Source of the DNA: Candidatus Lloydbacteria bacterium RIFCSPHIGHO2_02_FULL_50_18
GTDB taxonomy: Bacteria > Patescibacteriota > Minisyncoccia > Phycocordibacterales > UBA6899
DNA length: 28,217 nucleotides
Direction: 5' to 3'
Assembly: GCA_001821395.1 (NCBI GenBank)
Contig: MHLM01000005.1
Span: forward strand, 1-28,217
In this document: positions 1-28,217 of the stretch, piece after piece
Position numbering within the stretch: the first letter of the stretch is position 1
Layout of the letters: each line of letters starts with the position of its first letter
Notes under the pieces: model-generated
Told to the model about the DNA's origin: nothing
Seen by the model: the letters and a program-made list of their open reading frames with translations, nothing else
Database searches by the model: none
Program-made: the position numbers and the translations under genes

Positions 1-186
1 TGCACCGTCGGGGATGGCGATGTTTCCGGCATCAGAAAGCTTTGCTTGGTAGTTGATCTGTTTGGGGAAGAGGGAGGAGTCGGCGATGGCGGTCTTTACA
101 TCCGTTACGAGCATTCCGATCAGCAAAAAAACCGCGATCGAGGCGCGCAATTTTACGACGAATCGGTTGGTGTGCAACAGAAACAT
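1..186 (-). CDS. 5' end (62 codons) of a secreted or membrane-anchored protein gene; the gene continues past the window start
   Basis: The minus-strand ATG (plus-strand CAT at 184-186) is preceded by GGAGG (plus-strand CCTCC at 194-198) with a 7-nt spacer. Translation is MFLLHTNRFVVKLRASIAVFLLIGMLVTDVKTAIADSSLFPKQINYQAKLSDAGNIAIPDGA: a basic n-region followed by a hydrophobic stretch, as in a signal peptide or signal anchor. The frame stays open to position 1. It is missing from the ORF track only because no stop falls inside the window. The overlapping plus-strand ORF 46..489 does not have protein-like composition. Confidence 0.5.
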   Translation of the reverse strand, partial: MFLLHTNRFVVKLRASIAVFLLIGMLVTDVKTAIADSSLFPKQINYQAKLSDAGNIAIPDGA

Positions 187-531
187 TTGTTTTCCTCCAA
201 CATGAGTCTCCACTCAGTCAGATTTATTGATTCTATCAGACGGTTGAGCGATATTATGCGAAAATTAACAAAGGTGGGGATAAAAAAAGTAACAAAAAAT
301 CAATTTTACACATCAATGCATGCCACCTCTCAAAACATGCCCCATCTCATCGTATATGCCACCGTAACGAATGTATTTTCTCAATCCCAACCCCCCCCAC
401 GACAAAATTACGTAAAGCCTCCTAAAACCAAAGATGGGCAGGACGCTTTTTTTATTAAAAATCACAAAACATTTTTACTGTTTGCATAGAGTCTGTTGCT
501 TCGTTTCACTGATGCATGAGATGATGTACTC

Positions 532-1209
532 ATGATTAAAAAAATCTTTACCACTCATCACAAGAAGATCATCGTCGGTGCACCGATCGTTTTTTTAGTC
601 ATTGTGAGCGGAGGAGGGATGTTCGGTAGCGGAAATTATTTTTCATTCGCTTCAAATAATAAAAATTTTCCTATCGTCGGAGACATGCTGCCGGTCACAT
701 TAGCAATGAACGCCGACACCCCGATCAATGCGGTCGGAGGGACGGTAACATTTGATCCGGACATGCTCAATGTTACATCGTTGTCACGCGTCACCTCGTC
801 CATCGACCTCTGGAGTGAAGAGCCTTCATATTCGAACACGGAAGGCACATTACATTTCTCCGGCGGACTTGTCGGAGAAAAAGCGTCACTCCCAATACAC
901 GGGACGATACTCACCATTAACTTCACCGTGCTCAAGCCGGGAAAGACCGTCATCACGATGAAAAACGGAGAGCTGCTCGCACACGATGGCGAGGGAACCA
1001 ACGTCGCATTAGGATCAAACACACTTTCCCTATATACACGTGAAATGAAAAATGCTTCCCCTGATGTCAACGGGGACGGCGTACTCTCAGTGAGCGACGC
1101 AAACGCACTGTATCTAAAAACTTTTTTTACCTATGATCCGCAGTATGACCTGAACGGGGATGGGAGGGTGAGCTGGGCTGATGTACGACTCCTCATTTCC
1201 CTCTTCTAG
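532..1209 (+). CDS. Small membrane-anchored protein (225 aa) with an N-terminal signal anchor, a cohesin-like domain and a C-terminal type-I dockerin
   Basis: The N-terminus IIVGAPIVFLVIVSGG is hydrophobic. The central domain carries LWSEEPSY, HFSGGL and ILTINFTVLKPGKTVI, motifs shared with the 348-aa and 581-aa proteins downstream. The C-terminus DVNGDGVLSVSDANALYL...DLNGDGRVSWADVRLL is two dockerin-style Ca-binding segments (DxNGDGxV). Confidence 0.8.
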   Translation: MIKKIFTTHHKKIIVGAPIVFLVIVSGGGMFGSGNYFSFASNNKNFPIVGDMLPVTLAMNADTPINAVGGTVTFDPDMLNVTSLSRVTSSIDLWSEEPSYSNTEGTLHFSGGLVGEKASLPIHGTILTINFTVLKPGKTVITMKNGELLAHDGEGTNVALGSNTLSLYTREMKNASPDVNGDGVLSVSDANALYLKTFFTYDPQYDLNGDGRVSWADVRLLISLF

Positions 1210-1325
1210 CAAAGCTCATCAAGCAGTCTTTTTACGATAAAAGGTATTAAACCACAGGGCAAGCCCTGGGCTCGCGAAGTCTCGCGCGAGTCCGCGGCAG
1301 AGCCGTGGGGTATTGAACCTTTTTT

Positions 1326-1349
1326 AGCTCTCCTCGGCACCACGGAGAG
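1326..1349. terminator. Candidate bidirectional intrinsic terminator between the convergent genes ending at 1209 and 1560
   Basis: The stem CTCTCC (1328-1333) pairs with GGAGAG (1344-1349) around a 10-nt loop. T5 at 1321-1325 precedes it and TTTTT at 1358-1362 follows it, giving a U-run in either direction. The stem is short. A GC-rich cluster of further small palindromes sits at 1255-1290 (CAGGGCaaGCCCTG; CTCGCGCGAG). Confidence 0.35.
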
Positions 1350-1559
1350 TACTTCCATTTTTCTAAAGCAGGATACTGCTAAGAAAAATTGGTCTCTCGG
1401 AGATGAAAAAGAAGACTTTTTTATCTCACTCACACTACGTCGGCAATAAGACTTCTGCCGATCTTTAATGCACTTCGCCCGAAGCGATATTTGATCGCAA
1501 CCCTGTAACCCCCCTGCCCACTCAGGCAGTACATCCGCGATAACTCGACCCATTCATAG

Positions 1560-3305
1560 CTACAATCGCGTAGGGGGGGCATGGACTTCGATATTCCTTG
1601 ACCGAGGTTGCAACACTACTTGTCCGCGAGAACTTGATACCTCTTGACGCTCCGAAATTTCACGAGCAGTTGGCGTCGACTCATACGAAGTGACTGGCTC
1701 TTCGTCATCAATAAATTCACGCCCATCATCCGCACGCATTTTTCTGAACATAAAGAAACCAAGTGCGGCGATAAAAATAAGTCCAAGGATGCCAATCGGG
1801 ATAAGCGGATGACGAGACATGAGGCCCCACAGTGAGGAGGACACGGTAACCCCGATGCGTTCACTTTCTTTCGATGTTGCACCTCGCGCATCGGTCGCGA
1901 TTGCTACGACGCTATATGAGCCGGGTGAAAGCGTGAGTGCGCTTTCAAACTCACCCTTTCCCGTAGCGTCCATCACCGTATGCTCGATCGTTGGCGAGTC
2001 ACCATTCCGCGAGATGGATATATCTACCGTAGCACCCGGGAGTGACTCGATGCTGAGCGCGAGCACTTCTCCCTCTTGCACGTTCGGATCTTTAAGAGAA
2101 AGACGTGGGGAAGAAAGAGAGATCACCTCGAAAGACAATTTCTGAGAAAGCATATTCCCCGCTTTGTCGTACACGAGCGCAGTCAATTCATGCGTTCCCG
2201 GTGACACGACATTATGATGGAACTCACCGTCCGAAAGGCTTTCCCAACGCTCTGAAACACCGCCGTCCAAAGCAAATTCATAGTGATCAATACCGGAGAT
2301 CGTATCGGTCGCATTCACCATAATAGTGATATTCGGGTCGGAATTATCACTCCGCACGACCTCTTTCGCAGTAAAATTCTCCGGTAGCGTGCGATCGGTC
2401 TGAATCTGATATGAGGTCTCATAGGTCTCGCCTTCAGCAAGCACTGCCGAGACGTGCAAGAACCACACCCCATTCTCGAGATCGACGATCTCTTTCGTGT
2501 TGACGATAGGCGTGTAGGCGATACGTGCACGACCGTTCAACTTCTGATCGAAACCCAATCGCAATGAAGTGATCTCACCATCGAACTGAAATAAGAATGA
2601 GCTCGATGATGCGTTATACCATGCTGACTGGTTGGGATGCGTTGGCGAAGATACGATCACTGCGGGAGCAGAGGTTGCCGCTCCAAGCACCTCACCGGCT
2701 ACGACTTCTTCCGACGCAGGTACAGAGACAACGGATAGATCACCAAGCTCCTTGGGATTGATTCGGTATTTTCCACTTGTGAAACCGGTGAGGATATTAC
2801 CCCCGCTGCCTTCATGTATCGCAGATTCATTTTTAAAACTCATACGCATCTCCCCCACTCGGAGGGGGCGCGCATGAATAGTGAGCATCAACCCATCAGT
2901 AAGCGGGGTTGACGTAGCAAGCGTTCCGCCGAACAATATTTCGCCGATCTCTTCATTGATGGACGGCTCTTGTGTCCACGATGTCAAGAGCGATCCTTCG
3001 CGCGACACACTCGTTACGGTGACTTCTTTCGGATCATATTCAATGCTCGCCTCCACCCCTATCAACGGACATTCAGCAGAAGTAACAACAACGCGGAGAA
3101 CAATATCATCGCCAACAACATACGTACCGACTTTCGGTGTGATATCGATCGTCGAGGCCGTAATCACCGGGCAGGCGGTCACAAGTGGAGCTGCGGGCTC
3201 CGGCATGATATCGGTCGTCGACGTCGCTGCAAATGAAGCAAGCGGCACAAGAAAAAACAGTACAATTATCGAGAGACGTATTCTTGGTAAAGCTCTGTTC
3301 ATCAT
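1560..3305 (-). CDS. Type-I membrane surface protein (581 aa from the MMNRALP start): signal peptide, cohesin-like domain, Ig-like domain(s), C-terminal TM helix and a ~75-aa acidic cytoplasmic tail
   Basis: The track ORF is 1560..3434. The start was moved to the tandem Met at 3305/3302, where the signal peptide MMNRALPRIRLSIIVLFFLVPLASFAA begins; the longer form would overlap the upstream gene by 112 nt. SWTQEPSINEEIGEILFGGTL and LMLTIHARPLRVGEMRMSF match the cohesin-like motifs of the 225-aa and 348-aa proteins. SGIDHYEF...ALVYDKAGN is shared with the 348-aa protein (SGVDHYEV...RAYDHARN). The C-terminal TM is PLIPIGILGLIFIAALGFFMF, followed by RKMRADDGREFIDDEEP... Confidence 0.8.
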   Translation of the reverse strand: MMNRALPRIRLSIIVLFFLVPLASFAATSTTDIMPEPAAPLVTACPVITASTIDITPKVGTYVVGDDIVLRVVVTSAECPLIGVEASIEYDPKEVTVTSVSREGSLLTSWTQEPSINEEIGEILFGGTLATSTPLTDGLMLTIHARPLRVGEMRMSFKNESAIHEGSGGNILTGFTSGKYRINPKELGDLSVVSVPASEEVVAGEVLGAATSAPAVIVSSPTHPNQSAWYNASSSSFLFQFDGEITSLRLGFDQKLNGRARIAYTPIVNTKEIVDLENGVWFLHVSAVLAEGETYETSYQIQTDRTLPENFTAKEVVRSDNSDPNITIMVNATDTISGIDHYEFALDGGVSERWESLSDGEFHHNVVSPGTHELTALVYDKAGNMLSQKLSFEVISLSSPRLSLKDPNVQEGEVLALSIESLPGATVDISISRNGDSPTIEHTVMDATGKGEFESALTLSPGSYSVVAIATDARGATSKESERIGVTVSSSLWGLMSRHPLIPIGILGLIFIAALGFFMFRKMRADDGREFIDDEEPVTSYESTPTAREISERQEVSSSRGQVVLQPRSRNIEVHAPPTRL

Positions 3306-3322
3306 GAAAAGAAACGCAAATT

Positions 3323-4369
3323 TTATACATCGACTGAATCTGATACAGGACCCTCGCTCCTCATCTTGCGGCGACGAAGCCATATCCACACGAACGCAAT
3401 CGCCAAAACCGTTCCTCCGATCAAAGACAACCAATAACGAACGATCACCATTGTATCGCGCGAAGAAGCCAGCGGAGCTTTTGCTCCATTTTGCGGAGGG
3501 AGAATCGCTTCAGAAATATTTCTCGCATGATCATATGCGCGCACTGTTACCCTACTCTTGAGCTCCTGATCGATGAGCACATACGGGCTTTTTGCCGTGA
3601 CAAATAGGGCTTTCTCGTATTTCTTTCCGCGCACGAAACCGAATTGCTCCGGATCGTCCTCTGATACTTCATAGTGATCTACTCCACTTTGTTTGTCGAC
3701 CGTTGAAAAGATAATGAAATATTTTCCCTGAAAAGTGTTCGCCTCTTTTGCCAGCTCTATGCGAAAAAGTTCAGGGGGTGTCGTATCTTCGAGTACAAGA
3801 TCGATCCATTCATTTTTCATCCCAAGCGAATTGAGTTCACGGACATAGGCACCTGAAACAAGCGTGAGCGGCGCCTGTGTTCCGAATCCGTCATTCAAAA
3901 GCACTTTCGTCTCCGTGCCAAAGGTGACCGCAAGCGCTTCCGGACCCGACGCAGTCTTTCCCCCGATCATGTTTCCGGGAATGGTAAAAATGATCTTGGC
4001 GAGAATATTTGTCTTTCCCGGATCGCCCTGCACGCGACCACAATATCCGGCGGGAATCCCTCCATCGAATCGTACGACACCATTATCAAGATCGATCATC
4101 GGCTCCTCGGGCCAAAGCGTGAACAATGACTCCCCCTTTGAGATGGCGGATGCCTTCATCCAATCGGTCGGATAATTGACCACAATCGATGCTGCGTTCA
4201 CGCATTCATCGTGGGCGGTATCGAGCCGCACCGTCAGCACAAACGTGTCACCGGGACCGAAATTACCATCCGGTGGATCGATCGAAAGTGTGGCAGCGTA
4301 CGCAACGGGCAGAGCGAGGACCAAATAGCTCATGACTGACAAGAGAATGTGTGCTGATTTACTTTGCAT
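3323..4369 (-). CDS. Membrane-anchored surface protein (348 aa): signal peptide, cohesin-like domain, Ig-like domain, C-terminal TM
   Basis: The signal peptide is MQSKSAHILLSVMSYLVLALPVAYAA. LWPEEPMI, RFDGGIPAG and IIFTIPGNMIGGKT are shared with the other two cohesin-like proteins. The C-terminus is WLSLIGGTVLAIAFVWIWLRRRKMRSEG. The stop lies 17 nt upstream of the next gene's start. Confidence 0.85.
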   Translation of the reverse strand: MQSKSAHILLSVMSYLVLALPVAYAATLSIDPPDGNFGPGDTFVLTVRLDTAHDECVNAASIVVNYPTDWMKASAISKGESLFTLWPEEPMIDLDNGVVRFDGGIPAGYCGRVQGDPGKTNILAKIIFTIPGNMIGGKTASGPEALAVTFGTETKVLLNDGFGTQAPLTLVSGAYVRELNSLGMKNEWIDLVLEDTTPPELFRIELAKEANTFQGKYFIIFSTVDKQSGVDHYEVSEDDPEQFGFVRGKKYEKALFVTAKSPYVLIDQELKSRVTVRAYDHARNISEAILPPQNGAKAPLASSRDTMVIVRYWLSLIGGTVLAIAFVWIWLRRRKMRSEGPVSDSVDV

Positions 4370-4428
4370 GTTTTAATTCATTGAACTTCTCCATTGTACC
4401 CCCCTTCCATTCTAATTTCTATCCCTAA

Positions 4429-4479
4429 ATCATTCTGCGACAGAATGATCGGGCGAACATTTTTTCCGCAAAAAATGTT
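4429..4479 (-). terminator. Tandem hairpins immediately 3' of the 403-aa dockerin gene (candidate intrinsic terminator)
   Basis: AACATTTTTT (4456-4465) pairs with AAAAAATGTT (4470-4479) around loop CCGC; this abuts the stop codon. ATCATTCTG (4429-4437) pairs with CAGAATGAT (4441-4449) around loop CGA, and is followed on the minus strand by UU. The first stem is AU-only, so termination efficiency is uncertain. Confidence 0.4.
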
Positions 4480-5691
4480 TTAGCCTGTCCAATTAAAGAG
4501 TAAGATCGAGAAATCAGTGAGATTCACGGCACCGTCGACATTCAAATCTGCAATCGCATGAGCGGTCCCCCAATGAAAGAGCAGGATAGAAAAGTCGACC
4601 AAGTTCACTTTGCCATCACCATTTAAGTCCGCATTCCCGGGTGTTTGCACGTCGCGTGTACCGACATAAAAGTTCACTGCCTGGCTAAAACCGCTCTTCG
4701 CCTGAGCTCCGACTCCGAATTGTTCGAACATACCCTTGATCGCATGAAATGCCTCATTCTCAATTCCTGTTGTAGGTACCGTCGCGTTCCAAAGACCGGA
4801 AGCGGACGACGTTGCCGTGGCACGCGGACTTGTCTCTTTATCCATGAACAACGAAACTTTTGCATTAGGGGCGGTCGAACCAAGCGCATCAAGCAATTCA
4901 TCCATGCTGATCTTTTTGGACTTCAAGTCGATCGTCGGAGGTAAGAAAACATTCGATACTGACGTGACCGCATTTTGTGTCACCTGAAATGTCGTCGTGA
5001 AAGTGATCGAGCGCACCCCCCTACCGTCGGTAGACCAAAAACCGAACGTGATAGGACCCGGCGTGACATTTGATGTCTCGTATGAAAAATCAGCGGCGGC
5101 ATCAGTCTGAACGACACCGACGATACTGCCATCCTTGAGGATGTTTACCGACGTATTTGGATATGCTTTCCCCTCGAGAATAACGCGTGTTTGCGCATGC
5201 ACGGGAACAGTTCCGTTAAAGACACCGCCGCCGCCGGAACCTCCCGATATGACCGGCGGAGGGGGGGGTGGTGCTGGAGGTGTTGACGTCGAAAGCGGAG
5301 GGGCTTCTTGTACGCAAGTCGCACTGCATAGGTCGCCACTCGTATTGTTCCCATCATCACACTGCTCAAGATACAGTGCCTGCAGGGCGTTATCTCCACA
5401 GTATGGGCCGTACCCTGAACACGTCGAATTACAGCGCCGCGCGGCAAAACTCGGCCCATAGGCTCCGTCGTTGAACAATCCATCGTCACATACCTCACCC
5501 GGGTTGAGTATCCCGTCATTGCAGATAGAGATCATGATCGTCGTCGTCGCTACCGCCGCAAGGAGACGAGCGGGAACAATGATCGAGAACAGTGCGGAAA
5601 AAAATAGGGTGGATACGAGCACGAGGTGAAGAGACTTCTCTCTATGTCCGTGTGCAGAAGCCCGCGAAATGAGTCGTTTGAGATGAAACAT
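4480..5691 (-). CDS. Membrane-anchored protein (403 aa): N-terminal signal anchor, two Myxococcus-type cysteine-rich repeats, Pro/Gly linker, beta-rich domain, C-terminal type-I dockerin
   Basis: CNDGILNPGEVCDDGLFNDG...CNSTC and CGDNALQALYLEQCDDGNNTSGDLCSATCVQE fit the cysteine-rich repeat pattern (C..GE.CDDGN...GD.CS..C). The linker is STPPAPPPPPPVISGGSGGGG. The C-terminus DLNGDGKVNLVDFSILLFHWG...DLNVDGAVNLTDFSILLFNWTG is a duplicated dockerin Ca-binding segment plus helix. Only 9 nt separate it from the upstream gene. Confidence 0.85.
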   Translation of the reverse strand: MFHLKRLISRASAHGHREKSLHLVLVSTLFFSALFSIIVPARLLAAVATTTIMISICNDGILNPGEVCDDGLFNDGAYGPSFAARRCNSTCSGYGPYCGDNALQALYLEQCDDGNNTSGDLCSATCVQEAPPLSTSTPPAPPPPPPVISGGSGGGGVFNGTVPVHAQTRVILEGKAYPNTSVNILKDGSIVGVVQTDAAADFSYETSNVTPGPITFGFWSTDGRGVRSITFTTTFQVTQNAVTSVSNVFLPPTIDLKSKKISMDELLDALGSTAPNAKVSLFMDKETSPRATATSSASGLWNATVPTTGIENEAFHAIKGMFEQFGVGAQAKSGFSQAVNFYVGTRDVQTPGNADLNGDGKVNLVDFSILLFHWGTAHAIADLNVDGAVNLTDFSILLFNWTG

Positions 5692-5700
5692 AGGTCCGAA

Positions 5701-6750
5701 TCACCTTCTCCGAGAGAGGTCGACAACTCCACCCGAGGAAGCGGCGCTGCGAGGTCGTCTCGGCGACTCACTTTCTGGGGGGTCACGATGCCGAGCGTCA
5801 TCATTGCTCGCGCGTTCTCTCCTCCGTCTTGGTTTTTTCATCCTAAAGAACATCACAAACATGATCAGCAATGCAAGCGTTCCTATCGGCAAAATGACAG
5901 AAAGTTGCTGTGAAAGTTTTAGCCCCTCAAACCCATATTCTTCATAACCGGTAATGGTCCCCCTCGGAAGAATGGAGAGCGCGAGTTCTCCCGCTTGAGC
6001 ATTACGCGTTTCATCTTTTTCAATCGAATACTTGACGCGATACGCTCCGGGAGGAAGCCATGTCGGGAAATAGGCGACGACTTTCTTTGTGTCAAACGGG
6101 AGGACGGAATCGACGGTATTTGAATTTTCGGTGGTTTCAAGCAATTGCTGTCCGGACACGTCAAAGATCTGCAACGAGACCTTGTACGGTATCGCCGGAA
6201 CATTGCCGATATTTTCAATGTACATTGCAAACTTCACCTTACCCGGAAAAGAGAGCCACCATTTTTGATGACCTTCCTCTGCCTCGAACAACTCAACACG
6301 GCGCACTGAGAAATCAAATATCTGATCCACTACCTTCAGCTGGACGTCGATCTGCGCACCGAGCGCAAGCGAAACACCGGTGGACTGACCCGCGGAGGAA
6401 GATGTACGGATACGAATGTTCCCGTTGTAACCGCCGAGTTTTGCATCATCGGGAACACGAACGGTCACATGGAGCTTCACCTGTGATTCGCCCTTTGGTA
6501 ATACAAATTTAATTCCGCGATCAAAAGAGAACCAGGATTCAATAGCGGGAAGATTCAAAGCAAGTTCGGCGTTCAAGTCCTCAACGGGATCACTGCGTAC
6601 AATGATGATCTCCTGCGTATATTCTGAACCGGGGCGTAATGTGTCGTTGTGCACGTATGGAGGAGTAATGCCAAAACCCGCGAATGCCGTATTCGCAAAA
6701 GCTCCGTAAAGAAGCATCGAACCCATTACAAAAAGTATCCCTCGTTTCAT
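5701..6750 (-). CDS. Surface protein (350 aa): signal peptide, beta-sandwich-like body, C-terminal TM and a strongly basic Arg-rich tail
   Basis: The track ORF 5701..6972 was trimmed to the Met at 6750, where the signal peptide MKRGILFVMGSMLLYGAFANTAFA starts. The C-terminus is LPIGTLALLIMFVMFFRMKKPRRRRERASNDDARHRDPPESESPRRPRS. An extended -10 box lies 19 nt upstream. The architecture is loosely reminiscent of the DUF916/DUF3324-type cell-surface proteins of Gram-positives, but this was not verified. Confidence 0.8.
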   Translation of the reverse strand: MKRGILFVMGSMLLYGAFANTAFAGFGITPPYVHNDTLRPGSEYTQEIIIVRSDPVEDLNAELALNLPAIESWFSFDRGIKFVLPKGESQVKLHVTVRVPDDAKLGGYNGNIRIRTSSSAGQSTGVSLALGAQIDVQLKVVDQIFDFSVRRVELFEAEEGHQKWWLSFPGKVKFAMYIENIGNVPAIPYKVSLQIFDVSGQQLLETTENSNTVDSVLPFDTKKVVAYFPTWLPPGAYRVKYSIEKDETRNAQAGELALSILPRGTITGYEEYGFEGLKLSQQLSVILPIGTLALLIMFVMFFRMKKPRRRRERASNDDARHRDPPESESPRRPRSAASSGGVVDLSRRR

Positions 6751-6769
6751 GGAAAATTGGGGCTCAAGC

Positions 6770-6778
6770 ATTGTAACA
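6770..6778 (-). promoter_or_regulatory. Extended -10 promoter element TGTTACAAT for the 350-aa surface-protein gene
   Basis: Plus-strand ATTGTAACA at 6770-6778 is the reverse complement of TGnTACAAT. It sits 19 nt upstream of the ATG at 6750. No convincing -35 was seen. Confidence 0.4.
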
Positions 6779-7278
6779 CATACAAAAAGCGAGTTTTTAG
6801 CGGGATAGGTAGACTGGGGACTAGCGGTGGATAAGATGGCGCTCGGGTTTTCTTCTTTTGAAAGGAACATCATCAATTTTTCCAGCAAAAATTGTGATTC
6901 TGCTCGGCAAGCCAGGCTTAGCCAGGGGCAAAGACCGAGCCCTGGCTCAGAAGCCTCCGCAAGTCCTTTCAAAAGAAGAAAAACCTCGCTTGGAAAAGGG
7001 CGAGTTCTGCGCTAGGGGCTCCGAAGCAACGAGTCTCTCTCGCTTAAAAAAATATGTGCTTCAACGCTGCTGGGGTACCGAAAGTATCTACTCACCTCGC
7101 TGAAGAGGAAAATGACGTATATTTCCGCATCCGAGGCGATTTCACAAAGCAAACACCCCTTTTAGAGAGAGATGGGGGGGGAACTGTGATACAAGAAAAG
7201 TATTTAGGTTACGGATATTCTTATAACTATACCACCAAGATTCCTATTACAAAGCCGGGTAGCACGTAAGGGAATTAT

Positions 7279-7345
7279 AAAATTCTCTTAAATTTTGATG
7301 CGATACGAGGCGCAAGCAAACAGTATCGAGGAGGCGTACTCAGGA
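7279..7345. repeat. Copy 1 of a ~65-bp intergenic direct repeat (partner at 7590-7657, ~85% identity)
   Basis: AAAATTCTCTTAAATTTTGATGCGATACGAGGCGCAAGCAAACAGTATCGAGGAGGCGTACTCA at 7279-7345 aligns with AAAATTCTCGTTAATTTTGATGCGATACGAGGCGCAAACAAGCAGTACCGAGGAGACGTACTCA at 7590-7657. CGATACGAGGCGCAA is identical in both. The copies differ by one 1-nt indel and a few transitions. Confidence 0.7.
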
Positions 7346-7589
7346 TACGATTTGAGCTCCATGAGACGGTTGAATTAAGTGAGATGCTATTTGAACTCAA
7401 ATACGCATATATTTTGGATGAGATGCAGTCAACGAAAAACAGCACGAATCATGTTCTATCAAGCGTTCACGTTAATTGGGATGCAATTTCGTGTTTTGCG
7501 CCCGAGCGATGCCGGAGAAGCTGTATGAGCTATACTGCTCCCCGACTCGTTTGGGTTGCAAAACGCGAAGTGTGCCAAATTGGGAAACT

Positions 7590-7718
7590 TAAAATTCTCG
7601 TTAATTTTGATGCGATACGAGGCGCAAACAAGCAGTACCGAGGAGACGTACTCATCGTACTTCTCCTCGGTCTGCGCAGTGCAGCAACGACGTAGCGCGC
7701 AAAATTAACGAGAATTTT
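7590..7718 (-). terminator. Compound stem-loop immediately 3' of the 625-aa gene. A 19-bp perfect inverted repeat encloses a 14-bp hairpin and the palindrome CTGCGCAG, and carries copy 2 of the direct repeat
   Basis: AAAATTCTCGTTAATTTTG at 7590-7608 is exactly complementary to CAAAATTAACGAGAATTTT at 7700-7718. Inside it, CCGAGGAGACGTAC (7638-7651) pairs with GTACTTCTCCTCGG (7657-7670) with one mismatch around loop TCATC. On the minus-strand transcript the outer stem ends in UUUU and the inner hairpin is followed by a U-rich stretch UACUGCUUGUUUG. Confidence 0.5.
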
Positions 7719-9596
7719 TTACCAGTAGGTGCGATCGGAGGTAATACCTAAGATAGTATTTTGTCCCAAGTAGTCACCCGAAACAGTGATGGTGCCCGGT
7801 ACCGCAATTCCCCAATGTGTCGTCTTGTATGCCTGAGTTGCGGTCGTTGTTGATTTTTCGATATGAACAGCAAACGTTGCTCCCGGGTTAGCGAGGAGTG
7901 AAACTGCTGATGCATACGCTATCGATGAGGTGGCATAGCGCTGATTTGCAACAACGATAGTATCTGTTGGTAGACCGGAACAAGCTGCGGGGTATCCAAT
8001 ACACATGTCTGCCCCATAGAGCGTCTCATCAAGACCAAGATTGCCTGCTGCGTACATGTCAGTACGATTGAGCGATGAGTTCCCTACGGTCCCTGAGTCA
8101 TTGCCCGGCTGCAATCCACCGTATGCGATCGTCGTCGTTGAAACACTGTAAGCAAGGAAACTCGTGAGCTCGTTGCCACTTGATGCATCCACTAGGGAGC
8201 TGGTGGCAAAATTATTATCGGCGGCTTGCGCCGAAGCGAGCCAGTTTTGCGCCCAATAAGTAGGGTCGGTAGCAGGACCACCGGTTCCGTCGGTCGCGTC
8301 AGCTACATACCAGAGCGGGAATGTACAGTTCCAGATAACGTCAGAATCACCTGTTCCGAGGCAGGAAGCTGGACTTGCCGTGCACGTCACGTTCCAAGCG
8401 ATACTCGTGGTTGCCGCAGCACCAGGGTAGCAGTTATTCGCATTATACCACTGAGACTTATCACAGAATGCGCTCGTGATACCGGAGCGATAGACATCGG
8501 TCAATCCGAAGACGATCTCATTCGTCGAGGATGCAGTCTGACAGCTGTTCTGGTCCGATACCGTATATTGGACACTAAAGCCCGGCGTTTGCGTTGCGAT
8601 ACCAGTAAGTATTAAATTTCCCGAGCCATCTGTATCAAGCAAACTAATAGAGGCAGCCGCGATCGTTGGTGTCATATTATTAACAATGAGCGAACGATTG
8701 GTCCCCTGCATTCCACCCAGGGCCGCGAGGCCACCATGGGCATCGATCACATAGCCATATGCGGCGAAGGTACCATCCGGGTCAGGATTTGGGAGGACAA
8801 CCGTTGTCGTTGGTGTTGCAGTAGCGAACGGCGAAACTCCCCATGTGCCCCCCGCTCCGCATGCTGTACCCGTAAAGTCTGCTGCTTTGCAGACGAACAG
8901 TTCAACAGTGTCAGTATCCGCACCTTGATACGTATCGGGGTCAGATGATGTCGCGTACCAATTGACCGTGCCTCCGGGATTCGTCGGTGAGTCATTCACA
9001 AAGAGCGTAAAGGTCGGACGATGATTCACTACAAACGGTGATGATGTTGTCCCACTACCTGATTTCGGCGTTGGATTGCATGCAGCGTTGACGGCATTTC
9101 CGTCGCAGATATACGCATACCAATCGTTGAATTCTGCACTAAATTGGGAGCCCGTGCCTTCAGTGGTCGTTGTTGCAACGGTTGACGTTGCCCCCGACAG
9201 TGTCGATGCAGACCGTATCCAGCGATTACTGACACCTCCCCCGCATTCCGGAGCTCCGCCATTCACGGGAGTTGGCGCAGACAATGCCTTACAAATGAGC
9301 AGGTAATAGTTATCTCCTGATGAGTCAGTGACGTTGGCTCTCCATGTGACATTTTGCGATACATTTGTTGGTGTCGACGTAGATGAACCCGGAGCTTCCT
9401 GCGCATCCCCATACGGACTATTCCATTGCGGTGGCGTATTTAGCACGGTAACTGAGGTCGTCGCATTATTTGCTAGGGCAACATTCCCACGAGGCACGTC
9501 GATGACAACTCCAAGCATGATAAGGCACACTCCAAGCAATGTAGTGGCAATAGTGATCTTCCCTCCGATCGTTGTATGAGAGTTTTTGAGCGTCAT
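7719..9596 (-). CDS. Secreted or membrane-anchored Ser/Thr/Gly/Asn-rich protein with many cysteines (625 aa); function unknown
   Basis: The N-terminal hydrophobic segment is KITIATTLLGVCLIMLGVVI. The body is low-complexity S/T/G/N/A-rich with many paired Cys (e.g. LICKAL...ECGGG, ICDGNAVNAAC). The ORF is long and uninterrupted. A TATAAT box lies 14 nt upstream of the ATG. Confidence 0.75.
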   Translation of the reverse strand: MTLKNSHTTIGGKITIATTLLGVCLIMLGVVIDVPRGNVALANNATTSVTVLNTPPQWNSPYGDAQEAPGSSTSTPTNVSQNVTWRANVTDSSGDNYYLLICKALSAPTPVNGGAPECGGGVSNRWIRSASTLSGATSTVATTTTEGTGSQFSAEFNDWYAYICDGNAVNAACNPTPKSGSGTTSSPFVVNHRPTFTLFVNDSPTNPGGTVNWYATSSDPDTYQGADTDTVELFVCKAADFTGTACGAGGTWGVSPFATATPTTTVVLPNPDPDGTFAAYGYVIDAHGGLAALGGMQGTNRSLIVNNMTPTIAAASISLLDTDGSGNLILTGIATQTPGFSVQYTVSDQNSCQTASSTNEIVFGLTDVYRSGITSAFCDKSQWYNANNCYPGAAATTSIAWNVTCTASPASCLGTGDSDVIWNCTFPLWYVADATDGTGGPATDPTYWAQNWLASAQAADNNFATSSLVDASSGNELTSFLAYSVSTTTIAYGGLQPGNDSGTVGNSSLNRTDMYAAGNLGLDETLYGADMCIGYPAACSGLPTDTIVVANQRYATSSIAYASAVSLLANPGATFAVHIEKSTTTATQAYKTTHWGIAVPGTITVSGDYLGQNTILGITSDRTYW

Positions 9597-9616
9597 AAAA
9601 ACGTGTCTATATTATA
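9597..9616 (-). promoter_or_regulatory. -10 box TATAAT with a very short leader for the 625-aa gene
   Basis: The minus strand reads cctgTATAATATAGACACGTTTTT-ATG. The hexamer is at plus-strand 9611-9616, 14 nt from the start codon. No SD was seen. Confidence 0.45.
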
Positions 9617-9866
9617 CAGGAGCAATGCAAGAAAGAATTCAAAGTTATACACAGTTTTGCATGTTTCGTAAGATCGAGATCGACATGCGAGCAAACAAAA
9701 TGACGTCATCAAGGCGAATGGTGAACGAAAATACAGATACAACTGACAGGTAACCCCTGCTCAAGGAGCAGGAGCACAAGCATGAAATGACCCGATACTC
9801 GAAAAAATCACTACCAAGAATTGAGCGCTCTTAAAATCGTTGGGCTCAAAAAATAACGACAGGAGA

Positions 9867-11075
9867 CTACTTATATCTGATAGCGTCAAGCGGGTTTAAG
9901 CTTGCAGCGCGTCTCGCCGGGAAAACTCCAGTAAGAAAACCGACGATCGCAGAAAATACGGCGATGAAGGTAAGGAAGGTCAAGGGGAACGAAAAGAGAG
10001 AGACGGATTTTCCGCCAAAATTCGATGCGGCGACGTTCATAATACTATTCAGCACAAACCCAATAGTCGCACCAAAAAGAATTCCCATGATCCCACCGAG
10101 AAAACCGACGATGACGGCTTCCGCAACAAAGAGGATCTGAATATCACCGGAAGACGCTCCGAGCGTACGCATGATACCGATCTCGGCAGTACGCTCCAAG
10201 AGCGTCACGGTCATGGTGTTGAACATACCGATAGCAGACACCGTGAGCGCGATGCCACCGAATACTGCGAGTACCGCCTGAATACCCTGGAAGATCTTGT
10301 TCGCCTGTTCGACCGTCTTTGAAAGTGCGGTCACGACATACCCCTTCTTCACGATCTCCGTTTGTGTGGGATCAAGAAAATCACTTTTTGTGATACGCAC
10401 CTGTACTTTGTCGTATGTTTTTGTTTGAACATGATTCTGCAATTCCGAGAGTGGGATGATTGCGGCAATAAAATTTTCTTCGTTGGTGACCCCAACAACC
10501 TTATACGATTTATCGATGGCGACCTGCTCGGATTCATCAGTCCCCTCTTTCAATATGAACACACGAAAGTTCACCATTTTACCCAATGCATCTTTCGGCG
10601 TATTTATTGCAAAGAGTTTGAGCACCGCCTTGGTGAGAATCACTCCATCCTTATCTTTCGCCTCATTCCCCGCAAGGAAAAGATCTCCGGCAACAGCTGT
10701 CGCGCCAGAGTAACGAAAAAACGCTGGTTCTGCCCCCTGCAGGAAAGCATTACCCGAAAGTCCTTCAATGGTGATGAGCGCAGGAAAACTTGCAAGGGGT
10801 GTAACGTCCTTCACGTTAGGAAGTGCCGCAAATTCTTTTATGGAACGATCAGTAAGCTGAACCGCTTTCGACGGAGGATTATTGACCGAAAGCGAGAGCA
10901 ATGTTTCGCCGAAGACGATCTGCTCGAGGATGATGTTCTGCAATCCGAAGCCGAGACCAACGAGGGTCACAACGGCACCCGTTCCGACGCCCATGCCGGC
11001 AATAGTAAGCCACGTACGAGCCGGATTCGTCTTAAACGCACGCGTCGACAGCATCGCAATATCTTGAAGTCTCAT
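9867..11075 (-). CDS. ABC transporter permease, FtsX/MacB family (402 aa; TM1, large extracytoplasmic domain, TM2-4)
   Basis: The N-terminal TM is WLTIAGMGVGTGAVVTLVGLGFGL. A ~230-aa soluble domain follows. The C-terminus carries three TM helices and the FtsX-family signature ERTAEIGIMRTLGAS. Confidence 0.9.
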   Translation of the reverse strand: MRLQDIAMLSTRAFKTNPARTWLTIAGMGVGTGAVVTLVGLGFGLQNIILEQIVFGETLLSLSVNNPPSKAVQLTDRSIKEFAALPNVKDVTPLASFPALITIEGLSGNAFLQGAEPAFFRYSGATAVAGDLFLAGNEAKDKDGVILTKAVLKLFAINTPKDALGKMVNFRVFILKEGTDESEQVAIDKSYKVVGVTNEENFIAAIIPLSELQNHVQTKTYDKVQVRITKSDFLDPTQTEIVKKGYVVTALSKTVEQANKIFQGIQAVLAVFGGIALTVSAIGMFNTMTVTLLERTAEIGIMRTLGASSGDIQILFVAEAVIVGFLGGIMGILFGATIGFVLNSIMNVAASNFGGKSVSLFSFPLTFLTFIAVFSAIVGFLTGVFPARRAASLNPLDAIRYK

Positions 11076-11091
11076 AGCTCACTCTATTATA
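11076..11091 (-). promoter_or_regulatory. -10 box TATAAT plus conserved ATAGAGTGAGCT spacer directly abutting the permease start codon (near-leaderless)
   Basis: The minus strand reads tcTATAATAGAGTGAGCT-ATG. The hexamer is at plus-strand 11086-11091, with a 10-nt spacer to the ATG. The ATPase gene carries the same 18-mer pattern. Confidence 0.5.
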
Positions 11092-11387
11092 GAAGAGAAG
11101 TGGACGAAGACCAAGTGTTCATACCTCATATCTAAGCTATCTCGCAGGAGCGACACGACCAATACCCTCCCCGACTCGTCTTGATCACAACAAAAAAGCG
11201 CATCGAATTTGAAAACCCTAGAGCAAGTCAAAGATTTGGGATGAAATGCACCACAGGAGTACTTCCAAATTTCAGTACTCGAAGACTCGATGAAATTTTA
11301 GGTCGCAGGCGTCAAGGAAGGCGCGTGCTATTTTTAAAACTCTCAGATTTGGATGAAATTCGGGTGCGGCGACTGTGCGGTGTCGGA

Positions 11388-11412
11388 GCGGATGTACTCA
11401 TTGTACATTCGC
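11388..11412 (-). other. Hairpin GCGGATGTAC-TCATT-GTACATTCGC, 48 nt downstream of the ABC ATPase stop codon
   Basis: The 10-bp stem has one G-T pair. Its stem top and loop (GTAC TCATY GTAC) match the hairpin at 7638-7670, which is also exactly 48 nt past its gene's stop. No U-run follows on the minus strand. Confidence 0.35.
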
Positions 11413-11460
11413 CCGACCCGCGCAGGAAGCCAAGCCCGAAGTTCGCCAAATGTGTGAGTT

Positions 11461-12789
11461 TTAATGGTGGGCTTCGCCGGTGCGCGGAATGCCTAGTGCG
11501 ATCAATTTCTCAATCAACCGCGAAACATCGAAAGACTGCTTCTTATTAAGCCCCACACCCCCCTCCTTCTGTGACAACCCTACCTGATCTGCAAATTCAT
11601 CACGCTTAATGAACCCTCCAATACGCTGAGCGATCGCATCTTCAAAATGTTGTTTTCCTGTTGCGTCAAGACTGAGGTCAAATTGTCCTGCAACAAATTC
11701 TGCTATACGATTGATAAACTCCATATTGCGGATCTGTACTCCCTCGCCGGTTTTTGCGCGGCGAAAACGTTGGATGTCGAGGGCGTGCTCATTGATGCTC
11801 ATGAGTTTTCCGGCCATCTCTGTTGCGCGAGCAACAGGAAGTCCGACTCCTCCCGTATCAAAATCAGCCATCAGCGAACGAAGATATGTTCCTCCCTCCA
11901 TACGCCCTGAGATGACTGCCTCAGTAATCTTCTGAAGCCGCGTGATCTGATCGAAGGTTAACTCCTCGATGAGATAGTTGACGATACTTTTCACTTGAAG
12001 CTCGTTCGGTGAGTCATATGGATAAATACGCGCGATCTGTTCAATTTCGGTCACGATAGTCGTGCCCGGTGCAAGTTTCAATATTTGTCTTTTTTCCGGA
12101 TTCGGAACGATGCGCTCGACGCGACCATCCGTCATATAAACAATGCGATGCGCGTACGGCAGGTACTTTGCGTCGTGCGTCACGAGGAGCACTGTTTTTT
12201 TGTCTTTTGCGTTGATCTCCGCCAATGTATCCATAACCTGAGCCGCAGTGATCGAGTCGAGATTACCGACCGGCTCATCAGCAATGAGGATCTGCGGATC
12301 GTTCACCAAAGACCGTGCCACTGACACACGCTGCTGCTGTCCACCAGAAAGAAGGGTTGGCCGCTTGTGAGCAACTTTATCGATCATGAATCGACGGCAA
12401 AGCTCCATCCCCCGGTCAAAGCGTTCACCCGGAGGCACGCCGTCAAAGATGAGCGGGAGTGCGACATTGTCGAGCACCGTGATCGATGGGATCAGATTGA
12501 ATGACTGATACATGATACCCATCGTCTTTCGCTGAAAGTGGACCATCTGCATCGGAGAGAAATCATAGATGCTTTCACCGTTCACATACATCTTCCCCGC
12601 GGACGGCTCAAGAACTCCGAACATACAATAGAGCAGCGTCGATTTTCCACAACCGGACGGCCCAAAAAGAATGATATATTCCTGGTCAAAGATCTCCACC
12701 GTTGCTCCCTTGTTCGCCTTAAACTCATTCTCCTTCCCAAGGTTATACGTGATCTCGATCTTGTCTCCAAATATAATCGGCTTTCCCAT
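11461..12789 (-). CDS. ABC transporter ATP-binding protein (MacB/LolD-like NBD) with a ~215-aa C-terminal extension of unknown function (442 aa)
   Basis: The ABC motifs are all present: Walker A GPSGCGKST, Q-loop MYQSFNL, signature LSGGQQQRVSVARSL, Walker B ILIADEPVGNLD and H-loop LLVTHDAKY. The ABC domain ends near residue 225. Residues ~226-442 (11464-12114) are charged, have no recognisable motif and read as alpha-helical. Confidence 0.9.
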   Translation of the reverse strand: MGKPIIFGDKIEITYNLGKENEFKANKGATVEIFDQEYIILFGPSGCGKSTLLYCMFGVLEPSAGKMYVNGESIYDFSPMQMVHFQRKTMGIMYQSFNLIPSITVLDNVALPLIFDGVPPGERFDRGMELCRRFMIDKVAHKRPTLLSGGQQQRVSVARSLVNDPQILIADEPVGNLDSITAAQVMDTLAEINAKDKKTVLLVTHDAKYLPYAHRIVYMTDGRVERIVPNPEKRQILKLAPGTTIVTEIEQIARIYPYDSPNELQVKSIVNYLIEELTFDQITRLQKITEAVISGRMEGGTYLRSLMADFDTGGVGLPVARATEMAGKLMSINEHALDIQRFRRAKTGEGVQIRNMEFINRIAEFVAGQFDLSLDATGKQHFEDAIAQRIGGFIKRDEFADQVGLSQKEGGVGLNKKQSFDVSRLIEKLIALGIPRTGEAHH

Positions 12790-12805
12790 AACTGACTCTA
12801 TTATA
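12790..12805 (-). promoter_or_regulatory. -10 box TATAAT plus conserved ATAGAGTCAGTT spacer directly abutting the ATPase start codon (near-leaderless)
   Basis: The minus strand reads taTATAATAGAGTCAGTT-ATG. The hexamer is at plus-strand 12800-12805, with a 10-nt spacer to the ATG. Confidence 0.5.
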
Positions 12806-12868
12806 TAGGAGCGAGGCGATTATGGACAATGAGCTTTACGCGGTCAGTGAATGAGCATCGAGCGGGGG

Positions 12869-12889
12869 GCCGCCCGTTAACGGTTCGGC
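12869..12889. promoter_or_regulatory. 21-bp near-palindrome GCCGCCCGTTAACGGTTCGGC (perfect 10-bp core CCGTTAACGG) in the divergent ABC/two-component intergenic region; candidate operator
   Basis: The sequence is read directly. The core 12874-12883 is a perfect palindrome and the flanks match 11 of 13 positions. It is centred 39-45 bp from the receiver gene's ATG and ~85 bp from the ATPase ATG. Confidence 0.4.
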
Positions 12890-12926
12890 ACTTTCCTGTT
12901 GAATAGTAAATTGTTACCATTGAACT

Positions 12927-13313
12927 ATGAATAATGAACAACACACCGTGCTTATCGTCGAAGACGACCAGATACTGCTCCGCATGCTTGCGAATATGCT
13001 CAAGGAAAAAGGTCTCATTGTGCTCGAGGCAAAGAATGGACTGGAGGGTATGGCGCAGATAGGTGCAGCAATCCCCGACCTCATGCTGCTCGATATCGAC
13101 ATGCCACAAATGGACGGAATCGCGATGCTACGCAACCTTAAGGAAAACAATATCAAGGTCTCAACACTCATGCTCACCAATCTGACCAATAGCACCTATA
13201 TTGCCGATGCCGCAGAACTCGGTGTCAACGAGTTTCTCGTCAAATCAGACTGGGAAATAGACGACATCGTCACAAAGGTCGAAGAAAAACTTCTTCGTGC
13301 ACACCACTCATGA
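12927..13313 (+). CDS. Stand-alone response-regulator receiver (CheY-like, 128 aa; no output domain)
   Basis: VLIVEDDQILLRMLANML carries the acidic pocket DD. The phospho-acceptor Asp sits in LMLLDIDMPQMDG. STLMLT and the conserved Lys in FLVKS are present. The protein ends right after the receiver fold. Its stop overlaps the kinase start (ATGA at 13310-13313). Confidence 0.85.
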   Translation: MNNEQHTVLIVEDDQILLRMLANMLKEKGLIVLEAKNGLEGMAQIGAAIPDLMLLDIDMPQMDGIAMLRNLKENNIKVSTLMLTNLTNSTYIADAAELGVNEFLVKSDWEIDDIVTKVEEKLLRAHHS

Positions 13314-14305
13314 ATGACCCGAAAAAAAAATCTTTTTTACGCCGCGTACTCTTCGCAAACTGCGACGCACTAGGAGTGGGGATCTGGTCCTGTCCAAGTT
13401 TCATCTTTCTCATCATGGGAGCGGTGATCATTGTTACTATCCTGACAACCTATGTGATCGCGGAACAACACGCTGATCCGGAAGTCGTGATCGCCATCGT
13501 AACACTGCTCACTGTTTTTCTGCTCATCATCACTCAGGTACTCGTCAACGCATTTGAAAAGATCGTGCGCAGTAGGCAGGTTGAAGCGGCTCGCACGAAA
13601 GAAGTCGCCGAACTCAAGGATCAATTCCTCTATCTCGCTGTTCACGATCTCGCCTCAGCGGCAACAGCGGTAAAGTGGGGTCTCAAAATGCTTGAACGGA
13701 ATCCGGATAAAACACAGACACCTTACGAGCAGGAAATTTTTAGCAGTATTCGTACGCGAAATGATCGACTCGTTACACTCGTTCATCAGATCGCCCTCAT
13801 CACACAGATTGAGCACGGAGAGATCATGCTCCACACTGAGCCAGTCCTCCTTTCGGAGCTATTGAATGATGCGATAAAGAAGCAGCGGGGAGGAGATGCG
13901 CCTGAACGCGCCGCTTGTAATATCGATATCGCACCACAACTTCCGCTCTTCATCACCGACAGAGATTTCTTCAACGAAATAATTGATACGCTTCTTTATA
14001 ATGCACGCATGCATGCTCCTCATGACGGATGCAACATAGCGATCTCCGCAAAAATTGAGGCCGATACGGTGCTCGTTGTCGCAGTGGAAAATAATGGTGA
14101 AGGAATACCCGCTGAACTCCAAGCGCATATCTTCGAAAAATTCTGGCGCAATGAAAAGACCGGGAAGATCGAGCGTGCCGGATTCGGACTCTATATTGCA
14201 CAGTCCCTCGCTCGTCTCCTCGGCGGGGATATCACCTTCACCTCTGACCCCACCATCACCTGTTTCACCCTTCGCCTCCCCCTCACTCCCCCCGTAAATA
14301 CCTAA
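13310..14305 (+). CDS. Sensor histidine kinase, intramembrane-sensing type (331 aa; two TM helices, almost no extracytoplasmic loop)
   Basis: The TM helices are FIFLIMGAVIIVTILTTYVIA and VVIAIVTLLTVFLLIITQVLV. The H-box is LAVHDLASAATAV. The ATPase motifs are N-box LLYNARMHAP, G1 VENNGEGIP, F-box IFEKFWR and G2 GFGLYIAQSLARLLGG. Confidence 0.85.
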   Translation: MNDPKKKSFLRRVLFANCDALGVGIWSCPSFIFLIMGAVIIVTILTTYVIAEQHADPEVVIAIVTLLTVFLLIITQVLVNAFEKIVRSRQVEAARTKEVAELKDQFLYLAVHDLASAATAVKWGLKMLERNPDKTQTPYEQEIFSSIRTRNDRLVTLVHQIALITQIEHGEIMLHTEPVLLSELLNDAIKKQRGGDAPERAACNIDIAPQLPLFITDRDFFNEIIDTLLYNARMHAPHDGCNIAISAKIEADTVLVVAVENNGEGIPAELQAHIFEKFWRNEKTGKIERAGFGLYIAQSLARLLGGDITFTSDPTITCFTLRLPLTPPVNT

Positions 14306-14313
14306 TTGCCCTA

Positions 14314-14352
14314 AAAACAAAAACCCACTGCAGCGCAGCGAGTTTTTGTTTT
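14314..14352. terminator. Candidate bidirectional terminator hairpin after the histidine kinase gene
   Basis: AAAACAAAAAC (14314-14324) pairs with GTTTTTGTTTT (14342-14352), an 11-bp AU-only stem with a 17-nt loop containing CTGCAG. ATTGCTTTT follows on the plus strand. The stem is weak. Confidence 0.35.
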
Positions 14353-14578
14353 ATTGCTTTTAAGAACTACAGAGCCGGAGTATTGGTGAAGTCGGAAGGC
14401 ACGTCGTAAATTCGAATGCCCTGCGAGGCAAAATAAAAATATGCAAGGAAGCCTTGAAACGCCCAAATTTGAATGCAGTACAAGACGTCAAAGAATGATA
14501 CCTCCCGAGACATACTCGGAGTACGACGAGCGGGGTTCATTCTGCAGACAACGAAATGCTGCGTCAAATTTGGACGTT

Positions 14579-16078
14579 TTATTTTCCGATGTTTTTGACC
14601 CATCCGAAGGTCCCCTGGAAGTTCTCAAGAATGATATCAATGATCGATTTCTCTTTATTCGGAGTGAATAAGACGAAGTTCTCTGATTTTGTTTTATTGC
14701 GTGCCTCATCACGACATTCAACCCAGAACTGATATACCGTTGACGGCAGGAACTCGACGACGACTGACACATGGTCAGTGCGCGGTTCCTTCTCTTCACC
14801 AAGTCCGCTCGGCTCGATCGCCGGGTTCAATCCTTCGCGATAAAAGAACTGACAATATGCCTGCTCGTCCGTTCCCCAGGAAACGATGGTCTGCACTTTC
14901 GCATCTGCGGAAGGAAACAGAGTTGATTCATTGGAAACCTTGGAGATGATGGGCGGAGCAATGTCCTTGATCGTCGTGAACGAGATCGGCGCTGATGTTA
15001 CTTTGTCTCCGACGATATTCTCGGCCTTCACGATGGCCGTATAGCGAAGACCGAGCGAAAGTCCGGCGATCTTCAACTGATGCGATAGTGCAAAGACCGG
15101 TGAACCCGCGGACTTCGCCTCCTTCGTCTTTGTGTTCGTATATTCGACGGTCCCGGCGGCAGGAATCGAGGTGCGCCATGCAACGGTCGCGGAATCTGCC
15201 TCAACTTTAATGATGCGGAAATTCATGATTGACGGCAGCTGTGCCTTCGTAATGAATGTATCATCGCGAGACTCTCCCGTGAGCCCGAGGTCCGAATCAG
15301 AGACGACCTGAAAATGGTGGAGGGTTCCCGGGGAAAGCCCGTTCACGCGCACAGAATGTTCACGCGTTCGCTCACCGGCATCACCGGATTCTGTGCTATA
15401 GGCCTTATCCGTTCCGGGACGATAGTCGCTATCGCGCGCATAGCGCACTACCCCACCGGCGTCCTGATCGGTCGACCATGTCACTATCGCATAATCACTC
15501 CCCACTTCTTTCACCCCCGGACTTCCGATGATGCGTGGCGCTTCAAGTACCTTCTTTGCGACATCATCAATTTCCTCGGACACAGCCCGGAGCCCCTCCA
15601 TGGACTTCAATTGACGAACGGAAGTGATGGCACGATCGACAATCACTCTTTCGTCTACGGGAATTTTCTCGAGTTCTTTTGCGCTCATGACACCCTTGGT
15701 CGTAATGGTGTAATCACCGGAAAGCGCCTGATTGCCCCCCTCGTCGGAAGAGCCAATACGCAAATGGTACATCGTTGACGGCTCGAGGCCTTCAAGAATA
15801 AGACGATGTGTTTTTTTATTCGGTATCGAGTCACGAATGACACCGTAGTCTTTTGTCAGACCAAAATTCACTTCCGAGTCCGCGTCCTCATCAGTATTCC
15901 ACGTGATAACAGAAGTCGTTGCATTCAATGAAACAATCTCAATATTCGACAATCTTGGGGGGATCCCGTCACCGGAAACTTGAGCGAACAAAGAGGCAGG
16001 ACCGAACAGGCCATACCCAATAGCACCTCCAACCAGAGAAAGGGATGCGAGGACTCCGAGTTTGTTCATGAAGCGCAT
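14579..16078 (-). CDS. Secreted protein with four Fn3-like repeats of the purple-acid-phosphatase N-terminal type (500 aa from the MRFMNK start)
   Basis: The track ORF 14579..16171 was trimmed to the ATG at 16078, where the signal peptide MRFMNKLGVLASLSLVGGAIGYGLF begins. Four ~95-aa repeats carry the T-W-x-T-D and ...V.YG motifs: SVITWNTDEDADSEVNFG, YAIVTWSTDQDAGGVVRYA, ATVAWRTSIPAAGTVEYT and TIVSWGTDEQAYCQFFY. Confidence 0.8.
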   Translation of the reverse strand: MRFMNKLGVLASLSLVGGAIGYGLFGPASLFAQVSGDGIPPRLSNIEIVSLNATTSVITWNTDEDADSEVNFGLTKDYGVIRDSIPNKKTHRLILEGLEPSTMYHLRIGSSDEGGNQALSGDYTITTKGVMSAKELEKIPVDERVIVDRAITSVRQLKSMEGLRAVSEEIDDVAKKVLEAPRIIGSPGVKEVGSDYAIVTWSTDQDAGGVVRYARDSDYRPGTDKAYSTESGDAGERTREHSVRVNGLSPGTLHHFQVVSDSDLGLTGESRDDTFITKAQLPSIMNFRIIKVEADSATVAWRTSIPAAGTVEYTNTKTKEAKSAGSPVFALSHQLKIAGLSLGLRYTAIVKAENIVGDKVTSAPISFTTIKDIAPPIISKVSNESTLFPSADAKVQTIVSWGTDEQAYCQFFYREGLNPAIEPSGLGEEKEPRTDHVSVVVEFLPSTVYQFWVECRDEARNKTKSENFVLFTPNKEKSIIDIILENFQGTFGWVKNIGK

Positions 16079-16093
16079 GCTCTCTATAGTATA
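16079..16093 (-). promoter_or_regulatory. -10 box TATACT plus ATAGAGAGC spacer abutting the Fn3-gene ATG (near-leaderless; same family as the ABC promoters)
   Basis: The minus strand reads gaTATACTATAGAGAGC-ATG. The hexamer is at plus-strand 16088-16093, 9 nt from the ATG. Confidence 0.4.
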
Positions 16094-16121
16094 TCGCAGA
16101 ACCGATAGAAATGAATAGAAA

Positions 16122-16150
16122 AACGCCGAACTCATAAAAAGTTCGGCGTT
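16122..16150 (-). terminator. Rho-independent terminator of the small beta-strand protein gene
   Basis: AACGCCGAACT (16122-16132) forms a perfect 11-bp GC-rich stem with AGTTCGGCGTT (16140-16150) around a 7-nt loop. On the minus-strand transcript it is followed by UUUCUAUUCAUUUC. Confidence 0.6.
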
Positions 16151-16180
16151 CACTGTGCATATCCATTCCACGCTGCGCCG

Positions 16181-16663
16181 TCAATCAAATAGACGACCCA
16201 ATTCTTTGAACGGTATTTTTATACCGACAAAGATAAGCCCCTGCCCGTTGGATACCGGAGGAATGACGATGCCATAGATGCCAAAATGTTTATATTGCTT
16301 CGAGAATGAAGGGAGGATAACGCTCCCTACCGCTCCATTTTGATAATTCGGATACCCGTCCACATACCCCATCGTGGCACCGACTCTCACCCCCCAAATT
16401 TCCCACGGATGATAATGTGCAAATGCATAGTTCGACCGCAGCCCAAAGCTATTCTTATAGAAGCCCGCGGAGATCGCGGTGTTTGAATTCAATTGATATT
16501 CAACACCGAGTCCGAGATTCACTTCATTGTGCGGTGAGTCATGGGGCATGTGATAACTAAAGCCACCCGTTTGCAGCTGCCACGTACCAACCGGTACACC
16601 CTGTGCGAATGCCGTCCCCGAACCAAGCACGATAGCACCGGCGCAGATCATTTTGATGAACAT
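16181..16663 (-). CDS. Small secreted beta-strand-rich protein (160 aa), outer-membrane beta-barrel-like; the resemblance to PagL/acyloxyacyl-hydrolase or OmpW-type proteins is tentative
   Basis: The signal peptide is MFIKMICAGAIVLGSGTAFAQG. The body alternates hydrophobic and polar residues with Gly/Tyr-rich turns (GVEYQLNSNTAISAGFYKNSFG; GIYGIVIPPVSNG). An H-x-S (HDS) motif is present. The SD-like GGAGAG lies 4 nt before the ATG. The family assignment is not verified. Confidence 0.6.
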   Translation of the reverse strand: MFIKMICAGAIVLGSGTAFAQGVPVGTWQLQTGGFSYHMPHDSPHNEVNLGLGVEYQLNSNTAISAGFYKNSFGLRSNYAFAHYHPWEIWGVRVGATMGYVDGYPNYQNGAVGSVILPSFSKQYKHFGIYGIVIPPVSNGQGLIFVGIKIPFKELGRLFD

Positions 16664-16756
16664 GGGATCTCTCCAATCAACGTTCTTTCTCTCTTATTTG
16701 TACGCGTGCTACCTAAAATGTCAATTACCTCACGGCCACGCGATGTCTCATCAATA

Positions 16757-19700
16757 CTATTGAGCAAAGAAGTAATTTGTCCCCGAGTGTGTACTCGCTG
16801 CAGTACCAAGCGGTACGGCAAGCCCCCAATAGATATCACGGAAAAATGCACTCGTTGATGTTGGTTTAGTGATGGCAACCGGGAAATAGGTCGGACTCGA
16901 TGAGGCGGACAGGATGTTGCATGTCGTACATGCACTATATGTGAACGTTGAAGTTGAATATTTTTGCTGACTGTAGGAAATAGAAGATGCACCTGCTGTC
17001 ATAGGATCCCCACCAATACCGAGATTAAGAACGGTATTACCAGTGTTATTGACTGTCGTCGTTGCGTCGGAAGCACCAGTGTCGGCACCCACGACAACGG
17101 AACCAAAACTGATGGTCGAAGACGCGCTCATGGCCTGGAGCGTAAGCACCTCTTGCGAGGCCGACATCGTGTCATATGAACTTGAGGTGTCCCACACGGA
17201 CAATATCGCCTGCCAATTATCCGCATTGAAATAACTCCCCGCATCCGTTGGATCAGCAAAGTATTTCATCGGTGCAGAACATGAAACCTCGCAACTATTT
17301 CCGGAGCAGCCATAGAGCGAGCATGATGATGTTCCGATCTGGTAACAATTATTGAGGTCTGCCGTACACGAACCTCCTCCTGCGACACTCGAACGATAGA
17401 AGGTCGATGATGCGGCAATAATATCAGCGTACCCGTTCAGGTCGGAGAGGGTTGCGGTTGCGCTGATCGTTGTCGTCGTACCTTCGGTGAGCGCGATATT
17501 GCTGTTCCCATTGAATGTCAGATCGGCGATAACAGGAGGATGGAGCACGGTCATTTCCGCGACTCTTGAATAGTTATCAAGCGGGGTGCCGGCATCGGTC
17601 GCACGGAAACAATACGCATTCTGCACTGCATATGCGGTCACCATTTGGAAGTTGTACTCAACCTCAGTGAACGATAATGCAGGGAGTGCCATCGGATTCG
17701 TCTGTATGGAGGCGTCTTTCATGATCTCGCCGTTCACGAACGTATGCAGCGCAGGAATCGAGAGTAACTGCGTGGTCGATGCTTTGTCGGTAAACTGTGT
17801 CGATGCCGCCATACATGCGGGACTCGTTCCGCACGAACCATTCGGAGTGACATCGATATAATTTCCTGTCGGTACCGATTCACAGTTCGGCGACGAAAGT
17901 TTTTCCGCTACCTGGAGTCGGAATTGTTTATTCGTGAGCGGAAGTCCGGAATTCCTGACCGTCATACGCAAGCGAATATTCTCGCCCGCAAGCTGGTTCA
18001 CGAGCACGGTATTCTCTGCCGCCTTCCATGTTGCTCCTGAGTCCGCCTGCTCAAGACCAAAATCAACGCCGGGGGCGCTTGAAATATATTGTCGTGCAGC
18101 AGGGGTATCCCAACCGCTGTGTTGATACCAGAATGTGAAGCCAACTCCACCGGATGTATAAGTAGAATCAACCGCAGAAGTCGTCGCAAAAACTGCCCCA
18201 GTATCGTCGTACACCGTGACATTGATCTGGTTATTTGAAAGCCAGTCAATGGATGTTTCATACCAATGTAATCCATTTGGCCACGTAACGCTTGTGGTGC
18301 CAATTTCTGACGCGCTCCCACTGTGAGAATTGTATGCCACGTTTTTTGCAATGGCTACCTTATCTGCTCCGGCAGCCTCAAGACAGACAGCGTAATTTTG
18401 ATGGGCGGTGATGGGCGACTGGATCGCGAACATGAAACATGGCTCATCAGAATTATCAGCTGTTATATTAATCTGCTGGAAAAATCGGAATGTCGTGTCG
18501 CGACCGACACCAGCCCCAACCTGGCCGATACCACTTGTATTCTGGGCGGTGGTATTTCCTGCCGAGGCAGAAAGTCCATAATTGCCCTCATGGTATATTG
18601 ATGCGCTATTCGCGAATAGCGAAACATCTCCGGAATATTCAGAAAGGTTATTGTCCTCAAAGTCATCGAAGAATTTGAAGGTTGAGGTACCGCTTGACCC
18701 GGCCGCAACACTTGCGTTGCCGTAGTACATGAAGATATCGGTCACGGCAGAGCCGGTAAGCGTAGGGACCTTCACCCAAACGGTCGACGAGCCGCTTGTC
18801 ACATAGGTTTCCACCCAATAAGGTATCGAGGTCGTACCGCCCGAGTCGGTAAAGCGCAGATCGTTGAAATTACTCTGCATGTCCGCATCATACGGCACAT
18901 TCATCTTTACCTGCGCGTTCGTAACGGTCGACGCCGAATTATTCGTGATGCGGACCCGCTGACGTTTTGACCAGCTCTGGCTGTACCATTCGGTCGCAAG
19001 CGCTCCCTCCCCTCCGTCGTCATTGCGCCAACGATACGTCTTCTGGTCGGAGAACAGACAGGAACTATCAGACCAACGGATGGAGCCGCAGGCATCAATA
19101 CCGTCGTTATCATACTTTTCACTTGCCATGTTCCCATGCTCATAGGTCCAGGTGATCGCATTCGTTGTCGTACCGATACGACTCACATTCGCACCGCCAA
19201 TAGCGGTCGTCGTTGCAAAGCGCACCTGCGAATACTGCGCCGACGCGTTTTGATCAATGGTCGATGAAGCGATAGTGATCATACTCCCACCATTCGTCGC
19301 AAGCTCGAAATCGCCATTATTCATTCCCGTGATCGTTGTCGTCCCGGTCAAATTGAGCCCCGTCGCATCAAGATTCCTGAATTGGTAATAGTTCGCATTC
19401 AAGGTCGCGTCACTCACCGTAAGACCGTAACTTCCGCTCGCAATACGATCGACCGTTGTTGATGCGGCGGCGACACCCACCATTTGCAGCGATGAATTCG
19501 TGCTGAACACTGCGGTTGCTCCCGCACCAAAGCGCACGTTGACCTGTCGAGCGCTTCCGCCTAACGCAACGCCGTCAAAGTTGGTCGCATAGCTCCAGTA
19601 GTCCGTTCCCGAGACCCTGGCATATGCTCCATAGATATTGAGTGCACCTGAAACAGCACCATGGTTCTGCGAGTAGAGCGATGCGTTCGCGGGGATCTGA

Positions 19701-22700
19701 TACGTTGTCGCGGACGAATTCCAGCTGCGAATATTGTTGTTTGCCGCTAATCGGAGTGTTCCGTATACATCACCACCCTGTGTCTTCGTGTTCATCGAAT
19801 AGCTTGTACCCGAGTACAAGGAGAGCGTGGAGCCGGTCCATGCCGTTGCCCCGCCGCCCACGAGATTAGTGAAGATGCCGCCCACCGCAAGCGAAGAACC
19901 CGACGCTTGAGTGAAGTTTCCGCTAGTTAATGTGAACGCATTCGTTGCTGTTGCATTCGCCCCGAAGCTTACTGTTGCTCCGCCGGTACCAAGCACATTT
20001 ACATTGTAAAGCGATGATGCGCCGAGTGCGACATTTTTTGTACCCGACGAAGGGTTAAAGGTGGCCGTCCCCGTACCCACAGATATCGTCCCGATCGCGA
20101 TGAAGTTTCCTCCCGCGACAAAATTTGCGAACGGCAACGTCGTCGAACCCGAAGCGAATATCACATCCCCGGTCGCCGTTGCATTCGCATCCAAGAACGT
20201 AAAGTCTCCATTATTCCCGACCAGGAAGCCGCCGAGTGCGGAACCATTTGTGCGAACGATGCGCCCCGTGGATGTAGCAGTCATCTTGAGTGTTCCATTG
20301 CTCGATGTGAATATTCCTCCCTCATTGTCAAAATCAGTTCCGACCGCAAGCGTGCCGGTCGGCAGCACGGCCGTTCCCGATGTGATGAGTATTCCCGCCG
20401 TCGCCGTCGCATTCGTATCAAGGAAGGTCCAACCCCCACCCATGCCCCTGAACTCGAGTGCATTAAACGATGAACCGGATGCACGAATATTCTTTCCCGA
20501 CGCTGTCGCAGTGAAACGCAGTGACCCTGAGTTATGCGCGAAGGTCCCACCGTTCGCATCGAACGATCCTCCGACGGCCATCAGCCAGGACGGAAGAATG
20601 ACGTTACCTGCGGTTATGGAAATATTATTCGATGTCGTCGCCACTCCACTGATATTCCACCCTCCGGCGGCACCACTGAATGTGAGATCGTAGAACGTAA
20701 GCGATGATGATGCGGCAATGAACTTTCCCGTAGTCGTTGCATTGAAGATAAATGTCGAGTTGGCGGGAGCAACCGAGGCTCCTGACCGGGCTAAGAATTG
20801 TCCGGCTAACGTAGCTGTTTCAGTACCGGTCGAACTCCATGTCGACGTCGCGTAAAGCTCCACTGAACCATCGATCGCACCACCCGCGTTCCCATGTATC
20901 GTGACATTCCCATTTGGAGCGAAGGTCTTCCCTGTCCATACGATGAGTTTTGTATTCGCACGAACTAAAAGTGTGTTTGGTGCGCCAAGTGATGCGGTAA
21001 ACGGAATATCCGTATCCTGATTTCCATCATAGATATCCATTGCGTTGATGGTTAGCGGACCTCCCTGCTCATGGCGAAGGATGACGCGATTGCGATACAA
21101 GTGCATATTGCTGATGTTCGTTGTCGGATCGTACGAGATATTTGCGGCGCTCGTCGTGCTATTCGTGTCGAGATAGAGCGTAAGCGTATCACCAGGATTA
21201 AAGACGACTGTTGAGATCGAGAACGCACCGGTCACAGCGTTACAGGCGGAGGCATACGAACCCGCACCCTGAACCTTGAGACGCACACTTTGTGTGACGC
21301 CGTTACACGTAGGACCGCCGATCGGCGTGTTCCCTTCATCGCTATACACATTTCCCGAAATGGTGATGCTGTTCGCGGAATCATCCCACACGATGTAGCC
21401 AGGATCTCCGCCCGGGTCGGAATCGTGCGATTCTCCCGCATAATTTCCAAGATCTGCGGGGGTACCGGCAAAACGCCAGATCGACGCAGTGATACCGGTC
21501 GCCTTCACATTGTAACCGGAAAGTACTCCTGTCGACGTGCTGAAATAATTCCGTGAAAAGATCTTAAGCGGATTTGCGTCGATCGTTCCGCCTGCGACGG
21601 TGATCATACTTCCTCCCGCAACCTGGAGGAGAAGGTCGGCATCATCAATCGCGTTCACCGTCGGAGTGCCGGTGAAATTGAGTCCATTCCCGTTGATACC
21701 ACGTACATGCAAATAACGCATCGTGGTTGACCCGCCAGAAATATTCATTGCGTATGTCCCTGCCGATTGCACATCAAGCGTCGTTGACGCCGCCCCGGCA
21801 CCGATGATCTCGAGTCCGCCGGTTCCTGAAACGGTCATCGTGGTCGCCGAAGCGAACCGCACATCAACCTGACGACTGCCCCCTCCCAGCTCGGTACCGT
21901 CAAAATCGTTCGCGTAACTCCAATAGTCTGTTCCTGACGAACGTGTATACGCTCCATATATATAGAGTGACCCTGTCGCGGCGGCATGATTCTGCGAATA
22001 CAAGCTGCCAGTCGAATGAATAAGCGTCGTCGTCGCGACGGAGTTCCACATATTGATCGCGGTATTTGCACCGATATTGAGCGTGTCATATCGTTCCCCG
22101 CCTTGTGACTTTGAATTCAACCCCGATGGAGCACTTCCATTCATGTAGAGTGTTGCTCCGGTCCACGTCGTTGCGCTCCCCCCTACCGCATTCGTGAACA
22201 CCCCCCGCACTTCGAGTGTCGTTCCCGAAGCCATCGTAAATTGCGAAAGTTCCGTGAGGGAGAAATTATTTGTTGCGGTCGCATTTCCCGTGATAGTCCA
22301 CCCTCCCGACGCACTGTTGAAATTCACGTTGTAGAATGTTGACGATGCGGTGGTGACCAAATGCCCCGTCGTCGTTGCGACGAAATTGACCGTTCCGCCG
22401 GAATGGGTAAATATTCCCGCGTTCACCCAATCGCGCGATGCATTCAGTGCGGCGAGATCGGACGCAATGAACGTCGTTGTAGCGCGGATGAAGACATCCC
22501 CGAGCATGTTAAGTACGGGGTCATTCGTAGCAGCCGTCACCGTCGCAGTATTCACCCCGTCACCGAGCATAAAATCATTGTTCACCGTAAACGTACCGGA
22601 CAGAAGCGTGTAAGTCGGGCCACCCGCCGCACTTGGTGCAAGGTACAGTCGATAGTATGGCGCGGGGGTGATATTTGTCGCGGTGACTCCGCTGTAACGG

Positions 22701-25700
22701 AAGGTGCTCGTCTGTGCATCGAATGTACCGCTTTGCACAAAAGGAGTACCGCCTCCGGTCAAATTCCATGTCGACGGAGTCCCGGCAAGCAACGTATGGT
22801 TACTTGCCACCGTCAAGATACCGGAAACATTCACCGTTGAAGATGCGGTCTTCGTCGTAGTGCCAACGCCTCCCGTGCCAAGGGTGAGATTTCCAAAACT
22901 CCAATCGGAAGTACCTCCAAATGTTCCTCCGTTCAGAAGTGTGAATGTTCCGCCCGTTAGCGCCACGGACCCGTTACCTGAGGCATTCGCTCCCGACACC
23001 GTGATCGGACTTGCACCGGATACTGTTCCTGCGGTGACGACGAAATTATTCCCGACATTCATCGTTTGATTCACTGACCAATTTCCGCCCGCTCCATTAA
23101 AGGTGGTATTCCAGAATGTTATTGGGGCGATCGCGGTGATCGCTTTTCCAGAGGTGGTTGCAGTGAAGGTGAATGTGGAAGAAGCCGCCGTAAATGTCGT
23201 GCCCGAATCGGCTGTCCACTTGCCTCCTACGGAGTGCGACTCGGCACCCTGTGCAGTAAAGACCGCGTTGTTGTCGATGTGGAATGAACCGTCCCAATTA
23301 TTCCCCGAACCCCCGGAATTAAGCGTGATATTTCCGTCGGGAACGAACGTCTTCCCTGTCCAGATCCAGAACTCGGTTTCCGGACTGACCGTAAGGGTGT
23401 TGGGTGCACCAAGTGTGGCGACGAACGGAATATCCGTATCATTTCCTCCGTCGTACGCATTCATGCCCAAAATGTTCATCGGTGTCACATCTTCGTGACT
23501 TACGATCACACGATCCTGGTAGAGCTTGATGCCCGAGAGGTCTGCGGCAGCGGACTTCGTGACATAGACAGCGCGCCTCCCGCCATTCGTATCGAGATAC
23601 ACCGTCATCACCGTATCTCCCGTGAAGGTAACACCGGGAACCGTAAATGTCCCATTGGCAGAACTACACGCCGCGGCAAAATTCCCCAGTCCGTCTACTT
23701 TCACTCGAACATTTTGTGTAACATCATTACACGTTGGAGCACCCATCGGCGTTACCCCTGCATCCGAATATACCGTACCCGAAATTGAAATAACAAACAT
23801 ACTATCGTCCCACCTAATATACCCGGGATCCCCCGCAGGATCATTATCGAACCTCTCTCCTGCGATGTTCCCGTAATGCTGCTTGAAGCGGATGAATGAG
23901 GACGCAAGCGGAGAGCCTGACTCGGTGACATTGTACGCGGCGATCGCCGTCGTCGTCGCAAAGCGCATATTGAATATTTGCATTCCCGCATTTTGATCGA
24001 CCGTGGTCGAAGCAATGGTCATCGCGCTCCCTCCCGCTTGCGCAACCTCAATGTCTCCAAATGAAAGCGCTGAGATGATCGTTGAACCGGCAAGCGAAAG
24101 ACCTGCAGCATTCATATTTCGCATCTGGTAGTACGCAGCATTCAATGTTGTCGAATTGAGAGTGATCCCGTAACTCCCAGACGACTGACGGTCAACCGTC
24201 GTCGATGCTGTTGGGCTTCCGATCATTTCAAGCGTCGTGCCGGTCGCAAATGTTGCAGTCGCCCCGGAGGCAAACTTCACATTTACCTGACGCGCCAGAC
24301 CGCCCAATGCTGCACCGTCAAAATCGATAGCGTGATCCCAATACTCAGTTGATGCGTTTCGTGTATACGCTCCCCAAATATCAAGCTCTCCGGGGACCGC
24401 ATTGTGATCTTGTGAATAAAGACTGCCTATCGCGTCAATGGCATATGTTGTTGCGGATGAACCCCACATGCGAATATGCGTATTTGCTGCGACGGAAAGA
24501 GTCCCATAAGTATCCCCGCCTGCCGTCTTGGTGTTGAGCGAATACCCCGCACCGGAATAGAGCGAAAGGTTCGAGCCGGTCCACGTCGTCGCTGCACCGC
24601 TGACCTGATTGGTGAACGTGCCGCCGACTGCTAATGTTTTCCCCGAAGAAAGTGTAAAGCCTCCTGCCGTCTTTAAGATGAGATCATGCGTCGTAGTCGC
24701 GTTCCCCGACACCGTGAACGTTCCCGCACCATTCACCTTCGCATCATAGAAGAATGATGTGCCGGGATCGATGGTCTTTACCCCCGAGGCTGCGGTAAAC
24801 GTGACAAGTCCGCCGGATGCAGTGAACAGACTTGAATTTGCGAATGAGCCGCCGATAGCGAATGTCCCCGTCGGAAGTGTGGTCGAGCCGGAAGTGAATG
24901 TCACGTCACCCGTCGAGGTTGCATTCGTATCAACAATCGTGAACCCTCCGGCTCCGGCGATCAGAAGATTTGCCAACGACGAACTGAGGAGTTTGATGGT
25001 CTTCCCCGCCCCGGCTGACGTCATCTTGAGCGTTCCGCTATTGGCGGAAAATGCACCGCTCTGATTAATGAAATCTCTCCCCACCGTCAGTGTTCCCGCC
25101 GGAAGGGTTGGCGTCCCTGCGGTGATCAAGATATCCTGCGTCACCGTTGCATTCGTGTCGGACATATTCCACGTACCACCCGAACCGGCGAAAACGAGAT
25201 CGTTCCAGGATGAACCATTCGCTCTCACCGTCTTTCCGCTCGCAGTCGAGGTGAGTCGAACGACGCCGGAATTATTGAGAAATGCACCGGCGGTCGTGTT
25301 GAATGACCCCCCGACCGCAAGCGTTCCGGACGGAAGTGTCGTCGTTCCAAGTGCGGAGATAGTGAGATCGTTCGTAGTCGTCGCATTGGTGTTCTGCCAG
25401 ATCCATGTGCCGCCGGCACCATTGAACGTCGTGTTATAGAAATTCGAAACACCCTGATTGATCGTCTTCCCGGGAGAGGTTGCGGCAAATGCGACCGTAC
25501 CCGTCTGCGCAGTGAATGTTCCCAGATTATTCCAATTACCGAGCACGGTGAGTGTATTGGCGCCACCGGCATTGATCGTATCATTCGCACCGATGGTAAC
25601 ATCGGTTGCTTTCACATTACTTCCCAGGGTAATGGTCTTCACGGTTCCATCCACGACGACCGTACCAAGATCCTGCCCTGACGAGCTGTCAATCCACGTT

Positions 25701-28217: not shown

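Follow-up and report, generated by a model that had tools for sequence, protein, structure and literature searches.

What is a set of cohesin- and dockerin-bearing proteins doing in a bacterium if no carbohydrate-active enzymes are encoded nearby? The question is raised by a locus of an uncultured, reduced-genome groundwater bacterium, Candidatus Lloydbacteria (Parcubacteria, CPR), of which a 28-kb stretch, hereafter called the window, was analysed. An earlier note had described five membrane-anchored proteins built from these modules and had proposed a docking system reused for surface architecture or cell-cell attachment. The ORFs of the five proteins (A to E) lie at the positions reported there and are listed below with three further genes and with the modules discussed in the text.

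532-1209, + strand: protein A, 225 aa
residues ~13-33 of A, + strand: uncleaved transmembrane (TM) anchor at the basic N-terminus
631-1044, + strand: cohesin of A (residues ~34-171)
1057-1206, + strand: dockerin of A (residues 176-225), preceded by a 6-residue linker
1560-3305, - strand: protein B, 581 aa
1737-1817, - strand: TM helix of B (residues 497-523)
1830-2120, - strand: Big_13 Ig domain of B (Pfam, 40 bits)
2121-2405, - strand: SGIDHYE Ig-like domain of B
2751-3173, - strand: N-terminal cohesin of B (BLASTP to A, 3e-13)
3323-4369, - strand: protein C, 348 aa
3374-3442, - strand: TM helix of C
3485-3802, - strand: SGVDHYE Ig-like domain of C
3830-4294, - strand: cohesin of C (BLASTP to B, 2e-9; to A, 2e-7)
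4480-5691, - strand: protein D, 403 aa
4483-4641, - strand: dockerin of D
5302-5556, - strand: Cys-rich repeats of D
5701-6750, - strand: protein E, 349 aa
7719-9596, - strand: protein F, 625 aa
9867-11075, - strand: MacB/LolC-type ABC permease, 402 aa
11461-12789, - strand: ABC ATPase, 442 aa

The claim that the 225-, 348- and 581-aa proteins have one domain in common was borne out by pairwise BLASTP, with E-values ranging from 3e-13 to 2e-7 over ~120-140 aa; judged by this similarity, A, B and C are paralogous in their cohesins. The motifs quoted for the domain are present (LWSEEP, SWTQEP and LWPEEP; FSGG, FGG and FDGG), except that SW takes the place of LW in B. All three proteins matched the Pfam Cohesin profile (PF00963) at an E-value of ~1e-3 (9e-4 for B and 1.2e-3 for C), with scores of 21.5 (A), 19.9 and 19.5 bits that lie just below the gathering cut-off of 24.1 bits. 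The same profile matched 17 of 47 relatives of A at E≤0.01 (best value 2.8e-6), and a strong precomputed match exists for the B orthologue of locus L024. The AF2 model of A, with nine strands, two helices and a pLDDT of 82 overall and >90 across the cohesin domain, matched cohesins alone in the top 50 Foldseek hits from the PDB (E-values down to 3.4e-9, target TM-scores up to 0.75), including the non-cellulosomal cohesins 2xdh, 2vo8 and 2jh2. The modelled domain is thus a cohesin-type beta-sandwich, as had been proposed, with nine strands in a flattened jelly-roll; the fold was modelled for A, to which B and C are tied by BLASTP (3e-13 and 2e-7, respectively). In the model, strands 3, 5 and 6 carry the residues conserved throughout the family (N66 and G69; L93, W94, E96, E97 and P98; F109, S110, G111 and G112). 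All three strands are part of the 8-3-6-5 sheet, the dockerin-binding face in solved complexes, and the conserved residues would therefore cluster on putative dockerin-binding strands.

The C-termini of A and D proved to be canonical two-repeat dockerins, as the earlier note had it, with Dockerin_1 (PF00404) scores of 24.7 and 33.5 bits, respectively, against a gathering cut-off of 22.9 bits; 41 of the 47 A relatives also matched this profile. Both C-termini consist of two tandem segments of ~22 residues, in which a 12-residue EF-hand-like loop (D1, N3, D5, D12) is followed by a helix. In A, the loops are DVNGDGVLSVSD and DLNGDGRVSWAD, with helices at residues 187-196 and 215-224 of the model; in D, they are DLNGDGKVNLVD and DLNVDGAVNLTD, each followed by FSILLF, and the two repeats are almost symmetric (NLVDFSILLF and NLTDFSILLF). 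The ligands of these predicted Ca2+-binding loops are invariant or nearly so in alignments of 47 A homologues and of the D orthologues. In both A (mean identity 0.61) and D (0.80), conservation is highest in the dockerin, which is near-invariant in the D alignment. A six-frame search of the window for D-x-N-x-D-G-x5-D loops returned four only, one pair each in A and D, and no further dockerin loops turned up when ±10 kb in ten related loci was covered as well. Mirror-tree analysis gave weak partial correlations between the D dockerin and the C cohesin (0.38) and between the A dockerin and the A cohesin (0.31). Non-cellulosomal dockerin-like modules often have no identified cohesin partner.

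Proteins A (67 homologues of ~225 aa were found), B and C are membrane proteins with one external cohesin each, which in B and C sits at the tip of a stalk that is Ig-like. In B, a signal peptide is followed by the cohesin, a middle region, two Ig-like domains and a C-terminal TM helix, and the cytoplasmic tail has ~58 aa; C has a signal peptide, the cohesin and an Ig-like domain ahead of its C-terminal TM helix, and its tail is short and basic. The cohesin of C is the most conserved of the three (mean identity 0.59). The SG(I/V)DHYE...YD.A(G/R)N Ig-like domain was correctly described as common to B and C (BLASTP 1e-3), and has matches to OmpL47-type domains.

Protein D consists of a signal peptide, two Cys-rich repeats, a Pro/Gly linker, a stretch of ~185 aa that has no family assignment and is probably beta-rich, and the C-terminal dockerin. 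The two repeats scored above cut-off (TIGR02232, 42.3 vs 20.8 bits; PF13948, 39.2 vs 27 bits). The calls of a cohesin-type sandwich, type-I-like dockerins and Myxococcus-type Cys-rich repeats were all upheld by profile, fold and conservation. The sole hydrophobic segment of D is N-terminal and, in the orthologues, ends in a conserved AxA site (SASA, SAQA, SAFA), followed by a conserved mature N-terminus, ATTTIxISIC. Given this signal-peptidase site and the absence of any other hydrophobic segment, D is probably secreted and held by its predicted dockerin contact alone, rather than anchored in the membrane. The view that all five proteins are TM-anchored accordingly holds for A (N-terminal, uncleaved anchor) and for B, C and E (signal peptide, C-terminal TM helix and basic tail), but probably not for D.

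Protein E has a different composition. Its model shows two beta-sandwiches of Ig-like (PapD/ASH/CARDB-like) type and a C-terminal TM helix; the protein starts with a signal peptide, and GVVDLSRRR, an invariant motif, closes its cytoplasmic tail. Neither a cohesin nor a dockerin was found in E, and profile-profile comparison with the A family gave no match, so that only four of the five proteins, A to D, are built from these modules. E is the best conserved of the five. The cytoplasmic tails of both E and B contain conserved motifs, suggesting that they make contacts inside the cell.

The conserved unit is larger than the five genes of the earlier note, which overlooked protein F and an ABC transporter of the MacB/FtsX type. 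About nine independent genomes share the gene order A|B-C-D-E-F-MacB/FtsX permease-ABC ATPase. This order is kept in the window and in loci L001, L004, L006, L010, L011, L013, L020, L021 and L024, with identities for A down to 31%, and hundreds of conserved homologues retain the synteny. Cohesin genes number exactly three per locus and dockerin genes two, the two kinds always occurring together, and the genes for A to F and the transporter are co-inherited. Protein F, which has an N-terminal hydrophobic segment and a Thr/Ser/Cys-rich ectodomain, gave no match in Pfam, NCBIfam or the PDB; over its last ~200 aa it is homologous to the C-terminus of a 3798-aa protein, and wherever a locus extends far enough to show it, F is syntenic with A-E. 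The permease combines a MacB periplasmic core domain with a C-terminal FtsX domain (Pfam MacB_PCD, 72.5 bits; FtsX, 57.9 bits; sub-threshold MacB/LolCE matches in NCBIfam), adjoins F in all long loci with identities of 66-97%, and is, with E, the most conserved gene of the locus. The ATPase is LolD/MacB-like (Pfam ABC_tran, 99.8 bits; LolD/DarD-like matches in NCBIfam), with a C-terminal extension of ~210 aa for which no PDB match was found, and is syntenic in L004, L006, L011, L013, L020, L021 and L024. Permease and cognate ATPase have the features of a predicted MacB-type (type VII) ABC transporter, the putative tie of which to the cohesin and dockerin genes is one of synteny. No paper on this locus was found in a literature search. 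Automatic naming in UniRef gives B and C as “Cohesin domain-containing protein” and D as “Dockerin domain-containing protein”.

We favour, with moderate confidence, the view that the locus encodes a conserved Parcubacterial surface-display complex, Ca2+-dependent, non-covalent and non-cellulosomal, in which cohesins hold dockerins and which is inherited with a MacB-type ABC transporter. The pairing of the cohesins with the dockerins of the same locus is putative, and is suggested indirectly by their co-inheritance, the conservation of the dockerins and that of the Ca2+ ligands. D would be exported by Sec, lose its signal peptide and be retained on the cell solely through the Ca2+-dependent insertion of its C-terminal dockerin into a cohesin. 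Conservation singles out C as the best candidate partner, and A or B are possible. The Cys-rich repeat head of D would then be displayed on the Pro/Gly linker, like a cellulosomal enzyme, and A, with its two modules, may dock to B, to C or to a second copy of itself, serving as an adaptor or cross-linker bound to the membrane. More speculatively, E, F and the transporter may be partners in the assembly, energising or remodelling of the complex, which might itself contribute to the architecture of the envelope or attach the cell to a host. CPR bacteria have an epibiotic lifestyle, which fits the idea of host attachment. The roles put forward in the earlier note, surface architecture or cell-cell attachment, may be taken as a reasonable guess.

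As the earlier note had argued, the locus is unlikely to serve cellulose degradation; the window lacks CAZymes, and this CPR organism has a reduced genome. The absence of glycoside hydrolases was confirmed: none of the window proteins had an above-threshold match to a GH or CBM family, and no GH, CE or PL family was found in any of them. A minimal cellulosome-like polysaccharide degrader, with B, C and A as the anchoring scaffoldins and, as their real cargo, glycoside hydrolases that bear dockerins and are encoded in other parts of the genome, is improbable. The cohesin and dockerin folds are the same as those of cellulosomes and, as 28 kb of the genome was covered, such enzymes might be encoded further off, but the two dockerin bearers, A and D, have no catalytic modules, neither the window nor ±10 kb in the ten related loci contains extra dockerin loops, and each supposed scaffoldin has a single cohesin, no CBM or SLH match and no sortase anchor, its place being taken by TM helices with conserved cytoplasmic tails. 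For the window and the related loci, enzyme-borne dockerins were rejected on these grounds, as was a cellulosomal scaffoldin among the window proteins. We attach next to no weight to a chance or compositional likeness: the Cohesin matches of the window fall short of the gathering score, but the BLASTP values between paralogues, a Foldseek match exclusive to cohesins, two Dockerin_1 scores above cut-off, Pfam matches across the family and the synteny of hundreds of homologues led to its rejection.

A more probable reading, although we consider it rather unlikely, accepts the folds as real but leaves the cohesins and dockerins unpaired, acting as independent structural, Ca2+- or ligand-binding modules (for host glycans or peptidoglycan, for example) in a wall-spanning envelope scaffold around E, F and the transporter, with E perhaps a WxLIP-like membrane anchor for secreted partners. 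E lies outside any cohesin-dockerin logic and yet is best conserved and WxLIP-like in architecture and fold (PMC10599100), so the key interactions could lie elsewhere; the conservation of the permease, the tail motifs of E and B, the sub-threshold cohesin scores and the weak co-evolution signal point the same way. Against this stand the dockerins, which are the most conserved segments of A and D and keep their Ca2+ ligands, the location of the conserved cohesin residues on strands that bind dockerin in known complexes, and the constant company of cohesin and dockerin genes; a WxL domain was detected in none of the proteins.

The novelty of the locus is smaller than the earlier note implied, because non-cellulosomal cohesin and dockerin modules have long been known, and B, C and D already have their names in UniProt. 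Such modules outside cellulosomes were reportedly described by Peer et al. in 2009, and are also represented by the structures 2xdh, 2vo8 and 2jh2. The anchoring and adaptor scaffoldins of cellulosomes have the same cohesin fold: C. thermocellum OlpA/OlpC (3ul4, 4dh2) and the type II cohesins of Acetivibrio cellulolyticus ScaA/ScaB (1qzn, 3ghp, 4wi0) gave the best Foldseek E-values for A (3e-9 to 1e-8), at a sequence identity of only 9-18%. The logic is also common to both, although putative here: a cell-bound cohesin receives the C-terminal dockerin of a secreted protein, and a two-module protein acts as the adaptor. Unlike scaffoldins, the locus has no enzymes, CBM, SLH or sortase anchors, but TM helices, and its cohesins are single rather than arrayed.

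The WxL/Csc clusters of Enterococcus and Lactobacillus are likewise gene clusters for a non-covalent surface complex in a monoderm, such an assembly being proposed here, and their WxLIP (DUF916-DUF3324-TM), a different kind of non-covalent surface anchor (PMC10599100), has the architecture of E: signal peptide, two Ig-like domains and C-terminal TM helix. Pfam searches for WxL, DUF916 and DUF3324 in the window proteins gave nothing at E≤1, however, the docking modules of the locus are cohesin and dockerin, and the TM-scores of E against WxLIP are low (0.27-0.36), with many unrelated tandem Ig proteins scoring equally. Identity with a WxL/Csc cluster was rejected, the likeness of E being one of fold and architecture only. 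The transporter resembles the MacB/LolCDE/FtsEX (mechanotransmission) type in the domains of its permease and in its LolD/MacB-like ATPase, but all NCBIfam equivalog scores are far under cut-off, the ATPase has its extension and there is no membrane-fusion protein; in the literature, we found no described case of a MacB-type transporter constantly linked to cohesin and dockerin genes.

Among CPR epibionts, the Saccharibacterium Southlakia epibionticum has a dockerin-domain surface protein, SEML1_0315, which is essential by Tn-seq and has a proposed role in host interaction, with no cohesin partner reported (PMC10633639). It is similarly envelope-associated and without enzymes, but is a single 927-aa Ig-like-domain protein in an unrelated neighbourhood, and is not an orthologue of A or D. 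The Archaeoglobus fulgidus cohesin (2xdh), with its dockerin partner, and the cohesin-like modules of Clostridium perfringens (2vo8, 2jh2) are likewise found without cellulases, and rank among the best structural matches of A by target-normalised TM-score (0.70-0.75). One A. fulgidus protein carries a cohesin and a dockerin on a single chain. The cohesin of A. fulgidus and its partner do bind each other, and have been applied in surface display (PMC12484212). The Parcubacterial locus differs from these modules in that its cohesins are borne, one per protein, on TM-anchored proteins, its dockerin “cargo” is a Cys-rich-repeat protein and its modules, the pairing of which is putative, belong to a conserved array of eight genes that includes those of a MacB-type ABC transporter.

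On re-reading the window, we recovered exactly the coordinates of the five genes that the earlier note had described as encoding membrane-anchored proteins built from cohesin and dockerin modules, the socket and plug modules known from cellulosomes (proteins here called A to E):

532-1209, + strand: protein A, 225 aa
1560-3305, - strand: protein B, 581 aa
3323-4369, - strand: protein C, 348 aa
4480-5691, - strand: protein D, 403 aa
5701-6750, - strand: protein E, 349 aa

The window makes up a complete contig (28,217 nt), assigned to a Candidatus Lloydbacteria MAG through NCBI and UniRef records with which its proteins agree exactly. The N-terminus of protein A is basic and its anchor uncleaved, and six residues separate its cohesin from its dockerin. 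B, C and E have signal peptides that look cleavable, C-terminal TM helices and basic tails. The description as membrane-anchored probably does not hold for D, in which the sole hydrophobic segment is N-terminal and ends at an AxA site that is conserved in orthologues and immediately precedes a conserved ATTTIxISIC; judging from its sequence, D is probably secreted, not anchored. A lipoprotein reading of D was rejected, as its first Cys is preceded by I or V and lies downstream of the AxA site. Sortase-type sorting signals at the C-termini of B, C and E (LIPIG or ILPIG ahead of the helix) were likewise rejected: C lacks the LIPIG/ILPIG motif, and the tails are long, reaching ~58 aa, with conserved motifs in E and B, which argues against sortase-like processing. 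The cytoplasmic tail of E (window 5701-5840) ends in GVVDLSRRR, which is near-invariant over 13 loci (variants GVIDLSRRR and GVVDLSRKR), and that of B (window 1560-1735) contains G(Q/T)VVL..R, followed in the closer orthologues by a terminal PxTRL. These tail motifs could be docking sites for a cytoplasmic partner, such as the C-terminal extension of the ABC ATPase described below.

Proteins A, B and C share a paralogous stretch of ~120-140 residues (BLASTP: A-B 3e-13, B-C 2e-9, A-C 2e-7). The motifs reported for this shared domain are present, except that B has SWTQEP instead of LW..., and the additional SG(I/V)DHYE Ig-like domain common to B and C was confirmed. In the profile comparison that the earlier note had proposed, each of the three proteins matched Pfam Cohesin with an E-value of ~1e-3, yet scored 19.5-21.5 bits, under the 24.1-bit cut-off. 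Protein A has 67 database homologues, of constant length (~225 aa), and Cohesin was matched in 17 of the 47 that were aligned (Pfam; best 2.8e-6). The AF2 model of A obtained with this alignment of 47 homologues (mean pLDDT 82, >90 through the domain; pTM 0.72) has nine strands followed by two helices, and the top 50 Foldseek PDB matches to it were all cohesins, which bears out the cohesin-type fold. The lowest E-values (3e-9) were those of type II cohesins of A. cellulolyticus, and the highest target-normalised TM-scores (0.70-0.75) those of non-cellulosomal cohesins from A. fulgidus (2xdh) and C. perfringens (2vo8, 2jh2). A PDB sequence search with a three-sequence profile placed two cellulosomal cohesins on top, weakly (E-values of 0.07 and 0.8). 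In UniRef, B and C are automatically named "Cohesin domain-containing protein".

The dockerin tails of A and D were verified with Dockerin_1 (24.7 and 33.5 bits, respectively, both over the 22.9 cut-off), which was also matched in 41 of the 47 aligned A homologues (Pfam). Both dockerins consist of two 12-residue D-x-N-x-D-G-x5-D loops, each followed by a helix, and these four loops are the only ones in the six frames of the window; no further dockerin loops were found within ±10 kb in ten related loci. The two repeats are near-identical in D (NLVDFSILLF and NLTDFSILLF), but not in A. The two Cys-rich repeats ascribed to D were also found (TIGR02232, 42.3 bits; PF13948, 39.2 bits).

Neither module is present in E, contrary to the earlier description. 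The AF2 model of this protein (pLDDT 81) comprises a signal peptide, two Ig-like sandwiches, the second of which looks CARDB-like, and a C-terminal TM helix. The possibility of a divergent cohesin was discarded, since hhalign of the E and A families gave no match, a PDB profile search returned only noise and the predicted fold is that of tandem PapD/ASH-like Ig domains. The E family is large, with 1020 representatives at 50% clustering. In six distant relatives of 420-500 aa (P0243, P0246, P0277, P0320, P0331 and P0336), a bacterial SH3 domain (SH3_3) after the TM helix replaces the short tail. The NCBI start of E gives 389 aa and reaches into an inverted-repeat region upstream, whereas the orthologues favour the 349-aa start. 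Upstream of the conserved start, this 22-nt inverted repeat occupies window 6845-6866 and 6964-6985, with arms that are 95% complementary and separated by 97 nt; the segment 6815-6989 shares 87.5% identity with the corresponding position in L001, one of the related loci from other genomes (L001-L024).

The five genes belong to a longer array that continues with F, a protein with a Thr/Ser/Cys-rich ectodomain, and an ABC transporter:

7719-9596, - strand: protein F, 625 aa
9867-11075, - strand: MacB/FtsX-type permease, 402 aa
11461-12789, - strand: ABC ATPase, 442 aa
16757-28153: neighbouring ORF of 3798 aa, outside this array, matching only DUF2341 apart from a region of homology to F

The order A (opposite strand), then B-C-D-E-F-permease-ATPase, is kept in L001, L004, L006, L010, L011, L013, L020, L021 and L024, among which the identity of A drops to 31%, and shorter related contigs have the same gene order as far as their sequence extends. 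The related loci are labelled Lloydbacteria, Parcubacteria, Paceibacterota or Patescibacteria; the label of some records is "uncultured Saccharibacteria", which stems from bulk binning and may be coarse. The permease consists of a MacB periplasmic core and an FtsX domain. The ATPase is LolD/MacB-like, with a C-terminal extension of ~210 aa (window 11461-12090) that had no Pfam match and no PDB sequence match; by tblastn, related loci retain this extension at 37-75% identity. For F, no family match was obtained and the PDB sequence search was empty, but its last ~200 aa show homology to the C-terminal end (16757-17450) of the 3798-aa protein (27% identity, E-value 1e-7). This homology recurs in several related loci (tblastn), and the common region may, from sequence comparison, be an anchoring or assembly module. 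Between the ABC genes and the 3798-aa ORF lie a response regulator paired with a histidine kinase, and a 530-aa protein in which FN3 / purple-acid-phosphatase-N-like domains are repeated (window 12927-14305, + strand, and 14579-16171, - strand). An FN3 protein of this type adjoins the ABC genes in L024 too, so the conserved neighbourhood may extend further.

Several features of the intergenic and flanking DNA were recorded. The ~970 nt between E and F (window 6751-7718) contain no convincing ORF. They include a 73-nt direct repeat (7270-7342 and 7582-7654, 88% identical), and a segment overlapping its second copy (~7474-7586) matches a C-D intergenic position in L015 (86%). In the close relative L001, a SAM methyltransferase gene lies between E and F; a remnant of it was sought in the E-F gap of the window and none was found. 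Between the convergent A and B genes, ~50-60 nt at ~1338-1398 match intergenic positions of L010, L011 and L012 (79-87%), situated upstream of A and in the E-F gap, and may be a small dispersed intergenic element. The contigs of many independent assemblies stop ~0.4-0.6 kb upstream of A (window 1-531; L001, L004, L009, L010, L012, L013, L016 and L018), which suggests that a repeat or hypervariable region there breaks assembly; in L006 and L011, for which upstream sequence is present, the genes upstream of A are mutually unrelated. The 160-aa ORF at 16181-16663 (- strand), with a signal peptide and alternating Gly/aromatic-rich segments, gives the impression by eye of a small beta-barrel membrane protein, a type that one would not expect in a CPR bacterium; neither this ORF nor a 147-aa ORF matched a Pfam family even at E≤10. 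No tRNA or Rfam hits were found in the window, and promoter and terminator consensus counts did not exceed shuffled expectation.

The locus thus combines three single cohesins on outward-facing membrane proteins with two dockerins, all co-inherited, and one of these dockerins sits on D, which probably lacks any other attachment. In A (mean identity 0.61) as in D (0.80), the dockerin is the segment best conserved among orthologues; its Ca2+-ligand positions are invariant or nearly so in the A family, and the dockerin of D has barely changed over 13 orthologues. The family-conserved cohesin residues map to strands 3, 5 and 6 of the A model, which belong to the dockerin-binding sheet in solved cohesin complexes. 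We slightly favour, on balance, a system of cohesin-dockerin surface display, in which secreted D would be kept on the cell by Ca2+-dependent docking of its dockerin in a cohesin, with its Cys-rich head presented on a Pro/Gly linker. The first candidate receptor would be C, because its cohesin is the most conserved (mean identity 0.59, versus 0.47 for A and 0.38 for B) and shows the highest, still weak, partial correlation with the D dockerin (0.38); partner assignment by mirror-tree partial correlation was itself set aside, as it gave weak hints only. A, carrying both modules, would serve as an adaptor or cross-linker bound to the membrane. What E, F and the ABC transporter do in such a complex is a matter of speculation. 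The most conserved genes of the locus are those of E (55-88% identity) and the permease (66-97%), and a complex with E, F and the MacB-type transporter at its centre, whose cohesins and dockerins would not pair, is the less probable but still credible alternative.

Cellulosomal cohesins are among the matches of A, but a cellulosome with its enzymes encoded elsewhere is very improbable: the locus, with its single cohesins and TM anchoring, lacks the defining traits of a cellulosome, and the claim that carbohydrate-active enzymes are absent nearby was upheld, with no glycoside hydrolase, CBM or SLH domain anywhere in the window. It is also conceivable, although we consider it rather unlikely, that the eight-gene array (A-F, permease and extended ATPase), perhaps with the FN3 and 3798-aa proteins, is a single unrecognised Parcubacterial envelope machine for host-cell attachment. 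A mechanotransducing ABC transporter would then spend ATP on the assembly, tensioning or release of a surface structure linked by cohesin-dockerin pairs, with the tail motifs of E and B coupling to the ATPase extension, and this structure would be a dedicated episymbiosis organelle, made from cellulosome parts, that attaches to host cells. Overall, the observations in the earlier note were confirmed in part, and its interpretation, a docking system reused for surface architecture or cell-cell attachment, was supported in part.

Parcubacteria are among the most abundant uncultured groundwater bacteria and are thought to live attached to other cells; to our knowledge, almost nothing is known of their surface machinery beyond type IV pili. 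The cluster is conserved and readily recognised, and the predicted interfaces can be tested with recombinant ectodomains, without culturing; it therefore offers a concrete entry point to this machinery. If the modules pair, the locus would be a clear natural case of a cohesin-dockerin plug serving surface display alone, in which single cohesins anchored in the membrane hold non-enzymatic cargo, and would give protein engineers new orthogonal cohesin-dockerin pairs; its invariable association with a MacB-type ABC transporter would then be new and call for an explanation.

The modules are soundly identified, though automatic annotation has already named them, and the general idea is not new. Cohesins and dockerins outside cellulosomes are established across all three domains of life (Peer et al. 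2009, as cited in PMC10066038; PDB 2xdh, 2vo8 and 2jh2), and the two A. fulgidus modules do bind each other (PMC12484212). In a cultured Saccharibacterium, the dockerin-domain surface protein SEML1_0315 is essential (PMC10633639); a link to it was rejected, both the protein and its gene neighbourhood being different. A full-text literature search combining dockerin or cohesin with Parcubacteria, Paceibacteria or Lloydbacteria, with most subscription journals outside its coverage, found no paper. The novelty lies in a testable surface-complex locus that is deeply conserved and always linked to a MacB-type ABC transporter, in a bacterial radiation that is poorly understood. Displayed on a cohesin, D would be laid out like a cellulosomal enzyme with its catalytic module replaced, and the locus is best filed with the non-cellulosomal cohesin-dockerin systems.

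Follow-up and report, generated by a model that had tools for sequence, protein, structure and literature searches.

The divergent gene pairs that adjoin one another in the 28,217-bp stretch of DNA analysed here (the window), which comes from a contig of Candidatus Lloydbacteria (Paceibacteria, CPR), are two ordinary kinds of system that are neighbours in this lineage. An ABC ATPase and its permease are a core gene pair of a ~10-gene cluster conserved across Paceibacteria, and a stand-alone receiver and an intramembrane-type histidine kinase form a separate cassette. For the earlier note, which had tentatively read the four genes as a Bce-like module in which the kinase senses through the transporter, the main result is negative, since the comparative data show two separable units. 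Its interpretation was partly supported: the description of permease, ATPase, receiver and kinase was borne out by open reading frame (ORF) coordinates, Pfam and hydropathy, but the functional hypothesis of transporter-coupled sensing was not.

Features of the four genes

The ORFs of all four genes lie exactly where they had been placed from the sequence alone (Table 1), and the same genes were called on eight independent metagenome contigs of identical sequence. The permease is of the type-VII (MacB/FtsX) fold, with Pfam MacB_PCD (72.5 bits, cut-off 27) and FtsX (57.9 bits, cut-off 25.5) both above their gathering cut-offs, and hydropathy predicts four transmembrane (TM) segments rather than ten (residues ~23–45, 261–290, 310–350 and 356–388), TM1 and TM2 being separated by a MacB-type extracytoplasmic domain of ~215 residues. 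The permease thus has the FtsX C-terminal domain, MacB-like core domain and four TM segments of type-VII members. YtrF, MacB, S. pneumoniae Spr0695 and LolF/C/E are its closest solved chains, the alignments to MacB and LolF spanning its full length; its NCBIfam scores are below the curated cut-offs for MacB (90.7 vs 966), LolCE (78 vs 362) and FtsX (33–40 vs 225–255).

Table 1. Features of the window discussed in the text.
Feature	Coordinates	Strand	Basis or remark
p225, cohesin-like + dockerin	532–1209	+	Pfam, conserved order
p624, cohesin-like + Big_13	1560–3434	-	Pfam, conserved order
p348, cohesin-like	3323–4369	-	Pfam, conserved order
p403, DUF4215 + dockerin	4480–5691	-	Pfam, conserved order
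p423	5701–6972	-	Conserved order in loci
p625, Cys-rich envelope protein with N-terminal anchor	7719–9596	-	Conserved gene directly after permease
Type-VII (MacB/FtsX-fold) ABC permease, 402 aa	9867–11075	-	Pfam, hydropathy, solved-chain matches
11-bp palindrome TCTATAATAGA with TATAAT box, ending 7 nt before permease ATG	11083–11093	-	
Hairpin, ~123 nt, then U-run	11338–11460	-	dG -61.8 kcal/mol
ABC ATPase, 442 aa	11461–12789	-	ORF, Pfam ABC_tran
ATPase C-terminal extension, residues 230–442	11464–12102	-	Linker + two four-helix modules
Four-helix module of extension	~11482–11736		GGVG loop
Four-helix module of extension	~11752–12018		GGVG loop
Linker motif of extension	12007–12102		
ATPase nucleotide-binding domain (NBD), residues 1–229, full catalytic motif set	12103–12789	-	Pfam ABC_tran, homologue alignment
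Element CCTATATAATAGA with ATPase -10 box	12797–12809		
ATPase promoter-like region TTGTCC-18-TATAAT	12797–12829	-	Promoter-like site scan, 10/12 matches
Stand-alone receiver, 128 aa	12927–13313	+	Pfam Response_reg only
Intramembrane-type histidine kinase, 331 aa	13310–14305	+	Pfam HATPase_c, NCBIfam, hydropathy
Kinase TM1 (residues ~29–51)	13394–13462		Hydropathy
Kinase TM2 (residues ~59–82)	13484–13555		Hydropathy
Kinase H112	13643–13645		In LAVHDLA
Fn3/Pur_ac_phosph_N envelope protein	14579–16171	-	Pfam, conserved position in loci
Giant DUF2341 surface protein, runs off window	16757–28217	-	First gene of conserved cluster

In the ATPase, Pfam ABC_tran covers residues 29–174 above its gathering cut-off, and the catalytic elements are invariant in 65 homologues: Walker A, the signature LSGGQQQR, Walker B (with E172) and the H-loop (H205). 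The permease thus has a cognate LolD/MacB/FtsE-like NBD with intact catalytic motifs. The best solved relatives of this domain, the type-VII NBDs MJ0796, PsdA, YtrE, LolD, MacB and BceA, align with residues ~7–238 only, and scores are below the NCBIfam curated cut-offs for LolD (166 vs 308) and FtsE (160 vs 265). After ~residue 230 there is no Pfam match, in agreement with the long C-terminal extension described previously, measured here at ~213 aa, which consists of a highly conserved linker (NPEK.Q..PG.TI.TEIEQIARIYPYDSP) and two homologous four-helix modules in tandem. It had no relative in Pfam or among solved structures and is absent from all solved type-VII NBDs, and a profile search with it gave matches almost only in the same ATPase-plus-extension architecture. 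Full-length ATPase homologues (56–100% identity) are all ~440–480 aa, and the extensions have diverged to ~33% identity across ~80 species. The suggestion that the receiver acts through this extension fared poorly: the two do not co-vary, because the extension is encoded in all 157 of the 157 related GTDB species loci and in essentially every family member, with or without a receiver nearby. The extension is a family-wide part of the ABC machine and most likely serves to regulate the ATPase or to dock it.

The receiver has no output domain, as had been claimed, its only Pfam domain spanning residues 8–118 above the gathering cut-off, and with E12/D13, the phospho-acceptor D56, T84 and K106 it has the residues of a single-domain response regulator. 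Its stop codon overlaps the kinase start by 4 nt (ATGA). The kinase, likewise as described, lacks a sensory loop: its two conserved Cys lie in a cytoplasmic N-terminus, and two TM segments are predicted from hydropathy with a loop of ~7 residues between them. It has the sequence hallmarks of a histidine kinase, namely a phospho-acceptor His (H112) in the DHp domain, N, G1 and G2 boxes (LLYNARMH, ENNGEGIP and GFGLYIA) and a HATPase_c match of 76.3 bits, above the gathering cut-off; NCBIfam kinase models align with residues ~72–327, and Pfam HisKA gave no match at E 0.01.

The ABC pair in a conserved envelope gene cluster

Across 80 species-level loci the gene order is a giant DUF2341 protein, an Fn3 protein, the ATPase, the permease and then 5–6 cohesin/dockerin/Ig-like envelope proteins, here p625, p423, a dockerin protein and cohesin-like proteins, the cohesin matches being below the Pfam gathering score. 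When only species-level loci that extend ≥2 kb upstream of the ATPase are counted (n = 68), the permease follows the ATPase in 60, Fn3–ATPase–permease–p625 are in order in 60, and the downstream genes are likewise ordered; contigs with distant ATPase homologues show a matching gene order. In most loci the giant gene lies upstream of Fn3, and on the identical contig L002 it encodes a product of 6245 aa. The conserved neighbour on the upstream side of the ATPase gene is the Fn3 gene, and in the window the receiver–kinase pair is wedged between them. Hydropathy predicts an N-terminal signal or anchor in p423, p403, p348, p624 and p225, and a C-terminal TM anchor in p423, p348 and p624. None of the cluster partners of the ABC pair has a recognisable relative, p625 having none in Pfam or PDB, and no membrane-fusion, LolA-like or EnvC-like partner could be recognised.

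ATPase and permease are separate genes with a 385-bp gap (11076–11460), as had been pointed out. Among 71 loci the spacing is ≤17 bp in half and >300 bp in only 11, and the larger gaps hold unrelated cargo (S8 peptidase, DUF2726+NUDIX, YdjM, a PaaX/Cas2-like gene); the operon was contiguous ancestrally, and the gap here reflects a split specific to this lineage. Its first third, directly 3' of the ATPase stop codon, is taken up by the hairpin, and the gap as a whole folds with z = -5.95 relative to shuffles. The hairpin matched no Rfam family; it recurs at the equivalent position in L016, L017, L026 and L018, and ~130–170 nt downstream in L020, with compensatory changes in 15 of 34 pairs. The palindrome upstream of the permease is a near-copy of the ATPase-upstream element (a 28-nt near-repeat), and TATAATAGAGT is present only at these two sites within the window. 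The ATPase-upstream element, which reads TCTATATAATAGA in relatives and contains the -10 box that ends 10 nt before the ATG, belongs to the best promoter-like site in 9600–14700; its motif is conserved in ten relatives, and the permease-upstream element in L015, L016, L017, L018, L023 and L025. Both genes have the shared palindromic TATAAT element only where the two are split.

The receiver–kinase cassette and its distribution

The kinase family is small, with ~25 clusters before the score falls from 228 to 101 bits. The receiver family is specific to Paceibacteria, always directly upstream of its loop-less kinase, and the window's receiver is 46–70% identical to those preceding every examined member of the kinase family. 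Given this conserved gene pairing and the ATGA overlap, the receiver and the kinase downstream of it are probably cognate partners. In the more distant family members of L096, L097 and L098, where kinase and receiver are 41–46% and 50–55% identical to the window's, each kinase still has its own receiver, and the pair lies in unrelated neighbourhoods, beside BipA, methyltransferase and amino-acid permease genes; no ABC genes were called in these loci, which argues for a self-contained two-gene unit. Moreover, identities to L016 and L017 are 94% and 92% for the ATPase, 63% and 57% for the kinase, and 70% and 60% for the receiver; judged by these values, the ATPase evolves far more slowly than its two signalling neighbours, and the rates are uncoupled.

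Two-component genes of any kind occur in 12 of the 68 loci (none in 56), and the receiver–kinase arrangement beside ABC genes was found only in L016 and L017 (2/68), in L099 and in the window's species. The four-gene neighbourhood is not conserved, because receiver and kinase are there only in the window's species and these three close relatives; it is already broken at 85–88% ATPase identity. What two-component cargo there is favours one place, 9 of ~29 crude cargo ORFs at the Fn3–ATPase junction being of this kind versus 5 of ~99 in the remaining junctions combined. Stand-alone receivers of a second family occur near the ATPase in L015/L023, L024 and L025; L011, L036, L038 and L045 carry a HisKA kinase on the upstream side of Fn3, and in L083 a PAS kinase and three receivers lie between ATPase and permease. 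In L030–L032, a kinase homologue with an intact ORF but without the His, N, G1 and G2 motifs occupies the matching divergent position and persists while the ATPases have diverged to 83–85% identity; its retention may point to a function connected with this locus. Among the window's called genes there are none for chemotaxis, a phosphorelay (Hpt) or a protease adaptor.

Interpretation and alternatives

We regard it as probable, with some reserve, that the ATPase–permease and receiver–kinase pairs are independent of each other and adjoin one another in this lineage alone. By analogy with other type-VII systems, the ATPase dimer would hydrolyse ATP in the cytoplasm and the permease would relay the motion across the membrane to its extracytoplasmic domain, which, going also by gene order, could do mechanical work on the envelope proteins encoded in the cluster, perhaps extracting, releasing or assembling the cohesin/dockerin components, anchored in the membrane, to which the giant protein is attached; the pair would not be a solute-carrying pump across the membrane. 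Fold membership suggests the mechanotransmission onto an envelope partner, and gene order and family analogy point to the cluster proteins as what is worked on. Where the operon is split in this clade, a long conserved hairpin comes after the ATPase gene, and the permease carries a copy of the ATPase's palindromic TATAAT element. Receiver and kinase form a translationally coupled, self-contained cassette of a small Paceibacteria-specific family, occupying the variable junction between the Fn3 and ATPase genes. From what their families do, the two-TM, loop-less kinase would autophosphorylate on H112 and pass the phosphate to D56 of the receiver, which may then act by protein contact.

A sensory complex of the Bce kind, in which the kinase reads the transporter through contact with the permease and the receiver acts on the ATPase extension, could draw on the BceS-type intramembrane-sensing architecture of the kinase (two TM segments, seven-residue loop), its position adjoining an FtsX-fold ABC system and the dead homologue kept beside the ATPase in L030–L032. 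We consider it highly improbable, given the extension in every family member and the receiver in few, the unconserved neighbourhood, kinase–receiver pairs without adjacent ABC genes, the much faster evolution of kinase and receiver, and the missing defining Bce features, since the permease has four TM segments, not ten, and the receiver is no transcription factor. A transporter-coupled sensing module is thus unsupported, because the ABC pair belongs to a class-wide cluster and kinase and receiver to a separate cassette in few relatives; that an FtsX-fold ABC system adjoins a loop-less kinase does not on its own indicate such a module. The earlier hypothesis nonetheless keeps part of its standing on account of the two-component cargo enriched upstream of the ATPase and the retained dead kinase, which leave room for a link confined to the Lloydbacteria-like clade: the two-component genes might control, or respond to, the cluster or the ABC motor, either by way of expression from the shared divergent promoter region via a partner or by way of the machine's activity, and not as a Bce-type complex. 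Stand-alone receivers of two families at one divergent position would fit this, as would a cluster-specific palindromic promoter element that could be an operator. We think it rather unlikely, as the receiver has no DNA-binding domain, the cassette is found away from the cluster in L096–L098, 56 of 68 species have the cluster without an adjacent two-component gene, and the enrichment may come down to a small number of ancestral insertions that were then inherited.

It seems very unlikely that ATPase and permease simply pump out or detoxify a small molecule or peptide in the manner of MacB or YtrEF, and that their place in the cluster has no bearing on function: the best family and structure matches are to MacB, YtrF/YtrE, DarD and LolD-type proteins, but every score falls far short of the curated cut-off for the family concerned, solved type-VII NBDs lack the family-specific cytoplasmic domain of this ATPase, and the Fn3-to-p625 position is fixed across ~80 species despite the divergence of their extensions. 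More ambitious, and tentative, is the possibility that the pair is the motor of an undescribed Paceibacteria-wide envelope machine for a cohesin/dockerin scaffold with a giant 6,000–7,500-aa adhesin. A type-VII ABC system with a unique tandem-helical cytoplasmic control domain would assemble, anchor or release this surface scaffold, and some lineages would have plugged in signalling proteins, with membrane kinases, pseudokinases and stand-alone receivers added as regulators.

The analysis has thus yielded, as a by-product, a conserved uncharacterised gene cluster in a major CPR lineage, whose type-VII ABC motor has a cytoplasmic domain without a known relative and is flanked by a giant surface protein and cohesin/dockerin-like proteins. 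CPR bacteria are thought to live attached to other cells, and if the cluster builds an attachment apparatus, it would offer a concrete, testable way into the question of how these uncultivated bacteria attach themselves to hosts or surfaces.

Comparison with known systems

Like the type-VII mechanotransducers MacB, LolCDE, FtsEX, YbbAP, B. subtilis YtrEF and S. pneumoniae Spr0694/0695, the pair combines a separate NBD with full catalytic motifs and a 4-TM permease of the FtsX fold, in which a large MacB-type domain separates TM1 from TM2. The pair differs from them in the family-specific ~213-residue cytoplasmic extension with its two repeated four-helix modules, in having a giant DUF2341 protein and cohesin/dockerin-like proteins as genomic partners, and in scores far below the MacB, LolC/E, LolD and FtsE/X equivalog cut-offs. 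Type-VII systems work in the envelope rather than carrying solutes across the membrane (PMC5985334, PMC12646458).

With the antimicrobial-peptide modules of the Bce type in Firmicutes (BceAB–BceRS), the locus shares an FtsX-fold ABC system beside a kinase with two TM helices. In Bce modules the response regulator binds DNA as a transcription factor, whereas the 128-aa receiver here, with Response_reg as its only Pfam domain, is not a DNA-binding regulator of the transporter genes. A Bce-type kinase has two TM helices, a short linker between them and no extracytoplasmic domain (PMC11009047), an arrangement that hydropathy also predicts for the window's kinase; BceB has 10 TM helices and an extracytoplasmic domain between TM7 and TM8 (PMC11009047), unlike the 402-aa permease with its four segments. 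In the passage of PMC11009047 that cites Dintner 2011, Bce transporters and kinases are described as co-occurring and co-evolving, which was not seen here, where the arrangement is confined to 2 of 68 loci plus L099 and the window's species.

In HssRS–HrtAB of Staphylococcus aureus, too, the two-component system adjoins, and is divergent from, a 4-TM MacB-type permease and its separate ATPase; HssS has an extracytoplasmic sensor domain, and the hrtAB promoter is activated by HssR, a DNA-binding regulator of the OmpR type, whereas the kinase here has no sensor loop and the receiver no output domain. In its length (~120–130 aa in that class), receiver-only architecture and conserved phospho-chemistry residues, the receiver resembles the stand-alone receivers of the CheY, Spo0F, DivK and CpdR class, and is set apart from them by being Paceibacteria-specific and encoded directly upstream of a loop-less kinase.

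The ABC genes are part of a conserved envelope-protein cluster

ORF calls, Pfam searches and hydropathy analysis upheld the four ORFs and the domains that the earlier note had described. A groundwater metagenome contig (L002) shares 17.5 kb of identical sequence with the window, and the ATPase is a protein that NCBI assigns to a Candidatus Lloydbacteria MAG (Parcubacteria/Paceibacteria, CPR). The permease matches MacB_PCD and FtsX in Pfam and has four hydrophobic segments by hydropathy, with a ~215-residue loop between TM1 and TM2, and the ATPase comprises a single ABC_tran domain followed by ~213 residues without a Pfam match (the extension). The receiver is a bare domain of 128 aa with E12/D13, D56, T84 and K106 present, and its gene overlaps that of the kinase by ATGA; the kinase has two TM segments ~7 residues apart, H112 in the DHp helix and a complete catalytic domain.

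Paceibacteria encode many homologues that match the ATPase over its full length and thus have the extension (56–100% identity). The contigs of five increasingly distant homologues carry the same neighbours on the same strand, and the receiver and kinase pair of the window is absent from all five. An alignment of the extension alone, scanned against one genome per GTDB species, revealed a relative encoded in 157 species, of which 80 loci (L-numbers below) were fetched and all their ORFs matched against the proteins of the window. A single fixed order emerged: giant DUF2341 protein, Fn3 protein, ATPase, permease, p625, p423, p403, p348, p624 and p225 (the last six named by length in aa), with the Fn3–ATPase–permease–p625 order present in 60 of the 68 loci that have at least 2 kb upstream of the ATPase. 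All cluster products bear an N-terminal signal or anchor, three have a C-terminal TM anchor as well (hydropathy), and in Pfam they match cohesin, dockerin and Ig-like domains. Because gene order is fixed across loci and the products carry these signals, anchors and domains, the ABC pair belongs to the core of a conserved cluster of envelope-protein genes. The pair would use ATP to drive movement of its extracytoplasmic domain, which may in turn act on the envelope proteins encoded in the cluster.

The order of this cluster of about ten genes is kept across ~80 Paceibacteria species. Searches of the available literature on Parcubacteria, Patescibacteria or CPR yielded no account of it; one paper notes only that DUF2341 is frequent in giant proteins of Patescibacteria (PMC11809585). 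Neither the p625 nor the p423 profile matched any PDB sequence at E 1, and the two thus gave no clue to the partner of the ABC pair. The ~750-bp spacer between these two genes contains a 73-nt direct repeat, its copies 88% identical and 312 nt apart, and gene callers placed nothing there but two short ORFs, of 56 and 71 aa. A further gene, located between those for the giant and Fn3 proteins, encodes 160 aa with a signal peptide that looks cleavable and has no match in Pfam; it was found on window-identical contigs only, and other species have different small genes at this junction.

Coordinates of the features discussed (positions in the window unless a locus is named)
Feature	Position	Strand	Remarks
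Conserved cluster	532–28217		loci L009–L095
p403			DUF4215 and dockerin
p348			cohesin-like
p624			cohesin-like and Big_13
p225		opposite to rest of cluster	cohesin-like and dockerin
Spacer repeat, copy 1	7270–7342
Spacer repeat, copy 2	7582–7654
Permease	9867–11075	−
Palindromic TATAAT element	11083–11093	−	also in L014–L028, L034
122-aa ORF	11181–11549	+	antisense to ATPase 3′ end and gap
Hairpin	11338–11460	−
ATPase	11461–12789	−
Palindromic TATAAT element	12797–12809	−	also in L014–L028, L034
Receiver	12927–13313	+
Kinase	13310–14305	+
Kinase two-cysteine motif	13361–13396		residues 18–29
160-aa protein	16181–16663	−
Dead kinase homologue	L030: 8242–9267	−	intact ORF divergent from ATPase
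Dead kinase homologue	L031: 8274–9233	−	intact ORF divergent from ATPase
Dead kinase homologue	L032: 2379–3347	−	intact ORF divergent from ATPase
Junction cargo	L059: 8263–9264	+
Junction cargo	L046: 9314–10908	+
Junction cargo	L017: 6060–6644	+

The ATPase extension is a family-specific domain

AlphaFold gave concordant models for the complete ATPase and for the extension by itself. The linker, residues 230–261, is modelled at low confidence but holds the best-conserved motif of the extension, NPEK.Q..PG.TI.TEIEQIARIYPYDSP; behind it come two four-helix modules (pLDDT ~90). These modules are homologous repeats, as profile–profile comparison gave a probability of 96% and an E-value of 2.8e-9. 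Solved type-VII nucleotide-binding domains align with query residues ~7–238 only, and a profile search with the extension among 1.84 billion representatives matched only 270 proteins, nearly all with the domain at residues ~225–440 of a ~440-aa protein, that is, in the same architecture. The extension is therefore a cytoplasmic domain both family-wide and family-specific, and it may serve in regulation or docking of the ATPase. The suggestion that it co-varies with the receiver did not hold, since it occurs with or without a receiver gene nearby.

An interrupted ATPase–permease operon

The 385 bp that separate the ATPase and permease genes in the window are real, and longer than in most relatives: the distance is 17 bp or less in half of 71 loci and exceeds 300 bp in only 11, the larger gaps being occupied by unrelated cargo. 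Right after the ATPase stop, 123 nt fold into a hairpin (−61.8 kcal/mol) with a U-run behind it. The hairpin recurs at the same position in L016, L017, L026 and L018, and in L020 it lies ~130–170 nt past the stop; 15 of 34 pairs show compensatory changes. It may act as a terminator, serve to stabilise the mRNA or be a REP/MITE-like element; Rfam has no match anywhere in the window, hairpin included. Additional copies occur elsewhere in L017.

Just upstream of the permease ATG lies a near-copy of the sequence preceding the ATPase ATG, and both contain TATAATAGAGT, found nowhere else in the window. In relatives the element takes the form of a palindrome, TCTAT(N1–3)ATAGA, with TATAAT embedded, and of the 20 copies counted in 1.36 Mb of loci ~18 fall within ~30 nt of ATPase, permease or Fn3 ORF starts. 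It may be a shared promoter/operator with very short leaders. As to a hidden gene, a 122-aa ORF has no Pfam hit, is uncalled on eight identical contigs and is unconserved in L016, and is therefore probably not a gene. In L016 conservation of the gap is limited to its first 130 nt and its last ~23 nt, and the gap contains the hairpin and a promoter copy and probably no gene. From the close spacing of the two genes in half of the loci, the hairpin and the duplicated promoter-like element, we conclude that the split is a lineage-specific interruption of an operon, both halves of which keep the same promoter-like element.

The two-component genes form a separate cassette

The kinase belongs to a small family of ~25 clusters (40–100% identity, all 290–336 aa); the matches beyond it are generic kinases, the score falling from 228 to 101 bits. 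Four further members were examined, and in each the gene directly before the kinase encodes a stand-alone receiver of 126–133 aa, 50–63% identical to that of the window, so that the two genes appear to form a conserved cognate unit. The kinase would phosphorylate the receiver, which might then contact a target protein. Immediately before TM1 the kinase has two cysteines in a cytoplasmic motif, C..L.[VI]..[WY].CP, which five of the six members of the family retain, two of the three putative pseudokinases described below among them; L21 and P29 are invariant. The motif may serve to sense redox state or a metal.

The cassette is autonomous. The earlier note had proposed to check whether the four genes co-occur in relatives; among ATPase-centred loci we recovered the arrangement of the window only in L016 and L017, and among kinase-family loci in L099, where the pair likewise lies between the ATPase and Fn3 genes. 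In L096, L097 and L098 the pair resides among genes for BipA, a methyltransferase, an RRM protein and an amino-acid permease, with no ABC genes called in these loci. Moreover, the ATPases of L016 and L017 are 94% and 92% identical to that of the window, compared to 63% and 57% for the kinases and 70% and 60% for the receivers, and by these identities the ABC and two-component pairs evolve at different rates. The receivers of L015/L023, L024 and L025 were rejected as orthologues and assigned to a separate family, being 31–39% identical as against 46–70% within the true family.

A facultative regulatory or physical link between two-component genes and the ABC cluster in this clade would nonetheless account for some two-component gene lying near the ATPase in 12 of 68 loci, and for such genes making up 9 of ~29 crude cargo ORFs at the Fn3/ATPase junction compared to 5 of ~99 in all other junctions. 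The receiver and kinase family of the window is one of several kinds involved: the second, distinct family of stand-alone receivers in L015/L023, L024 and L025 occupies the same divergent position, a HisKA kinase is found upstream of the Fn3 gene in L011, L036, L038 and L045, and L083 has a PAS kinase and three receivers between ATPase and permease. In L030–L032, a homologue of the kinase without an adjacent receiver stands at this same divergent position; it has Arg in place of the phospho-acceptor His, and its N, G1 and G2 boxes are lost or degenerate. Its ORFs are still intact, at 49–57% mutual identity while the ATPases of these species share 83–85%, and judged by these sequences it looks like a conserved pseudokinase. 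The same pattern could, however, be explained by one or a few ancestral insertions in a permissive junction, and we consider a link in this clade rather unlikely. The variable junctions around the ATPase suggest insertion hot spots for mobile DNA. Their cargo includes, by eye, a YADD-motif ORF resembling a reverse transcriptase and an ORF pair resembling a cytosine methyltransferase and an HNH-type partner, and also a PaaX/Cas2-like protein (Pfam).

Comparison with known systems

The earlier note was thus correct in its observation of genes, domains and gap, but its reading of them as a Bce-like sensing module is largely unsupported. Of the features that define Bce modules (PMC11009047), the loop-less kinase is the only one matched here; a 10-TM permease, a DNA-binding regulator and conserved co-occurrence of transporter and two-component genes were each sought and not found. 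The ABC part is embedded in a CPR surface cluster for which the literature searched gave no description, and that cluster is a more promising lead than the module originally posed. By sequence and topology the ABC pair belongs to the type-VII (MacB/FtsX-fold) class, and it lies outside each of the characterised families of that class, FtsEX, LolCDE and MacB being rejected as the scores fall far short of every curated cut-off. The two-component part is of an ordinary kind, its receiver being a typical member of the stand-alone receiver class. In layout the four genes resemble HssRS–HrtAB more closely than Bce modules, differing from it in that HssRS–HrtAB has a sensor-domain kinase and an OmpR-type regulator.

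Follow-up and report, generated by a model that had tools for sequence, protein, structure and literature searches.

A conserved TATAAT-AGAGT-N-AG block directly before the start codons of a subset of Candidatus Lloydbacteria genes, with predicted near-leaderless mRNAs

The window analysed here, a stretch of 28,217 nucleotides, comes from Candidatus Lloydbacteria (Parcubacteria, candidate phyla radiation), an uncultured groundwater bacterium. The same locus is present on contig MHLI01000011.1 (GCA_001818945.1), as well as on several groundwater metagenome contigs, and its nearest relatives among the collected genomes carry the labels Candidatus Lloydbacteria or Parcubacteria. Four minus-strand genes are of primary concern, encoding a MacB/FtsX-type ABC permease, an ABC transporter ATPase, a secreted Fn3 protein, and a protein of 625 aa; two further genes, one of 160 aa and one running off the left end, serve as contrast cases (Table 1). 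A two-component pair (12927..14305, plus strand) is divergent from the ATPase gene and consists of a response regulator of 128 aa, without an output domain, and a kinase of 331 aa. Rfam and tRNA scans of the window gave no matches.

The giant open reading frame at 16757..28153 (minus strand) continues past the right end; the window covers >3798 aa of it, and longer contigs from this population extend it to ~6245 aa, with DUF2341. Its promoter is not contained in the window. The proteins encoded at 532..1209 (plus strand) and 4480..5691 (minus strand) carry cohesin and dockerin type I domains as well as DUF4215; in a candidate phyla radiation genome, this points to a surface assembly resembling a cellulosome. 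All assemblies of the population (L207-L215) break ~500 bp to the left of the 225-aa gene (window ~1..530), and the region at this end includes a C run at ~390..400 and A-rich tracts; the break may represent a repeat or a strain-variable junction.

Table 1. Promoters, genes, and Shine-Dalgarno (SD) contrast cases in the window; L-numbers denote related loci.
Feature	Position	Strand	Description
Permease promoter	11076..11114	(-)	-35 TTGGTC 11114..11109, CT-rich 17-nt spacer, TATAAT 11091..11086, AGAGTGAGCT, ATG 11075..11073
Permease promoter, detail	AGAGT 11085..11081; predicted start A/G 11080..11079; leader ..AGCT	(-)	Conserved in L007, L009, L010, L011, with diverged flanks
MacB/FtsX-type ABC permease gene, 402 aa	9867..11075	(-)	Pfam MacB_PCD and FtsX
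ABC ATPase promoter	12790..12829	(-)	-35 TTGTCC 12829..12824, 18-nt spacer, TATAAT 12805..12800, AGAGTCAGTT, ATG 12789..12787
ABC ATPase promoter, detail	AGAGT 12799..12795, C, AG 12793..12792, TT	(-)	Conserved in L007, L009, L010, L011
ABC transporter ATPase gene, 442 aa	11461..12789	(-)	Pfam ABC_tran
Fn3-gene promoter	16079..16093	(-)	TATACT 16093..16088 overlapping TACTAT 16091..16086, AGAG 16085..16082, AGC, ATG 16078..16076
Fn3 orthologues in L007, L010, L011, L012			Read TATAAT-AGAGTAAG(T/C)-ATG
Intrinsic-terminator-like hairpin	16121..16151	(-)	13 pairs and a T run, directly upstream of the Fn3 promoter
Secreted Fn3 / purple-acid-phosphatase-N domain protein gene, 499 aa from ATG 16078	14579..16078	(-)	Pfam; start conserved in orthologues
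625-aa gene promoter, different class	9597..9657	(-)	AAACTGTGTATAACT box ~9657..9643; TGTATAAT 9618..9611; 14-nt non-conserved stretch; ATG 9596..9594
SD contrast case, 160-aa gene	16661..16674	(-)	GGAGAG 16674..16669, 5 nt, ATG
SD contrast case, gene running off left end	184..198	(-)	GGAGGA 198..193, 6 nt, ATG 186..184

The initial annotation had quoted four strings upstream of the permease, ATPase, Fn3, and 625-aa genes as copies of one promoter motif, and all four are present on the minus strand where it had placed them. It was also right that the promoters abut the start codons and that no SD sequence precedes them: a search for GGAG, GAGG, and AGGA at these four starts found none, and the gap between the -10 hexamer and the ATG is 10 nt for the permease, 10 nt for the ATPase, 7-9 nt for the Fn3 gene, and 14 nt for the 625-aa gene. 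The N-terminus of the permease is conserved from residue 1 in 80 genomes, and such conservation of the N-termini indicates that the ATGs are real starts. The -10 elements are exact TATAAT in the permease and ATPase promoters, and TATACT or TACTAT in that of the Fn3 gene. The -35 element of the permease, at 17 bp, is kept as cTTGGT in L009-L011, while the -35 regions of the ATPase promoter (an element at 18 bp) and of the Fn3 promoter are poorly conserved across species. The ATPase promoter was the top sigma-70-like match in a promoter scan (score 10/12).

The Fn3 gene is called at 496-518 aa on identical contigs, with different callers yielding three start positions. The sequence before the ATG at 16078 reads TATACTATAGAGAGC, and the better of the two overlapping hexamer registers is that of TACTAT (TACTAT-AGAGAGC-ATG), which matches the rest of the family and leaves a gap of 7 nt to the ATG; in this register the Fn3 mRNA is predicted to be essentially leaderless. 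The terminator-like hairpin directly upstream of its promoter indicates that the Fn3 gene is a transcription unit of its own.

As the promoters end 7-10 bases before the ATG and no ribosome-binding site is present, the mRNAs are probably almost leaderless. With gaps of this size, compared to a lineage-wide peak at 6 nt, the flagged genes are best described as near-leaderless rather than strictly leaderless. The two contrast genes do carry SD sequences, as had been noted in the initial annotation, in the arrangements GGAGGA-N6-ATG and GGAGAG-N5-ATG. Clear GGAG or GGAGG sites at 5-8 nt are found in the window as well as in the related locus L220, where an SD site precedes ~11 of 34 genes, and the notion of an SD-less lineage was rejected for Lloydbacteria.

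Sharing of the motif holds for the permease and the ATPase, where it is exact, and for the Fn3 gene in the TACTAT register; it does not hold for the 625-aa gene. Upstream of the latter the sequence reads cTGTATAAT, ATAGACACGTTTTT, ATG, and although both the AAACTGTGTATAACT box and TGTATAAT are kept in all six species, the discriminator differs in every orthologue. Because the bases that follow the hexamer are not conserved, this site is a look-alike that lies outside the family. The AAACTGTGTATAACT box is located ~25 nt upstream of TGTATAAT in the window, L007, and L009-L012, and could be a regulator site or a second promoter.

Promoters of other kinds are also found in the window and its relatives. 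A third promoter type is characterized by a run of 6-9 G directly before TACAAT, TAGACT, or TACTAT, located 7-11 nt before the ATG (for example ggggggTACAATggagaagttca-ATG and gggggggTAGACTttaataaat-ATG); it occurs at ~4380..4400 (minus strand) in the window, upstream of the gene 3323..4369, as well as at 3131 in L007, 1421 and 6804 in L009, and 7329 in L008. At ~4355..4369 (minus strand) the window reads ATG AAT TAA AAC ATG, compared to ATG AAT AAA AAC in L007, so that a single A-to-T change places a stop after two codons, and the 336/348-aa gene of this strain must therefore start at a downstream ATG. Orthologues of the window gene 5701..6972 (L007 15033, L010 13430, L011 13705, L012 13234) share a conserved (T)TACAAT 17-18 nt before the ATG and a conserved CCCTA, not SD-like, 6-7 nt before it; the callers disagree on the start of this gene (341-390 aa).

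Comparison across species separates the block from its surroundings. Synteny of the gene cluster extends to five related species (L007, L009-L012), with protein identities to the window ranging from 98% to ~35%, whereas the stretches of 90 nt that precede the Fn3, ATPase, and permease genes are unalignable between the window and these species except for the block. The elements that are kept comprise (Y)TA or TTC, TATAAT, AGAGT-N-AG, and the ATG, as well as cTTGGT at the -35 position of the permease, and in the comparisons where TATAAT-AGAGT-N-AG is kept, protein identity is ~59-83% at its lowest. Preservation of the block amid diverged upstream DNA argues that it is under selection. Its sequence, conservation, and register are seen directly: AGAGT always lies immediately 3' of the hexamer, while the distance from the hexamer to the ATG may be 6, 7, 8, 9, or 10 nt, yielding for Lloydbacteria and close relatives the family consensus (CT-rich spacer)-TATAAT-AGAGT-N-AG-(0-2 nt)-ATG. 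With the register fixed to the -10 hexamer and the distance to the ATG variable, the block belongs to the promoter and not to a ribosome site. The ATAGAG block of the initial annotation combines the last two bases of the hexamer with AGAG(T) at the discriminator position, and it moves with the hexamer rather than with the ATG. A reading of TAGAGT as the true -10 element with exact leaderless starts was rejected, since the distance to the ATG would then be 2-5 nt across the family.

The same register bears on a translational role, in which the purine-rich AGAGUGAG stretch would act in the mRNA as a degenerate, close SD sequence or enhancer pairing with the 3' tail of 16S rRNA. The stretch is indeed purine-rich and includes GAG triplets, and some variants read GGTGA (the ATPase gene of L009). 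Nevertheless, this role is very improbable, as the 0-5 nt left before the ATG are too few for SD function, the bases that would pair are not conserved (GTGAG, GTCAG, GTAAG), AGAGT would remain untranscribed if transcription starts ~7 nt after the hexamer, and the motif in true SD genes of these genomes is GGAG or GGAGG, at 5-8 nt. The individual pairs proposed for it, GAG with CUC and GUGA with UCAC, are equally improbable; the 16S 3' end carrying the anti-SD was sought in the fetched loci, and none was present there.

Statistical support for the motif depends on how strictly it is defined. The exact 19-mer pattern TATAATAGAGTNAGNTATG is found twice in the window (permease and ATPase) compared to 0.00 expected from 100 shuffles, whereas a loose search allowing 2 mismatches in the window alone returned 4 sites against 3.6 expected, which is not significant. 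Since the loose search is not above chance, the claim of a motif rests on the exact matches together with the cross-species conservation. The loose search would agree with chance resemblance, or with recent local duplication of one promoter, without any selected function, and so would the occurrence of the same 17-mer by chance or in unrelated elements across metagenomes. Such an origin is nonetheless barely credible in view of the excess of exact matches and the retention of the block through complete divergence of the flanks in five other species, at five to seven non-homologous genes; moreover, 14 of the 16 exact copies of TATAATAGAG in Parcubacteria loci are located 6-13 nt before the ATG of a long open reading frame.

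Nearly all of the matches listed (at least 120) in a metagenome scan with CTATATAATAGAGTNAG were unrelated, for example those to a recurrent human-gut element and to AT-rich coding DNA of marine origin; L134 (pilC) alone among them was of the cassette type, so that as a census the scan is uninformative. The human-gut element carries the same 17-mer in the arrangement acccacagcagttgtggatttttgaaaaag-CTATATAATAGAGTCAG-tggttactgttgcttgagcg at L087, L088, L096, L097, and >20 other metagenome loci; it is highly conserved and unrelated, and probably represents the promoter of a phage or of a mobile element that is widespread. The pilC match led to the type IV pilus loci. In L229 (PilC protein of GW2011_GWA2_47_7, the genome of L009), pilC reads ccta-TATAAT-AGAATGAGGT-ATG and pilB reads TATAAT-AGAAGAAGCACTTTT-ATG, while in Lloydbacteria MHLO01 (L223/L224) pilC reads TATAAT-AGAGAGGAT-ATG. 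The motif is not present at the type IV pilus locus of a third genome (L226). The cassette also precedes a response regulator and a cohesin/dockerin gene, each in a single species only.

Altogether about 230 kb of Lloydbacteria-type DNA were sampled, ~124 kb from cluster loci and ~107 kb from loci not linked to the cluster. The latter include three regions fetched with SufB as a handle (L216, L220, and L222; 60 kb, ~84 called genes), of which L220 (21 kb, from a sister genome) shares the assembly JAYSTI01 with L007, the permease of which is 98% identical to that of the window, and L216 and L222 come from related genomes. None of these three SufB regions contains TATAATAGAG, and the expectation that the motif would be a general feature of the promoters of the genome is thus contradicted. 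The promoters found there are of the TGn-TAYAMT type with unrelated discriminators, several of them strictly leaderless (TGn-TATACT or TACACT), and many GGAG-type SD sites are present as well. The SufB promoter itself, TATACT/TATAGT-GTCAAG, is conserved in Lloydbacteria-like genomes (L008 ~3190, L216 6223, L220 10001, L222 10001) at 7-14 nt before the ATG, and its discriminator differs in sequence from AGAGT. Absence from these ~60 kb indicates that the AGAG block is not simply a general preference of the polymerase. Instead, the cassette marks a subset of promoters, namely those of the ABC exporter, the Fn3 protein, and pilB/pilC. Of the 142 genes that the callers define in Lloydbacteria-type loci, a -10 element precedes the start by 5-12 nt in 25, an SD-like word is present in 29, and neither is seen in 88.

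Confinement to a functionally coherent subset of genes, with absence from the housekeeping SufB regions, is what would be expected of an operator, that is, of a quasi-palindrome around the -10 element to which a transcription factor binds. A surface and export regulon of this kind, unlikely as it is, would include the MacB-type ABC exporter, the secreted Fn3 protein, PilB/PilC of the type IV pilus, and the cohesin/dockerin protein, a membership that is no more probable than the operator itself. The CT-rich left and AG-rich right flanks do create an inverted repeat, TCTAT/ATAGA, which takes the form TCTAT-A-ATAGA (1-nt spacer) at the permease and TCTAT-ATA-ATAGA (3-nt spacer) at the ATPase, Fn3, and pilC genes, with arms overlapping the -10 hexamer. 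A two-component system is present inside the cluster, and a TrmB-family regulator adjoins pilC in L223 and L226. However, the spacing of the half-sites differs by 2 bp between the promoter types, which is unusual for a dimeric factor, and the block is always in a fixed register with TATAAT. The response regulator of the cluster, furthermore, consists of a receiver only (128 aa) and lacks a DNA-binding domain, no regulator that binds DNA is conserved beside all these loci, and short AT-rich palindromes around TATAAT easily arise by chance. The permease promoter forms a near-palindrome, CTCtTCTAT-A-ATAGAgtGAG (11076..11100, both strands), as a result of which its opposite strand also reads TATTAT-AGAA.

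The coexistence of two promoter classes in the same genomes, one with a -35 element, TATAAT, and AGAGT at a gap of 8-10 nt and the other with TGn-TATACT/TACACT at a gap of 6 nt and no conserved discriminator, might point to a second factor of the sigma-70 family, the promoter class of which would be distinct from the TGn-TAYAMT extended -10 promoters of strictly leaderless housekeeping genes. Both classes, though, have a near-consensus housekeeping -10 element, whereas alternative sigma factors usually diverge at the -10 or the -35, and we consider such a factor quite improbable. The reading that we prefer is that these are promoters of the housekeeping sigma factor (sigma-70 family), placed so that transcription would start at the start codon or a few bases before it, and, judged from the sequences available, it is the probable one. 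Put most simply, they would be strong sigma-70-type promoters that form a class specific to the lineage and give rise to near-leaderless mRNAs.

Placement of promoters directly before start codons extends well beyond the window. In a survey of 869 open reading frame starts (first ATG) in the window and 80 Parcubacteria loci, with TA[TC]A[AC]T as the strict -10 element, 40 hexamers are located at exactly 6 nt before the ATG against a background of ~2 per position, and a second mode follows at 8, 9, 10, and 11 nt (13, 18, 16, and 11 hexamers, 58 in total). SD-like 4-mers form almost no peak among the same starts. After the removal of duplicates and of the Lloydbacteria clade, 39 sites remain in the 6-nt mode and 41 in the 8-11 nt mode, so that the class with predicted short leaders matches the leaderless one in size. 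Of the 41 non-clade sites in the 8-11 nt class, only 6 offer another TANNNT hexamer 5-7 nt from the ATG, and only 2 are accompanied by an SD-like word, as are 2 of 14 clade members. An in-frame alternative start 3 nt upstream in the 9-nt class was rejected, the codons at that position being AGT, ATC, ACT, and similar.

The pile-up of -10 elements before ATGs is a direct observation, as is the pyrimidine-purine signature that accompanies it. Of 38 sites in the 6-nt class, 36 have a pyrimidine at position 6, just before the ATG. Among the 47 sites of the 8-12 nt class, pyrimidines occupy position 6 in 66% and purines occupy position 7 in 81% (C in 2%), and in the 10-nt class of the clade, position 7 is A in 6/6 and position 8 is G in 6/6. 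The leaderless mode of expression suggested in the initial annotation therefore has a clear signature in the lineage, consisting of a -10 element exactly 6 nt from the ATG and a pyrimidine before it, and is joined by the 8-11 nt class. The signature at positions 6 and 7 of the 8-12 nt class predicts a start ~7 nt after the hexamer with leaders of 2-6 nt, and the 8-11 nt class would accordingly yield leaders of 2-5 nt.

From these observations we infer the start sites, the polymerase contacts, and the route of translation. AGAG(T) would fill the discriminator, which separates the -10 element from the start site; the likely start (+1) is the conserved A/G located ~7 nt past the hexamer, with the next G falling at +2. 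In better-studied bacteria, the G at -5, located two bases past the -10 element, makes contact with sigma region 1.2, and a G at +2 is held in the core-recognition pocket of RNA polymerase, on the beta subunit; together with the start element Y-1 R+1, these are known sigma-70 elements. The G two bases after the hexamer and the G at +2 of the cassette presumably match these polymerase contacts, and the block is on that account most simply viewed as a lineage-specific, near-optimal initiation region. That the block is not explained by the sigma-70 consensus, as initially claimed, is correct insofar as it lies outside both hexamers, but it falls within known sigma-70 architecture, at the discriminator and the core-recognition position. 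We know of no nameable contact that would explain A, A, G, and T at -6, -4, -3, and -2. Such an initiation region may stabilise the open complex and fix the start site, producing mRNAs with leaders of 0-5 nt (AGCU-AUG, AGUU-AUG, AGU-AUG) and no SD sequence. Translation would then be of the leaderless type, with the ribosome and initiator tRNA binding the AUG near the 5' end. The promoter itself is ordinary in kind, and the start sites are predicted throughout.

We can speculate further that Parcubacteria routinely express SD-less mRNAs with leaders of 2-5 nt as a major class beside leaderless ones, and that Lloydbacteria add a dedicated cassette, TATAAT-AGAGT-N-AG-N-T-ATG, which would hard-wire the start of transcription to the start of translation for surface and export genes. 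This extension is tentative, and we hold it to be doubtful rather than probable; leaders of that length are strongly disfavoured in all species tested to date. Candidate phyla radiation bacteria have reduced ribosomes, and, were the extension true, it would imply a ribosome tolerant of mini-leaders, possibly tied to these reduced ribosomes and to the variable anti-SD of this radiation, or alternatively an RNA polymerase with its start point 10-11 nt past the -10 element. Gene expression in the candidate phyla radiation is almost unstudied because so few of its members are in culture. A sequence rule based on a promoter that abuts the ATG, giving a leaderless mRNA or one with a predicted 2-5 nt leader, would improve the prediction of gene starts in thousands of metagenome-assembled genomes, and the data provide concrete predictions for the 5' ends in metatranscriptomes. 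A literature search for leaderless expression in the candidate phyla radiation, Parcubacteria, or Patescibacteria found no dedicated study; what is described here is a known gene layout in a lineage for which that search found no description.

Comparison with known systems reveals both common features and differences. A Pribnow box about 6-8 nt from the start is the hallmark of leaderless genomes assigned to GeneMarkS-2 'group C' (PMC6028130), in the main text of which candidate phyla radiation lineages are not named. As in the leaderless genes of Actinobacteria and Deinococcus-Thermus (group C), the -10 element lies directly upstream of the ATG, no SD is present, and SD-led genes coexist; Parcubacteria also share the peak at exactly 6 nt and the pyrimidine at -1. 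Unlike in group C, the gap in the flagged genes is 7-10 nt, which predicts leaders of 1-5 nt rather than none, and the second mode of Parcubacteria, at 8-11 nt, holds about as many sites as the mode at 6 nt. Caulobacter, Mycobacterium, and Haloferax show a strong loss of leaderless translation when as few as 1-5 nt precede the start codon; mRNAs of this kind are rare there, and those with leaders of 2 nt or more are poorly translated (PMC8459731), which makes a conserved 3-5 nt leader on well-conserved genes unexpected; if the short leaders are real, they would contradict this pattern.

SD-independent initiation in Bacteroidota and Cyanobacteria (GeneMarkS-2 'group B') is similar in that many genes have no SD sequence. 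Nevertheless, group B mRNAs have leaders, and their upstream motif is also found before internal operon genes, whereas the signal in Lloydbacteria is a promoter and other genes use a GGAG-type SD. The published result that comes nearest to the subject of leaderless expression in the radiation is that no more than 48% of the 16S genes of Parcubacteria yielded a detectable anti-SD motif (PMC9297842). The cassette most resembles the discriminator and core-recognition elements of sigma-70 promoters, being located directly 3' of the -10 element and having a G at -5, a purine at the predicted +1, and a G at +2. Discriminators in Terrabacteria, there including one candidate phyla radiation species, are AG- or AT-rich (PMC12641261), and the cassette is likewise AG-rich. 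In turn, its consensus AGAGT-N-AG differs from the GGGA-type discriminator of E. coli and Thermus, and, unlike the usual sigma-70 discriminators, the cassette is conserved at more positions and is used by only a subset of the promoters of the genome.

Follow-up and report, generated by a model that had tools for sequence, protein, structure and literature searches.

An ancient three-unit repeat in a giant DUF2341-containing protein of Candidatus Lloydbacteria and its candidate role as a fixed-length adhesin stalk

An adhesin function has been proposed for large Patescibacteria proteins (>4,000 aa) that carry FhaB and/or DUF2341 domains; they were described as lacking full-length homologues, and rapid domain reshuffling was suggested for them (PMC11809585). 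For DUF2341, a role as the adhesin domain at a pilus tip has been hypothesized (PMC4858521). Here, we describe a giant gene of Candidatus Lloydbacteria bacterium RIFCSPHIGHO2_02_FULL_50_18, located in a 28,217-nt stretch of contig MHLM01000005.1 that was analyzed as a whole (hereafter the window). Its product resembles the above proteins in phylum, size class, possession of DUF2341 and proposed role in adhesion or host interaction. In contrast to them, it belongs to a conserved orthologous group with a fixed architecture and conserved synteny, and it has no FhaB Pfam match, unlike some of them. Patescibacteria (CPR) are thought to be attached to other microbes, and the molecules mediating this contact are almost unknown.

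The closest structural match obtained is EtpA, a non-enzymatic adhesin. EtpA, FhaB and the HMW1-type TpsA exoproteins feature a TPS (haemagglutination activity) domain, which Pfam searches detected neither in the giant protein nor in a full-length relative (L028). TpsA exoproteins also have a TpsB partner, whereas no TpsB-type (POTRA/Omp85) gene was found among the neighbors of the giant gene, and the same neighbors are conserved in relatives. The relatives are instead membrane-anchored at the N-terminus, the helix is split into three ancient units by β-sandwich domains, and sequence similarity to the TpsA exoproteins is undetectable. Patescibacteria are generally held to lack an outer membrane. 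Autotransporters (pertactin, Hap, Pet, UpaB, VacA, Ag43, Fap2) have a C-terminal β-barrel translocator, whereas the giant protein terminates in a soluble DUF2341 tail, with no Autotransporter Pfam domain and no PDB sequence match for its C-terminal 768 aa; the polarity of anchoring is also opposite, the N-terminus being the anchored end in its relatives. With phage tailspikes/depolymerases and the pectate-lyase superfamily, the similarity concerns the predicted fold only and does not extend to sequence: no catalytic motif, particle-binding domain or trimerization domain was recognized, and the units, of ~650 aa each, lie three in tandem on a single chain.

MpIBP, SiiE, LapA and the Rib/Esp/Bap adhesins are, as proposed here for the giant protein, giant surface proteins in which central repeats serve as an extender. 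Their repeats are short (~80-110 aa, Ig-like) and numerous, often near-identical as DNA, and their copy number varies, whereas the giant protein contains three units of ~800 aa, fixed in number, with 45-58% amino acid and 53-59% nucleotide identity. The giant-gene proteins of Omnitrophota were found to be unrelated. In kind, the repeat is a variant of the familiar β-helical adhesin stalk; it is also a clean case of a large tandem repeat frozen in number and length over long evolution, which contrasts with the usual view of adhesin repeats as unstable. The analysis defines a widespread, Pfam-dark family of giant, putatively surface-exposed proteins with a fixed three-rod architecture, whose module boundaries, high-confidence models and conserved cluster provide concrete targets for imaging and binding work.

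Modular organization of the giant protein

No in-frame stop codon occurs in 28216-28154, and the reading frame runs off the right edge of the window; the 3,798 aa described here therefore represent only the C-terminal part of the protein. An exact-sequence look-up with this truncated ORF gave no match, the called gene product being different. Relatives of the giant protein range from 5,300 to 7,700 aa, with an N-terminal hydrophobic membrane anchor in the full-length ones; relative L004 is colinear with the window protein (71% amino acid identity, numbering shifted by 2,159 aa). The features of the giant gene are as follows.

16757..28217, minus strand: giant ORF, 3,798+ codons visible, 5'-truncated at the window edge
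26066..26524, minus strand: C0 (aa 544-696), diverged PTCN-type module without the two cysteines, start of unit 1
24662..26065, minus strand: A1 (aa 697-1164), β-helix region of unit 1 (predicted), repeat-HMM matches at aa 706, 850, 923, 1001, 1077 and 1151
23801..24661, minus strand: B1 (aa 1165-1451), YSQ(D/N)H module, B-HMM 423.8 bits, E 1.6e-131, GDPGYIRWDDS at its end
23183..23800, minus strand: C1 (aa 1452-1657), PTCN module, C-HMM 321.5 bits
22244..23182, minus strand: A2 (aa 1658-1970), β-helix region of unit 2 (predicted), repeat-HMM matches at aa 1626, 1885 and 1957, weak at 1784
21377..22243, minus strand: B2 (aa 1971-2259), YSQNH module, B-HMM 389.2 bits
20762..21376, minus strand: C2 (aa 2260-2464), PTCN module, C-HMM 300.1 bits
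19919..20761, minus strand: A3 (aa 2465-2745), β-helix region of unit 3 (predicted), repeat-HMM matches at aa 2431, 2505, 2581, 2657 and 2733
19064..19918, minus strand: B3 (aa 2746-3030), YSQNH module, B-HMM 396.5 bits, GSIRWSDS at its end, followed by DUF2341
16760-19063, minus strand: conserved C-terminal tail of ~765 aa, holding DUF2341
18644..18871, minus strand: DUF2341 domain (aa 3095-3170), Pfam PF10102

DUF2341 (E 4.6e-22) is the sole Pfam match of the giant protein and is also found in the full-length relative L028 (E 4e-24); a very large protein of anchored type with PF10102 fits the DUF2341-containing surface proteins of Patescibacteria and Archaea. Besides this domain, hmmscan at E up to 1 returned just one sub-threshold Rib match, and no match was obtained in NCBIfam. 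Profile searches of Pfam, NCBIfam and PDB gave no membership of the Beta_helix, Pectate_lyase_3 or CASH/PbH1 families, and the B profile, the C-sandwich profile and the C-terminal tail had no family match in Pfam, NCBIfam or PDB sequence searches except DUF2341. Weak SH2 and fucose-lectin matches (E 0.07-1) were taken as chance.

All the motifs listed in a sequence-only reading of this DNA were recovered, at most about 25 nt from where that reading had placed them: LYSQ[DN]H at aa 1245, 2051 and 2826 (nt 24421, 22003 and 19678), GYI[RV]WDDS at aa 1444 and 2252 (nt 23824 and 21400), the related IRWSDSS at aa 3025 (nt 19081) and PTCN at aa 1473 and 2281. Self-comparison by BLASTP, run in overlapping chunks, yielded strong off-diagonal lines at +806, +775 and +1581 aa (E as low as 3e-123), where lines at an offset of ~800 aa had been anticipated. 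The best segments paired aa 1206-1600 with 2012-2408 at offset 806 (46% identity, E 3e-111) and aa 1001-1400 with 2581-2981 at offset 1580 (55%, E 3e-123), and offset 775 gave 45-47% identity (E 1e-52 to 3e-63). Profile HMMs located B at aa 1166-1451, 1971-2259 and 2746-3030, and C at aa 1453-1657 and 2261-2464. The self-similarity of the protein is far above chance and, together with the HMMs, bears out three ancient tandem units of ~2.3-2.4 kb at ~50% protein identity.

Within each unit, the A region, previously noted as β-strand repeats, consists of 76-77-aa repeats according to the repeat HMM: unit 1 has five to six of them, the more diverged A2 about three to four and unit 3 five, which are clean and 76 aa long. 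Self-BLAST offsets within A1 (77, 154 and 230) have the same period. The highly conserved B module (~285 aa) bears the motifs SLYSQ(D/N)H, DFDG and GDPGYI(R/V)WDDS; about 43 of its columns reach 93% identity or more over 132 copies, with invariant polar and aromatic residues at Y1216, W1230, Y1246, S1247, W1272, D1277, F1278, D1279, R1288, E1433, D1436 and D1438. Cys1475 and Cys1496 of C1 are both 100% conserved over 88 copies.

The phase of the repeat is set by C0. This region is matched by the C-HMM (hmmsearch, i-E 2e-7), its profile aligns with that of C1/C2 at 98.9% probability (hhalign, E 2.3e-17), and its copies in orthologues are 52% identical. Since C0 precedes unit 1 and C precedes B in single-unit relatives, the repeat is (C-A-B)x3. 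The apparent lack of a PTCN module in unit 3 was thus an artefact of the phase chosen earlier, the diverged C0 opening unit 1. The accompanying remark that unit 3 leads into DUF2341 holds in all relatives, in which B3 is followed by this domain.

Conservation across related genomes

Related loci, many of which carry generic taxonomic labels only, were searched with a trimmed B-module alignment. At 50% identity, the B module has 370 cluster representatives, of which 194 have E <1e-30. Across 44 genomes, the nearest foreign relative of a module lay at the same position for 130 of the 132 B copies and for all 132 C copies; over all genome pairs, the same position was the best match in 75-78% (B) and 80-100% (C) of cases, against 33% expected by chance. 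Such positional orthologues, together with B copies that are only 53-59% identical at the DNA level within the giant gene, agree with an old, maintained duplication, and maintenance of the units by selection rather than recent slippage is supported. The triplication predates the divergence of these Patescibacteria (Parcubacteria/Paceibacteria) lineages, which have kept three copies and a near-fixed spacing since then.

The order C-B-C-B-C-B was present in 43 loci spanning the region, several others missing just the weak C0 match, and in 26 of the 27 Met-starting gene calls above 5,300 aa that contain the repeat, the last being C-B-C-B-C. B2 and B3 lie 762-775 aa apart in 44 genomes and the tail after B3 measures 755-779 aa in 42 of 44, so that unit 3 varies by ~15 aa and the tail by ~25 aa across lineages that are ~50% identical. 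The segment from C0 to the C-terminus is ~3,250 aa long in the short-form majority.

The neighborhood of the giant gene includes the following genes.

14579..16171, minus strand: 530-aa protein with fn3 and purple-acid-phosphatase-N-like domains (Pfam), downstream partner of the giant gene
9867..12789, minus strand: MacB-type ABC transporter pair (Pfam)
11461-12789, minus strand: MacB-type ATPase (Pfam)
9867-11075, minus strand: MacB_PCD/FtsX permease (Pfam)

In 51 of 71 related loci, the fn3 gene directly follows the giant gene. Related loci contain the MacB-type ATPase in 44 cases and the permease in 17, locus length limiting the permease count. A further neighbor encodes a histidine-kinase-like protein. 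Separately, the o625 protein was observed to have a C-terminal domain in common with the giant protein.

Predicted fold and candidate roles of the units

The AlphaFold2 model of the B1 region (m69dc766dd300) reached a pLDDT of 90.6. In the same model, DSSP assigned to C1 a β-sandwich of ~100 aa that holds Cys1475 and Cys1496, after which the β-helix resumes, and in model m343c93db1d05 residues 1-100 (C2) likewise form a β-sandwich, while A3 displays regular short strands. The models predict coiled three-strand rungs in a long right-handed solenoid, as in the right-handed parallel β-helix (pectin-lyase-like) fold. In a Foldseek search, the two-domain model had no PDB match at E <=1e-3, only weak local ones of the C1 sandwich to transthyretin-like sandwiches (probability 0.93-0.97, non-significant E-values). 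The term stalk used in the sequence-only reading fits the rod-like β-helix predicted here.

The explanation that we favor, with a probability of about 0.65, is an ancient C-A-B triplication forming the fixed-length stalk of a host-contact adhesin. Each unit is predicted to begin with a β-sandwich of ~100 aa (with two invariant cysteines and the PTCN motif in C1 and C2), to continue as one long right-handed parallel β-helix (A) of 76-77-aa, about three-rung repeats and to end in the wider, highly conserved B segment of ~285 aa. The three units sit between a long N-terminal region, which holds the membrane anchor in relatives, and the DUF2341 tail of ~765 aa. At 4.8 Å per β-helix rung, they would form a rigid extracellular stalk of fixed length, roughly 35-50 nm, holding a DUF2341-containing C-terminal head off the cell. 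The mode of action would resemble that of β-helical passenger or exoprotein domains in the adhesins of Gram-negative bacteria, except that this stalk would be Sec-anchored, and on a CPR cell.

The invariant polar and aromatic residues of B seem to exceed what a pure spacer needs and could mark a ligand-binding or catalytic site. The units may accordingly be glycan-binding or glycan-cleaving β-helices (resembling tailspike depolymerases, pectate/alginate lyases or CASH-type proteins), with the triplication retained because it confers multivalency or three specificities, not because of length; the protein would then have three putative sites that bind, or act on, the cell-wall or capsule polysaccharide of the host. 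Acidic and basic residues (D1277, D1279, R1288, E1433, D1436, D1438) and many aromatics among the near-identical B columns are consistent with such sites, and the three positions have long been distinguishable, as expected if each had its own specificity. We nevertheless regard this possibility as unlikely: B and C match no Pfam, NCBIfam or PDB family by sequence, the best structural match is non-enzymatic, and catalysis leaves the near-invariant spacing unexplained.

About equally doubtful is a proposal in which that spacing is central, the near-invariant length from C0 to the C-terminus being itself the selected trait. The units would then serve as ruler or strut in a dedicated organelle with which Parcubacteria-type episymbionts contact their host, putatively built with the fn3 protein, the MacB-type (mechanotransmission) ABC transporter and the o625 protein, and the three B modules might serve as distinct ligand-binding stations. 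The narrow ranges of unit 3 and of the tail point in this direction.

DNA divergence and length variation

Besides the adhesin stalk favored above, the array had been suggested to be a likely recombination hotspot, that is, a contingency-type locus in which unequal crossing-over shifts stalk length between strains. Tandem homologous units are indeed present, one two-unit (L042) and one four-unit (L067) variant were found, and domain reshuffling has been speculated on for large Patescibacteria proteins (PMC11809585). In some lineages, the identity between paralogues of one genome is as high as 0.62-0.79, pointing to occasional gene conversion and to units that are not fully insulated from one another. 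In the giant gene, however, the longest exact run common to the units is 14-17 nt and the DNA repeat search of the window gave at best 82 nt at 70-72% identity, whereas RecA-type recombination needs roughly 20-30 bp of identity; near-identical repeats long enough for homologous recombination are therefore lacking. The proposed comparison of unit number also told against length variation, with three units in almost every locus and in every full-length giant gene call but one. Repeat number does not differ among the closest relatives, which are colinear with the window gene (L004, 71% amino acid identity; L072, 74% nucleotide identity), and a three-copy layout that is near-identical in dozens of related species is not that of a fast-changing repeat. 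The hotspot idea is thus very unlikely and largely refuted already.

The length variation that does exist in the family stems from another module, with 0-3 copies of a DUF2341-like module of ~340-350 aa inserted between C0 and B1. The longer unit 1 of some relatives was also considered as a product of extra 77-aa repeats, which was rejected as repeat counts are not higher and the insert is DUF2341-like. Nor do the many single-B matches reflect wide copy-number variation, several proteins of ~1,100 aa being fragments in which B3 is joined by DUF2341 and the tail. To be counted as a true architecture of one or two units, a protein had to be Met-initiated, to carry an anchor at its N-terminus and to differ in its C-terminus.

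Metagenome assemblies often break or collapse at repeats in giant genes, fragments are numerous among the database homologues and frameshifts split one relative, but an assembly artefact or recent slippage duplication is already refuted by copies differing at 41-47% of nucleotides, a reading frame intact over 11.4 kb and the independent assembly of the same three-unit layout in over 40 genomes, which come from many studies. A metagenome scan for strain-level variants returned five loci, the nearest being on a GW2011_GWA2_47_7 contig.

The giant open reading frame and its tandem units

The window contains one very long minus-strand open reading frame, listed as 16757-28153, whose frame meets no in-frame stop in 28154-28217 and is hence open to the last base. 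The visible protein (3,798 aa, numbered here from the start of the visible frame) is 71% identical to that of a Lloydbacteria locus, L004, and colinear with it throughout (22 gap positions, offset 2,159 aa), which argues that the window truncates the gene at its 5' end and that at least 2,160 N-terminal residues, membrane anchor included, lie outside. In relatives, whose gene calls span 5,300-7,700 aa, the N-terminus is a short basic segment leading into a hydrophobic helix, which reads directly from the sequences as a signal anchor; acidic or Pro/Thr-rich linkers come next. Inspection of the translated C-terminus of the window protein revealed neither a hydrophobic anchor nor a sorting motif. 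DUF2341 (aa 3095-3170) is its sole Pfam family match, and an NCBIfam search gave none.

The sequence-only reading had proposed three tandem units of ~2.4 kb within this gene, and all the motifs that it named were recovered no more than about 25 nt from where it placed them. Self-BLAST of the whole protein returned the identity match only; with overlapping chunks, long off-diagonal alignments emerged at offsets of 806 aa (46% identity, E 3e-111), 775 aa (45-47%) and 1580 aa (55%, E 3e-123), so that the three-unit repeat holds. The outcome named beforehand as a refutation, a self-comparison devoid of lines near an 800-aa offset, did not occur. The proposed old age of the duplication is likewise supported by the extent of divergence at the DNA level, the B modules sharing 53-59% identity with a longest exact match between units of 14-17 nt, and a DNA repeat search yielding at best 82 nt at 70-72% identity. 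Modules were delimited with profile HMMs built from the internal copies and database homologues.

Motifs and modules of the giant protein (minus strand; residues of the visible frame)
LYSQ[DN]H motif: aa 1245, 2051, 2826 (nt 24421, 22003, 19678)
GYI[RV]WDDS motif: aa 1444, 2252
IRWSDSS motif: aa 3025
PTCN motif: aa 1473, 2281
B, the YSQ(D/N)H module, ~285 aa, by profile HMM: aa 1166-1451, 1971-2259, 2746-3030
C, the PTCN module, ~205 aa, by profile HMM: aa 1453-1657, 2261-2464

The C profile also matches aa 544-696 weakly (i-E 2e-7). This copy, C0, is devoid of the two cysteines of C1 and C2; profile-profile comparison of its 44 orthologues with 88 C1/C2 sequences gave a probability of 98.9% (E 2.3e-17, 126 columns, 21% identity). 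Between C and B lie 76-77-aa repeats (A), whose periodicity reaches ~70 aa into both neighbours, at the end of C and the start of B. This gives an array of C0-A1-B1, C1-A2-B2, C2-A3-B3 and then DUF2341, i.e. three complete C-A-B units, a phase supported by smaller one-unit relatives in which C also precedes B (24 'CB' architectures). The earlier suggestion that unit 3 lacks the PTCN module resulted from phasing the array as A-B-C. Upstream of C0, aa 41-400 (window 26954-28033) display weak ~99-aa repeats (22-27% identity, offsets 99 and 198).

Distribution, age and length variation of the family

A word-indexed protein search with B1C1 retrieved 23 CPR proteins, mostly fragmentary, while a pattern scan with the B alignment over one genome per GTDB species yielded 71 loci, and an exhaustive profile search of 1.84 billion cluster representatives yielded 370 proteins at E <=1e-3, including 194 at E <=1e-30. 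Almost all of the 71 loci are labelled Lloyd-, Kaiser- or Adlerbacteria, Paceibacterota, Parcubacteria, Patescibacteria, 'Saccharibacteria' or just 'bacterium'; L009, L045 and L067 come from MAGs labelled Neomarinimicrobiota, Planctomycetota and Gammaproteobacteria, through either mis-binning or real transfer. The order C-B-C-B-C-B was scored in 43 region-covering loci, several others wanting just the weak C0 match, and in 31 cluster representatives; all but one (C-B-C-B-C) of the 27 Met-initiated gene calls above 5,300 aa with the repeat also display it. The exceptions in copy number are L042, with two units, and L067, the only four-unit variant among the related loci, with a different spacing; L039 bears an internal deletion and the L058 frame is interrupted by a stop.

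The closest DNA relative, a Parcubacteria GW2011_GWA2_47_7 contig (L072, LCOM01000053.1, 1-10552; 74% nucleotide identity), is colinear with the window gene except for small indels and frameshifts, and gene calling splits its giant gene at the frame changes into three successive ORFs of 1,664, 477 and 1,383 aa. This contig was also found in two Logan assemblies, and there are two readings: a pseudogene, or genuine frameshifts that assemble reproducibly. A metagenome scan detected no strain-level variants of the giant gene. The explanation by assembly artefact was rejected in view of the divergence between the copies and the independent assembly of the three-unit layout in other genomes.

Unit spacing is strikingly constant across 44 genomes: 621-644 aa from C0 to B1 (four loci at ~963-994), 792-828 aa from B1 to B2 (three loci at ~1,113-1,117) and 762-775 aa from B2 to B3 in 44/44, the tail after B3 measuring 755-779 aa in 42/44 with two contig-truncated loci as exceptions. 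The closest copy in a foreign genome is the one at the same position for 130 of 132 B and all 132 C modules. When every ordered pair of genomes was compared, the best-matching copy sat at the same position in 75-78% of cases for B, and for C0, C1 and C2 in 100%, 80% and 93% (33% by chance); among the most divergent pairs it still did so in 63%. This positional orthology argues that the triplication predates the sampled radiation. The positions are not wholly separate: identity between B paralogues within genomes spans 0.42-0.79 and is raised in some lineages, which suggests episodic, lineage-specific gene conversion between units with copy number unchanged; in the clade to which the window belongs, B1 is closer to B3 (0.58-0.60 identity) than B2 is to either. 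In L016, L017, L012, L033 and L068 the paralogues are 62-79% identical, vs ~45-55% elsewhere.

Length variation sits in unit 1, where C0-to-B1 distances form classes of ~632, 985, 1,350 and 1,696 aa. Extra 77-aa repeats were considered as the cause; the inserted material is instead a 340-350-aa module resembling the DUF2341 region of the window protein, also recurring in the N-terminal region, with one to three copies between C0 and B1 in the proteins P0057 (aa 3700-4960), P0044, P0061 and P0052 and at loci L055, L057, L061 and L069. It is this module, and not the C-A-B unit, that makes the length of family members vary. A recombination hotspot, as had been proposed for the repeat, is contradicted by the near-fixed copy number of three, the constant spacing, the short exact matches and the location of the variation in another module.

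Six other membrane-anchored proteins of 2,200-5,200 aa (P0089, P0098, P0102, P0097, P0066 and P0069) harbor either one or two copies of C-A-B or a single B, together with another conserved C-terminus (...AGDYQTE..YIVVPTY). C-A-B is thus reused in other architectures.

Predicted fold and proposed role

Models of B1C1 and C2A3B3 are all-beta.

Structure models
aa 1165-1720, minus strand, B1C1: m69dc766dd300, mean pLDDT 90.6, pTM 0.83
aa 2260-3040, minus strand, C2A3B3: m343c93db1d05, mean pLDDT 85.5, pTM 0.74

In the C2A3B3 model, residues 1-100 form a seven-strand sandwich and ~120 to 770 a regular succession of short strands (3-5 residues), which lengthen in B. Foldseek gave no significant match with the two-domain model; local matches over ~100 columns (probability 0.93-0.97) to transthyretin/CarboxypepD_reg/Cna-B-like sandwiches, namely DUF3823, a rhamnogalacturonan lyase domain and SdrD B, hint that the PTCN sandwich may belong to this fold class. 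C1475, the PTCN cysteine, and C1496 are 100% conserved in the 88 C1/C2 copies and could form a disulfide. The IRW of GDPGYIRWDDS is modelled as the last short helix strand, immediately followed by the opening strand of the next sandwich or, after B3, by DUF2341. With the textbook figures of three rungs to a 77-aa repeat and 4.8 Angstrom per rung, a unit would come to some 11-13 nm and three units with sandwiches to ~35-50 nm, as rough estimates.

The analysis establishes the repeat, its C-A-B phase, its age, the fixed unit number and spacing, the predicted fold and the conserved neighbourhood. We propose that the giant protein is Sec-inserted and held in the membrane by its N-terminus, and that its three beta-helix units, with the small sandwiches as joints, would build a rigid extracellular stalk presenting the C-terminal DUF2341-containing tail in the manner of beta-helical adhesin passengers. 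The main rival, kept plausible by the many invariant polar and aromatic residues, would make each B module a glycan-binding or glycan-cleaving site; the fold by itself does not decide between such a site and a stalk. The proposed stalk would work like those of TpsA and autotransporter adhesins, yet the protein belongs to neither family: it has no TPS domain or TpsB partner, no beta-barrel, and the opposite anchoring polarity.

Giant Patescibacteria proteins that bear DUF2341 have been described loosely as a class, to which this protein belongs. Patescibacteria proteins above 4,000 aa with FhaB and/or DUF2341 domains have been proposed to act in adhesion or host interaction (PMC11809585), and for DUF2341, a domain of unknown function (PMC12505986), a role as pilus-tip adhesin domain has been hypothesised (PMC4858521). 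The searchable literature gave no description of the orthologous family, its B and C modules or the fixed three-unit C-A-B architecture, and neither Pfam nor NCBIfam contains the two modules. A giant surface protein with a beta-helical repeat stalk is unsurprising as such; the finding is solid and offers a testable handle on CPR host contact.

Gene neighbourhood

The gene run downstream of the giant gene (window 7719-16171) recurs in relatives (L002-L059): a 530-aa fn3/PAP-N-like protein is encoded at 51 of the 71 loci, an ABC ATPase at 44, a MacB_PCD/FtsX permease at 17 or more (a count bounded by locus length) and o625, a 625-aa membrane-anchored protein, at 27. Given the conserved gene order, these genes may form a functional cluster. 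The proteins o625 (7719-9596, minus) and the giant one are weakly homologous over their last ~200 aa (27% identity, E 3e-7), a relation that tblastn also detected in L022, L029 and L058. This common C-terminal domain contains Cys, and both proteins end in WG[IL]AVP.

Further features of the window
7797-8408, minus strand: common C-terminal domain in o625
16811-17392, minus strand: common C-terminal domain in the giant protein
532-1209, plus strand, and 4480-5691, minus strand: small secreted proteins with dockerin (weak cohesin) domains and a DUF4215 domain

Dockerin/cohesin-type domains occur in other CPR genomes, and the dockerin/cohesin proteins near the giant gene cluster look like parts of a cellulosome-like assembly.
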